From assembly GCF_963921235.1 (NCBI RefSeq), contig NC_086108.1, forward strand, positions 5,642,001 to 5,706,000: a stretch of 64,000 nt of DNA, in the 5' to 3' direction. Under the pieces are notes generated by a model. That model searched no databases and had not been told where the DNA came from. It worked only from the letters and a program-made list of their open reading frames with translations. The translations under genes were made by a program, and so were the position numbers. The DNA is from Mobula hypostoma. Lineage: Eukaryota. Each line of letters opens with the position of its first letter. Position 1 is the first letter of the stretch. Shown here one piece after another: positions 1 through 64,000 of this stretch.

Positions 1-924
1 TTTATGCCATCAGGTTGGAGCATGCACTGCCCTCAATGAGGTGCTGTACATCAAATAGAAAAACTCCATTGAAAAATGACAGGAGTCAGGGTGTAGCCTC
101 TGAACTCCTTGGGCTTACTGCAGACTCAATGGCATGACATAGTGAATAAGAAATGAAACTGAAAAATAAAAATAAACCCTGCAATTACCACATTGTTCTT
201 TTCACAAAGGAAATATGCATTGACACGTAATAACTTAAGTTTAATAAGTTTCCTGCAGGTCAATATTATAAGATTCCAACAAGTAGATACTATAGGCAAA
301 TAGTTCGTGTAAACCATTAGTATCTAGGTTAGTGTCTAATAAACTCAAAATTAACATTCTACTTCAGCCAAATCTTATTGATAGCTTTAGATCAGCTTCT
401 AAACAATATAACATCAACTTACAAGCAATGCATCTGCTGGGGGAAACAACAGGAAGGCTTTATATAGAAACTCCTTCCGCTCAGAACATAAATCTCTGGA
501 CTTCTGCCAGTCAGTATACTTTCTGACTTACTACTTCCTAATACAGATCTGAAACTGCTCTTAAAATAAAAGCTGTATGTGCTTATCACATAGAAAAGAA
601 ATGAATGTATTGCCCAAAGGATAGAACATAGCACATCGAACTTTGTCTGTGTTCTCAGGTGGATAAAGATCAACCCATGGTTACTATTTCAAGGAAAGCT
701 GTAACTTGATCGGTGTGTTTGATCAATGCCAGTTAAACAGAAATATTGAGTATTTGTTTTGCAGTTCATGAGGGCAAACTGACTGCGGCGTTCCCTGTGT
801 TAAAACAGTCCAACCTAACCCATTGAGCTCTAAGCTCACTAAACACTCAAGAAATTCTGAAGATGCTGGAAATCCAAGCAAGATACACAAAACTTTGGAG
901 GAAATCAGCAGGTCAGGCGGCGTA

Positions 925-1575
925 TTTCATTCGGAGTTTGAGGAGGTTTGGTTTGTCACCTAATACACTCACAGATTTCTACAGCTGCACCGTGAAGTGC
1001 ATTTGAACTGGCTGTATCACCAGCTGGGGTGGGGGGAGCTACCGCACGGGTTCGAAGCAAGCTGCAGAGAGATGTAAACTTAGTCAGCTTCATCATGGGC
1101 ACTAGCCTTCGAAATAGCCAACACATCTTCAAGGAGCGGTGCCTCAAAAAGGCAGCATCCATCATTAAGGACCTCCATCACCCAGGACATGCCCTCTTCT
1201 CATTGCTACCATCAGGGAGGAGGTACAGGAGCCTGAAGACACACACTCAATGATTCAGGAACAGCTTCTTCCCCTCTGCCTTCCAGATTTCTGAATGGAC
1301 ATTGAACCCATGAACACTACCTCGTCCTGACGAAGGGTCTCGGCCTGAAACATCGACTGCGCCTCTTCCTATAGATGCTGCTTGGCCTGCTGCGTTCACC
1401 AGCAACTTTGATGTGTGTTGCTTGAATTTCCAGCATCTGCAGAATTCCTGTTGTTTGCGTTTAAAAACACTACCTCACTACTTTTTTATTTCTATTATTA
1501 TGTATTGCACTGTACTGCTGCTGCAAAGTTAACAAATTTCTTGACATATGCCGGTGATAAACCTGATTCTGATTC
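925..1575 (+). mobile_element. Rex/L2-type LINE 3' fragment interrupted by a Penelope-derived terminal piece (about 1323-1460)
   Basis: C-terminal motif IIKDLHHPGHALFSLLPSGRRYRSLKTHT and an (ATTCTG)n tail. The short duplication AACACTACCTC flanks the inserted piece. Confidence 0.75.
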
Positions 1576-1861
1576 ATACTGTGGCTGTGGGATTCCCAAA
1601 GACCTATGGGTCGGTGGCTAACCAGGGTATTGATGCCATGAACATTAGCTTTTTACTACAGTACATTATAAACATCAACTACATCATCTTAAATTAACAT
1701 AAATTATACATAATACATTGCAATATTAACATATAAACATGGTGACATCAGTGCAAGTGGAGGGAAGCATAGTCCAAGGTAGAATTAGAGTTCTTCAGGT
1801 CAGTTCAGGATCCTGATGGTGGTTGGAAAAAGCTTTTGTTGAACCCTGAGCTGTGGGTCTT

Positions 1862-4800
1862 CATAAGACCATAAGACATAGGAGCAGAATTAGGTCATTT
1901 GGCCCATTGAGTCTGCTCCACCATTCAATCATGGCTGATCCTTTTATTTCCCCCTCCTCAGCCGTACTCCCCAGCCATCTCCCCATAACCTTTGATGCTG
2001 TGACCAATCAAGAAGCTATCAAGCTTTGACTTGACCTGGCCTCCACAGCTGCCTGTGGTAATAAATTCCACAAATTCACCACCCTCTGGCTAAAGAAGTT
2101 TCTCCGCATCCCTGTTTAAATTGGACACCCCTCTAACCTGTGGCTGTGTCCTCTTGTCAAGACTCCCCCCGCCGCCATAGGAAACATCCTTTCCACATCC
2201 ATCTAGGCCTTTCAACATTTGAAAGGTTTCAATGAGATCCCCCTCATCCCTCTAAATTCTAGCGAGTACAGACCCAGACCTATCAAACATTCCTCATATG
2301 ATAACCCTTTCATTCCTGAAATCATCCTAATGAACCTCCTCTGGACCCTCTCCAATGCCAGCACATCTTTTCTTAGGTGAGGAGCCCAAAACTGTTCATA
2401 ATACTCAAGGTGAGGCCTCACCAGTGCCTTATAAAGCCTCAGCATCACATCCCTGCTCTTGTATTCTAGACCTCTTGAAATGAATGCTAACATTGCATTT
2501 GCCTTCCTCACCACCAACTCTACCTACAAGTTAACCATTAGGGTGTTCTGCACAAGGACTCCCAAATCCTTTTGTATCTCAGATTTTTGGATTTTCTCCC
2601 CATTTAGATATTAGTCTACACATTTATTTCTACTACCAAAGTGCATGACCATGCAATTTCCAACATTGTATTTCATTTGCCATTCTCTTGCCCATTCTCC
2701 TAATCTGTCTAAATCCTTCTGCATCCTACCTGCTCTAACCATGCCAGTAACTTTCCTGTAATACCATGGGCTTTTAACTTGGTAAGCAGCCTCATGTACG
2801 GCACCTTGTCAAAGGCCTTCTGAAAGTCCAAATATACAACATCCACTGCATCCCCTTTATCTATCCTACATGTAATCTCCTCAGAATTCCAACAGATTTG
2901 TCAGGCAAGATTTTCCACTAAGGAAACCGTGCTGACTTTGTTCTATCTTGTCCTGTGCCACCAAGTACTCCATCACCTCATCCTTAACAATTCACTCCAA
3001 CATCTTCTCAACCACTGAGGTCAGGCTAACTGGTCTATAATTTCCTTTCTGCTGCCTTCCTCCTTTCTTAAGGAGTGGAGTAACATTTGAAAATCTCCAG
3101 TCCTCTGGCACCGTGCCAGAATTCAATGATTTTTGAAACATCATTACTAATGCCTCCACAATCTCTAACACTACATCTTTCAGAACCCTGGGGTTCAGTT
3201 CATCTGGTCCAGGTGACTTATGTACCCTTAGGTCTTTCAGCTTTTTGAGGACCTTCTCCCTTGTAATAGTAACTGCACTCACTTCTCTTCCCTCACACCC
3301 TTCAACATCTGGCACACTGCCAGTGTCTTCCCCAGTGAAGACTCATGCTAAATACTCATTTAGTTCATCAGCCATCTCCTCATTATTATTTCTCCAGCCT
3401 CATTTTCTAGTGGTCCTATATCCACTCTCATCTCTCTTTTGTTTTTTTGCATACTTGAAAAAGCTTTTACTATCCACTTTGATATTGTTTGCTGGCTTGC
3501 TTTCATATTTCACCGTTTCCCTCCTAATGATTCTTTTAGTTGCTCTCTGTAGGGTTTAAAAGCTTCACAATCCTCTATCTACCCGCTAATTTTTGCTTTG
3601 TTATATGCCCTCTCTTTTGTTTTTACATTGGCTTTAACTTCCCTTGTCAGCCATGGTTATACTATATTTCCACTTGCATATTTCTTTGTTTTTGGAATGC
3701 ATCTCTCCTGCACCTTCCTCATTTCCCCCTGAAACTCACGCCATTGCTGCTCTGCTGTCATCCCTGCCAGCATCTCCTTCCAATTTACTTTGGCCAGCTC
3801 CTCTCTCATACCACTGTAATTCCTTTACTCCACTGAAATACTGTTATATCAGACTTAACTTTCTCCATCTCAGATTTCAAGTTGAACTCAATCATATTGT
3901 GATCACTGCTTCCTAAGGGTTCCTTTACCTTAAGCTCCCTAATCACCTCCAGTTCATTACATAACGCCCAATCCGGTAAAGCTGATCCCGTAGCAGGCGC
4001 AACGACAAACTAAAAAGCCATCTCGTAGGTATTCAACAAACTCACTCTCTTCAGATCCATTTCCAACCTGATTTTCACAATCAAACTGCATGTTGAAATC
4101 TCCCATGACTATCATAACATTGCACTTTTGACAAGCCTTTTCTATTTCCCATTATAATGTGTAGTCCACATCCCAGCTACTGCTGGGATGCCTGTATATA
4201 ACTGCCATCAGGGTCCTTTTACCCTTTGCAGTTCCTTAACTCAACCCACAAGGATTCAACATCTTCTGATCCTATGTCACATCTTTCTACTGATTTGACA
4301 CCCCCTCTGCCTACCTTCCTATCACTCCAATATAACGTGTAACCTTGGACATTCAGCTCCCAACTACACCCATCCTTCAGTCATGATTCAGTGATGGCCA
4401 CAACATCATACCTGGCAATCTGTAATAGTGCAACAAGATCATCCACCTTATTTCTTATACTCCATGCATTGAGATATAACACTGAGTACTTCATTTGCTA
4501 CCCTTTTTGATTCTGCATTCCTAATGCACTGATACTCACCCTGCTGGCTGTAATTACGTCCTATCATCTGCCTGCCCTTCCTGACAGTCTGACTGCACAC
4601 TATCTTTGCATTTTTACCATCCATCCTATACTGAGTCCCTTCACTCTGGTTCCCACCCCTCTGCCAAATTATTTCAAACCCTCCCCAACAACTCTAACAG
4701 ACCTGCCCGTAACAATATTGGTTCCCTTCGGGTTCAGGTGAAACCCGTCACTTTTGTACAGGTCATACCTCCCCCTGAAGAGATCCCAATGATCCAAGAA

Positions 4801-5270
4801 CTTGAAGCCCTCCCTGCACTAGCTTCTCAGCCACACATTCATTTGCCAGATCATCCTGTTTCTACCCTCACTGGCACATGGCACAGGCAGCAATCCAGAA
4901 ATTACTACACTGGAAATCCTACTTCTCAGCTTTCTACCTAGCTCTCTAAAGTATCTTTCCCGGACCTCTTTGCTTTTCCTTCCTATGTCATTGGTACCAA
5001 TATGTACCAAGACATCTGGCTGCTCTCCCTCCCTCTTTAAAATGTTGTGGACGAGATCTGAGATGTCCCTGACCCTGGCACCTGGGAGGCAACATACCAT
5101 CCGGGTGTCCCGTTCACATCCACAGAACCTCCTGTCTGTTCCCTTGACTATTGAGTCCCCTATCACTACCACTCCCCTCTTCTCCCTCTTTCCCTACTGC
5201 ACCACGGACCCATGCTCAGTGCCAGTAACCCAGTCGCCATGGCATTCTCCTGGGAGGTCAACCCCCACAA
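1862..5270 (-). mobile_element. CR1 LINE, degraded, spanning ORF1 esterase to 3' tail
   Basis: ORF1 SGNH/GDSL-like motifs VIGDSIV...HIGTNDIG (4819-5172). ORF2 pieces KSPGPDELNPRVLK...NYRPVSLTSVV and LYKALVRPHLEY. CATAAGAC tail repeats at 1862. Confidence 0.9.
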
Positions 5271-5704
5271 CAGAACACGGGGTTCAGGTTAGATCCTGAG
5301 AAATATGGACACACAGGAACCTGTAACCTTTATCAGATCTCCCCTCAGCTTCCAACAGTCTTTCATTGATTCTGTTATGGTTATTAGTCTATGGATTTAT
5401 CGAGTATGCCCACAAAAAAATGAATGTCAGGGTTGTGTACGGTGACATATATGAACTTTGATAATAAATTCACTTTGAACACTTCAGACAAAACAACCCG
5501 TCTGTCAAACCTTTCCTTCTTGCTTAGACCCTCTGCAAAGGAAAAAGTTAAATGTGATTCCTATTTGGTATGCGCTAAAGTGGAAGTCTGTCAGACAAGA
5601 TGGTGCAGGTTCCTGTACCCGCTGCCTGATGGCAGCAAAGAGAAGTGGCACGTCCCGGGCACTGAGGGTGCCTGATGGTGATGATGAATATATTCTGCAA
5701 TTAT

Positions 5705-6215
5705 CATGGAGTCACAGAGCACTACAACACAGAAACAGGCCCTTCGGCCCATCTAGTCTATGCCATTCTGTCTAGCCCCATCAACTTGCACTGGGACCAT
5801 AGCCCTCCATACCCCTTCCATCACGTACTTATCCAACCTTCTCTTAAACCAGGGGTTGCCAGTCTGGGGTCCACGGAGCCCTCAGTCAATGGTAGGGATC
5901 CATAGCATAAAAGGTTGGGAACCCCTGCCTTAAATGTTGAAACCAAACCACATCCAACATTTCTCTAGGCACTCGTTCCACATTCTCACCATCCTCTGAG
6001 TGAAGGAATTCCCCTTCAGGTTCCCCTTAAGCACTTCACCTTTCACCCTTAACCCATGACCTCTAGTTCCAGTCTCATCCAGCCTCAGTGGAAAAAGCCT
6101 GCTTGCATTTACCCTATCGATACCCCTCGATATTTTGTATACCTCTATCAAATCTCCCCTTATTCTCCTTCGCTCCAAGGAATAAAGTCCTAACCTATTT
6201 GACCTTTCTCTGTAA
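5705..6215 (-). mobile_element. CR1 3' fragment
   Basis: RRIRGDLIEVYKI...TRGHGLRV...FTQRMVRMWN C-terminal motif. Confidence 0.8.
5850..5927. mobile_element. Small hAT (Charlie-like) MITE
   Basis: TIRs CAGGGGTT...AACCCCTG with a degenerate 8-bp TSD tcttaaac/ccttaaat. Related pieces occur near 8450, 49268 and 59320. Confidence 0.7.
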
Positions 6216-6475
6216 GTCAGATCAGATTCAGAATCAGGTTTAATGTCACCAGCATGTGTCGTGAAATTTGTTGTTTTTCAGCACCAGTACAGTGCAATGC
6301 ATAGTACTAAAAAAAACTATAAATTGCAATCAGAAATATATGTTTAAAAATTAAATTAAATTAATAGTGCAAAAAGGGAGCAAAGAACATTATTTCTTTA
6401 TTGAGATACAGCATGGAATAAGACCTTTTGGCCCTTCAAGCCACCCCCAACTTAACCCTAGCCCAATCATAAAGC

Positions 6476-7630
6476 AATAAGACAAAGGAGCAGAAGCCGG
6501 CCATTCGGCCCATCGAGTCTGCTCTGCCATTTTATCATGAGCTGATCCATTCTCCCATTTAGTCCCATTCACCCGCCTTCTCACCATAACCTTTGATGCC
6601 CTGGCTACTCAGATACCTATCAATCTCTGCCTTAAATACACCCAATGACTTGGCCTCCACTGCTGCCCGTGGCAACAAATTCCATAGATTCACCACCCTC
6701 CGACTAAAAAAATTTCTTCGCATTTCTGTTCTGAATGGGCACCCTTCAATCCCTAAGTCATGCCCTCTCCTACTAGACTCCCCCATCATGGGAAACAACT
6801 TTGCCACATCCACTCTGTCCATGCCTTTCAACATTCGAAATGTTTCTGTGAGGTCTCCCCTCATTCTTCTAAACTCCAAGGAATACAGTCCAAGAGCAGA
6901 CAAATGTTCCTCATATGTTAACCCTCTCATTCCCGGAATCATTCTAGTGAATCTTCTCTGTACCCTCTCCAACGTCAGCACATCCTTTCTTAAATAAGGA
7001 GACCAAAACTGCCTACAGTACTCCAAGTGAGGTCTCACCAGCACCTTATAGAGCCTCAACATCACATCCCTGCTCCTATACTCTATTCCTCTAGAAATGA
7101 GTGCCAACATTGCATTTGCCTTCTTCACTACCGACTCAACCTGGAGGTTAACCTTAAGGGTATCCTGTACGAGGACTCTCAAATCCCGTTGCATCTCAGA
7201 ACTTTGAATTCTTTCGCCATTTAAATAATAGTCTGCCCGTTTATTTCTTCTGCCAAAATGCATAACCATACACTTTCCAACATTGTACTTCATTTGCCGC
7301 TTCTCTGCCCATTCATCCAATCTATCCAAGTCTCTCTGCAGACTCTCTGTTTCCTCAGCACTACTGGCCCCTCCACGTACCTTCGTATCGTCAAACTTAG
7401 CCACAAAGCCATCTATTCCATAATCCAAATCGTTGATGTACAATGTAAAAAGAAGCGGCCGCAACACTGATCCCTGCGGAACACCACTGGTAACTGGCAG
7501 CCAACCAGAATAGGATCGCTTTATTCCCACTCTCTGTTTCCTGACAATCAGCCAACGCTCTATCCACGTATGTAACTTTCCCGTAATTCCATGGGCTCTT
7601 ATCTTGTTAAGTAGCCTCCTGTGTGGCACA
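6476..7630 (-). mobile_element. CR1 RT C-terminal half, relatively intact
   Basis: ORF 6559-7749 includes SGVPQGSVL, KF-DDTK and LVRPHLEYC. Its N-terminal part is read-through from an adjacent SINE. Confidence 0.9.
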
Positions 7631-10600
7631 GGACAATCACAGGACAACTTACAATGCCCAACTAACCAACCAACTGGTACGTCTTTGGACTGTGGGAGGA
7701 AACCAGAGCACCTGGTGGAAACCCACGCGGTCATGGGGAGAATGGACAAATTCCTTACAGGCAGCGGCAGGAATTGAAACTGGGTTGAGGATACTGTAAA
7801 GTGTTGTGCTAACCACTACACCACCGTGCCACCCCAAATACTGAGAAAGAGCCCAATGGGCCCAATGTCCATTCAGAAATCTGACGGCAGAGGGGAAGAA
7901 GCTGTTCCTGAATTGTTGATTTTGTGTTTTCAGGCTCCTGTACCTCCTTCCTGATGGTAGCAATGAGAAGAGGGCATGGCCTGAGTGATGGGGGTCTTTT
8001 AGATGGACACCACCATTTTGAGACTTTGCCTTTTGAAGGTGTATTGCATGTTGCCCACGATGGAGCTGGCTGAGTTTACAACCCTCTGCGGCTTTTTCCG
8101 AGCCCACGCAGTGGCTCCTCCGTGCCAGACAGGGATGCAACCGGTTCGAACGCTCTCCACGGCACATCTGTAGAAACTTGTGAGAAATCAAGTCCTGGAA
8201 ACATCCTTGTGAATTTTCTCCATTTCCTTTGTACTACTTCGATGTACTGTTAATGCTTGGCATGAACTGTCTCTCTCTCTCTGACATCATGAAATAGATA
8301 CCTATACAAAATTTGGTGCACAGCCCCTGTCCTGAGAGGAAGGGCACTGTCCCGGCTCCTGAACACATCCCTGCCTTTGGACACCATAGTAGCTCAGCAG
8401 CTGGCGAGACACTATGACAGCTCAGAAAACTGGAGAGTGGAGTTTAATGGTTGGGGTCCATGGCATAAAAAAGGCATAACCCCTGCCCTGTAAGGAGTTC
8501 CTGTATGTCATAGGAACATAGAAAACCTACAGCACAATACAGGCCCTTCGGCCCACAATGTTGTGCCAAACATGTACTTACTTTAGAAATTACCTAAGGT
8601 TACCCATAGCCCTCAATTTTTCTGAGCCCCATGTACCTATCCAGGAGTCTCTTAAAAGACCCTATCGTATCCGCCTCCACCACTGTCACCAGCAGCCCAT
8701 TCCACGCACTCACCACTCTCTGCATAAAAAACTTACCCCTGACATCTCCTCTGTACCTACTTCTAAACACCTTAAAACTGTGCCCTCTCGTGCTAGCCAT
8801 TTCAGCCCTGTGGAAAAAGCCTCTGACTATCCACACGATCAATGTCTCTCATCTTCTTATGTCCTCCACATGCAACGCATGGGTTTTCCCAGGTGCTCCG
8901 GTTTCCTTCCACAGTCCAAAGACGTACTGCATAGGCTAACTGGTCATTGTAATTTGTCCTGTGATTAGGCTGGGGTTAAATCGGGGTTGTCAGGGGTTGC
9001 TGTGGCAACACTACTTGAAGGGCTGGGAGCAGACTCTGCACTGTAAATAATCTCTCCTAAACACCCGCCAACATGTCCTGGAGCTCCATCATGGGCACTA
9101 ACTTCCGTGGTATCCAGGACATCTTCAAGGAGCGATGCCTCAGAAAGACAGCATCCATCAATACGGACCCCCATCACAAGACATGTCCTCTTCTCATTGT
9201 TACCATCAGGGAGGAGATACAGGAGCCTGAAGACACACACTCAGCGATTCAGGAACAGCTTCTTCCCCTCTGCCATCCGATTTCTGAATGGACATTGAAC
9301 CCATGAACACTACCTCACTATTTTTTTATTCCTATTTTTGCACTACTTATTTAATTTAACCATTTAATACATATACATACTTACTGTAATTCACAATTTT
9401 TTCTGCAAAGGCAACAAATTTCATGACTTCTGTCGGTAATATTGAACCTGATTCTGAGTTGAGAGGAGACATCTGGATTTTGTGACAGGTACAAGTCTAG
9501 TCACTATTGAAGTTCAAGTTTATTGTCATCTGACTGCACGCACATACAACCGAATGAAACAACATTCCTCTGGACCTACATCTCACACACAGCACATAAA
9601 ACAAAATATCACCATAAATAAATTAATAAAATATCATTCAAAATGCATGTAGTGTGCAGCACAGGTAAACAGTAAGCAGCTCATTGTCCTAGTGACGAGA
9701 CCTCGGTGGTGGCAGGGTATTCATTTATCTCACAGCCTGAAGGAAGAAACCAGCGAAGATTCTCCCAATCCTCGGTGCTAAGCACAGGCAAATGTTGCCC
9801 AAAGTGCCGAGCACCACACCCAAAGTGATTGCGTTCCTGGTGACGAATTAAAAAGAACACTCACTGCTGGAGGAACTTGACGGTTCGGGGGCACCTGCAG
9901 AGAGAAATGGACAACTGGCGTCTCAGGTCAAGACCCTTCATTAGGACCAGTCTCTCCTCCCAGAGATGCTGCTTGGATCCTCCAGCAGATTGTCTGCTGC
10001 CCCAGATCTCACCGTGTGCACACACAACATCTGTCTCCAATGTTCCAGTGAATTGACATCTTTTTAATGATTTTTTAAAAAATTTAGCGATACAGGGTGG
10101 ACGAGCTGCACCACCCTCAGAAACTCACCTATTAAAGCCTCACCTAATCTCAGGACAATTTACAATGACAAAATAACCAACTGATCAGTAGGTCTTTGGA
10201 CTGCAGGAGGAAACCAGAGCACCCAGAGGAAACACACACGCTTTATAGGGAGGACGTACTAACTCTTTTCAAATCTTATTATTATTATTATTCAAAATTA
10301 ACAAGAGTACATCAAAGTAAGCAACACTTCCAATGTCTCCAGAAAAAAAAATTATTTTAAAGATTGAAAACATTTTGGTGACAAAAAAATAAGAGGGAAA
10401 AAACCCTACTAAGCAAGAAAAAATGAGAAAACAAGGAACAGAATTAGGCCATTTGGCCCATCGAGTCTGCTCTGGTATTTCATCACGGCCGATCCATTTT
10501 CCCTCTCAGCCTCAGTCTCCTGTCTTCTCCCCGTATCCCTTCATGCCCCGACTAATCAAGACTCTGTCGACATCTGTTTACAGTCTGTAATTGCTGACAG

Positions 10601-10747
10601 ACAGCAGCAGGAATTGAACTCTGAACTTTAGAACCCCCCCTCCCCCCGCTGTAATAACACCATGCTAACCACAACACTGCTCCTGGCACCCACCCAACCT
10701 GCCTTCTTGTTTGCTGAACTGAATCTCCCCAGACGCCCAGCCTGTAC

Positions 10748-10751
<4 letters not shown>

Positions 10752-10788
<37 letters not shown>

Positions 10789-11148
10789 TCACACTCACAC
10801 CAACACACATACATAGACACACACCTACACATTGATGCACACTCACACACACTAATACACGCTCACACAGACACCCACCGCACACACACACACCGATACA
10901 CCCCCCCACAGACACACACAGACAGACGCACATACACACAAACATACACACACACACACTCACACACACTCACACTCACACACACACCCCCAAACACACA
11001 CCGATACACACTCACACAGTCACCCCCCTGCACAAACACACACCGATACACACTCACACAGACACCCCCTGCAGACGCACACCCACACAGACAAACACAC
11101 ATACAGACACACACACACAGTCACCCCCCCCACCCGCACACACACACA
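10752..11148. repeat. Compound (CA)n microsatellite
   Basis: Visible CA-rich tract with CCGATA and CACT variants. Confidence 0.95.
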
Positions 11149-11169
11149 AAATTGAAACTGGCATAAATT

Positions 11170-12300
11170 GATGTCAATTTCACCTGACGTCACGCACCAA
11201 ACCCACAGGGCATCCGTTTGCTCTCCACAGACCCTGCCCGACATAATGTGTCTTTTTCTTTGATTGCAGTTTTCAATTATAGCGGTAGTCGAAATCTCTC
11301 GCCCGAGCCCGCTACAATGTTGTGACACTCCGCCAAAGGGAATGATACCAGAGTGTCCATTGTTCAAGACAGCTTGGCCACATTGTAATCGTTATTTTCC
11401 CGAACAACCGCAACAATGAATCCTCACAGTTATACTGTATGTGTAACATTGCTTCGTCCCGGGACTCTCCCTGTCAACATAACTGAAGGAAGAAAACGGA
11501 ATAAAAATGAAACAATAGATTTACCGTGTGCACGTCCCGGATCTCCCCGCTCGCTGTCCCGTACACCCCGATTACCCCGTTGCCTGGTGTCCCGGAGCCG
11601 GAGCCTGTCCCCAGGCAAACGAACCGGTTGCTACACGGGATCCAGAGGCACCCGAACGGGAGGAGAGGCAGTTTGCGATGGGACACCGACACCAAGCGAG
11701 GTTTGCGCCTGTTTGACATCCTGCGGGGACCCTAACCGGAGTGGAAGACGAGGGAGGTGAAAAATCACTGAGTGATCCTTTTTTTGAGGGAGAAAAAAGA
11801 TTTAATTCCAATAACGCAGAACACGTTTTGAGCACAACTGATTGAGATTGTCTACGTGCGATTCTATTTAAAGATTTTCGATTCCTCTGCCTCGCTCCAA
11901 ACTAACGACAGACAAAAAATATATATAACTTAAAACATTGCGATGAAGTGCGGATCCCCGATCTGACGTGGGAAGGGTTTAGCAGGGCCGATCCCAGGCC
12001 GTGGCTCCGACACCCAGAACTGAAGCAGAAAGTGAAAGTTTGAGGGAGGTGGAGTCAGCCCCCGGGCTTCCGCCCCGCTGTCCCGGGACACTGACCCCGC
12101 CTGGCCGACCGGGGAACAGTCCGCACTCGGGCCATTCTCCCTATGGCTCCGGCAGCAGCCCGCCCCCGGGGGTCGCCCGAAAGACCCTTTGCTGCTCCAT
12201 GGAAGCGCGGGGCTCGGGTTACGTAGCCGATGAGCTAATTGAATGGCGCACAGCAAGCTCCCAGCGGAGGGGGATGGGCTTGCTCTCAGCCCTGCCCTGC
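11170..12300. promoter_or_regulatory. CpG island / promoter of the WDR92-like gene
   Basis: CpG and GC density is high against a CpG-depleted background. It contains a full CRE palindrome TGACGTCA at 11185-11192 and overlaps the ATG exon. Confidence 0.7.
11525..11719 (-). CDS. First coding exon of a divergent WDR92/DNAAF10-like WD40 gene (65 codons, phase-0 donor)
   Basis: ATG at 11719 (aggATG) opens MSNRRKPRLVSVSHRKLPLLPFGCLWIPCSNRFVCLG...GVIGVYGTASGEIRDVHT, ending at ACG|gtaaat. It aligns colinearly with the WDR92 N-terminus as I recall it (MS...KP...F-C-W-PCS--FV--G...GVI--Y----G). It lies in a CpG island. Confidence 0.75.
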
Positions 12301-12307
12301 ATGTTAG

Positions 12308-12572
12308 TTGTGCGTGTGTGTGTTTTGTGTTTTATATGTGTGTGTGTTTCAGTGAGTGTGAATCTGTTTTTTTTTGTGTTTCTCTGTGTGTGTTTTGTTT
12401 CAGTGTGTTAGTTTGTGTTATTTATGTTTCTGTGTGTGTGTGTGTGTTTGTGTTTCAGTGAGTGTGAATCTGTTTTTTTTGTGTTTCTCTGTGTGTGTTT
12501 TGTTTCAGTGTGTGTGTGTGTGTGTGTGGTGTGTGTGTGTCTATGTCTGTTTTTCTGTTTCAGTGTGTTTGT
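12308..12572. repeat. Compound (TG)n / T-rich repeat with internal duplication
   Basis: TG tracts, with the block gtttcagtgagtgtgaatctgtttttttt present twice. Confidence 0.9.
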
Positions 12573-13259
12573 GGCTTCTATCTGCCACACACTCATCCCC
12601 CGGATCCCCTTCCCCTTTGATCCCATCTGCCCACCATCCCTCTCCGTTCCCCCCCCTTTCCTCTTGATCTACCCACCCCTGCCCAAATCACCGTCCCATT
12701 CCCCTCCTTCATCTGCCCATCATGTGTCCCACGGGGCCCTCTCCTGCCTCGTCTGTCCTCCCCAGCACCTTCCTCTCCGAACAGATTCCACCATCTGTAG
12801 CCCCCTCTCATCATTCCCACTCCCTCCTCCTCCACCTGCCTATCACTCCCCTCCATCACCTGCTAGCTCTCACTCGACCCATTCCCTTCAGGCATTGACA
12901 CTAGCTCTTTCTCCTCTATCTTTCAGGCCAGATGAGGGTCTTGATCAAGATATCAACTGACCATTTTCCTCAGAAAGGCGTTGCCACCAAACCTACTGAG
13001 CTCCTCCGGAATCTTACTTGTTGCCCACTCCCCACCTCCCTTATCCAGTGCCGCTCCACACCCAATCAGATTCCAACGTCTGCAGCCCTTTGTTGCCTCC
13101 ACCAATCATCTCCCAGCCCCTGTTGCTATTACTACTCCCAACTGCCAATCAAACCCTCCACAGCTGGATCCACCAATCACCTGCCAGCTACTGCCTTAAC
13201 CCTCCCCTCCTCCCCTATATGTTGATCATCTCCCCTTGGCGCTCTGTTGATTTATGGAG

Positions 13260-14625
13260 AGGCAGCTCATTCAGCTTTATATAGATTGGGATGCCCTACG
13301 GGCCAGGGCACATAGGATCTGTAATGGAAGCATTCTGGACCACACTGAGAGATGTATTGGGGCTTGAGCTAGATGAGATGCCTCTTGAGCTGCAGAGAGA
13401 AAAATTGTGCCTTGCATACTGGATTTCACTGTATGGTGTGGGCTTGTCCCATTTGATGAATTCTGCTTTAATGGGGTTGTTGGGATTATACTAGCAGAGT
13501 TGATAAATGTTTTGGATGGATAATTAGGGAAAATGTGCAATCGTATGGTCTTGGGGATTTGCAGATTAGCCAAACAGTGGCCTGGCCAGAAGTTGTACCT
13601 GATGTGGGAATAAGATTTGCTGTCTCTGGGGGGATAGATAGGGTTTTGTGGATGGCGAGAGGGGGTGGTCATCTGTAGAGGTATTTTTCTTTTTGGCTTA
13701 TCTTTACAGATGGTTCCAAAGACCCAGTTAGTTACTGGGTGAACTCTTGGGATATTTATCCCTTGGTTTAATGTTGAGGTGGGGAGAAGGCTGACGGATG
13801 GGTTGTCCGTACAGCAGAATTTATGGCCACTATTGTTAGTCTGCAATAGGTTGAACAAGTTAAGCCAAACAGGGCAGTGATCTGCTCAGACTCTGCCCCG
13901 GTACTGCAGAGTTTGGAACTGAAGCATTCAAGGAGACCTCGTCTGTTGACGGAAGGGTATTATAATCTATATGTTCTAGAGAGTGCGGGAATAGTAGTAA
14001 AGTTTTGTTGGGCACCTGTACATGTGGGTGTATCAGTAATGAAAGGGATTATGCTATAGCAAAACAGACTAGGTCTGAGGTAGGTATTATAGTCAATATG
14101 TGATGAAGCCAAATCTTGTATTAGATTGGCTGGGATTGGAAAATGGCTGTATTAGTGGGATAGGAGTGGGACAGGGAGGAGGTTTTACAATCTGTTTCCA
14201 TCAGTCCCGGTGAGTTACCTTTTGGGAAGGAATGGAGGGAAGATGTATGGTTGGTAAGACTGAGGTTAGGATATATGAGTTTGCACTCCACTTTGGCACT
14301 TGTTGGTAAGCACGGGAATGAGTGGTATGGTTTTTGTAAGGTCCCAGAGACAGTGGAACTTGTGATCAAGGTGGGTCACGGATACTCACTGGAAGGTGGG
14401 AAGCTGTCCAGCCAATTGTTGGGTAGATCTGGGCACCTAGTTTGTAGGATCTTCTGGTACCTGAGGCAGGGATGGTTAAGTTGTGTAGGGCCCTGGTGAA
14501 CTTTTTAATTAAAACAGGTTTGGGAGGCTAGATCTGATCCCTGAAGTGGCTCCTGTCATTCTCCATTACAGTAGGTGGCAGTAATGCACCTTCCTGATAG
14601 GTGCAAGTCACCATTAGCACAAAAG
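13260..14625 (+). mobile_element. I/Nimb-clade LINE remnant (RT C-terminus, RNase H, zinc-knuckle region)
   Basis: ELDEMPLELQREKL..AYW; RNase H-like ICSDS...V.F.WAPVHVGV; RLRLG...STLALVGKH...C.VPETVE; 3' motif CAGTAGGTGGCAGTAATGCACC. Confidence 0.7.
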
Positions 14626-14652
14626 AACAACAAGACACTCAGTCCTGATGGC

Positions 14653-14977
14653 CAGTGTTCCCTCTAATTAGTTTTACAGATGTGTGGACCAACCATTGAT
14701 CTCAGCAGGAAATTTTTACATGGCCAGAAAACTGCATGACACTTTAAAATATGCATACTGTGAATATTTAGAATGAAAATTGAAAAATCACATTCTTTTG
14801 AATTTATTTATTGATTGCAGGATATAATGAAATACAGTACAACAAAGAAAATCTTACACGTTTCGTAAACATTTTCTTGTCTGTTTTTATTCAAGCTGCA
14901 TGGTAACAAAGGCTATGTGCACGGGGGCATTTTAGTTATAACATGGCCATGTGCCATGCAGTTTAGAGGGAACAGTG
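14653..14977. mobile_element. hAT-like MITE
   Basis: TIRs CAGTGTTCCCTCTAA / TTAGAGGGAACAGTG with a degenerate 8-bp TSD ctgatggc/ttgatgaa. Confidence 0.7.
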
Positions 14978-15014
14978 TTGATGAATGAGAATCGGGTTTA
15001 ATATCACTGACAAG

Positions 15015-16800
15015 TGCTCAGTGGCTACTTTATTAGGTACACATTTCACCCACCTGTTAAGGCAAATATCCAGTCAGCCAATCATGTGGCAGCAACTCAA
15101 TGCAATAAAGCATGCAGACATGGTCACAAGGTTCAGTTGTTGTTCAGACATAAGATCAGAATGGGGAAAAATGTGATCTAAGTGACTTTGACTGTGGAAT
15201 GGTTGTTGGTGCCAGATGGGGTGGCTTGAGTATTTCAGAAACTACTGATCTGTTGTGATTTTCATGCACTGCAGTCTCTATAAACTCACTACTTATTTAA
15301 TTTAACTTTTTAATCAATACAATATCCATATATTGTAATTCACATTTTGTATTATTATGTATTGCAATGTACCACTGCTGCATACCAACAAATTTCATGA
15401 TATATCCCATATTCAACCTAATTCTGATTCTGATCTATACACTACTAAAACTCTCATGCTGTGTCTGACTGTTTATCTGTTTGTGACCTCCAATTAGCGC
15501 AAATGGTGCATTACAGCAGCACTTTTTTTTGGCTAAATTGAATTAAATTGCGCTAACTTACAGAATGCAGGCAAAGTTCAGGGTTATATATTCGTATAAC
15601 ATTGCTCATTCACCAAAACTCAATGGGCTGGCTTTCACCCAAGACCCGATCGGCCATCATGGAAATCGGGATGCAACAGCCTGACGCATGCGCACGGCCA
15701 GCCTCAGCAGCGACACCTACCGGAGCAAAAGGGCAGGGCAGCTCTATTTCAAGGGGTCACATTCTGCTAATCACCATCAGCATGTGCAGGATTGGGACAG
15801 ATCAAACTGCCACCCATCAGTAAGAGATAATTAAATCTTATCGCAATTACGTACTTTGAGACACCCATAAAACCCTTTGTTGCAGTCAAAGGACAGCGGT
15901 GACTATATCACGTCCATTTAGGAGAGTGCCAACCACATCATCAAGAATAATCAGCATCCTTTGGTGTTAGTGCTTTGTATCTTCTATCCAGCATTAGGGT
16001 AAAAAATGGTCAGCCTAATTATGCCACGTGGAAAGGGAAGGGGGACATTATGGTCAAGAGATGATGCCAAACGTTGTCAGGAAGTGGCAAGGAGAGGGAG
16101 AGAAGAAGAATTGGATGAGGCCAGGGCCGCACGACTCCAGGATCAAAGAGTCAGGACAAAAAAAGATGAGAGAAGAAGAGACAGAGGAGGAGAGGCATGC
16201 ACGTCTCCAGGATCAGAGACAAACAATAAACAGCAGAAGAGCTGAAGAGATGGGGGATGAAAGGGCTGCACATCTCCAGAAGACAAAAACAGGCACAGAA
16301 GGAGGAGAGAGGAAGAGACAAAGGAGCTGAGGAATGCACATCTCCAGGATCAGAGATGAAGAACAAACAGCAGAAGAGATGAAGAGACGGGGGATGAAGA
16401 GTACTTCGTTAAATGAGGAGGAGCTATATTTGCTTTGCTATGCGTCGTTCTTCTTTAATAAACTGAGGTTTTCTACTTCAATTTCCAAAGCAAAGCGATA
16501 CCAGTAGCATTCAGGAAAATTTAATGTTCATTCTGGTCACATCAGACTGCACTACCCCTCTCTCAAAGGGTGCCCCAATGGGTCACCCCATTGTCTAGTT
16601 CTTTCTAAAGTTGTTAATGAGAGAGGTCAGAGGAGAATGGCCAGACTGGATCAAGCTGACAGGAAGGTGACTAACTCAAATAATCTGCTTTCAACAGTGG
16701 AATACAGAAGAGCATCTCCAAATACACAACACACATACAACCTTGAAGTGATGGGCTGCAGCAGAAGATCACGGGCATACATTCAGCCACTTGATTAGCT
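15015..16800 (+). mobile_element. Tc1/mariner remnant split by LINE-tail and Helitron insertions
   Basis: Terminal CTCAGTGGCTACTTTATTAGGTACA. The N-terminal transposase remnant (DLSDFDCGMVVGAR at about 15175) resumes at about 16610 (VNERGQRRMARL-QADRK). Confidence 0.7.
15434..16598 (+). mobile_element. Non-autonomous Helitron
   Basis: A|TC start (TCTATACACTACTAAAA), CTAG|T end, GC-rich hairpin 16568-16588 ten nt before the end, and no TSD. Internal ~69-nt coding-like repeats. Confidence 0.8.
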
Positions 16801-17059
16801 ACAGGGGATTCATGGACTATTCAGAAATCTGATGGCAGATGGGAAGAAGCTGTTCCTGAATCATTGAGTGTGTACCTTCAGGCTCCTATATCTTCAAACT
16901 CCTAATGAAATATAGCTGCTGTCCTGCTTTCTTTATGGTTACATCAATGTGTTAGGCCCAGGACAGATCTTCTGAGACGTTAAGCATCTAACTGGTTGCA
17001 TACCATCTCATATGGAGAGGCCTCTGCACAGGATTTGAAAAAAGCTGCAGAAAGCTTCT

Positions 17060-19705
17060 CTGCACCTCTGATTTTTGAATTTTCTCTCCTCTTACAAAAT
17101 ATTTTATGACTTTATTCCTTCTTCCAAAGTGCATGGCTATACACTTCCCTATATTATATTCCATCTGCCACTTCTTTGCCTATTCCCTCAATAGAAACCA
17201 TAGAAACCATAGAAACTACAGCACAGAAACAGGCCTTTTGGCCCTTCTTGGCTCTGCCGAACCATTTTCTGCCTAGTCCCACTGACCTGCACATGGGCCA
17301 TATCCCTCCATACACCTCCCATCCATGTATCTGTCCAATTTATTCTTAAATGTTAAAAAAGAACCCGCATTTACCACCTCATCTGGCAGCTCATTCCATA
17401 CTCCCACCACTCTGTGTGAAGAAGCCTTTAAACTTTTCCCCCCTCACCCTTAACCCATGTCCTCCGGTTTTTTTCTCCCCTTGCCTCAGTGGAAAGTCCT
17501 CACTGTCTATAAGCCCTTCTGCAGACATCCTGTTTCCTCAACACTACCTGCCCTTCCACCTATCTTTGTATTGTCTACAACCTTGGCCACAAAGCCATGA
17601 ATTCCTTCATGCAAATCATTGACATGCGGCGTGAAAACACCGATCCCTGTGTCGCAGCACTTGTCAGCAGTGGCTGACAAACAGAAAAGGCTCCCATTGT
17701 TCCTTTTCTTTGCACCCTGCCAGTCAGCCAATCCTCTATCCATTCCAGTACCTTTCCCATAATACCATGGACTCTTATTTTGTTAAGCAGCCTCATATGT
17801 GGCACCTTATCTGAAAATCCAAATAAACAACACACACTGACTCTCCTTTGTCTATCCTGTCTATTATATTTGCTCAAAGTATTCCAACAGATTTGTCACG
17901 CAGGATTTCCCCTGCCCAATGCTGATTTTGGCCTATTTTATCATGTGCTTCCAAGTATCCTGAAACGTCATCCTTAATAATAGACTCCAACATCCTTCCA
18001 ACCACTGAGGTCAGGGTAACTGGCCTAAATTTTCCATTCTTCTGCTTCCCTCCCTTCTTAAAGTATGAAGTGACAGTTGCAATTTTCCAGTCCTCAGGAA
18101 TCATTTCAGAATCCTATGATTCTTGAAAGATCATTACTATTGGCTCCACAATCTTTTCTGCTACCTTTTGCAGAACCCTGGGGTGTAGTCCATCTCATCC
18201 AGGTGACTCATTTACCTTGAGACCTTCCAGCTTCCCAAGTATCTTCTCCCTGGTAATAACGACACTTCCTTCTGCTAGTGTTTTCCACAGTGAAGACTGA
18301 CACAAAGTACTTATTAAGTTCCTCTGTGTCATGGGCCAGTCCATGAAGTCCATATTCCAGTTCACGGTCTAGTCCATCGACCCTTGCTCCAGGTTTTCCC
18401 ATCTACCCTGTTTCTGTTCTTGTTGAACTCTAATTGAGCCAGCTGATGCTCGTTGGGGCTGGCTGCATAAATACCTTCAGAGACCAGGGCGTGGCTGCTG
18501 GATTGTTCTTGTCCTTACTCCTTGTATCCCTTCCTCTGCCTTCTGTTTCCTCACCTGAAGCCCTGCCTTGTCTTGACGGTAACTCTCGCCTTGCCTGAAG
18601 TTCTCATCTCACCTTGCTTTGCCAGAAGCCTTGCCTTGTCTTGTCGGTAACTCTCGCCTCACCTGAAGTTCTCGTCTCGCCTTGCTTTGCCAGAAGCCTT
18701 GCCTTGTCTTGCTGGTAACTCTCGCCTCGTCTGGCCTGCAGACTTGTCCTGGAGCCACCCTGTACCTAGCTCCCTTCCGCTCCCTTCCTGTCCCTTGCCT
18801 CTGCCCAGAAGCCTTGCCTTGTCTTGCAGGTAACTCTCGCCTCACCTGACGTTCTCGTCTCACTTTGCATTGCCTGAAGCCTTGCCTTGTCTTGCTGGTA
18901 ACTCTCGCCTTGTCTCACCTGCAGTCTTGTCCTGCAGCCACCCTGTACCTAGCTCCCTTCCTGTCCCTTGCCTCTGTCGGGTGGTGATCTGCGCCCTGCC
19001 CAGGAGGAGCTTGCCTAGCCTCAAGCCTGAAGACTCCAGCCTCCTGCCAAGCCTCGCCTCCAGCTTCAAGCCTGAGGACTCCAGCCTCGTTCTGCCTGTC
19101 TGCCAAGCCTCGTCCTTGCCTAGTTCTGGGGTCCGAGCCAGAGGCAAGACCCAGGTACTGGGTCCTTGTTCAGTCTCTGGCTCGGAGTCCAAGCCCGGGC
19201 TCCTAGCTCTGTCCAGTCCTGTTCCGGGTTCCCAGTTTTCGTGTCCATGTCCTAACCCTCTTGCACCTGGGTCCGATCCCAGACACCGTCCTTGCGACAC
19301 TCTGCCATATTTTTGACCCCATTACTACCTCTCCAGTGTTGTTTTCTGATGGTCCAATATCCACCGTTATCTCTCTTTTACTCTACATATCTGAAAAAAA
19401 AACCTTTTAGTGTCCTCTTTTATATTATTGGCTAGGTTACATTCATATTTAATCTTTTTTTCTCTTTATGGCCTTTTAGTTGGCTTCTGTTGGTTTTTAA
19501 AAGCTTCCCAATGCTCTAACTTCCCACTAACTTTTCTTACTTTATATGCCCTCTCTTTTGCTTTTATGCTGTCTTTGACCTCCCTTGTCAGTCATGGTTG
19601 CCTCATCCTCCCTTTAGAACATTACTTCATCTTTGGGATGTATCTTTCCTGTGCCTTCCGAATCGCCCCCAGAAACTCCAGTCATTGCTGTTCTGCTGTC
19701 AAGCC
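17060..19705 (-). mobile_element. CR1 fragment with nested CR1 tail and solo LTR
   Basis: DKVPHMRLLNKIRVHGI and PEDWKIATVT...FRPVTLTSVVG motifs. The element continues on both sides of the LTR. Confidence 0.8.
18327..19299 (+). mobile_element. Solo LTR (Gypsy-like) with internal tandem repeats
   Basis: TGTCA...GCGACA termini with a perfect 5-bp TSD CTCTG (18322-18326 and 19300-19304). TATA-like CATAAATA. Repeated GAAGCCTTGCCTTGTCTTG..GGTAACTCTCGCC units. Confidence 0.85.
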
Positions 19706-20169
19706 TGCTAGTGACTCCCACCACCCAGGACGTGCCCTCTTCTCATCGCTACCATCAGGGAGGAGGTACAGGAGCCTGGAGACACACACTCAATGATTCA
19801 GGAACAGCTTCTTCCCCTCTGCCATCTGATTTCTGAATGGACATTGAACCCATGAACACCACCTCACTCCCTTTTTATCACTTTTTGTTTTTGCGCTACT
19901 TGATCAATTTATTTTTTTAAAGTATATTGTCTTATTGTCATTTGTAATATTTCAATTCTTATTACTTAAAAGTTCCTTAACGTTGTGATAGCTGGCGATG
20001 GTACTTCTTTCAAATGTGATTGGAATCTGTCACTTTCATTCTGATGGTGTGTTTTTGGGCTGGTTGAGTGATTCTGAGGGGAGTTCGGCGAGGTCTCCAG
20101 TGGAGTGTGCAGCCTGTGATTGACACCATTTCTCGCCAACCTTGCTGATACAAGGCGCTGTTTACTTCC

Positions 20170-22320
20170 AGGGCGTCTCGGGAAAGGCCAGCTCCTGCAG
20201 CACGGCTTGATGGAGACTGTACCATTAAATATTCCCGTTTCAGCCTGATACAGCTGAGAATCACAGCCGCTTCCGAGGACTGTACGGTTAGTAAAGTTGT
20301 CTTAATGCGATTGAATAAACTATCTCTGCCTAAGACCAATGCCGACTGTGGCCGTACTTCTCGTCGGATTCCCCGTGGCTGCAGGTCAGGGAAACAGGTG
20401 CGGTTAAGAAACCGGAGTTTCAGACTCCCATTCCCGACTACCTTGTTGGCAAGAGTAGTCTCCAGTAAATAAAATCGGTGATCTCAGAGCTCGGGTGCTG
20501 TATCAGAGGGGCATTAGGACCACGTGCATCCTTTGTTTCATGGAATCCCAGTTAACCCCTTCCATACCGGACACAGCGATCAGATTGCTGGGTTCACTGT
20601 ACACCATCAAGATAGGACTATCGAGTCTTTCAAAACTCTCTCAGAGCTGGAGGTGTCTGCCTCATGATCAGCTCTTCTTGCTGCACGAGTGTTATCCCAA
20701 TTCTGCTCGGCAGAGCTGGAATATCTCGCAATTAAGTGCCGTCCATTTTACCTGCCGCGGGAGATTTCAGCGATCGGTTTGGTACCGGTGTACATTCCAC
20801 CTCAGGCCAATGACAATCAGGCTTTAGATTATCTGAGCAATGGGATCAACATGCACGAAACAGCGCACCCTGACATTTTCACCATTGTTTTGGGAGATTT
20901 TAACCAGGCCAGTCTAAAAAAAATCACTAAGCAATTATCATCAACAGATCACTTACAACACCAGAGGAAACAACACACTGGACCGTTGCTACACCACCAT
21001 CAAGAATGCCTACCGTGATGAAGTGCTTTGACAGGTTGGCCATGGCTAGAATGAATTTCTGCCTCAGCAAGGACCTGGACCCACTGTAAACTCATCATTG
21101 CCACAATAGGTCAATGGCAGATACAATCTCGATGGCTCTTCACACAGCCGGAGATCACCTGGACAATGCAAACACCTATGTCAGGATGCTGTTCGTCAAA
21201 TAGGGAAGCATTTAACACCATCTTTTGCACAGTCCCAATTGATAAACTAGAGAACTTGGGCCTCTGTAACACCCTCTACAATTGGAAGAACAAAACTGTG
21301 TGGATTGGTGATAACATCTCCTCCCTACTGACGATCAACACTGGTGCACCTCAGGGGTGTGTGCTTAGCCCACTGCTCTACTCTGTCTATACCCATGACT
21401 GTGTGGCTAGGTATAGCTCTAATACCATCTATAAATTTGCTGACGATACAAGCATGGTTGGTAGATGGAGCTGAGAGAGCGTACAGGAGTGAGATATACC
21501 AGCTAACTGAGTGGTGTCGCAGCAACAGCCTTGCACTCAATAAGACCAAAGAGCTGATTGTGGTCTTCAAGAAGGCTAAGGTGAGGGAACACACACCAGT
21601 CCTCAGAGAAGGATCAGAAGTGGAGAGAGTGAGCAGTTTCAAGTTCCTGGGTGTCAAGATCTCTGAAGATCTAACCTGGTCCCAACATATCAATGCAGCC
21701 ATAAAGAAGGCAATACAGTACCTATATTTCATTTGGAGTTTGAAGAGATTTGGTTCATTAAATAAAACACTAGAAAACTTCTATAGATGTACTGTGGAGA
21801 GCATTCTGACAGGCTGCATCACTGTCTGGCACGGGGGGTGGGGTGGGGGAGGTACTGCACAGGACTGAAAGGAGCTACAGAAAGCTGTAAAATTAGTCAG
21901 CTCCATCTTGGGTACCAGCTTCCATAGTACCCAAAACGTCTTCAAGGAGCGGTGCCTCAGAAAGGCGATGTCCATTATTAAGGACCCCCACCACCCAGGG
22001 CATGCCCTCTTCTCGTTATCGTCAGGAAGGAGGTACAGGAGCCTGAAGACACACACTCAACGATTCAGGAACAGCTTCTTCCCCTCTGCCATCTGATTTC
22101 TGAATGGACACTGAACCCGTGAACACTAACTGGCTTTTTAAAAATACATATAATTTCTGTTTTTGCACTATTTTAATCTATTTATCTTACAAAACTGTAA
22201 TTTATTTATTTGTTTACTACTTCTAAATGATGATGTTTTGCATTGTACTGCTGCTCTGCTAAGTTAGCAAATTTCATGACACATGCCAGTGATAATAAAC
22301 TCGATTCTGATTCTGATTAA
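20170..22320 (+). mobile_element. Rex1/Babar-type LINE, internally deleted
   Basis: APE remnant IKCRPFYLPRE...LGDFNQA; RT remnant TGAPQGCVLSPLLY...KFADDT; C-terminal HPGHALFS; (ATTCTG)n tail. Confidence 0.85.
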
Positions 22321-24021
22321 AGCATCAAGCACAACATGAACGAGAGCAGAGGATGAGTGTTCATTCGGCGACAGCTGTCTGCTTTTGACCAGTCTCTCTC
22401 TCTCCCTCTCACTTGGTGCTGCCAGAAGATGGTGTGTGTGTGTGTCTGGACTCCCTCTCCCTCTCTGCCCCCGAGGAGGGTGCTTGTATTTGACCGGTCT
22501 CTCTCTCCCTCTCACCCAATGCTGCTGGACGACAGTGCTGGAGTCTTGGGTCTTGGGTGAGGTTTGTAGGGTGATGTAATTGGGAGAAATGTACATAATT
22601 CACAGTCACTGACATTGAGTTGGGGTTTCACATTAAGAAGCTGGTCTGATGTGATTACGTTGTTTCGTAAAGAGTTTCAGTGCACTTTTGTGTTTAGGTT
22701 TTGGAATTCAATAAAATGTGTTATGGGTTTCATTAAACATAAAATCCTCACTTGTGTACTGTGTTTTATTTGTAGAAACCTACAAATTTATTAGTGTAGT
22801 TTGTGGACTGGACTGTATAGTTCATGTTACGATGTGTTTCTGGTTTCTGGCTGCTCCTTTTTTTTAATCACTGTTTTGTGTGATGTTGATTTGGGCGGAC
22901 TGAGCTCTGCAGCCTGCAGTCAACAAACAACACAGTGCGAAACTGAACTGAACGGAGCTAAACTCAACATTGCTGGACTGTTTCAATCACTCTGCGATTT
23001 GATGTTTTATATTCTCTGTTTTTCACTCGTTTTTTTGCCACTTGTGTGATTCGTTCTTTTTTTGCATGTTTGGTGTTTGATGTTTTTCTTTAAATGGGTT
23101 CCATGGTGTTTGTTTCGTGGCTGTCTGTGGGAAGACAAATCTCAGGGTTGTACACTGCATATATACTTTGATAATAAATGTACTTTGATTGTTTGAATCT
23201 TTGGTAATGGGGACAAGCTCCCACTATCTATTAAATGCTCCCATGGCGTGTGCTTCAAATAGCCTCTGACAGTCAAGTCCAGCTCCCGGCCTTCACATGT
23301 GGCCTAGCTACTAAGCCCAGCAGAACTGTTTCTACTGACAGGAGAAGGGGCAAAGGTGGATTACTGGCGCCTTAGGACCAGTTGCTTTGGGCAGCTGGGG
23401 CTCGTCAGCCGTGGTTATCAGCTCATCCAGTGGAAGGCAAACTCTGATCTCAAACCTCCGCTGCCTTGCGGCTACACCCACTCATGGGGAAGGCTTCTGG
23501 AGCAAACTCCAAGGGAAAGTTCTGGAGCTGGTGTTCCTAAGGCAGTCTTAGGTTGAGTTCAATGCTGACTGGCAGCTCCTGTGAAGCTGCTTGTATCAAA
23601 CTGTATAGGTCTCTGTCACTCCTTTGGATTCATCAGCTGTGTGGAGAGGGGGAGCTTGCAACATGAACAACAGCTTGCTGTCCATTTTGTACTGCCCTGA
23701 CTTGCTTAGTAACATGTCGACCATGACTATGATCACCCACGTCATAGAACGTGGCACATAATGATGACAGCTGGGACACAACATCCATTGCACTGTACTG
23801 CTGCCACAAAATAACAATTTTCGCGACATATGCCGGTGAATTTAAAACTGATTCTGACACCCAAGAACTTAAAGCTGCTCACTCTTTCATCCACGGACCC
23901 CTGGATGTGTTCTGGTTTATGTTCTCCTCACTTCCCCTTCCTGAAGTCTACAATCAATCCCAGGCTGACATTGAATGTGAGGTCATTGTAGCAATACTAC
24001 TCAAGCTTCTGTTTTGTTCAA

Positions 24022-24225
24022 GCCGGCTGGTGGCATAGTGGCATCAGCGCCGGACTTCGGAGCGAAGGCTCTCGAGTTCAAATCCAGCCGGCTCCCCTGG
24101 CACACTTTCCGTCCGTGCGGAGTTGAGCATCGGCCTCATAAAAACAAGAAATCTTGCTAAAAAAACGCCATCATGGCAGCATCCCGATGACTCCACTCGG
24201 AGTTAAAGGCTTTCTTCTTCTTCTT
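24022..24225 (+). mobile_element. tRNA-derived SINE
   Basis: A box TGGCATAGTGG, B box GAGTTCAAATCC, complementary ends GCCGGCTG/CAGCCGGC and a (CTT)n tail. Confidence 0.65.
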
Positions 24226-25129
24226 TATGTTCCATTCAAATGTGACAGACCCAACAAAACCAACATCTTCTGTACCATTGTCCCATTGGGCCTGCTCCCA
24301 CTGACACCTCACAACCTGCACCTCCCAGTCTCCACCCAGCTCACAGGATCCACCTGCTGCTCATTCCAGACATATCACCGGCAGCCTATTTAACCCCACT
24401 TCTCATCCACAGTCCTTGTTCACCCATCGAACCAGCTGGCCTCAATCTATTTCTCCTAGCTTTCACACTCCCTGCCTAAAGTTTGCCTTGCTGCCCGTTG
24501 TGTTTAGTGTCTGTTTCTGCTACTTCTCATTTTGCACCCCCCCCCCCCGTGGCTTGTTATTTTGCGGTCTATTATCAAAGTTATCGGATCAGTCACCACT
24601 GCATCGCCTACGCTGCTCTGATTTTGGGTCAAGCCTCCTCTACGTTTGGCCAAACAGCACAGTGAAGGGAGAACAAAATAGATTGCTGGAGGACCAGTTG
24701 TGAGTCCCCATGCAAGGTGTCGACCCGTAACGGTCACCACCCCTTTGCCCCTACGGAAACGGCCTGAGTCGCTGAGTTCCTCCAGCAACAGAAGGCGAAA
24801 GAATTTCAGTATGTCCCCTTTGACCCCTCACCAACTTTTCTTGGGGCACCATATCTGGATGCACCATGGCTTGGCATGGCAACTGCTGTGCTTGTGACCG
24901 CAGAGTACTGTGGACACAGCTCAGCAAACGGACCAGCCTCCCTTCCATGGACTCTGTCCACATTTCCTGCTGCCTCTGTAAAGCAGCCAGCAAATTCAAA
25001 GACCTCACCCGCCCCAAACATTCTCACTTCCTCCCTCTCCCATCGGGCAGAAGATCGGAAAGCCTGAAAGCACATCCCACCAGGCTCAAGGACAACTTCT
25101 GTCTCACGTTGAATGGTTCCTCTGTATAA

Positions 25130-25510
25130 GGTGACCTCCAAGAGGACCACAGCCTTGCCGCGTTTTGGAGGCTTGCGTGCCTCATTGACCCAGAGCACTA
25201 TGTTGTCTGGAGTCAGGGCCTTGTGCTTTGGCTCGTGGTGGGGTCACCCATGCCAAGCAGGTCAAAGGGTAGAGGCCAGACTAAGAGTTGTTCAGCTCAG
25301 GGCTAACAACACTGACTGGTCAAACAAAATAGTTACAGAAACAGCAAAGAAGAGAATTCTACATCTGAGTGTGACGGTATTCCTGAGTCTCCACCTGGGA
25401 CTTGTATGTCTGACAGCAGTGAAAACTGAGAGGAAGCTACTGACACGATGAAGGAAGCCCTGAACACCACCAGAGATGGAGGACCTTCACTGCTGCCCTA
25501 AACGCCAGCG
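25130..25510 (+). mobile_element. RTE-related non-autonomous element
   Basis: GGACCACAGCCTTG...AGGGTCACCCA 5' motif resembles RTE/BovB 5' regions. RTE-like 3' end (W--F--AL). Confidence 0.5.
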
Positions 25511-25981
25511 AGAGGCAGAGACTGTATAAGATGGATCCTTGATCTTACAATCTACCTCGTTATGACCTCAAACCTATTGTCTGCCTGCACTGCCTTTCTC
25601 TGGAACTGTAACACTTTATTCTACATTCTGTTATTGTCTTCCCTTTGAAGAGACTTAAAGATCTGCTTCATTTTGTCACATGTGCAACAAGGATTAAAAA
25701 GCGTAGAGTGAAATGTATTGTTTGCATCAACCACCGACACAGTCCAACGACGAGCTGGGGGCAGCCTGCGAGTGTCACCACACTTCTGGTGCCAACATGG
25801 CACGCCCACAATTCACTAACCCTAACCTGTGTGTCTTTGTAATGTGGGAGGAAATCAGAGCATGCAGAAGAACTCCACACTGTCACAGGGAGAACGTACA
25901 AACCCCTGCAGACAGTGGCAGGAATTGAGCCCTCCGATCAATATCGCTGGTGCTGTGAAGTGTTACGTTAGCTGCTACGCT

Positions 25982-26783
25982 TGCCACGGTGTGTGCGCTG
26001 AGCGACAGAACCCAGGAGCGAATAAACATGACAAGATTTCAGAGAAAGCACAAGAGCTTAACGTCTCTTGTAAAGACAACAATTTAAAAATCCAGCTAAT
26101 CCGTTAACCTCAGAGCCCAGTGCTCTACAATTAGCCGCACTGGGCCACAGGGATCATGACAGTACCTCCCTCCCTAAGGCCAGCACCTGATGGCCCAGGG
26201 AACCCTGAGGAACTCAAGACAGGGCTGATACTCCTGGGAGCATTGAATATAAATAGGGGACATTGATTACCAAGAGAGACTTAGAGAACTATGGAAAAAG
26301 TCTTGAACATAGACTTGAGAAGCTTGGAACGTAGACTCGGGATATGAATTGAGTATAGAAGGCACCCTTGCCTCCAGCTGGCAGATGTCCAAGCTTCTGT
26401 TGAACTGCGTCCATTAACCATGGGGTCCTTCTGTCATGGTGTGCACTGGAAATGACTGATCTCAGGTGCGGAGAAACAACAGACTCCCATGTAGAGACAG
26501 AAACGAGAGTTTATTCCTAGGAATTCTGACAGAATATTGGTGGCCTGACTGACCGACGCTGTGAGATGAACCATTCTCAAAATAAGGACCCCGTGATAAG
26601 TGCCAATCGGGAGTTCGCTTTAAATAATCACAGTACGCGGAAAACCCGTGCCAGAAACTTGACAAGATTAAACAGAAAGCACAAGGGCCTAACGACTCTA
26701 GTAAAGTCAACGATTAACAAAAGCACGTGATCTGGAAACCTGGGAGCCCAATGCTCAATGGTTAGCCACATAGGCTCATGACA
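25982..26783 (-). mobile_element. Miniature two-LTR element (TRIM-like)
   Basis: Two related LTR-like units (25982-26161 and 26432-26783 with TGTCATG...CATGACA). A minus-strand polypurine tract AGGGAGGGAGGTAC abuts one LTR, and an ATGGAC start follows the other. The internal region is about 270 bp. Confidence 0.55.
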
Positions 26784-27174
26784 TTGCTACTGCACCACCT
26801 GCATCTGGAATGCAGGAATAATAATCTATGGAATGGAGAGTTGATATGTCGCTGAAGGATCACAACGTGAAATATTGACTGACTATTTCCCTCCAGTATT
26901 TTGTACTCTTTAGTTTTGAAAATTCAGGACACATACTCCACCTAGTGGTCATTGTGTGCAGATTAGTTTTCAGAATGTCCATCGTGGCATCGTTGCAATG
27001 AAGAGCAATAACATCATCTGAACCTTTGACATAAGTAGAGGCAAAGGGTATAGGTTAAAGGTGACAGGGGAAAGGATCAAGAGCGAACCTGAGAGGCAAG
27101 TGTTTCCCTTCAGGGAGTGGTGGGTATGTGGAATGAGCTACCAGTGGAAGTAACAGAGGCAGGTACACTTACAA

Positions 27175-27960
27175 CAGCACACACAAAATGCTGGTGGAAC
27201 TCAGCAGGTCAGACAATGTCGATGGAAATGAATAAACAGTCGACGTTTCGGGCTGAGGCACTTCATCGGGACTGGAGAAAAGGGGGAAGGTGCCAGAATA
27301 AAATGGTGGGGGAGGGGAAGGAGGGGAGCTAGGGGGCGATAGGTGAAGCCAGGTGGGTGGGAAAGGTAAAGGGCTGGAGAGGAAGGAATCTGGTAGGAGA
27401 GGAGAGTGGACCATAGGAGAAAGGGAAAGAAGAGGGGCACCAGGGGGAAAGTAATAGGCAGGTGAGAAGAGGTAAAAGGTCAGAGTGGGGAATAGAGGAA
27501 GGGTGGAGAGGGAATTTTTTTTAAAACTGGAAGGAGAAGTCGATATCCATGCCAGAAGGTTGGAGGCTACTCAGAAAGAATATAAGGTGTTGCTCCTCCA
27601 CCCCGAGGGTGGCCTCATCTTGGTACCAGAGGAGGTCGTGGACCGGCATGTTGGAACAGGAACGGGGATTGGAATTAAAATGTTAAGGCCTCTGGAAAAT
27701 TCTGCTTTTGGTGGATGATGCAAAGGTGCTTGATGAAGTGGTGTCCCAATTTATTACGGGTCTCACCGATGTAGAGAAGGCTGCACTGGGAGCACCGGAC
27801 ACAATAGACAACTCCAGCAAATTCACAGGTGAAGTGTTACCTCACCTGGGAGGACAGTCTGGAGCCCTGAATGGAGGGGAGGGAGGAGGCGTACGGGCAG
27901 GTGTAGCATTTAGGCCGCTTGCAAGGGTAACTGCTGGGAGGGAGATTAGTGGGGAGGGAA
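27175..27960 (-). mobile_element. Penelope-like element 3' fragment (GIY-YIG C-terminus, pLTR)
   Basis: The minus strand encodes LYIGET...LEEQHLIF. Hammerhead-like motif at about 27237-27274. Confidence 0.75.
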
Positions 27961-30308
27961 TCATGAAAGGTGTGACAGGTATGTGGATAGGAAATGTTTA
28001 GTGATATGTAGGCCTGATGAGACTAGCCCAGGTAGGGACCATGGTTGTTACAGAAATGTGACAAAAGGGCTTGTTTCTGTGTTCTGGTATTTGTTGAAAA
28101 TGGCTCGTGTTTATTGAAAAGTGCCAGCGATTGGGGTTCATTTCCCACCACTGCCCATAAGGAGTTTACACGTTCTCTCAGTGATTGTGTGGGTCTTCCC
28201 CGGGTGCTCTGGTTCCGTCCTGCATGCTAAAGGTAATTACGGGTTAGGGTTAGCAACCCGTGGGCATGCTATGCTTGTGCCGGAAATGTGGTGACACATG
28301 CGGGCTGCCCCCAGCACATCCTCGGACTGTGTTGGTCATTGATGCTTGCAACACAGTGTTTCGATAAAGCTAATCTGTTAGAAACACCTTTATCATCAAT
28401 AAACAGAGAGCTTGAAGATGCTGAAAATCTAAAATAAAACAACAACAGAAACGTTGGGAATACTTGTCAGGTCAGTCAGCATCTGTGCGGGAAATGGAGA
28501 GTTTCACGTTTCGGGTCGATCTATGTCTGGACTGAAAGATAGAGAAGCAATGGCTGGTATAGGGTTCAAATGTTCAAAGGTTCATTTCATATCAGAGAAT
28601 GGATACAGAATACAACCTGAAATTCTTACTCTTCACAGACAGCTACAAAACAACAACCACGTAAAACGCATCAAAGCCCCCCAAAGAGGCGTGATGTAGC
28701 GTGATCTACAGTCCATAACCCAGCCCTTCAGCATTTCAGCCAGCTTCTCTCTCTGTCCAGTGAGGGAGCGAGAGGTCACTCCTGCAACAACAAGAGCAGA
28801 GACCAGCACCTCGCTGTTCCGATGTCACAGTCCTCTATGTTGCTTCTCCAAGTCCGCCCGTTTTGAGGACCAACAGGCTCTCACTCTCCATCAAAAGAGA
28901 GAGAATTAGAGGGATAGCTCGAGTACAGGGGCGTTCTTCCACCGGCTGCTGGCGATGAGCAAACACAGCACCCACTGTCTCAATGTTTAAGTCTCCCATT
29001 ATGCTTCAGTCAGCAAAACCGGCGAAGAATCGGGTCATCCGCTGGGCCTCTCCTTGACTTCTGACCTCTCAGCCCCAAGGCGCACATTGTCCTGGTAATA
29101 GAGAAGCCCCAGGCCGCACAGATGGTCTGAAAATCTACCGCTTGCGAAGAACCGTAGCTTCAACTGTAGATCACGGAGTCTGACAGAACCCCAACCAGCT
29201 TGATAAGAAAAGAGAAACCCAGGGAAGGGAAATAAACTGTTTCATGGACCAACTGGAAGAAGCTGTCTGGGTGTGCAAAAACTGCTGGAGCAGGAGAAGG
29301 AGGGGAGACTGGGAATAGTGACAGAGTCTGGGAGGTGATAGGTGGACGTGGCAAAGGGCTGCAGATGGAGGGATCTGATAGGAAAGGAAGGTGGAATGTG
29401 GAACCAAGAGGGGGCGGCGAGGAGGGAAGATGGGAATGGTTGGGGAGGGGACCCAGTGGTTGGAGTGCGTGGATGATGGGCAGATGGAGATGTTATGAGC
29501 ACGAGAGATTCTGCAGATGCTGGAAATCCAAAGCAACGCACACACAGTGTTGGAGGAACTCAGCAGGCCAGGCAGCATCTATAGAAATAAATCAACACTT
29601 GATGTTTAGGGCTGAGAACCTGCATTTCTCTGTTTGTCAGCTGAAGAAGGGCCTCATCCTGAAATGTCGACTGTTCAATCATTATTACAGATGGGGAGGT
29701 TGAGAGGTAAAGTAATTGAGCCGTGATGGTATGATGGAGGAGAATCAATGGGCTGAATGGTTTAATTCTGCTCCTATATCTTATAGCCCTGTGGTCCACA
29801 GATGCTGCCTGACCCACTGAGTTCCTCCAGCAGTATGTGTGTTGCTCCGGATGCCAGCAGTGTCGCCCGTGGGGAGGGATGGGGTTGGGGGCATTGGGGT
29901 CAGTGTGCTCCACCGGGGATGGTGTGGCAAAACGTCCAGGCAGGAGCTGCTGCTGCTCCCCCCAGTGTTCGCTCGGCGTGAGACGGGCTCTGTTGTGGTT
30001 GACTGCAGATTGAAGGCGCGAGTTTTGGACTCCTTTATTGAGTGTTTATGCTGGCTGTCTAGTGTGTACCTGGTGCTGTGTGTGACTGTTGGTGCTGTGT
30101 TTTGTACCTTGACCCTGGAGTATTTGCCTGTATTCATGAGTATTCATGTGTGGTTGAGTGCTAATTAAACTTGAATTGAATTGAGCGTCTGCGGTGTCTG
30201 GTGTCTCCGTTTACATCTGTTGGATAATCCATGACTGAGAGGCACAAGGACCAGGGTTTGGTTGAATGCCCGAGTGAGTGTGGTCTTTCATTGATTCTTT
30301 GATGGTTA

Positions 30309-31098
30309 CAGTGGACAACAAAGATTTTGCTTCCTGAACACTTTTGGATGTATCTTATGGAATTGGTGCTGCTGATCATGAAACTCACCATGAAATTTCC
30401 CCATCATGCTCCATGTTTTTGAAATCGCTTATATTTGTTATTTCAATTCATAATTCAAGTCAGAATAACTGATGCCAAGATTAAGGAAGGCATTTTTGTT
30501 GGTCCACAAATCAAACAGGTCATCAATGTCAGGCAATTCGAAGAACTTCTAGTGGGACTGGAGAAAATCACATGGAATGCATTCGAGGATGTTGCTGTCA
30601 GTTTTCTTGGCAACTACAGAGCACCAAACTATGTGCAGCTGGTTGACAACATGCTTCAAGCACACAAAACCATGAGGTGCAACATGTCACTAAAGATTCA
30701 TTTTCTGCATTCCCATTTAGACTTCTTGGCGTTGTCAGTGATGAGCATGGTGAAAGGTTTCACCAGGACATTGCAGTCATGGAGAAACGGTATCAGGGCG
30801 ACTGGAATCCATCAGTGCTGGCTGATTATTGTTGCAAACTTAAGCAAGACTCAGACACTGAGTACAAATGAAAATCATCAACAAAACATTTTTAGCTTAG
30901 TTGAACTATTATGAAGCGTCAGCACCATTATGCAATTAAATGCATTATATTCAATAAAAGTTAATTTCTTGTTTCTCCAAATTCCTACATGATACAAGTA
31001 GTCTGAAATTATATTTGTGTTCAGCTTCAAGCAGTCTATCATAAACAAACTAAAAATTCTGAGGAAGCAATACTTCAGAAAGAAATGGTTGTCCAGTG
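30309..31098 (+). mobile_element. Chapaev3-type (CMC) DNA transposon, internally deleted
   Basis: TIRs CA(C/G)TGGACAAC...GTTGTCCAGTG with a TTA TSD on both sides. Transposase C-terminus KIKEGIFVGPQI...SLKIHFLHSHLD...SDEHGERFHQDI, frameshifted. Confidence 0.75.
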
Positions 31099-31289
31099 TT
31101 ATTATTCTATTATGGATTTGTTGAATATGTCTGTAAGAGAAAGAATCTCAGGGTTGTATATGGTGACGTATATGTATGCTGATAATAAATTTACTTTGAG
31201 CTTTTTTTTAAACATTGTCTGATGTGATTACATATTGAGTTCTGCAATCAGACAATAACCAACACGTTTTCTTGTTGTCTATTTATTTA

Positions 31290-32445
31290 TGTAACTCTCA
31301 GTTTGGCTAGCGGCTTAATCTAGGGGATGATAGCCCCTGGCCTGGCCAAACTTAAGAAATCTTATTTGGGTGGATGCTGCGTGATGTATCCCCTCTTACC
31401 ACGAAATAACAAACAATACACAATATGCGATTAAATGATTGAGCTTTATAATTCTTAATTTGACTATATGGTTAGTAAAGAAACAAAAAAAAGGAAAAGG
31501 GCCCATTCTCATGAAACAGTTTATTGCGCAAGGTTGGAGCTCACTGATGAGGCCGTTCGTCCACCATTGACCTCCTCCGATCATCGCTGACCTTTGGATC
31601 CTCACTCCAAGTCCATTCTGTCTGGCGGTCTACCAACTCTCTCCATTTGCGTCTTCTCTCCTCATCTCTTCCCAGCAAAGACTACAAAATCCCTCTCCCA
31701 GACAAACACAAGATAGAACAACATCCTGCTCATTGGCTAACGTGCTCCATTATCTTTAGTCCTAACCCAAACATTGCTGCTACAGAGAAACCATTACCTC
31801 AGCAGTAGAACATTAGATTATGAGGACATGCAGTCCTCTTTTATTGTCATTTAGTAATGCATGCATTAAGAAATGATACAATATTCCTCCGGTGTGATAT
31901 CACAAAACACAGGATAGACCAAGACTGAAAAAACTAATAAAACCACATAATTACAACTTATAGTTACAACAATGCAACAGTACCATAACTTGATGAAGAA
32001 GTCCATGAGCACAGTAAAAAGTTCAAAGTCTCTCAAATGTCCCACATCTCACGCAGACGGGAGAAGGAAGAAAAACTCTCCCTGCCATGCCTGACCACAG
32101 TCCGACTCTGAGTCGTCTGAAAACTTCGAGCCTCCGATCAGCTCTCCGACACCGAGTACCGAGCACCATCTCTATCCGAATGATTCGACCTCAATCTCAG
32201 TCACCAACAGCAGGCAAAGCCAGGGATTTTGAGGCCTTCCCTCGGAAGATTCTCGATCGCGCAGTAACAACAGCAGCAAACTGGCGTTTCAGAAATTTCT
32301 CCAGATGTTCCTCTGTGCTTTCATGTCTGTCTCCATCAAATCAGAATTGTCCATGGCCCCTATTTGACGGATACGATATCATTTTCACCGGATGGCTGCG
32401 CAGGGAGGCTATTACGTTAGCAGTGAAACCTTACAGCGTGTTACA
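31290..32445. mobile_element. Solo LTR (4-bp TSD) carrying a nested retroelement fragment (about 31812-32400)
   Basis: TGTAAC...GTTACA termini with TTTA on both flanks. The TSD sits in an AT-rich run, so it is weak evidence. Confidence 0.55.
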
Positions 32446-33505
32446 TTTATTTATTTATTGAGATACAGTGTTAACTGGGCCTTTCTGTCCTTCATCCCCC
32501 AATTTACAATGACCAATTACTCTACTAACCAGTATACCTTCGGACTGTGGGAGGAAACTGGAGCACCCAGAGGAAACCCATGCAGTCACAAGGAGAACAT
32601 ACAAACTCCTCACAGGCATCATCGGGAATTGAACCCGGGTCGTTTGTACTGTAAAGCATTGTGCTAACCACTTCACTACCATGCCATCCCGTGTCGTACA
32701 GTCGTGTTCTGTGCTGTTCTGCTGAACATTGTGGGCTTGTTACGTTGGCACTGGGATGTGTGGTGGCACATGTGGGCTGCCCAGCACATCCTCAGGTTGT
32801 GTTGGTTGTTAATGCAAATGACGTATTTCACTGTATGTTTTGATTTGGTAAAAGCAAAGGACTGAATGATCAGTTAAACCCGAGACAATGGAACAGGGGT
32901 CTGATTAAGGAAAAGCCGACATGAGACTTATTCAATCAGCTGAATACCTGTGGAGTCTTGAAACTGTTTTTTAATGTCACTGGTGTTGACGGTGGGGTAG
33001 CAGATCTGATGGCCTGAATGGCCTCCCTCTGTCTCGCTGTGTTTGGTGTCTGTGTGGTAAGTGCGTGTGCGGCCTTTGTCCTTTGTGTGTGTTCCTTGCG
33101 CCTGCCAGACTCTGTCAGTCATTGGCCAAACCCACTACACATTGGCCAAGGCTCCCAACTTGGCTCCTTGAATCAACAGAAGGAAAATCCTGTTAAAAAT
33201 ATTTATCATCTTTTCTTAAGTTTGAATTCCCTCAGCGCCGAGGACCAGACTGGCTCAGGGAACAGCCTGAACTGACTGAGCGCAGACCCTGTGGGGAATG
33301 AGATGCAAAAATAGTCCTGTTGTGCAAACCACACGGTTGCCTGCCAAACTGCCAGCCATCGACACCAGGAATTTCTAACCCAAAGAGCCAGAAATTCCTT
33401 CTGTCCACGTTCCTCTAACACACTGGGCATTTCAGACAGCTCTGAGGATGTTTGTGACTCTCCCAGTGGAGATCAGTATGTTCTCATGTTAATCCTGTAA
33501 AAGGG

Positions 33506-33581
33506 ATGGCTGGGGTCCGGGCTGCCTCCTCTGTTCCCATTCTAGCCGCTCTGCCCTCCTTCCTAGTCCCCACCACGGCAG
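33506..33581 (+). CDS. Candidate signal-peptide exon (phase 1)
   Basis: Strong Kozak gggATGG, then MAGVRAASSVPILAALPSFLVPTTA-G and donor CAG|gtaggg, inside a roughly 0.8 kb repeat-free island. Confidence 0.25.
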
Positions 33582-34685
33582 GTAGGGTTTGGAAGATTCC
33601 TCCTGCAAACATGGAGAGACGGGACTTGTCATCCAGAAAGGAACAAACTTTAATGAAGTAATATTTTCCTTGTAGTTTTTCCAGCTGTGATGTTTCACAA
33701 GACAGAAGACAAAACCAGTTATTTCTGATAAAGATTCCTGTTATTAAAAATCCACCCTTTACTCTAGTCACTAGGGATATTTTATTTTTTTATTCAAAAT
33801 TCAAAATTCAAACTTTAAAATCAATTTATCATCAAAGTACATATATGTCAAGATATTGTACCTGGAGATCCATATTCTCAGGAGAACAAAGAAACACAAT
33901 AGAATCAGAATCGGAATCAGGTTTAATATCACTGGCGTATGTCATGAAATTTGTAGTTTTTACAACAGCAGTACATTGCAATACAAAATAATAGAAAAAA
34001 ACTGTGAATTACAGCAAGTGTATATATATATTAAATAGTTAAATTAGTAGTTCCAAAATAGAAATAAAAAAGTAGTGAGGCAGTGTTCATGGGTTCAATG
34101 TCTATTCAGAAATGGGATAGCAGAGGGGAAGAAGCTACTCCTGAATCGTTGAGTGTGTGCCTCCAGGCTTCAGCACCTCCTCCCTGATGGTAGCAATGAG
34201 AAGAGGGCATGTCCTGGGTAATGAGGTCCATAATGATGGACGACACCTTTTTGAGGCATCACTCCTTGAAGATGTCCTGGATACTGTAGAGGCTAGTGCC
34301 CATGATGAAGCTGACTGAGTTTACAACTGTCTGCAGATTATCTTGATCCTGTGCAGTAGTACCCCCCCGCCCCCCATGCCTGACGGTGATGCAGAGATGG
34401 CACATTGTACTCCATGGAACATCTAAAGAAATTTGCGAGTGTCTTTGGTGACATACCAAGTTTCCTCAAACTCCTAATGAAATATAGCCACGGTTGTGTC
34501 TTCTTCGCAGCTGCATCGATATGTTGGGCCCAGGATAGATCTTCAGAGATATTCAATGAAAAACTGTGCACAAAGACAGCCAAACAACCAATGTGCAAAG
34601 CTTGACAAACTGTGCATCCAATATCAAGGATCCCCAACGTCCAGGCCATGCTCTCTTCTCACTGCTGCCATTGGGAAGGAGGCAC

Positions 34686-34957
34686 AGGTCCCACACCACC
34701 AGGTTCAGGAACAGCTATTACCCCACAACCATCAGACTCCTGAACCAGTGTGGATAACTTCACTCACTACAATGAGCCTCAGGTCCCACACCACCAGGTT
34801 CAGGAACAGTTATTACCCCACAACCATCAGGCTCCTGAACCAGTGTGGATAACTTCACTCCCCACAATGAGCCTCAGGTCCCACACCACCAGGTTCAGGA
34901 ACAATTATCACCCCACAACCATCAGGCTCCTGAACCAGTGTGGATAACTTCACTCAC
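34686..34957 (+). repeat. 95-bp tandem repeat (about 3 copies) in LINE 3' end
   Basis: Units start at 34686, 34781 and 34876. Confidence 0.95.
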
Positions 34958-36123
34958 TTCAACTCTGAACTGATTCCACAACCTATGGACTCAGTTTTAG
35001 GAACTCCACAACATGTTCTTGATATTTATTGTTTATACATGCACATATATATCTATATATCTCTGTCAGGTATGGTTTTTCATTGGTTCTGTTGTGTTTC
35101 TTTCTATTTACTGTGAATGTCTGCAAGGCAATGAATTTCAGTGAGGTATATGGTGGCCACTGTCACTGGCTGATTCAAAGGTGTGATGAATCAGCATATC
35201 GGAGGGAGATTGAAGATCTGGCAGAGTGGTGCCATAACAACAAACTCTCTCTAAATGTCAGCAAGCCGAAGGAGCTGATTATTGACTTCAGGAGGAGGAA
35301 ACCAGTGGTCTATGAGCCAGTCCTGTCAGAGGATGAGAGGTGGAGATGGCCAGCAACTTTAAATTCCTAGGTGTTATTATTTTGGTGGAGCTGCCTTGGC
35401 ACGATTGCACCTCTACTTCCTTAGTAGTTTGCAGAGACTCGGCATGACATCTAAAACTTTGACAAACTTCTATAGATGTGTAGTGGAGAGTATATTGATC
35501 AGCTGCATCATAGCATAGTGTGAGAACACCAATGCCCTTGAATGAAAAATCTGATGCAAGGTAGTGGATACAGCCCGGTACATCACTTTAAAGCCCTCCC
35601 AGCCATTGAACAGATCTACATGAAATGCTTTTGCAAGAAAGTAACATCCATTATCAGGAACCCCCACCATCCAGGCCATGGTCTCTTCTCACTGCTACCA
35701 TCAGGAAGGAGGTACAGGAGCCTTGGGACTTACACCACCAGGTTCAGGAAAGTTATTACCCCTCAAACGTCAGGTTCTTGAACCAGAGGGGAATAACTTC
35801 ACTCAACTTTACTTGCCCCATCACTGAAATGTTCCCTCAACTAAATGCTCACTCTGGTTGAACGCCCAAGTTGAAGTTGGCTTTCAATGATTCTGTAATG
35901 GTTATTATTTTATGGATTTATTGAGTATGCCCGCAAGAAAATGAATCTCAGATATGTAAATGGTGACATATATATATGTTGATAATAAATTTACTTTGAA
36001 TTTTGAGCAAATACAATAAAGAATAAAACAACACAATAACAATAAATAAATTGATAAATAATATTGAAAAATGAGTTGTGGAGTCCTTGATTGTGAATCC
36101 TTAGGTTGTGGAATCAGTTCAGC

Positions 36124-36503
36124 ATTGTGGTGAGTGAAGTTATCCACACTGGTTCAGGAGACTGATGGTTGTGGGGTAATAACTGTTCCTGAACCTGGTG
36201 GTGTGGGACCTGAGGCTCATTGTGGTGAGTGAAGTTATCCACACTGGTTCAGGAGCCTGACGGTTGTGGGGTAATAACTGCTCCTGAACCTGGTGGTGTG
36301 GGACCTGAGGCTCATTGTGGTGAGTGAAGTTATCCACACTGGTTCAGGAGCCTGATGGTTGTGGGGTGATAACTGTTCCTGAACCTGGTGGTGTGGGACC
36401 TGAGGCTCATTGTGGTGAGTGAAGTTATCCACACTGGTTCAGGAGCCTGATGGTTGTGGGGTAATAACTGTTCCTGAACCTGGTGGTGTGGGACCTGAGG
36501 CTC
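36124..36503 (-). repeat. 95-bp tandem repeat (about 4 copies) in LINE 3' end
   Basis: Same unit as at 34686, reverse orientation. The ORF track repeats with period 95. Confidence 0.95.
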
Positions 36504-37897
36504 CTGCACCTCCTTCTGATGGTAGTAGTGAGAAGAGAGCATGGCCTGGACGATGGGGTCTTTGATGATGGATGCTGCTTTCCTGCAAAAGCACTCTTTG
36601 TCGATGTGCTCAATGGAGGGGAGGGCTTTACCTGTGATGGACTGGGATGAATCCACTACTCTTTGTAGTATTTTCCATCCAAGGGCGTTAGTGTTTCCAT
36701 ACCAGGTTTCCAACTCATTCGGCTGTTCTCCAGTACCTGTGCTAATTCTCTGTGTTATAGAATCATGTAGAGTAGAAATAGGCCTTTTGGCCCATCATAC
36801 TCATGCCAGCCTTTTGCTCATCTAGCGGTAACGCAACCATTCGAGTCGAGTCTGATGTTCTCTTAAGGAATGATCTCTTGTTGGGTCTTACTGTGGCTGT
36901 AGAGGCCGATCCAGGATTCACATAAACCTATGCTCTTCACCACTTGCTGGTCACTACTAGACTTAAGCAACACACACAAAAAATGCTGGTGAACGCAGCA
37001 GGCCAGGCAGCATCTCTAGGAAGAAGAACAGTTGACATTTCGGCGTGACCCTTCGTCAGGACTAACCCTACCCCCTACCCAAGATCCACAAACCTGCCTG
37101 TCCAGGTAGACCCATTGTTTAAAAATTAAATTCACTACTAGACTTAACTGGGATGTAAGGATGGATTCCGTTAACAGAGAACGCCTGTGCTTGGCTTTGT
37201 TTAACGTGGGGAGGCTGATGCATAGGCACCACACAGTCCTTGACAGATTAGGGTCAGGGTCCAGTGACATGGAGTGCAAGATAACTGGGGACCCTTCATT
37301 GCTCCTGCCTTCTGAGGTCTCGGTTGGGGTCGTTATCTGGGACCTCCCCCTTGACCTTACCTCCATAGGCGATTCTACCAGGAGTTAGGTGCCAGATGAC
37401 TAAACTCCAGACAGCATCGCTCTCGAAGGCTCAGGAACTCTCAAGCCTCTTCAACACGACACGGTGACAACTCTCGGAGAAGTTTTCCCATCAATACTAA
37501 GCCCATTTCCCCACATTAGCTCCTTAAACACACTCACTGCCTCTGACTCTGCCAACTCCCCTGACATCACGTTCCGGATATCAACCACTGCTTGTACACT
37601 ACTTAGAAAGGACAGTTTGTGAGTGCTGTTAGCAGATGTGACAGTGAGGAGGAACTCTGCTGGGCGCTAGTGACAAGTTGTGTGGTCACGACCCAAGTAC
37701 TGAGAGAGAGAGAGAGAGACAGACTCTGAAACACATCAACAGTTCACTGACTTTAATAGGAACTGTGCAGAAACAAAGGAAACTGGGCCAATAGGCTGTT
37801 AACTAGAACTGTCAAACTGAAGTAACGTACAGCAGCTCGGCAAGGTAGCTTAATACTAAATCAATACCGCTCCCTAACAGCATCACTCTGAACTGTA

Positions 37898-38855
37898 AGC
37901 AACACACATCAAAGTTGCTGGTGAACGCAGCAGGCCAGGCAGCATCTCTAGGAAGAGGTGCAGTCCACATTTCGGGCCGAGACCCTTCGTCAGGACTAAC
38001 TGAAGGAAGAGTGAGTAAGAGATTTGAAAGTGGGAGGGGGAGGGGGAAGACAGGAGCGGGAGAGATGGAGCCAAGAGCTGGACAGGTGATAGGCAAAAGG
38101 GATATGAGAAGATCATGGGACAGGAGGCCCAGGGAGAAGGAAAAGCAGGGGGTGGGGGGAACTCAGAGGATGGGCAAGGAGTATAGTCAGAGGGACAGAG
38201 AGAGAACACCTACGCTCTGTCCGCCAGAGGAAGCAGGATCTCCCAGTGGCTACACATTTTAATTCCACATCCCATTCCCATTCTGATATGTCTATCCACG
38301 GCCTCCTCTACTGTAAAGATGAAGCCACACTCAGGTTGGAGGAACAACACTCTATATTCCGTCTGGGTAGCCTCCAACCTGATGGCATGAACATTGACTT
38401 CTCTAACTTCCGCTAATGCCCCACCTCCCCCTCGTACCCCATCCGTTATTTATTTATATACACACATTCTTTTTTTCTCTCTCTCTTTTTTCTCCCTCCT
38501 TTTTCTCCCTCTGTCCCTCTGACTACACCCCTTGCCCATCCTCTGGGTTCTTCCCCCCTCCCCCTTTTTTTTCTCCCTGGGCCTCCTGTCCCATGATCTT
38601 CTCATATCCCTTTAGCCAATCACCCGTCCAGCTCTTGGCTCCATCCCTCCCCCTCCTGTCTTCTCCTGTCATTTTGGATCTCCCCCTCCCCTTCCCACTT
38701 TCAAACCTCTTACTCACTCTTCCTTCAGTTAGTCCTGATGAAGGGTCTCGGCCTGAAACGTCGACTGCCCCTCTTCCTAGAGATGCTGCCTGGCCTGCTG
38801 CGTTCACCAGCAACTTTGATGTGTGTTGCTTGAATTTCCAGCATCTGCAGAATTT
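37898..38855 (+). mobile_element. Penelope-like element with inverted terminal arms and 12-bp TSD
   Basis: TSD CTCTGAACTGTA (37886-37897 and 38856-38867). Open GIY-YIG C-terminal frame 38204-38416 (EHLRSVR...LEEQHSIFRLGSLQPDGMNIDF). The left ~300 bp is an inverted copy of the right end. Confidence 0.85.
38731..38766 (+). ncRNA. Minimal type I hammerhead ribozyme motif
   Basis: AGTC-CTGATGA-AGGgtctcggCCT-GAAAC-GTC-GACT: stem I, CUGAUGA box, stem II, GAAA, palindromic ACGU stem III and a GUC cleavage triplet. Confidence 0.75.
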
Positions 38856-39974
38856 CTCTGAACTGTAGTCTTCTTTCCCAGAACCAGGATAATAGGAAGC
38901 AGTTGACATTGCTGTACTCTTGGTTAAGGCTCGATGAGACTGAAGTGAGAGGAAGGGAGTTTGACGCCACCACAATGAGACACTAAGAGGCTAGAATGTG
39001 CATACTCCGTAGAGTGGTTGTCCACCCTGTTCAGCAGCCGGCCTACGAGGGCACAGAGTCTGGGGTTGTGACAACTAATAAGGAAGTGCTGATATAACCA
39101 GAACAAGTTGTTAACTTGGCAACATTAACCAAAGTTCAAGGTTCAAAGTAAATTTATTATCAAAATACATATATGTCGCCATATACCACTCTGAGATTCA
39201 CTTTTCTTGTGCGCATACTCAATAAATCTATAGAATAACAACTGTAACAGAATCAGTAAAAGACGGCACCAACTTGGGCGTTCAATCAGAGTGCAGAAGA
39301 CAACAAACTGTGCAAACACAAAAATAAAATAATAATAATAATAAATAAATAAGCAATAAATATCAAGAACATGAGATGAAGAGACCTTGAAAGTGAGTCC
39401 ATTGGCTGTGGAAACACTTTAATGATGAGGCAAGTGAAGTTGAGTGAAGTTACCCCCGGTGGTTGAGGGGTAGTAACTGTTCCTGAACCTGGTGGTGTGA
39501 AAATCCTGAGGCTCCTGTATCTTCTTCCTGATGGCAGCAGTGAGAAGACAGCTTGTCCTGGGTAGTGGGGGTCTCTGATGACGGATGCGGTGACAGTGTT
39601 TCTCGATCATTGGGAAGGCTTTACCTGTGATGGACTGGGCCATATCCATTACTTTTTTTTTTAACGTGTAGTTTAGTTGGACATATAAGGAACTTAAGTC
39701 AATTATATTTCACTTGGACTGAGGATAGATCAGGGAAATACACGATATGATCAGCTAAAACAATCAAATGTTTCCATATGACCTGCCAGGTACAATTGGA
39801 CAGGAGTCTTTGTAGAAGGGTAACATTATTGGAGGCAAAGATAGGGCAGACAGTAATTTTTCCCAGGATAGAAATGTCAAAAATGAGAGGGCATGCATTT
39901 AAGATGAGAGGGGAAAAGGCCATAAGACATAGGTGCAGAATAAGGCCATTCAGCCCAGCTGGGTATGCTATTCC

Positions 39975-40615
39975 ATCATTGAGAAAACTAAAGAAATTTG
40001 GCCTGCCCCCTAAAACCCTCACTAATTTTTATAGATGCTCCGTAGAAAGCATTCTTCTAGGGTGCATCACAACCTGGTATGGAAGTTGTCCTGTCCAAGA
40101 CCGAAAGAAGCTGCAGAAGATCGTGAACACGGCGCAGCACATCACACAAACCAATCTTCCGTCCGTGGACTCACTTTACACCGCACGCTGTCGGAGCAGT
40201 GCTGCCAGGATAATCAAGGACACGACCCAACCAGCCAACACACTTTTCGTCCCTCTTCCCTCCGGGAGAAGGCTCAGGAGCTTGAAGACTCGTACGGTCA
40301 GATTTGGGAACAGCTTCTTTCCAACTGTGATAAGACTGCTGAACGGATCCTGACCCGGATCTGGGCCGTACCCTCCAAATATCCAGACCTGCCTCTCGGT
40401 TTTTTTGCATTACCTTACTTTCCATTTTTCTATTTTCTATTTATGATTTATAATTTAAAATTTTAATATTTACTAATTTTTACTATTTTTAATATTTAAT
40501 ATTTGTAATCCAGGGAGTGGGAAGCGCAGAATTAAATAATGCTGTGATGATTGTACGTTCTAGTACCAATTGTTTGGCGACAATAAAGTATAAAGTATAA
40601 AAATGTATAAAGTAT
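39975..40615 (+). mobile_element. Rex/L2-type LINE 3' fragment nested in a CR1 tail
   Basis: Open frame LRKLKKFGLPPKTLTNFYRC...PLPSGRRLRS and an (AAAGTAT)n tail. Confidence 0.8.
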
Positions 40616-42697
40616 TTTCCTTCTCGACCACATTCTCTTGCCTTCTCCCCATAACTTTTTATATCCTGACTAATCAAGAACCTATCAATCTCCACCTTAA
40701 ATACACCCAATGACTTGGCTTCCTCAACTGTCTGTGGCAAAGAATTCCACAGATTCACCACCCTCTAGCTAAAGGAATTCCTCCTCATCTCTGTCCTAAA
40801 GGGGCGTCCCCCTAGTCCTAGACTCCCCCACTATTGGAAGCATCCTCTCCACAGCCACGTTCCGCCTCTCAGTGTTTGTTTGGTTTCAGTAAGATCCCCT
40901 TCATTCTTCTAAACTCCAGCAAGTACAGGCCCAGAGTCATCAAACTCTCCTTATATGTTAAGCTCTTCATTGCCAGGGTCACTCTCATAGTTTGAGTTCA
41001 AATAGGACGTTGTAGACCATGGAACCAGGCACTTTGGTCCATCTCGTGTAGGCCAGAGAGATGGGCCCATTAATCAATCTAATCCTTCTCCCCCACGTAG
41101 CACTTAATTTCTCTATAATTCATGTACCTATCTAAGGGTCTCTAATTTATCTGCACCTACCATCATTCCTGGCACCACTTCCTGCGTAAAAAAAAACTTG
41201 CCTCTGATTTCCCCCCCATACTTCCCTCCAATCACCGTAAAGTTATGCCTCCTGGTGTCATGATAACTCTGTTAGTGGGAAGTTACTACGCAAGCATCAG
41301 TTGATTTTCTTCTGTGAGGTCATCAGCAATTGTAAAGTAGTTCAGGACATCCTACAGATCACATGAAAAGCATGGAGAGGGGAAATTGATCAGCCATGAT
41401 GAAATGGCAAGCAGAATTGATGGGTCAAATAGCCTAATTCTGCTCCTATATCTTATAGTCTAATGAAAGACATCAGAAAAATGTGAGCTGTATTTTTTTT
41501 CTTAATTCCTGGTATTAACTTTTCAGAATATTTTCTTCTGCCTCTGGACATACAGTAAACCTGCTTAGGCAGGTTTAGTCTATGCCATTTTCATCACTTC
41601 CAGTTAGTACTGGTCAGGTGGCGTGGCAGTATAGCGGTTAGCATAATCGCTTTACATTGCCGGTGTTCAGGGTTCGATTCCCACTGCTGCCTGTAAGAAG
41701 CTTAAGATAGGATGAAAGTATGGAGGGGGGAGATTCAGGGGCAAGTTGTTTTACACAGAGAGTGGTAAATGTAAGAAGCTTAAGATAGGATGGAAGTATA
41801 AGGGGGTGGGGGAGATTCAGGGGCAAGTTGTTTTACACAGAGAGTGGTAAATGTGTGGTAGAGGAAGATACACTGCAGCCATTTAAGAAACTCTTAGAAA
41901 GGCGCATGGATGATAGAAAAATGTAGAGTTATGCAAGGAGGAAGGGTTAGGTTGATCTTAGACATGAGAAAATCTGCAGATGCACAAAATACTGGAGAAA
42001 CTCAGCAGGTCAGCCAACCTCCGTGGAAAGGAGTAAACGGTTGGCACTTTGGGCCGAGACCCCTCTGCAGGACTGAGAAGGAAGTGGGGGAGGTGTCTGA
42101 ATTAAAAGATGGGGGGAGGGGAAAGAGTCTAGCTGGAAGGTGATAGGTGTGGCCAGGTGGATGGGAAAGGTAAAGGGCTGGCGAAGAAAGAATCTGATGG
42201 GAGAGGAGAGTGGACAATAGGAGGAGGTGACCCAGGGAAGGGATAGACAGGTGAGAAGAAGTGAAAGAAAGGATTGATCTTAGGCTAGGTGAAATTGCGG
42301 GCTGAAAGGTCTGCCCTGTGCTGTAATATTCTATGTTCTGTGCTATGTTGCTGTCAGAATGTGCGTCAGCACTTGAGGACTGCCCCCAGCACACCTTCAT
42401 GTGTGATGGTTGTTAACACAAAAGATGCATTGCATTGTGTGTGTCTGTACATGTGGTAAAAATAACTGAATCTCTGTCGTTGGGGCTTGTTTTCCCTGCA
42501 GTGAAGGTGGTTAGGAGATGACCTGAGAGCATGTGTGTAAAACTAGAAAAGGAAGATGGTAGGCACATCAAAACAAAGGAAACATAGGCATAAGACCATA
42601 AGACATTGGAGCAGAATTTGGCCATTCGGCCCATTGAGTCTGTTTCACCATTCCATCATGGCTGATTTATTACCCTCTCAATCCAATTCTCCTGCCT

Positions 42698-44218
42698 CCT
42701 GCCCTCCTCACAGTCCCCCACCCTGCTCTCATGACTATATCCCTTCCCCACACGAAACCACCATGGTGGGCTTCACAGCTGAGCAGGTGAGAAGACAGCT
42801 GAAACGTCTCAACCCAAGCAAGGCTGCAGGACTGGATGGTGTCAGTACCAGGGTGCTCAAAGCCTGTGCCCCTCAGCTATGTGGAGTACTTCACCATGTA
42901 TTCAACCTGAGCCTGAGTCTCCGGAGGGTTCCTGTACTGTGGAAGACGTCCTGCCTCGTCCCTGTGCCGAAGACGCCGCGCCCCAGCGGCCTCAATGACT
43001 ACAGACCGGTGGCATTGACCTCTCATCATGAAGACCCTGGAGAGACTTGTTCTGGAGCTGCTCCGGCCTATGGTCAGGCCACACTTAGATCGCCTCCAGT
43101 TCGCCTACCAGCCCCGACTAGGAGTTGAAGATGCCATCGTCTACCTGCTGAACCGTGTCTACGCCCAACTGGACAAGCCAGCGAGCACTGTGAGAGTCAT
43201 GTTTTTTGACTTCTCCAGTGCGTTCAACACCATCCGCCCTGCTCTGCTGGGGGAGAAACTGACAGCGATGCAGGTGGATGCTTCCCTGGTATCATGGATT
43301 CTTGATTACCTGACTGGCAGACCACAGTACGTGTGCTTGCAACACTGTGTGTCCGACAGAGTGATCAGCAGCACTGGGGCTCCACAGGGGACTGTCTTGT
43401 CTCCCTTTCTCTTCACCATTAACACCTCAGACTTCAACTACTGCACAGAGCCTTGTCATCTTCAGAAGTTTTCGGATGACTCTGCCATAGTGGGATGCAT
43501 CAGCAAGGGAGATGAGGCTGAGTACAGGGCTACGGTAGGAAACTTTGTCACATGGTGTGAGCAGAATTATCTGCAGCTTAATGTGAAAAAGACTAAGGAG
43601 CTGGTGGTAGACCTGAGGAGAGCTAAGGTACCGGTGACCCCTGTTTCCATCCAGGGGGTCAGTGTGGACATGGTGGAGGATTACAAATACCTGGGGATAC
43701 GAATTGACAATAGACTGGACTGGTCAAAGAACACTGAGGCTGTCTACAAGAAGGGTCAGAGCCGTCTCTATTTCCTGAGGAGACTGAGGTCCTTTAACAT
43801 CTGCCGGACGATGCTGAGGATGTTCTACAAGTCTGTGGTGGCCAGTGCTATCTTGTTTGCTGTTGTGTGCTGGGGCAGCAGGCTGAGGGTAGCAGACACC
43901 AACAGAATCAACAAACTCATTCGTAAGGCCAGTGATGTTGTGGGGATGGAACTGGACTCCCTGACGATGGTGTCTGACGGAGCGTCATAGGAAGTCATTC
44001 CTGCCTGTGGCCATCAAACTTTACAACTCCTCCCTTGGAGGGTCAGACACCCTGAGCCAATAGGCTGGTCCTGGACTTAATTCATAATTTACAGGCATAA
44101 TTTACATATTACTATTTAACTATTTATGGTTCTATTACTATTTATTATTTATGGTGCAACTGTAACGAAAACCAATTTGCCCCGGGATCAATAAAGTATG
44201 ACTATGACTATGACTATG
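42698..44218 (+). mobile_element. Rex1/Babar LINE RT, young 5'-truncated copy
   Basis: KAAGLDGVS...YRPVALTS, then after one frameshift FFDFSSAFNTI, TGAPQGTVLSP and KFSDDS. (TATGAC)n tail. Confidence 0.9.
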
Positions 44219-45277
44219 TAACCTTTGATAACCTTAATAATCAAGAATCAGTAGATGCCCTCCACAGATGCTTTCTGAATTTTGTGTGTGTTGCTCTGGG
44301 TTTCCAGCGTCTGTAGAATCTCTTGAAAATCAAAGTTTGAGTGTGTATGTGTTTGTGTGTGTGTGTGATTGTGTATCTGTGAGTCTGTGCGTGTGTGTGC
44401 ATGCACATGCATGTACGCACTATTCTATTTATACAAACCTCCCCACCCTTGTCACACCCCCACCCATTTTGCCCCCCTGCTGCTCCCATGGCCAAATGCC
44501 CACACTCCACCTGAAGACATTGTCGGTCTCCCTCCCCACAGCAGGGAGCGGTCAGTCATCAGGTGAAGGTACAGTGTATGTTTCTGCCCATCGTTCATGT
44601 TGTTACTCGGGCTGCTGGGCCAGGAGCAAGGCATTCATTTCGAAACTATCCAAATACCAAAAGGATGAGTTACTGTTGTTGTGCTCACTGCTGTTTTGTC
44701 AGCTTCTTCTCCTCTGCCATCAGATTCCTGAATGGACATTGAACCTTGAACACCACCTCACCAATTTTCCCAAATTATAGTGATGCCTTCCATGAGTTTC
44801 ACACTCGATCTCAATCAGCCAATGCACAGCATGGGTCTTAACATAGAACATAGAACTAATTGTGGACTTCAGGGAAGAGGATTTCGAGGGAACATACACC
44901 AGTCCTCATCGAGGGATTGGCAGTGGAAAGGGTGAGCAGATTCAAGTTCTTGGTGTCAACATCTCTGAGGATCTATCCTGGGCCTGGCATATCGATGCAA
45001 CTACTAACAAGGCACGACAGTGGCTGTATTTCATTAGGAGTTTGAGGAGATTTGCTACTCACCAAAGACACTACAGAGTATTCTAACTGGCTGCGTTACT
45101 GTCTGGCCTGAAGAGGCCACAGCACAGGGTTGGAAAAGGGCTGCAGTGGTTTGTGAATTCAGTCAGCTCCCCAGTATCCTGGACATCTTCAAAAGGCGAT
45201 GCCTCAGAAAGATGACGTCCATCAATAAAGACCCTCATCACCCAGGACATGACCTCTTCTCATTGTCCCCTCTCATT

Positions 45278-45568
45278 AACAGAGCATTTTCACCCACAGA
45301 ACTGACGCTTACTGGATGATTTGCTTTTGTTTTGCACCATTCTTTGAGATACTCAAACCACCCTGTCTGGCACCAACAATCATTCCATGGTCTAAGTCAC
45401 TTTGATCAATTTTTTTCCCTATTCTGATGCTTGGTCTGAACAACTGAGCCTCTTGACCACACCTGCATGCTTTTATGTATTGAGTTGCTGCCACACGATT
45501 GGCTGATTAGATGTTTGCATTAATGAACAGGTGTACAGATGTACCTGATAAAGTGGCCACTGGGTGTA
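45278..45568 (-). mobile_element. Tc1/mariner 5' remnant
   Basis: Reverse copy of the 15015 element end (…GTACCTGATAAAGTGGCCACTGGGTGTA), encoding DQSDLDHGMIVGAR. Confidence 0.7.
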
Positions 45569-45609
45569 TGTACGGTGTACCAGTGATAATAACGATTCTG
45601 TTCTGAACA

Positions 45610-46340
45610 GAACAGCACTTTACAGGCCCTTTAGCCAACGATGTTGTGCTAAAAAACAAATCAAAAACACCCAAACACTAATCCCTCCTACCTACACCAT
45701 GTCCATATCCCTCCATCTTCCTCACATCCATGTGCCCATCCAAACATCTCTTAAAAGCCTCTAATGTATTTGCCTCTTCCACCAGACCAGGCAGCGCATT
45801 CCAGGCATCCCCCACTCTCTGAGTAAAAAACTTACCCCTCACATCCCCCTTGAACTGACCCCCTCTCACTCTCAATGCATGCCCTCTGGTATTAAACAAT
45901 TCAACCCAGAGAAATGGATACTCCCTGTCCACTCTTTCTATGTCTCTCATAATCTTATAAACCTCTGTCAGATCTCCCCTCAGACTCTGACGCTCCAGAG
46001 AAAACAACCCAAGTTTGTCCAGCTCTCGTGATAGCACATGCCCTCTAAACCAGACAGCATCCTGGTAAACCTCTCCTGCACCCTCTCCAAAGCCTCAACA
46101 TCCTTCCTCTAGTGGGACAACCAGAACTGTATGCGATACTCCAGATGTGATCCAACCAGAGTTCTAGAAAGTTGCAACATAACCTCCTGACTTTTGAATT
46201 CAATGCCTTGACTAATAAAAGCAAGCATTCCATAAGACTTCTTAACCTCCTCATCGAACTGTGTAGCCACTTTCAAGGAGCTGTGAACTTGGATCCCAAG
46301 ATCTCTCTGCTCGGCAACACTGTTAAGGATCGTGCCTTTA
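45610..46340 (-). mobile_element. CR1 3' fragment
   Basis: LGLFSLERQSLRGDLTEVYKI...TRGH...FFTQRV. Confidence 0.85.
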
Positions 46341-46730
46341 ACCCTTGCCTCTTATCATCTTATACCTCTGTACCAAGTCTTATGTTGTGCATTTTATCTA
46401 ATGTCCTGTGTCAGCTCTGAGACGCACCCTTTCGGTTTGGGAGGTAGTGCCTGAAGATGCACATTAATTCTTCTCCCTCGTGCCATGACAACAGACAGTG
46501 GGTAAACCAGTGAAGATTTACGTCAGAAAAGGGTGGGGACGTTTGTAGAGTCACCCAGCACAGGCTCCTTCGGCCTAACATGTTTCTGTTGACCATCCAG
46601 CCCAGTCTAATCCTGTTTACTAAACTTTTCCTTTGGTCTGAGTTAGTGCTGTTGTTCCTAATCGAAGTTCAAAGGGCATTTATTATCAAAGTATGTATAC
46701 ATTATACAATCTTAAGATTCATCTCTCTAC

Positions 46731-47258
46731 CAGACATCCCACCTCTCCCGGAACTTCCAGGAGTCTCCCGCATATGAATAGTGGCTCCCTGATGCCCGCA
46801 AATTATATACAATATCACGGAAATCAATTTTTTTGAGAGCGAGAGAGAGAGAGAGAGCACGAGAGCAAGCAAGAGCGCGCGAGCGATAGAGAGAGAGAGA
46901 GAGAGAGCGTGCGCCATGGGAGAGTGTTCCAAAAAAAGAAAATATAAAACGTACGTCACCCCAGACTACACTAAAGTGTACCCCTGCCTAATAGGGGTCA
47001 AAAATAATGACAGTGTTGCTCGCTGCACTGTTTGCAACAGTGACTTTTCTATTGCCCATGGTGGGTAAAGACTGTAAAAGACATGGTGAGGTGAGTTTAA
47101 CAGGTGCCATTCATTCATTAGCATAGCTAACGTTATTTAAACTAGCTGGCCAGCTGCTAAGGAGCTACTCTATTGCAGACATCCCACCTCTCCCGGAAGT
47201 CTCCCGCAAATTGATGGTGCTACTCCCTGAAATGAGTTTTTGCAGGGTGGGATGTGTG
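46731..47258. mobile_element. TIR MITE (hAT-like)
   Basis: CAGACATCCCACC at the left and GGTGGGATGTGTG at the right, with an internal repeat of the left terminus at about 47177. TSD not resolved. Confidence 0.55.
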
Positions 47259-48361
47259 CCTTACAGACAGCCAACAAAGAAACCCAGAAGAACCCATTTT
47301 AAAAGAGACTAACAAACACCCAATGTGCAGAAAGAGAGAGAGAGAGAGAGAAAAAAACACAAATTGTGCAAACAATAAAGGCAAGCAACAGAATTCAGAA
47401 TGAAAGTGAGTCCACAGACACGAAGCCTGGAGCAACCCAGAGCAGGCCACAGCCTCAGCCTCAGTTCATCACACAGCAAAGCCATGCAGACATGAAGCCT
47501 GGAGCAGTTGGAGCAGGCCCACAGTGCGGCAGAGAGAGGAGCCACACAGACACGAAGCCTGGAGCAGGCCACAGCCGTAGCCTCAGCCTCAGTTGATCAC
47601 ACAGCAGAGCTCACAGACACGAAGCCCAGAGCAGGCCCACAGCCTCACCTTCAGTGCAGCCGAGAGTGAAGCAAACATTGTGGAGCAGTGAACAGAACCG
47701 GCTCGACCCTCGACTCTGCTCCCGACACCCTGCCTTTTTAATCCAACCGGCCTGACGTTTAAATCGTCCAAGTATTGGGATATTCCTCACTCTAAGACCT
47801 GGATGCTGTCGCATCAATACGATCTGAGCCAGGATTCAGCCACCCTGTCCTGGCCCATACCTGACCTTTCCAGATCAGCCTGGTGCTTAGATCAATCAAA
47901 CCTCACTCTCGGTTTAGGTGTTCGGGCTCCGAGATTCCGCTGCTCCGAATGGCTCACTTTGTATTGTTTTATTCAATAACGTTGCTGACTGATGCTAATT
48001 TTGAAATGTTTAAGTTGTACCTGAAGGACAAATCTCTACTTTATCTTTTATTTTATTTCGAGATACAACTCAGTAGAAGGTTATTCTGGCCCAATGAGTC
48101 CATGCCACCCAATTACACCCTTGTCACCATTTAACCCACCAACCGGTACATCGTTGGAATGTGAGAGGAAACTGGAGCACCCGTAGGACACCCACACATT
48201 CACAGGGAGAATTCACAAACCCCTCAAGGGCAGCATTGCAAATTGAACCCGGGTAATGCCTGAACTACTGTGTATTCGGAGATTGCTTGTAGTCAATGTG
48301 CTGTCTGTAGTGGAAGATGGATCTCAAGGTTATATACAGTACACTGTACATACGTTGATAG

Positions 48362-49160
48362 CACTGGACAACAAATTTTTTTGGAAGTGTTGCTTCCTCA
48401 GATTCTTTTTAATGATAGACTATTTAAAGCTGAACACAAATATAATTTCAGACTACTTATATCACTTAGGAATTTGGAGAAACAAGATATTAACTTTTAT
48501 TGAATATAATGTGTTTAATTGCATAACAGTGCTGATACTTTGCAATAGTTCAACTAAGCTAAAATGTTTTGTTGATGATTATCATTTGTACTCAGTGTCT
48601 GAGGCTTCTCACTGAAGTGTCCAACAATAATCAGCCAACATTGATGGATTCCAGTTGCCCTGATACCATTTCTCCATGACCATAATGTCCTGGTGAAACC
48701 TTTCACCGTGCTCGTCACTGACAGCGCCTAGATTTGCAGGGAAGGAGTCTAAATGGGAACGCAGAAAATGAATCTTTAGTGACATGTTGCACTTCATGGT
48801 TTTGTATGCTTGAAGCATGTTGTCAACCAGCTGCATGTAATTTGGTGCTCTGTAGTTGCCAAGAAAATTTTCAACAACATCCTTGAAGGCCTTCCATGTG
48901 ATTTTCTCTGGTCCCACTAGAAGTTCTTTGAATTGCCTGTCGTTGATGACCTGTTTGATTTGTGGACCAACAAAAATGCATTCCTTAATCTTGGCATCAG
49001 TTATTCTGACTTGAATTATGAATTGAAACAACAAACATAGGTGATTTCAAATAAATGGTGCAGGATAGGGAAATTCCATGGTGATTTTCATGATCAGCAG
49101 CCCAGAATCCGTAAGACACATCCAAAAGTATTCAGGAAGCAAAACCTTTGTTGTTCAGTA
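48362..49160 (-). mobile_element. Second Chapaev3-type deleted transposon
   Basis: CACTGGACAACAAA terminus. ORF 48609-49034 is the same transposase C-terminus without a frameshift (MSLKIHFLRSHLDSFPANLGAVSDEHGERFHQDI). Confidence 0.75.
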
Positions 49161-50964
49161 CTGTGAACTTAAAGAGGTGACCTGTGGCTTTATGGGTAAC
49201 AGTTTGGATTTTGATTTAGAAGGTTGTACGTTTAATATCCAGGTACATGGATAGGAAAGGTTTAGAGCAGGGGTTCCTAACCTGGCGTCCACGGATCCCC
49301 AAGGGGTTCTATGAATGTGGATGGGGAAGAAAATTTACATCTTAATTTTCACTAATTTAGCAATGAAATTTAGCAATTTCCTTCAATGATGATGTAGGCA
49401 ACAAACCGCAGTAGTATTAGCCGTACCTTTGACTTTGCCATCGATAGAAATCACAGAGATTTTCATATCACAGTACAATTGTTACAAATATCATTTATGG
49501 CACACTTATCACTACTTTGAAATGACGGTAGTTATTAGACCCGCTGCTATATCAAACGTGACGCAGTCTTCCTGTCTGCAGAAGCTCATGCAACTATCAG
49601 GCAGACAAAGGGCCCAAAGCATTATTGTGGACCCCTACCCCCCCCACCCCCCCCACCCCCACCCCAGCACACAATCTCTGACCACTTCTGTCAGGAAGGA
49701 GGTACAGGAGCATCAGGACTCAGACTGCCAGACTGGGTAACAGTTTCTTCCCCCAGGCTGTGAGTCTAATGAACGCCCTGCCACCCCTGGGGCCTCATCA
49801 CCTGGACAGTGAGCTGTTTACCATTCTGTTTGTTGTTTACTGTTTACCTGTGCTGTGTTTTACTACATGCATTTTAATTATATTTTATTAACTTATTTAT
49901 AGTATAATATTTTGGTTTATGTGGTGTGTGTGATATATATTGTGTGCGTGCACTGAGGGCCAGAGGAACGTTGTATATATGCTCAGTCAGGTGACAATAA
50001 ACTTGAACTTGGATATCCAGAGAGACCATAAGACACAGGAGCAGAATTAGGCATCGAGTCTGCTTCGCCATTTCATTGTGGCTGATCATTTCCCTTCGAA
50101 CCCCAGTCTCCTCCCTTCTCCCAATAACCTTTCATGCCCTGACTAATCAAGAACCTGTCAACCTCCACCTTAAATGCACCCAGTGACCTGGCCAACACAG
50201 CCGCCTGTGGCAATGAATTCCACAGTTTCACCACCTTCTGGCTATATAAATTCCCCCTCATCTCCGTTCTAAAGAGACACCCCTCTGTTCTGAGGCTGTC
50301 TCTCATGGGTCATGAGAAAAGCCAGAGTGAGGGCATATAATAGAGCAAAAATTTGAGGGCAGTTAGAGAGTTGGGAAATTTTTAAAATCCAACAGAAGAC
50401 AACTAAAAAAGCCATAACGAGGGAAAAGATGAAATATGAAGGTGAGCTAGCCAGTAGGATCAAGATGCCAAAAGTTTTTTCAGCTATATAAAGAGGAAAA
50501 GAGAGGTGAGAGTCAATATTGGGCTGCTGGAAATGACATTGGAGAGGTAATAATGGGGAGGCAAGGAAATAGCAGATGAACTAAATAAGTATTTTGCATC
50601 CATTTTTCTGTGGAAGACACTAGCAGTATGTTAGAAGTTTGAGAGAGTCAGAGAGATGACACGAGTGTTGTTGCTGCTACTAAGAAGAAGGTACTTGGGA
50701 AGCTGAAAGGTCTGAAGGTGGATAAGTCACCTGAACCAGATAGACTACACCCTAGAGTTCTGAAAGAGGTATCTGGGGAGATTGTGGAGGCTTTGGTAAT
50801 GATGAATTAAAAAAAAATATTAACCTGTCATACAATCTTGTTACCTTAATCAACAGCAGAAAATAAGCAAGAGTGTAATGGACTTGCTGTGTAAAATACT
50901 GGTTTGTCACTGAGGGACCTAGCTCTTCCTATGCCAGTGCAAGGGAAACTATGGGGGCACCACG

Positions 50965-51315
50965 GTAGCATAAGCTTCCTTCCACTAGCCTGCAGGTCAC
51001 CCTTGGACAAGGTGAAGCACCTGCTTAGCATCTGCTCCCGCCCCCCACCTCCCGATCAGGGTCATGTGAAGCCACGGGAGCTGGTGGTGGATGGTCGTAT
51101 GAGCAGCCGGTGCAAATCACAGGTCCTGGTTATGCGACCACTGACAATCTTTGAAGAACATTGATAATGACTGGGGTCACCTGTCTTGTAAAGACACTGC
51201 CCAGAAGAGGTCAATGGCAAACCACTTCTGTAGAAAAATTTGCCAAGAACAATGATGGTGAAAGACCATGATTGCCCACGTTGTGTGACACGACACATAA
51301 TGATGATGATGATAA
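50965..51315 (+). mobile_element. RTE-tail SINE-like repeat (second copy reversed at about 52920-53250)
   Basis: CAATGGCAAACCACTTCTGTAGAAAAATTTGCCAAG motif resembles RTE/Bov-A-type repeats. (GAT)n tail. Confidence 0.55.
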
Positions 51316-51906
51316 GTTTTCAGATGCACAAAGGGAGGGATGAGACAAAGGGAATACTTGATTTAAGGTGTGACCAGGTCAGAGAGTGTAGTTAGTGGGC
51401 AAGGTCAAAGCAATTTTATTATAGAAGTATGTATATGTCAGCACACACTACTTTTAGATTCATCTTCTTGCAGGCATTTACAAGAAAATAAGCAAATACA
51501 ATGGAATTCATGAAAAACTATAAATAGAGAAAGACCGACACCCAACCAAAAGAAGACAAATTGTGCAAATAACAAAAATTAAGTAACACTGAGAACATGA
51601 GTTGTAGATCCTTGAAAGTGAGTCTGTAGGTTGTGGAATCAGTTTAGTGTTGAGGTGAGTGAAGTTCAAAGATTCAAAGTGCATTTATTATCAAAGTATG
51701 GATAACTTACACAACTTTGAGATTTAACTGACTGGAAGCTGTGTGAGTGGTTGTCAAATCTATCCATACTATCCTTTAGACTTCAGAGTCACACACCAAC
51801 AGCTACTGATTGCAACATTCCTCAGGCATGCCGTCGAGCAGCCTCAGTATCAGTTCACCATATAGAGAGCAGATCACTGTGAAGCATGCAGACTCAGAGC
51901 ATATAG

Positions 51907-52268
51907 TCCACACTGGTTCAGGAGCCTGATGGTTGAGGGGTATAACTGTTCCTGAACCTGGTGGTGTGGGACCTGAGGCTCATTGTGGTGAGTGAAGTTA
52001 TCCACACTGGTTCAGGAGCCTGATGGTTGAGGGGGTAATAACTGTTCCTGAACCTGGTGGTGTGGGACCTGAGGCTCATTGTGGTGAGTGAAGTTATCCA
52101 CACTGGTTCAGGAGCCTGATGGTTGAGGGGGTAATAACTGTTCCTGAACCTGGTGGTGTGGGACCTGAGGCTCATTGTGGTGAGTGAAGTTATCCACACT
52201 GGTTCAGGAGTCTGATGGTTGTGGGGTAATAACTGTTCCTGAACCTGGTGGTGTGGGACCTGAGGCTC
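51907..52268 (-). repeat. 94-96-bp tandem repeat (about 4 copies) in LINE 3' end
   Basis: Units at 51907, 52001, 52097 and 52193, same sequence family as 34686 and 36124. Confidence 0.95.
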
Positions 52269-54559
52269 CTGCTCCTTCTTCCTGATGGCAGCAGTGAGAA
52301 GCGAGAATCACCATGGTGGTGGAAGTCCTTGTTGATGGATCCTGCTTGCCCGTGACTGTGCTCCATGTAGGTGTGCTCAATGGGGGGGAGGGTTTTACCT
52401 GTGACTGGCTGGGCTGTAGCCCAGTTTCTGTAGACGTTTCTGTTCCTGTGACAGCGCTTCGTGTAGATGCTGTGACCACACGTTATGTTTCCAGTACTTT
52501 CTATTTTAGTTTCAGATTTGTACTATCTGTGAGGCTGTTTTTTTAAAAAAAATTACTGTTAATTTCTTTATTTGTGAGCATGAGTGAACACTTTTGTTTT
52601 ACTCAAGTGATCAGTTGACCTGAAAGTGTGTGTAAGTAGACCGATAAAGAAAGAGATGGGGAAGAGAATGACAGAACAGGTCAGAACGTGTTACACATCC
52701 AACAATCTTAGTTTCCGGTGGCAAGAGGGCACTTGCCCTTGGATACGAGAACATAGAACCTAACGTACAAGAACCAGCTGTATACAGAACATTACAGCAT
52801 AGTACAGGCCCTTCAGCCCACAACATTGTGCTGACCTTTTAACCTACCCTTAAGATCAATTTAACCCTCCCCTCCTACACAGCCCAGTGTTTTTCTTTCA
52901 CCCATGTGCCTATCTAATTTGTTCATCAGTTCTGTGTCATTTCATATATTGTGGGCGATCAAAGTCTTTCCGTGACTATGATTGTTCTTGGCAAATTTTT
53001 CTACAGAAATGGTTTGCCATTGCCTTCTTTTGAGCAGTGTCTTTAACAGACGGGTGACCCCGGCCATTATCAATACTCTTCAGAGATTGTCTGCCTGGCG
53101 TCAGTGGTCACATAAACAGGACTGGCTGCTCCCATGGCTTCATGTGACCCTGATCTGTGGGGGTGGGGGGCTAAGCAGGTGCTACCCCTTGCCCAGGCTA
53201 GCGGAGGGAAGGAGTACCTTCCACCTCCATTGGTAGAGATGTTCCTCCACCTCATCCGTTGCTGTGCTGTAGTGCCCTACAACTCCTCTGCCACGGGATA
53301 CTCGAGGGGAACTTCTTTGCTCTCAGGGTGGTGAGAGTGTGGAAGGATGCAAGTCCAGGTGTGGGTCAATGGGATAGGCAGAGCAACAGTTTGGCATGGA
53401 CTAGATGGGCTGAAGGGCTGTCACACTCTACAATGTCTCCACCCTGGGAAAAATATTCTATCTACAACCTGTAGAGAGACCCAGTTAGGCTAGATAGTTA
53501 TTCCATTGAAAACAGCTCTGTTTGATTTTCCTGAACTGTTAAATCACCATTTGAGTTTTACAACTTGAAATCTGGAATAATGGTATAAGGAAATTTTAGT
53601 AGCAAGGGAGGAATTTGGTTTGAATTGTAGAGTTGTAGCAGAATCAAATCTCCCCTCCTCATTGGCCACTCTAGTGGCATAGTGGATAAAGCTGCTGCCT
53701 CAGAGACGAAGAAACCCAGGTTAGCCCCTGCCTCCTGCACTGTCTGTGTGGAGTTTGCATGTTGCACATTCCCCCCCACCTCCCCACGATCCTCTGGGTG
53801 ATCCAGTCCCCCCCCCCCACAAGGTTAACTGGTCGCTGTAAATTGCCTGCCGTATGTAGAGGAGTGGATGGGAGTGTGGGATGGGGTGGGTTGCTGCGAG
53901 GGTCAGCATTGTGTAGATGGGCCCAAAGCTTGATTATGGTAAAGGTAAGATAGAATGGTTTGGGAGATACGTAGATTGGGAGGCCGCTCCTTTGCTTCTT
54001 CTGGCCACAAAAAGCATAATCTCCCAGTGGCCATCCATCTCTCATTCCAACAGGTCAGTCCATGGCCTGCTCTAGTGCCACAACCAGGCCACACTCAAGT
54101 TGGAGGAGCAACACATTTCATTCTGTCTGGGTAGCATCCCACCTGATGGATTTCTCAAACTTCCAGGAATGCTCCCCACCACCCCTCACTTCACCATTTC
54201 CCATCCCCTTTTTCCTCTCTCACCTCCCTCTGATGCTCCCCCCTTTTCTTTCTTCCATGGCCTCCTATCCTCACTTATTAGATTCCCCCCTTAAGTCAAC
54301 TTCCCAGCTCTTTATTTCACCCCCCCACCCGGCTTCACCTATCCTCTACCCTCCCCCCACCTTTTAAATCCACTCCTCATCTTTTTTTTTCACTCCAGCC
54401 CTGCTGAAGAAGGGTCTTGGTCTGAAAAATCGACTCTGCGCTTTTCCAAGACGCTGCCTGGCCCGCTTGAGTTCCTCCAGCATTTTGTGTTTCGCTTAGA
54501 GTGACGAGGACTGGCTTTTCCCAGAAAATATTGTCAATAAAATCAGGGAGAGGTGCAGC

Positions 54560-55020
54560 TTTAAGAAAATCACTGCGTGAAGAAAATCCCGATTGTTTGG
54601 AGTCTCAGGACACGAGAGCCCCCGTTTTCATTAAAGGGACGGGAAGGTGACCGCTTTTCGGTAGTGGGCGCGGCCCCGAGATACGGAAGGCGGGGTTTGC
54701 TCGGCTTCCACGTGGGTGGACGGGACCCAAACAGTCCGGTTAAAAGTGGCAGCGACCAGACGGAGGAAGGGCTGCGAGAGTGCGGGCAAAGCAAGTCTCA
54801 AGTGCCTGTCAATTCTTTCCTCTGGCGATAGCGGAGCCTGACGCACGCTGCAGTCAGGGTCGGTGAATCACGGCGTAAAGTCGCAGCCAAACTTCTCTGC
54901 TGCAAGTGACAAGACCAGGAAGAAAGTTTGAAAACTGTCAGCGGGCGAACAGCGTGTTCCGAGATCTCTCTCTCTCTCTCTCTCTTCCCCCTCCCTCCAC
55001 AACATCAACCCCTCCAGCTG
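54560..55020 (+). promoter_or_regulatory. Promoter-like CpG-rich segment and probable 5' UTR
   Basis: GC box AAGGCGGGG 54687-54695, E-box CCACGTGG 54708-54715 and TATA-like TTAAAA 54740-54745. The sequence is non-repetitive and CpG-rich, and stays intermittently so to about 59300. Confidence 0.55.
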
Positions 55021-55024
55021 CAGC

Positions 55025-55111
55025 ATGTCGCCCCTCTCTCTCATCCTCCTGACCATAGAACTCTTCGGCTTCTCCACGCCCTCGAAGCCGCCTCGATTCG
55101 ACCGGACCCTG
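55025..55111 (+). CDS. Candidate first coding exon with signal-peptide-like sequence (gene unidentified)
   Basis: agcATG opens MSPLSLILLTIELFGFSTPSKPPRFDRTL, followed by a strong donor CTG|gtaagc, downstream of promoter-like motifs. No homolog recognised. Confidence 0.4.
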
Positions 55112-58100
55112 GTAAGCTGTGCGCTCGAACGGTTACGAGGTCGATTCGAGTCAATAATTATTATGTAGAGCAATTTTGGGGCGCACGTTTGAAAATATAA
55201 ACATTTTTTTAAAGCCAAGTTTCGCCCAAAGCTTTACCCGTGTAAAACTCGGAAGCAGAAGTTCTTAAGCCCATCACCCGTACAGGGGCACAAGGCGCCG
55301 ACAGTAGGTGGCCAGAGTCTTTCAGGTTGTCCTCAGGTGTAGCCCATCTTCCAAAATCCCTTTTCCCAGGGATGAAGTCTTTGGAGCTTCTGTAGCTCTG
55401 GGTTTTTACGGGATGGGGTCGCCATCCCCGTGGCCAACCCCCCTCCTCCTCTCGCAGCCGGGCTCTGTCCATAGCAGAGCTGAAGTTCTTTCAGTCCCAT
55501 TTAAGTAAAAATTACAAAGCTATTCAGCGGGTCAGGCAGCATCTGTAAAGAGTCGGGGTCGGGACCCACCCTCTGATAAAGGACCTCGGAAGTTTTTGTT
55601 CAAACATCTTGTCTCCATTTGAAAAATGTAGTATCTGCGATTCCACTAGTACAGAGAAAGTTTATTGTAAACGCGATCCTTGCAGATTCCGAATCAAGCT
55701 TTTAAAGAAAGCGCTCGGAAATTCATTGAGAAAAGATTTCCATTGAGTTGATGGTCGAGAGGTTACCGCGCGGGATTTCCACACTACCCGGTTTAGACTG
55801 GGGAGCGGTTTACTCCAAGAGAGCCGCTGCGTTAAGTGTTGTGGAAGAGCTTCCGATTCGCCGATTACTCTCATCTCCGTCTGCACATGGAACGGCTCCC
55901 ATATAAACCAGGGCTTGGGAACTGGTCCACGCACAGTAACCGTCCTGGCATGTGGAGGGAGTAGTTATCGAATTTGTGATCCTTTTTCGTGCCTTCAGTT
56001 TGAAGGAACATAGAGCAATGTACGGTGAGTTACCGCGGATTTCTCCAGAGGGCGCAGTTGCATTCGCCAGCCCCACCCCCGTAAATGATTAGATATTGAA
56101 AGGGCAGGCAGCATCTACAGGCAGAGGAATAAAGAGTTACCCGACAAGACCCTTCATCAGGACTGATCCTCATTCTCTCTCCAAAGATGCTGCCTGACCC
56201 GCTGAGCGTCTCCAGGTGTGTGTTTGTGTGTGTCTGGATTTCCAGCATCTGCAGGGTCTCTTGTGTCCGGCTATTCAAAGGGCAAATTCTGCGTCATTCG
56301 CTCCCACCCCGAGCCCCGCGAGTCGCATTCACTGTCTTCCTCCTCTCCTTCCGGAGGAGGTGGGTACCTTCCGCCGCCACCACTCCCCCTCAGGTGGGGA
56401 TCGAGAATGTGCCGCCCGACTGAGGACCCAAGGGTAATTCCCAACTGCGAGATGGGAAGAGGAGACATTTTAAAACTCAGATGCCGGACACCTGAAATCT
56501 GAACACCAAAATGGCAAAACACTCATCAGGTTAGGCAGCATCGACGGAGGTGGAAACGGGTCCCCGGCCGAGAGTTCGTAGTTCTCCCTGGACTGTTGTG
56601 TCCCCAAAACTTTCTAGTTTTATTGGGAAAACAGAAAGGGGCAGGTACAAAATTCTGACTGATCACGTGGGACCTACACAATGGGATACGAAAGACTTCC
56701 GATATTTTAATTTAAATATAATAACCTATAAGACCCGTATAATTCAAGGCTTAAAATATATATCCGCAATGGCTCTCTGGGTCCAGCCAGACTCTGGGCC
56801 ATGGGGGGGGGGCGGGGGTCACAATAAACGCACCTGCTCTCAATATCTACCCTTCCCCTCTGCTTGCTGGAGATTCCCCTTGTTGGAATTCCGGTGCACT
56901 CTTTAGCGCGGTTTCCCTTCTTGGAGGAGGACAAGGGAAGAGAGAAAAATCGCCGTTTACCAAAAGGTCTCGCGGCACCCTTTTAAATTGTTCTTCCCCT
57001 TCCCATTTCGACATGCCGGTCCATGACCTTATCTATTGCCGTGACGAGGCCAAACTCGGGTTTGAGGTTTATTCCGTCTTGGTGACCTCCATCCTGATGG
57101 CATGAACAACGATTTGTCTAACTTCTGATAACGTCTTTCTCTCTTCTCTTTCCTCCCCATCCCCCGTTCTGACTCTCTCTCCGCAACTGCCCATCAACTG
57201 CCCCCACCGTGTCCCTTCACCTTCCATGGTCCCCTCTCCTTTCTTATCGATTCTTTCTTCAGCCCTCACCTCTTCTACCTATCACCCAGTTTTTCACTTC
57301 ATCCCTCTCCCCGTCACCTGGGCTCACCCATCACCTGCCAGCGTGAACTCCTCCCCACCCCCCCGCAACCTTATCCTGTCTTCTTCCCCCTTTCTCTTCA
57401 GTCCTGCCGAAGGCTCTCACAGTCCGAAACATATCTCCATTGATGCTGCTTGGCCTGTTGAGTACAGTTCCATGCGTGGGCCCAAACCCCATCCAGGCCA
57501 ACCTCTTCACCGGTCCGCTGTGTGGTTGTAACCCAGAGTCAGGCCGCCCTCCCCCCGCCGCGACATCCCCCCGAGCCCAGCGGCTGGGTGAGGGACCTCT
57601 GCGGCTCCACACCAGAATGTTGTGGGAGTAAGTGGGGTGATCTGGCCGGGATAAGGGGCGGGGAACCGCCTCCGAGCGGAACCACTGGAGGAACAGCTGG
57701 TTCAGACCTGCGAAACAAATGTGGTTCTTAGGCCCTTTGTAAATAACGATGTATATAGTTTCACATTCCTATTTTCAATGGGAAAATCACTGTAATTGAT
57801 TAGTAAAAGCGACCATTCTAGTTACTACCCCAACCACTACCTCTCACCCCCGTCACTGCAGACACTTTAAATCTCCTTTATTTTTTTGAAAAGAAGTTCC
57901 GCAGTGTAGTGGTAGCACAATGGTTTACAGGCAACTTGGGTTCACTTCTCGGTCGGGATTAGGCTAGGGTTAACTCGGGGGATCTCCGGGCGGCGCGGCT
58001 CGAAGGGCCGAAGGGCCTATTCTGCGCTGTTATCTCAATAAAAAATATAATTCGGTTAATATTGTAAATATTTATGCGCATTTTATTCCACATTTATACT

Positions 58101-59787
58101 TTAACCTCTAACTTTATATTTCGTGTAATTCGTTATTAATAGTTAACTGTTGTTTATTGTTGGATGTCGTGCGGTGACCAACACGCCACGGCAAATCCGT
58201 AATACATGTACTTTTATTACTTATCGAGGCACAGCACGGAATAGGCCCTCCGAGCCGCGCCGCTCAGCAATCCTCTGATTTAATCAGAACCTAATCCCGG
58301 GACAGTTTACAATGACCATTTAATCCACCGACTGGTACGTCCCTGGATTGTGGGAGGAAACCCACGAGGTCACGGGAAGAATTTGCGGGCGGTGGCGGGA
58401 ATTGGACCCAGGTCACCTGTACTGTAAAGCGTTGCGTTACCAATGAAGTTGATCCTTGGAACAATTATTAATTAACAATTCTGAGGGTGCTACTATTTAC
58501 AATGGGGATAGCTGGACATTTGTATTTTTGTTCAGTGGGGGCTCCTGAGTTTGGCAGTCGAGGACCGAGATAACTTGGTTGTTCCTCAGCCGAGCGCTCG
58601 GCGGTGTCTGCAGGCGGCGGAAGGCGTGGGGGTTTAGACACGAATCGCGGGCAATTCCTGTCCGCTCTCACACATGCTGCATGGCCCACGGAGTTCGTCC
58701 AGCAGACTGTATGTTACCGTACTCCAGATTTCGGCATCCACAGTCTCGGGTGTCTCCATATCGTACGTGGCCCCACCGCGCCGGGGAGTCGCTTTAATTC
58801 CACTAATAGCGCAAAGGCCGTAGCGCATTCCGGTGGGATCAATGTAGCGGTATCAGTTAACTGGTTTACAATAATTTCGCGGAAGTTATTTTCGTGCTTG
58901 GCTTTCTTTCTCTCGGTTTTCCATTGGAAAAGCGTGAAATGGAAGGTGGATGAATTGAGGTTGCACATCTACTTATTAAACCTGCGGAGCCGGGGGTGGC
59001 GGGGTCGGTGAGTGTGTCTGTTGAAGCGAATGGGGTTACGAGTGACCTGGGAGCTGATTTTAAAATCAACCTTTCACGCCAAACTTAAAAAGAAAACATT
59101 GCCATCAGCTTTGGAGGACCTCATTATAGCCAGGGAGCTTGCCTCTATCTGGGTACCTGCAGGCGGCATTTCGCGCCGTCCGCTATTGCAGAGTCTGTGT
59201 TCGGCAGCAGATGGCGGGAGAGCTTTTGCCACACACGGGCTGAAATTCTGCAGATGCTGGAAATCCAGAACAGCAACACACGCTCTCAGTGCTGGAGGAA
59301 CTCAGCAGGTCAGGCAGCGGGGGTCCCAACCTTTTTTATACCACGGACGCACTACTATTAACAGAGGCGTCAGTGGAGCTCAGGTTGGCAACTCCAGACC
59401 TTTAGAGAGAAATGCATGTTTGACGTTTAGGTGGGAGGATAGAATCCGGATGAAAGGGGGGAGAGGGGGAGCGGAGCAGTAACTGGTGTTTGATGGGTGA
59501 ATCCAGGTGACAGGGCCTCCTCACCCCCTCTCGCACGGTCTGTCGATTGCCATGACTCCAAAATTAGGGCGGCACGGTACCGTAGTGGCCAGCGGAACGC
59601 TTTGCAGTTCCTCCAACATTTTATTTTCTGTATGTTGCTCGGATTTCCAGCATCTGCAGATTTTCTCTTGTTAGTAGTGCAGGAGACCCGCCGCTTCCTG
59701 TGAGGATCAGTGACGTAGTGTTCACAGGCTAATTGTTTGTTCAAAAAAGTCTACTGCCGGAAGGGGAAGACGCTGTTCCCGAAGTAA

Positions 59788-60370
59788 TGTCTGTGTGTCT
59801 CTGTGTGTGAGTGTGTGTGTGTGTGTGTGTGTGAGTGTGTGTGTCTCTGTGTCACTGTGTGTGTGTGTGTGTGTCTGGGTGTGTGTCTGTGTCTGTGTGT
59901 GAGTGTGTGTGTCTCTGTGTCACTGTGTGTGTGTCTGGGTGTGTGTGTGTGTGTCTGGGTGTGTGTGTGTGTCTGTGTGTGTGTGTGTGTCTGTGTGTGA
60001 GTGTGTGTGTCTCTGTGTCACTGTGTGTGTGTGTGTGTCTGGGTGTGTGTCTGTGTCTGTGTGTGAGTGTGTGTGTCTCTGTGTCACTGTGTGTGTGTCT
60101 GGGTGTGTGTGTGTGTGTCTGGGTGTGTGTGTGTGTCTGTGTGTGAGTGTGTGTGTCTCTGTGTCACTGTGTGTGTGTGTGTCTGGGTGTGTGTGTGTGT
60201 CTGTGTGTGAGTGTGTGTGTCTCTGTGTCACTGTGTGTGTGTGTGTGTCTGGGTGTGTGTCTGTGTCTGTGTGTGAGTGTGTGTGTCTCTGTGTCACTGT
60301 GTGTGTGTGTGTGTCTGGGTGTGTGTGTGTGTCTGTGTGTGAGTGTGTGTGTCTCTGTGTCACTGTGTGT

Positions 60371-60416
<46 letters not shown>
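59788..60416. repeat. Higher-order compound TG repeat
   Basis: About 8 variable units of GAGTGTGTGTGTCTCTGTGTCACT(GT)nCTGGGT. Confidence 0.95.
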
Positions 60417-60420
<4 letters not shown>

Positions 60421-61309
60421 TGTCCCTGATGGTAGCGTGGAGAAGAGCTATGTACTGGATGACGGGGTACCCAATGATGAATGCCGTCTATTGAAGGTGT
60501 CGATGCTGGGCAGTCTAGCGCCCGTGAAGGAACTGGCTGAGCTTCCATCTCTGCAGTTTCTGCAGCCAGGTGGAATGCTCTTCACGGCACACCTGTAGAA
60601 ATTTGCTAGACTCGCTGTAAGTGACATAACCAAATCTCTTCAAGCTCCAAATGCTGGTGGCGCGACTTGTTCAGAGGTTCGTTTAGTATCAGAGAATGTA
60701 TAAGACGTGAAATTCTTGCTCTTCACATACATCCACAAAACAAGAATGCCCATAGAATGAGTGATAGGAACATCTAACACCAACCCCTCTTCATAATTAC
60801 ATCAACATGTGTTGCCCAGGATAGGTCTTCTGAAACGTTGACACCCTCTGCTTCCCCACCTGGCCTTTTGTCCTATCAGATTTCATGTCCTTCAGCTCTT
60901 TGCCTCTTCTATCTATCACCTCCCAGCTCCTCAGAACAAGGTGACTTGTTCCATGCTTTGTGTTTTCAGTTGAACATTGGAGACGTGCTTTGCTGGCACT
61001 ACTATGGCTGCCGACACAACAACCAAAATATTTCACTAACATGAGAAAGTCTCTCAGCTGCCTTCTCCCCGTAGCCCTTTGTTTACTGACTAATCCAGAA
61101 CTGGCTAAAGAAGTTCCTCCTGATCTCCTTTCTAAATGAAACCATGTCTTTTGGTGTTAGACTCTCCCCACCATGGGAAACATCCTCTCCACATCCATTC
61201 TGCCAAGGCCTTTCAACATTCGATACGTTTCAATGAATTTCCCCCAGCCGTCGTTCTTCTGAATTCCAGTGAGTATAGGCCATGAGGCATCACCCCCCTC
61301 GTATGATAA

Positions 61310-61720
61310 GCAGTTGATAAGAGAGGAGAGTGGACAAGAGGAGAAAAAGAGGAGGAGAAAGAGAAGGAGGAGGAGGAGGAGGTGATAGGTACATGCCAGG
61401 AGGTAAGAGGCCAGATTAGGCAACAGAATAAGAAGGGAGTGAGGAAAGAATTTTTTTTAACCAGAGGGAGAAATGGATATTCATGCCATCAGGTTGGAGG
61501 CTACCCAGATGGAATACAAGGTGTTGCTCCTCCACCCTGAGGGTGGCCTCATCTTGGCACAAGAGGCTGTAGACCGACATGTGGAATGGGAATTGGAATT
61601 GACCACCGGGGAGTTTTGCTTCTGATTGATGAAGTGGAGGTGCTCGGTGAAGCGGTCCCCCAATTTAAAACAGGACTCACCAATGTAGAGGAGGCTGCAT
61701 CGGGAGCACCATTCACCGTA
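61310..61720 (-). mobile_element. Penelope-like GIY-YIG fragment
   Basis: WCSRCSLLYIGES..KLGDRFTEHL. Confidence 0.75.
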
Positions 61721-61956
61721 TGCTTCGATGCACATCTGATAGAACTGAATCTCACATCTCCTACCTACCTCTCGCCCCTGAGCTCCTCCAGTGATTTGTA
61801 CATTGCTCCCTTCCTGCACCTGCCATCTCTGTCTTTAATACAGTGGCATCACAAATATAGCTGAAGCCTTGTGTTGATGCATCTTCTGTGCTTACATTAA
61901 ATCCAACGGTCTTTGCATTGTCATCTCCATCAATAAGTGCAGCGTCATATGATATG

Positions 61957-64000
61957 GAAACACAGAAACATAGAAAATAGGTGCAGGAGTAGGCCATTCG
62001 GCCCTTCGAGCCTGCACCGCCAGTTATTATGATCATGGCTGATCATCCAACTCAGAACCCCGCCCCAGCCTTCCCTCCATACCCCCTGACCCCCGTAGCC
62101 ACAAGGGCCATATCTAACTCCCTCTTAAATATAGCCAATGAACTGGCCTCAACTGTTTCCTGTGGCAGAGAATTCCACAGATTCACCACTCTCTGCGTGA
62201 AGAAGTTTTTCCTAATCTCGATCCTAAAAGGCTTCCCCTTTATCCTCAAACTGTGACCCCTCGTTCTGGACTTCTCCAACATTGGGAACAATCTTCCTGC
62301 ATCTAGCCTGTCCAATCCCTTTAGGATTTTATACGTTTCAATCAGATCCCCCCTCAATCTTCTAAATTCCAACGAGTATAAGCCTAGTTCATCCAGTCTT
62401 TCTTCATATGAAAGTCCTGCCATCCCAGGAATCAATCTGGTGAACCTTCTTTGTACTCCCTCTATGGCAAGAATGTCTTTCTTCAGATTAGGGGACCAAA
62501 ACTGCACACAATACTCCAGGTGTGGTCTCACCAAGGCATTGTACAACTGCAGTAGTACCTCCCTGCTCCTGTACTCGAATCCTCTCGCTATAAATGCCAG
62601 CATACCATTCACCTTTTTCACCGCCTGCTGTACCTGCATGCCCACTTTCAATGACTGGTGTATAATGACACCCAGGTCTCGTTGCACTTCCCCTTTTCCT
62701 AATCGGCCACCATTCAGATAATAATCTGTTTTCCTATTTTTGCCACCAAAGTGGATAACTTCACATTTATCCACATTAAATTGCATCTGCCATGAATTTG
62801 CCCACTCACCCAACCTATCCAAGTCACCCTGCATCCTCTTAGCATCCTCCTCACAGCTGACACTGCCACCCAGCTTCGTGTCATCCGCAAACTTGGAGAT
62901 GCTGCATTTAATTCCCTCATCCAAGTCATTAATATATATTGTAAACAACTGGGGTCCCAGCACTGAGCCTTGCAGTACCCCACTAGTCACTGCCTGCCAT
63001 TCTGAAAAGGTCCCGTTTATTCTCACTCTTTGCTTCCTGTCTGCTAACCAATTCTCTATCCACATCAATACCTTACCCCCAATACCATGTGCTTTAAGTT
63101 TACACACTAATCTCTAATCTCCTGTGTGGAACCTTGTCAAAAGCCTTTTGAAAATCCAAATATACCACATCCACTGGTTCTCCCCTATCCACTCTACTAG
63201 TTACATCCCCATAAAATTCTATGAGATTCGTCAGACATGATTTTCCTTTCACAAATCCATGCTAACTTTGTCCGATGATTTCACTGCTTTCCAAATGTGC
63301 TGTTATCACATCTTTGATAACTGACTCCAGCAGTTTCCCCACCACCGACGTTAGGCTAACCGGTCTATAATTCCCCGGTTTCTCTCTCCCTCCTTTTTTA
63401 AAAAGTGGGGTTACATTAGCCACCCTCCAATCCTCAGGAACTAGTCCAGAATCTAACGAGTTTTGAAAAATTATCACTAATGCATCCACTATTTCTTGGG
63501 CTACTTCCTTAAGCACTCTGGGATGCAGACCATCTGGCCCTGGGGATTTATCTGCCTTTAATCCCTTCAATTTACCTAACACCACTTCCCTACTAACATG
63601 TATTTCGCTCAGTTCCTCCATCTCACTGGACCCTCTGTCCCCTACTATTTCGGGAAGATTATTTATGTCCTCCTTAGCGAAGACAGAACCAAAGTAATTA
63701 TTCAATTGGTCTGCCATGTCCTTGCTGCCCATAATCAATTCACCTGTTTCTGTCTGTAGGGGACCTACATTTGTCTTTACCAGTCTTTTCCTTTTTACAT
63801 ATCTATAAAAGCTTTTACAGTCAGTTTTTATGTTCCCTGCCAGTTTTCTCTCATAATCTTTTTTCCCCTTCCTAATTAAGCCCTTTGTCCTCCTCTGCTG
63901 AACTCTGAATTTCTCCCAGTCCTCAGGTGAGCCACTTTTTCTGGCTAATTTGTATGCTTCTTCTTTGGAATTGATACTATCCCTAATTTCTCTTGTCAGC
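61957..64000 (-). mobile_element. Young CR1 LINE ORF2 (runs off the window)
   Basis: ORFs 63262-63738 and 62052-63107 with KSPGPDGLHPRVLKE, NYRPVSLTSVVGK, QGSVLGP and KFADDTK. Disrupted near 63110-63260. (ATAGAAAC)-type tail. Confidence 0.95.

What the first reader, a model, noticed from the sequence alone, without database searches (positions are those of the whole stretch)
11525..11719. Highly diverged WDR92/DNAAF10-like first exon, possibly an unannotated paralog
Seen: a 65-codon ATG-to-GT exon in a CpG island. Knowledge: WDR92 (R2TP/prefoldin-like co-chaperone, axonemal dynein assembly) begins MSAFEKP...FDCKWVPCSAKFVTMG...TGVIQLYEIQHG in human, from memory. It is normally very conserved and lies head-to-head with PNO1. 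This exon keeps only the skeleton residues, adds a GSGSGTPG loop, and I see no PNO1-like exon on the opposite strand. Inference: a fast-evolving duplicate rather than the ortholog.
Basis: partly seen in the sequence, partly recalled or inferred. Interest (0 to 1): 0.7.

Follow-up and report, generated by a model that had tools for sequence, protein, structure and literature searches.

The report
Ancient second WDR92 of sharks, rays
Sharks and rays keep a spliced, intact, very old second copy of the cilia-motor assembly gene WDR92/DNAAF10, already listed in public annotation but apparently unstudied, in which one half of the protein ring is preserved while the other half, including the family's hallmark protrusion, has been remodelled.

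Summary
The exon is real (minus strand, ATG 11719, GT donor after 11525, CpG island). It is not unannotated: its 65 aa equal the N-terminus of RefSeq 'DNAAF10-like' of Mobula birostris, and the little-skate paper's supplement lists it as Wdr92-1. Contigs from 4 of 4 runs splice it to exon 2. It is a true paralog: found in 17 shark and ray species, 10 of which also show a canonical DNAAF10 on another chromosome, at 56-61% identity in the 8 pairs computed. The duplication predates the chimaera-elasmobranch split (AU p 0.0007-0.026). In skate the two copies lie on paralogous chromosomes, which points to a vertebrate whole-genome duplication; 1R or 2R is unresolved. No bony-vertebrate or chimaera copy was found. 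Blades 2-4 keep 86 of 89 conserved positions; elsewhere 47 of 124 changed, and the two protrusion loops have relaxed. Most likely it is a variant R2TP adaptor keeping one partner surface (inferred, untested). A canonical copy in Mobula itself was not shown.

The parts
11525..11719 (-). Coding part of exon 1 of the DNAAF10-like gene (65 codons; strand 7d and most of blade 1 of the propeller)
   Evidence: Translation; 100% identical to residues 1-65 of XP_072130577.1; hit to 3I2N; secondary structure of the model
11582..11605 (-). GSGSGTPG loop (codons 39-46) between strands b and c of blade 1; 4 residues longer than in canonical WDR92 here, 2 longer in three of the sharks shown
   Evidence: Alignments; pLDDT below 50 at residues 42-44
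11720..12245 (-). Unspliced 5' leader of exon 1, about 500 nt, with three upstream ATGs (12200, 12135, 11938; ORFs of 19, 26 and 2 codons)
   Evidence: Contigs reach 12217 (X4, X10), 12245 (X6) and 12017 (X9); contigs cannot show the true start; upstream ATG scan
11523..11524 (-). GT splice donor of intron 1 (phase 0)
   Evidence: Sequence; in 4 of 4 runs the contig leaves the window at 11525 and continues with letters that encode residues 66-75 of P0002 (compared)
1..11524 (-). Part of intron 1 (over 11.5 kb, rich in LINE fragments and microsatellites); exon 2 lies outside the window
   Evidence: tblastn of 5 full-length paralogs found only exon 1; ORF list
11450..12300 (.). CpG island / likely promoter
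   Evidence: GC 0.565, CpG obs/exp 0.88; the skate ortholog's promoter is a bait in the H3K4me3 HiChIP table of developing fin (PMC10115646 supplement)
55025..55111 (+). Neighbouring gene: candidate first coding exon (29 codons, signal-peptide-like, phase-0 GT donor) of the SMOC-family gene that flanks the paralog in skate; identity inferred, not shown
   Evidence: Sequence and CpG island; Smoc1-2 bait at Leri_38C 3.23-3.24 Mb beside Wdr92-1 at 3.22-3.23 Mb; no database hit for the peptide

Best explanation
This is the first exon of an intact, transcribed WDR92/DNAAF10 paralog that arose in an early vertebrate whole-genome duplication, survives in sharks and rays, and was lost (or is not annotated) in bony vertebrates and chimaeras. 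SHOWN: spliced gene, second locus, clade, age older than crown chondrichthyans, seven-bladed fold, asymmetric divergence. INFERRED (about 0.75): origin by genome duplication; chromosome context favours 1R, the free tree favours the gnathostome stem. INFERRED (about 0.45): how it works. Canonical WDR92 is a cytoplasmic adaptor that bridges R2TP (RPAP3/SPAG1 C-terminal domain) and the prefoldin-like module for axonemal dynein folding. The paralog keeps the blade 2-4 surface almost unchanged, has let the two-loop protrusion (blades 5 and 6) decay, and has fixed a new surface on strand 7d, blade 1 and blade 7. I read it as a variant adaptor that still docks on one old partner (my guess is the RPAP3/SPAG1 scaffold), has dropped the partner that needs the protrusion, and recruits something else. 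It would then not be a back-up dynein assembly factor.
For: Splicing in 4 of 4 runs from 4 studies. Full-length 360-363 aa models in 17 species. Same-species pairs 56-61% identical. Paralog clade 100/100 with stem 0.82; canonical chondrichthyan clade including Callorhinchus 100/99 and excluding the paralog. Duplication after the chimaera split rejected in 5 of 5 AU runs, p 0.0007-0.026. At 6 columns derived in canonical chondrichthyan WDR92 the paralog majority never has the derived residue and at 3 has the bony/outgroup one. Skate paralog is on the 12,364,586-bp chromosome Leri_38C, the canonical gene on the 75,805,852-bp Leri_8C. These chromosomes share Dact, Hnrnpl, Hif/Epas and Sertad family members (some placed by gene-id block). 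Dact3 and Dact2 split at 1R (PMC4236578). Model pLDDT 85.9, Foldseek TM 0.88 to 3I2N, E 1.5e-45. Blades 2-4: 3 of 89 canonical-conserved columns changed; elsewhere 47 of 124 (Fisher p 3e-10; regions chosen after seeing the data). Protrusion loops: 7 of 12 and 8 of 9 changed, and only 1 of 13 and 4 of 23 columns conserved within the paralog clade; blade 1 has 33 of 51 conserved within it. Exon 1 against run X9: 5 synonymous and 4 replacement changes, dN/dS about 0.27.
Against: No canonical DNAAF10 of Mobula or six other carrier species was among the listed hits (120 of 1162 shown), and no genome is held, so the second locus in this animal is inferred. Local gene order is not shared between the two loci, so an old single-gene duplication and transposition is not excluded. 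The free tree groups the paralog with gnathostomes against cyclostomes (92/94, not starred), against the 1R reading of the synteny; AU tests cannot separate chondrichthyan stem, 2R and 1R on all columns. The long stem invites long-branch artefacts. The dN/dS count is small (Fisher p 0.054). PMC4831875 notes that the beta24/25 loop is already the most variable region among orthologs. None of the passages I read maps a WDR92 partner to a surface, so the partner assignment is a guess. Tissue of expression is unknown.
Confidence: 0.65

Rival explanations
1. A subfunctionalised copy with the same biochemical role: a tissue-restricted (for example sperm-flagellum) DNAAF10 that still bridges R2TP-like complexes and prefoldins; the changes reflect relaxed selection in a redundant gene.
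For: Fold kept; 163 of 213 canonical-conserved columns kept; faster rate in 28 of 28 pairs; R2TP-like components are known to diversify by paralogy (PMC12633730).
Against: Changes are not spread evenly: 3 of 89 in blades 2-4 against 47 of 124 elsewhere, and they remove residues invariant in all 44 canonical rows, from molluscs to mammals. The skate promoter is listed among H3K4me3 baits in developing fin, which does not suggest testis restriction.
Confidence: 0.3
2. Origin by an old single-gene or segmental duplication in the stem of jawed vertebrates or of cartilaginous fishes, landing by chance on a paralogous microchromosome, rather than by whole-genome duplication.
For: Sister position to all canonical chondrichthyan WDR92 is not rejected in 4 of 5 AU runs (p 0.08-0.36); immediate neighbours differ between the loci; needs fewer losses.
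Against: The skate copy sits on a chromosome that shares several gene families with the canonical gene's chromosome, beside an extra Smoc gene. This placement is never the best tree and is rejected on core columns under LG+G4 (p 0.043).
Confidence: 0.22
3. A decoy or antagonist: the paralog binds one partner through blades 2-4 but cannot bridge, and so dampens canonical WDR92.
For: One surface kept and the protrusion relaxed; three upstream ATGs could keep its level low.
Against: Blade 1, strand 7d and blade 7 carry changed but clade-fixed residues (33 of 51, 10 of 17 and 24 of 37 columns conserved within the clade), which suggests a new positive function. There are no binding or expression data.
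Confidence: 0.15
4. It is the diverged ortholog, or an orphan pseudo-exon.
For: A canonical copy was not listed for Mobula itself; no downstream exon in the window.
Against: Both genes occur in 10 species including two skates; spliced contigs in 4 of 4 runs; intact 361-aa model.
Confidence: 0.02

Closest known systems
WDR92 / DNAAF10 / Monad (human structure PDB 3I2N; canonical shark and skate genes such as XP_055494830.1, XP_078086520.1)
   Same: Seven-bladed WD40 propeller of about 360 aa (TM 0.88 to 3I2N); blades 2-4 nearly unchanged; nearest family by sequence and fold.
   Different: 56-61% identity to the same species' canonical gene, below the 73% between skate canonical and a mollusc ortholog (258 of 354); protrusion loops degenerate; 2-4 residue insertion in blade 1; new C-terminal tail; different chromosome and neighbours (Ccdc97, Smoc1-2, not Pno1).
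RefSeq 'dynein axonemal assembly factor 10-like' (XP_072130577.1 and relatives) and 'Wdr92-1' of the little-skate annotation (PMC10115646 supplement)
   Different: These are automatic labels. My searches found no paper on its origin or function.
Ohnologs retained in chondrichthyans and lost in bony fishes (19 cases counted in PMC10115646, for example wnt6b and cspg5 among the retained ones)
   Same: Same pattern of retention and loss; location on a microchromosome; faster evolution, as described for beta segments.
   Different: The gene list behind the 19 cases was not in the supplement text I could see, so I cannot say whether Wdr92 is among them.
Paralog-based R2TP variants (R2SP/R2SD: SPAG1 for RPAP3, PIH1D2 or DNAAF2 for PIH1D1)
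   Same: A co-chaperone system diversified by paralogous subunits.
   Different: The passages I read describe such variants for the scaffold and PIH subunits, not for the WDR92 adaptor.

Membership tests
WDR92/DNAAF10 family | Seven-bladed WD40 propeller closest to WDR92 | tested here: met
   AlphaFold2 pLDDT 85.9, 28 strands; Foldseek top hit 3I2N, E 1.5e-45, next hit 1.4e-16
WDR92/DNAAF10 family | Sequence homology over the whole length, nested among animal WDR92 | tested here: met
   51-63% identity to canonical WDR92 in the listed hits; nests among vertebrate WDR92
Canonical WDR92 ortholog | Groups with the canonical gene of its own lineage | tested here: not met
   Separate clade 100/100; canonical chondrichthyan clade 100/99 excludes it; both genes in 10 species
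Canonical WDR92 ortholog | Conserved two-loop protrusion (beta20/21 and beta24/25, PMC4831875) | tested here: not met
   7 of 12 and 8 of 9 canonical-conserved columns changed; residues 297-311 pLDDT below 50; my canonical control fold failed
   Skate neighbours are Ccdc97 and Smoc1-2; Pno1 falls in the Leri_8C gene-id block with Wdr92-2; no hit in window ORFs
Dynein axonemal assembly factor (function) | Binds RPAP3/SPAG1 C-terminal domain and prefoldin-like subunits; needed for dynein heavy-chain stability | not testable with these tools
   No partner sequence was available from session results, so no complex was predicted; no functional data
Vertebrate WGD ohnolog | Duplication older than crown gnathostome lineages | tested here: inconclusive
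   Older than the chimaera split (AU rejects in 5 of 5 runs); chondrichthyan stem, gnathostome stem and vertebrate stem not separated
Vertebrate WGD ohnolog | Copies lie on paralogous chromosomes | tested here: met
   Skate Leri_8C and Leri_38C share Dact, Hnrnpl, Hif/Epas and Sertad families; one species only, some genes placed by id block
Vertebrate WGD ohnolog | Single pro-ortholog on the matching amphioxus linkage group | not testable with these tools
   No eukaryote genome search available
Processed pseudogene / orphan exon | No introns, broken frame or no transcript | tested here: not met
   Intron over 11.5 kb, splicing in 4 of 4 runs, intact models

The most novel reading that the evidence does not exclude
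A WDR92 ohnolog from the first vertebrate genome duplication, kept only in sharks and rays, that became an alternative adaptor of the R2TP/PAQosome co-chaperone: it keeps one docking face (blades 2-4), has abandoned the protrusion, and uses a new fixed face (strand 7d, blades 1 and 7) to bring a different client class to HSP90. It would be a natural half-mutant that maps which WDR92 surface binds RPAP3/SPAG1 and which binds prefoldins or dynein.
Probability: 0.25. Interest if true: 0.65.

Novelty: new variant of a known kind. Interest (0 to 1): 0.42.

Why it matters
WDR92 is conserved at 58% between human and Chlamydomonas, and that conservation is ascribed to several partners covering much of its surface (PMC6727741). 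The passages I read do not say which surface binds which partner. A paralog that kept blades 2-4 and lost the protrusion gives a ready test of that map, and it asks whether sharks and rays have an extra R2TP variant. As evolution it is one more case of a known pattern, old duplicates kept in cartilaginous fishes, so surprise is moderate. The gene is already in databases.

Tried and rejected
X linkage: small contig sizes suggested the elasmobranch X. Rejected because the carrier contigs are 115-118 Mb in myliobatiforms, where X1/X2 are 45-73 Mb, and 12, 30 or 42 Mb in others, where X is 16.4-28.8 Mb (bioRxiv 2025.02.26.637739); the skate X is chr40 there, not chr38. Pfam found nothing for the 65-aa exon. 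Search for orthologs outside elasmobranchs: exon 1 returned 7 hits among 66 candidates, all shark or ray, one of them unnamed but in a skate cluster. Residues 225-361 returned 22 hits, the top 9 paralogs and then canonical-type proteins. Of 150 cluster representatives, 149 scored higher on the canonical profile and one preferred the paralog profile by 3 bits, against 150-286 bits for true paralogs. These are protein-database negatives, not genome searches. P0046 (62% identity) is a teleost-type canonical model with an internal duplication and was left out of the trees. The canonical control fold, run without an alignment, failed (pLDDT 39.7). No RNA holder was on record as RNA; contig depth was not used as expression. 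The 29-codon exon at 55025 had no Atlas hit above 0.85, and no Kazal-like motif was found downstream. A crude X-box pattern found no site near the promoter; not informative. Whale-shark paper supplements: 0 hits for WDR92 in files 1-12 of 24. A paper search for the 14q/19q13/11q13 paralogon returned nothing. No complex prediction was run, for lack of a partner sequence.

Full report
Observation. The finding lies on the minus strand. Bases 11719 to 11525 give 65 codons from ATG without a stop, followed by a GT donor in phase 0. The region 11525-12245 is a CpG island (GC 0.57, CpG obs/exp 0.93; window 0.46 and 0.38). Against all PDB sequences the peptide has one hit up to E=10, human WDR92 (3I2N, E 3.5e-4), with a 4-residue insertion at the GSGSGTPG loop. 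Pfam gave nothing. tblastn with five full-length relatives found only this exon in the window, so intron 1 is longer than 11.5 kb.

It is annotated and spliced. The peptide is 100% identical to the N-terminus of XP_072130577.1, 'dynein axonemal assembly factor 10-like', Mobula birostris, 361 aa. I laid 4 of 13 listed runs, one from each of the 4 studies, on 11160-12300. Each gave one contig that stops at 11525 and continues with letters encoding residues 66-75 of that protein (compared). The contigs extend upstream to 12017-12245 without a joint, so exon 1 has a leader of about 500 nt with three short upstream ORFs. The runs are not on record as RNA, but the exon-exon junction is hard to explain otherwise. 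Run X9 differs in the coding part by 5 synonymous and 4 replacement changes, dN/dS about 0.27 (Fisher p 0.054).

It is a paralog. Cluster listings give the DNAAF10-like gene in 17 shark and ray species. Ten of these also show a canonical DNAAF10 on a different contig: two skates and eight sharks. In 8 same-species pairs identity is 56-61%. Seven carriers, Mobula among them, had no canonical protein among the 120 of 1162 hits listed, and no genome is held, so the second locus in this animal is inferred from relatives. Conversely, Callorhinchus, two Scyliorhinus species, Stegostoma and Rhinoraja showed a canonical protein but no paralog in my listings; this may be loss or annotation. In a 61-sequence tree (LG+C20+F+G4; P0046 left out as a mis-joined model) the paralogs form a clade at 100/100 on a stem of 0.82 changes per column, and the canonical chondrichthyan genes, Callorhinchus included, form another at 100/99. 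After the stem the paralog still runs 2.2 times faster than the canonical gene (mean p-distance 0.156 against 0.071; higher in 28 of 28 pairs), yet 79-99% identity across sharks and rays shows constraint.

Age. Nine placements were tested on 24 sequences under five model and column settings. A duplication after the chimaera-elasmobranch split was rejected in 5 of 5 (p-AU 0.0007-0.026). The best tree was sister to all gnathostome canonical genes in three runs and sister to all vertebrate ones in the two core-column runs; the chondrichthyan stem was rejected in only one. At six columns where canonical chondrichthyan WDR92 is derived, the paralog majority never has the derived residue and at three has the outgroup residue, which also argues against gene conversion in the conserved blades. 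Columns that separate gnathostomes from invertebrates split 6 gnathostome-like, 3 invertebrate-like and 6 neither. The free tree places the paralog with gnathostomes against cyclostomes at 92/94, unstarred. Three word-seeded searches and one full profile search found no ortholog outside elasmobranchs; these are database negatives.

Chromosome context. The skate paralog's contig is 12,364,586 bp and the canonical gene's 75,805,852 bp. These equal Leri_38C and Leri_8C in supplement file 2 of the little-skate genome paper (PMC10115646). That file lists 'Wdr92-1' as a HiChIP bait at Leri_38C 3.22-3.23 Mb, between Ccdc97 (3.19-3.20) and Smoc1-2 (3.23-3.24), and 'Wdr92-2' in the gene-id block of Leri_8C together with Pno1. 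I read places 1-25 and 35-124 of 217 for Leri_38C, plus term searches. Of 23 other named genes seen there, 13 carry names of human 19q13 genes (human locations recalled). Leri_8C and Leri_38C share families: Dact2 and Dact3, Hnrnpl-2 and -3, Epas1 and Hif1a-2, Sertad4 and Sertad1. Dact3, Hnrnpl-2 and Epas1 are placed only by ids that fall between coordinate-anchored genes. Leri_8 is a candidate segment of ancestral linkage group A in the paper's table, where LER38 is not listed. PMC4236578 reports that Dact1/3 and Dact2/4 descend from the two products of 1R; Dact1 is on Leri_9C. If both WDR92 genes stayed on their segments, they split at 1R. The tree leans to a later split. I leave 1R against 2R open and put a genome-duplication origin at about 0.75. 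In the window, a 29-codon signal-peptide-like exon at 55025-55111 on the + strand, in a second CpG island, fits the Smoc neighbour; this identity is inferred from skate order and recalled SMOC exon layout, and no search confirmed it.

Structure. AlphaFold2 with 54 sequences gives a propeller with pLDDT 85.9 and 28 strands; residues 42-44 and 297-311 fall below 50. The alignment included canonical sequences, and my canonical control failed, so low confidence in the loop is not by itself a difference. Foldseek ranks 3I2N first (TM 0.88, E 1.5e-45). Of 213 columns conserved in at least 90% of 44 canonical rows, the paralog majority changes 50. Blades 2-4 change 3 of 89; the rest changes 47 of 124 (Fisher p 3e-10; regions follow blade limits but were chosen after seeing the data). 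WDR92 has one large protrusion formed by the beta20/21 and beta24/25 loops (PMC4831875). By strand count these are residues 244-256 and 293-315 here: 7 of 12 and 8 of 9 conserved columns are changed, and only 1 of 13 and 4 of 23 columns are conserved within the paralog clade. That is relaxation. Blade 1, strand 7d and blade 7 are changed but largely fixed within the clade (33 of 51, 10 of 17, 24 of 37). That looks like a new constrained surface. The same paper notes that the beta24/25 loop varies most among orthologs, but its flanking residues are invariant in my canonical set.

How it most likely works. Canonical WDR92 binds the RPAP3 C-terminal domain and links R2TP to the prefoldin-like module for axonemal dynein heavy-chain assembly (PMC6727741, PMC6821370, PMC12633730, PMC13153604, PMC13284507). 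None of these passages maps a partner to a surface. I infer that the paralog keeps one docking face, has lost the partner that needs the protrusion, and has gained another, so it acts as a variant adaptor (about 0.45). Rivals are a tissue-restricted copy with the old function (0.3) and a decoy (0.15). Binding, tissue and phenotype are untested.

Comparison with what is known, and verdict. It belongs to the WDR92 family by sequence and fold but fails the tests for the canonical ortholog. The gene is in RefSeq and in one paper's supplement as an automatic label. Searches for WDR92 with paralog (32 papers, 25 listed), WDR92 with shark (1, unrelated by its listing) and DNAAF10 with elasmobranch (0) found no study of it; most subscription papers are not in the library. 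Retention of old duplicates in cartilaginous fishes is a described pattern (19 cases counted in PMC10115646); the list of those genes was not in the text I could see, the file was cut when stored and supplement file 1 could not be read, so Wdr92 may be among them. What I saw of each paper: bioRxiv 2025.02.26.637739, parts 2-4 of 7 and passages, tables not held; PMC12318234, passages; PMC10115646, passages, part 1 of supplement file 2 and searches in it; PMC8455134, a search of supplement files 1-12 of 24; the others, passages only. Verdict: a real, old, unstudied paralog with a clear half-and-half pattern of divergence; a new variant of a known kind; interest 0.42.

Noticed in passing
window 54500-55200, exon 55025-55111 (+): Second CpG island (GC 0.54, obs/exp 0.96) with a 29-codon signal-peptide-like exon and GT donor; likely the first coding exon of an extra SMOC-family gene (skate 'Smoc1-2', on Leri_38C beside Wdr92-1, while Smoc1-1 is on Leri_9C). 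It may be another retained duplicate. Identity not confirmed.
   Followed up: partly
window 11720-12245 (-): Long first-exon leader with three upstream ATGs (12200, 12135, 11938). The bases just before the main ATG also resemble a splice acceptor, so an alternative upstream exon is possible; the four contigs showed no joint.
   Followed up: partly
window 11705-11713 (-), codons 3-5: Both Mobula species have a basic N-terminal stretch (two extra arginines) where the other rays and sharks shown have Ser/Cys-Pro or Ser-Leu; 3 of the 4 replacement changes against run X9 fall here.
   Followed up: no
P0002 vs P0009, residue 294 (outside the window): Isoforms X1 and X2 differ by one serine at the start of the degenerate loop; one-residue isoform pairs recur in several sharks and rays, suggesting a conserved tandem splice acceptor.
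   Followed up: no
window 43019-43987 (+) and 39751-40350 (+): Retroelement ORFs hit Pfam RVT_1 and also ALKBH8_N (PF09004) above its cut-off; probably LINE-derived matches rather than ALKBH8 exons.
   Followed up: no
Protein listings: No paralog protein appeared for Scyliorhinus (two species), Stegostoma, Rhinoraja or Callorhinchus, and no canonical protein for Mobula, Hypanus, Hemitrygon, Pristis, Pristiophorus or Heterodontus; may be listing limits, annotation gaps or real losses.
   Followed up: partly
PMC10115646 supplement, Leri_38C: Skate chromosome 38 is missing from the paper's table of ancestral segments; its gene content suggests the unfilled beta partner of LER9 in linkage group A (my inference).
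   Followed up: partly
window 10750-11150, 12310-12560, 59800-60500: Long CA/TG microsatellite tracts flank the promoter island on both sides, with another near 60 kb; 42% of the window is self-similar repeat.
   Followed up: no
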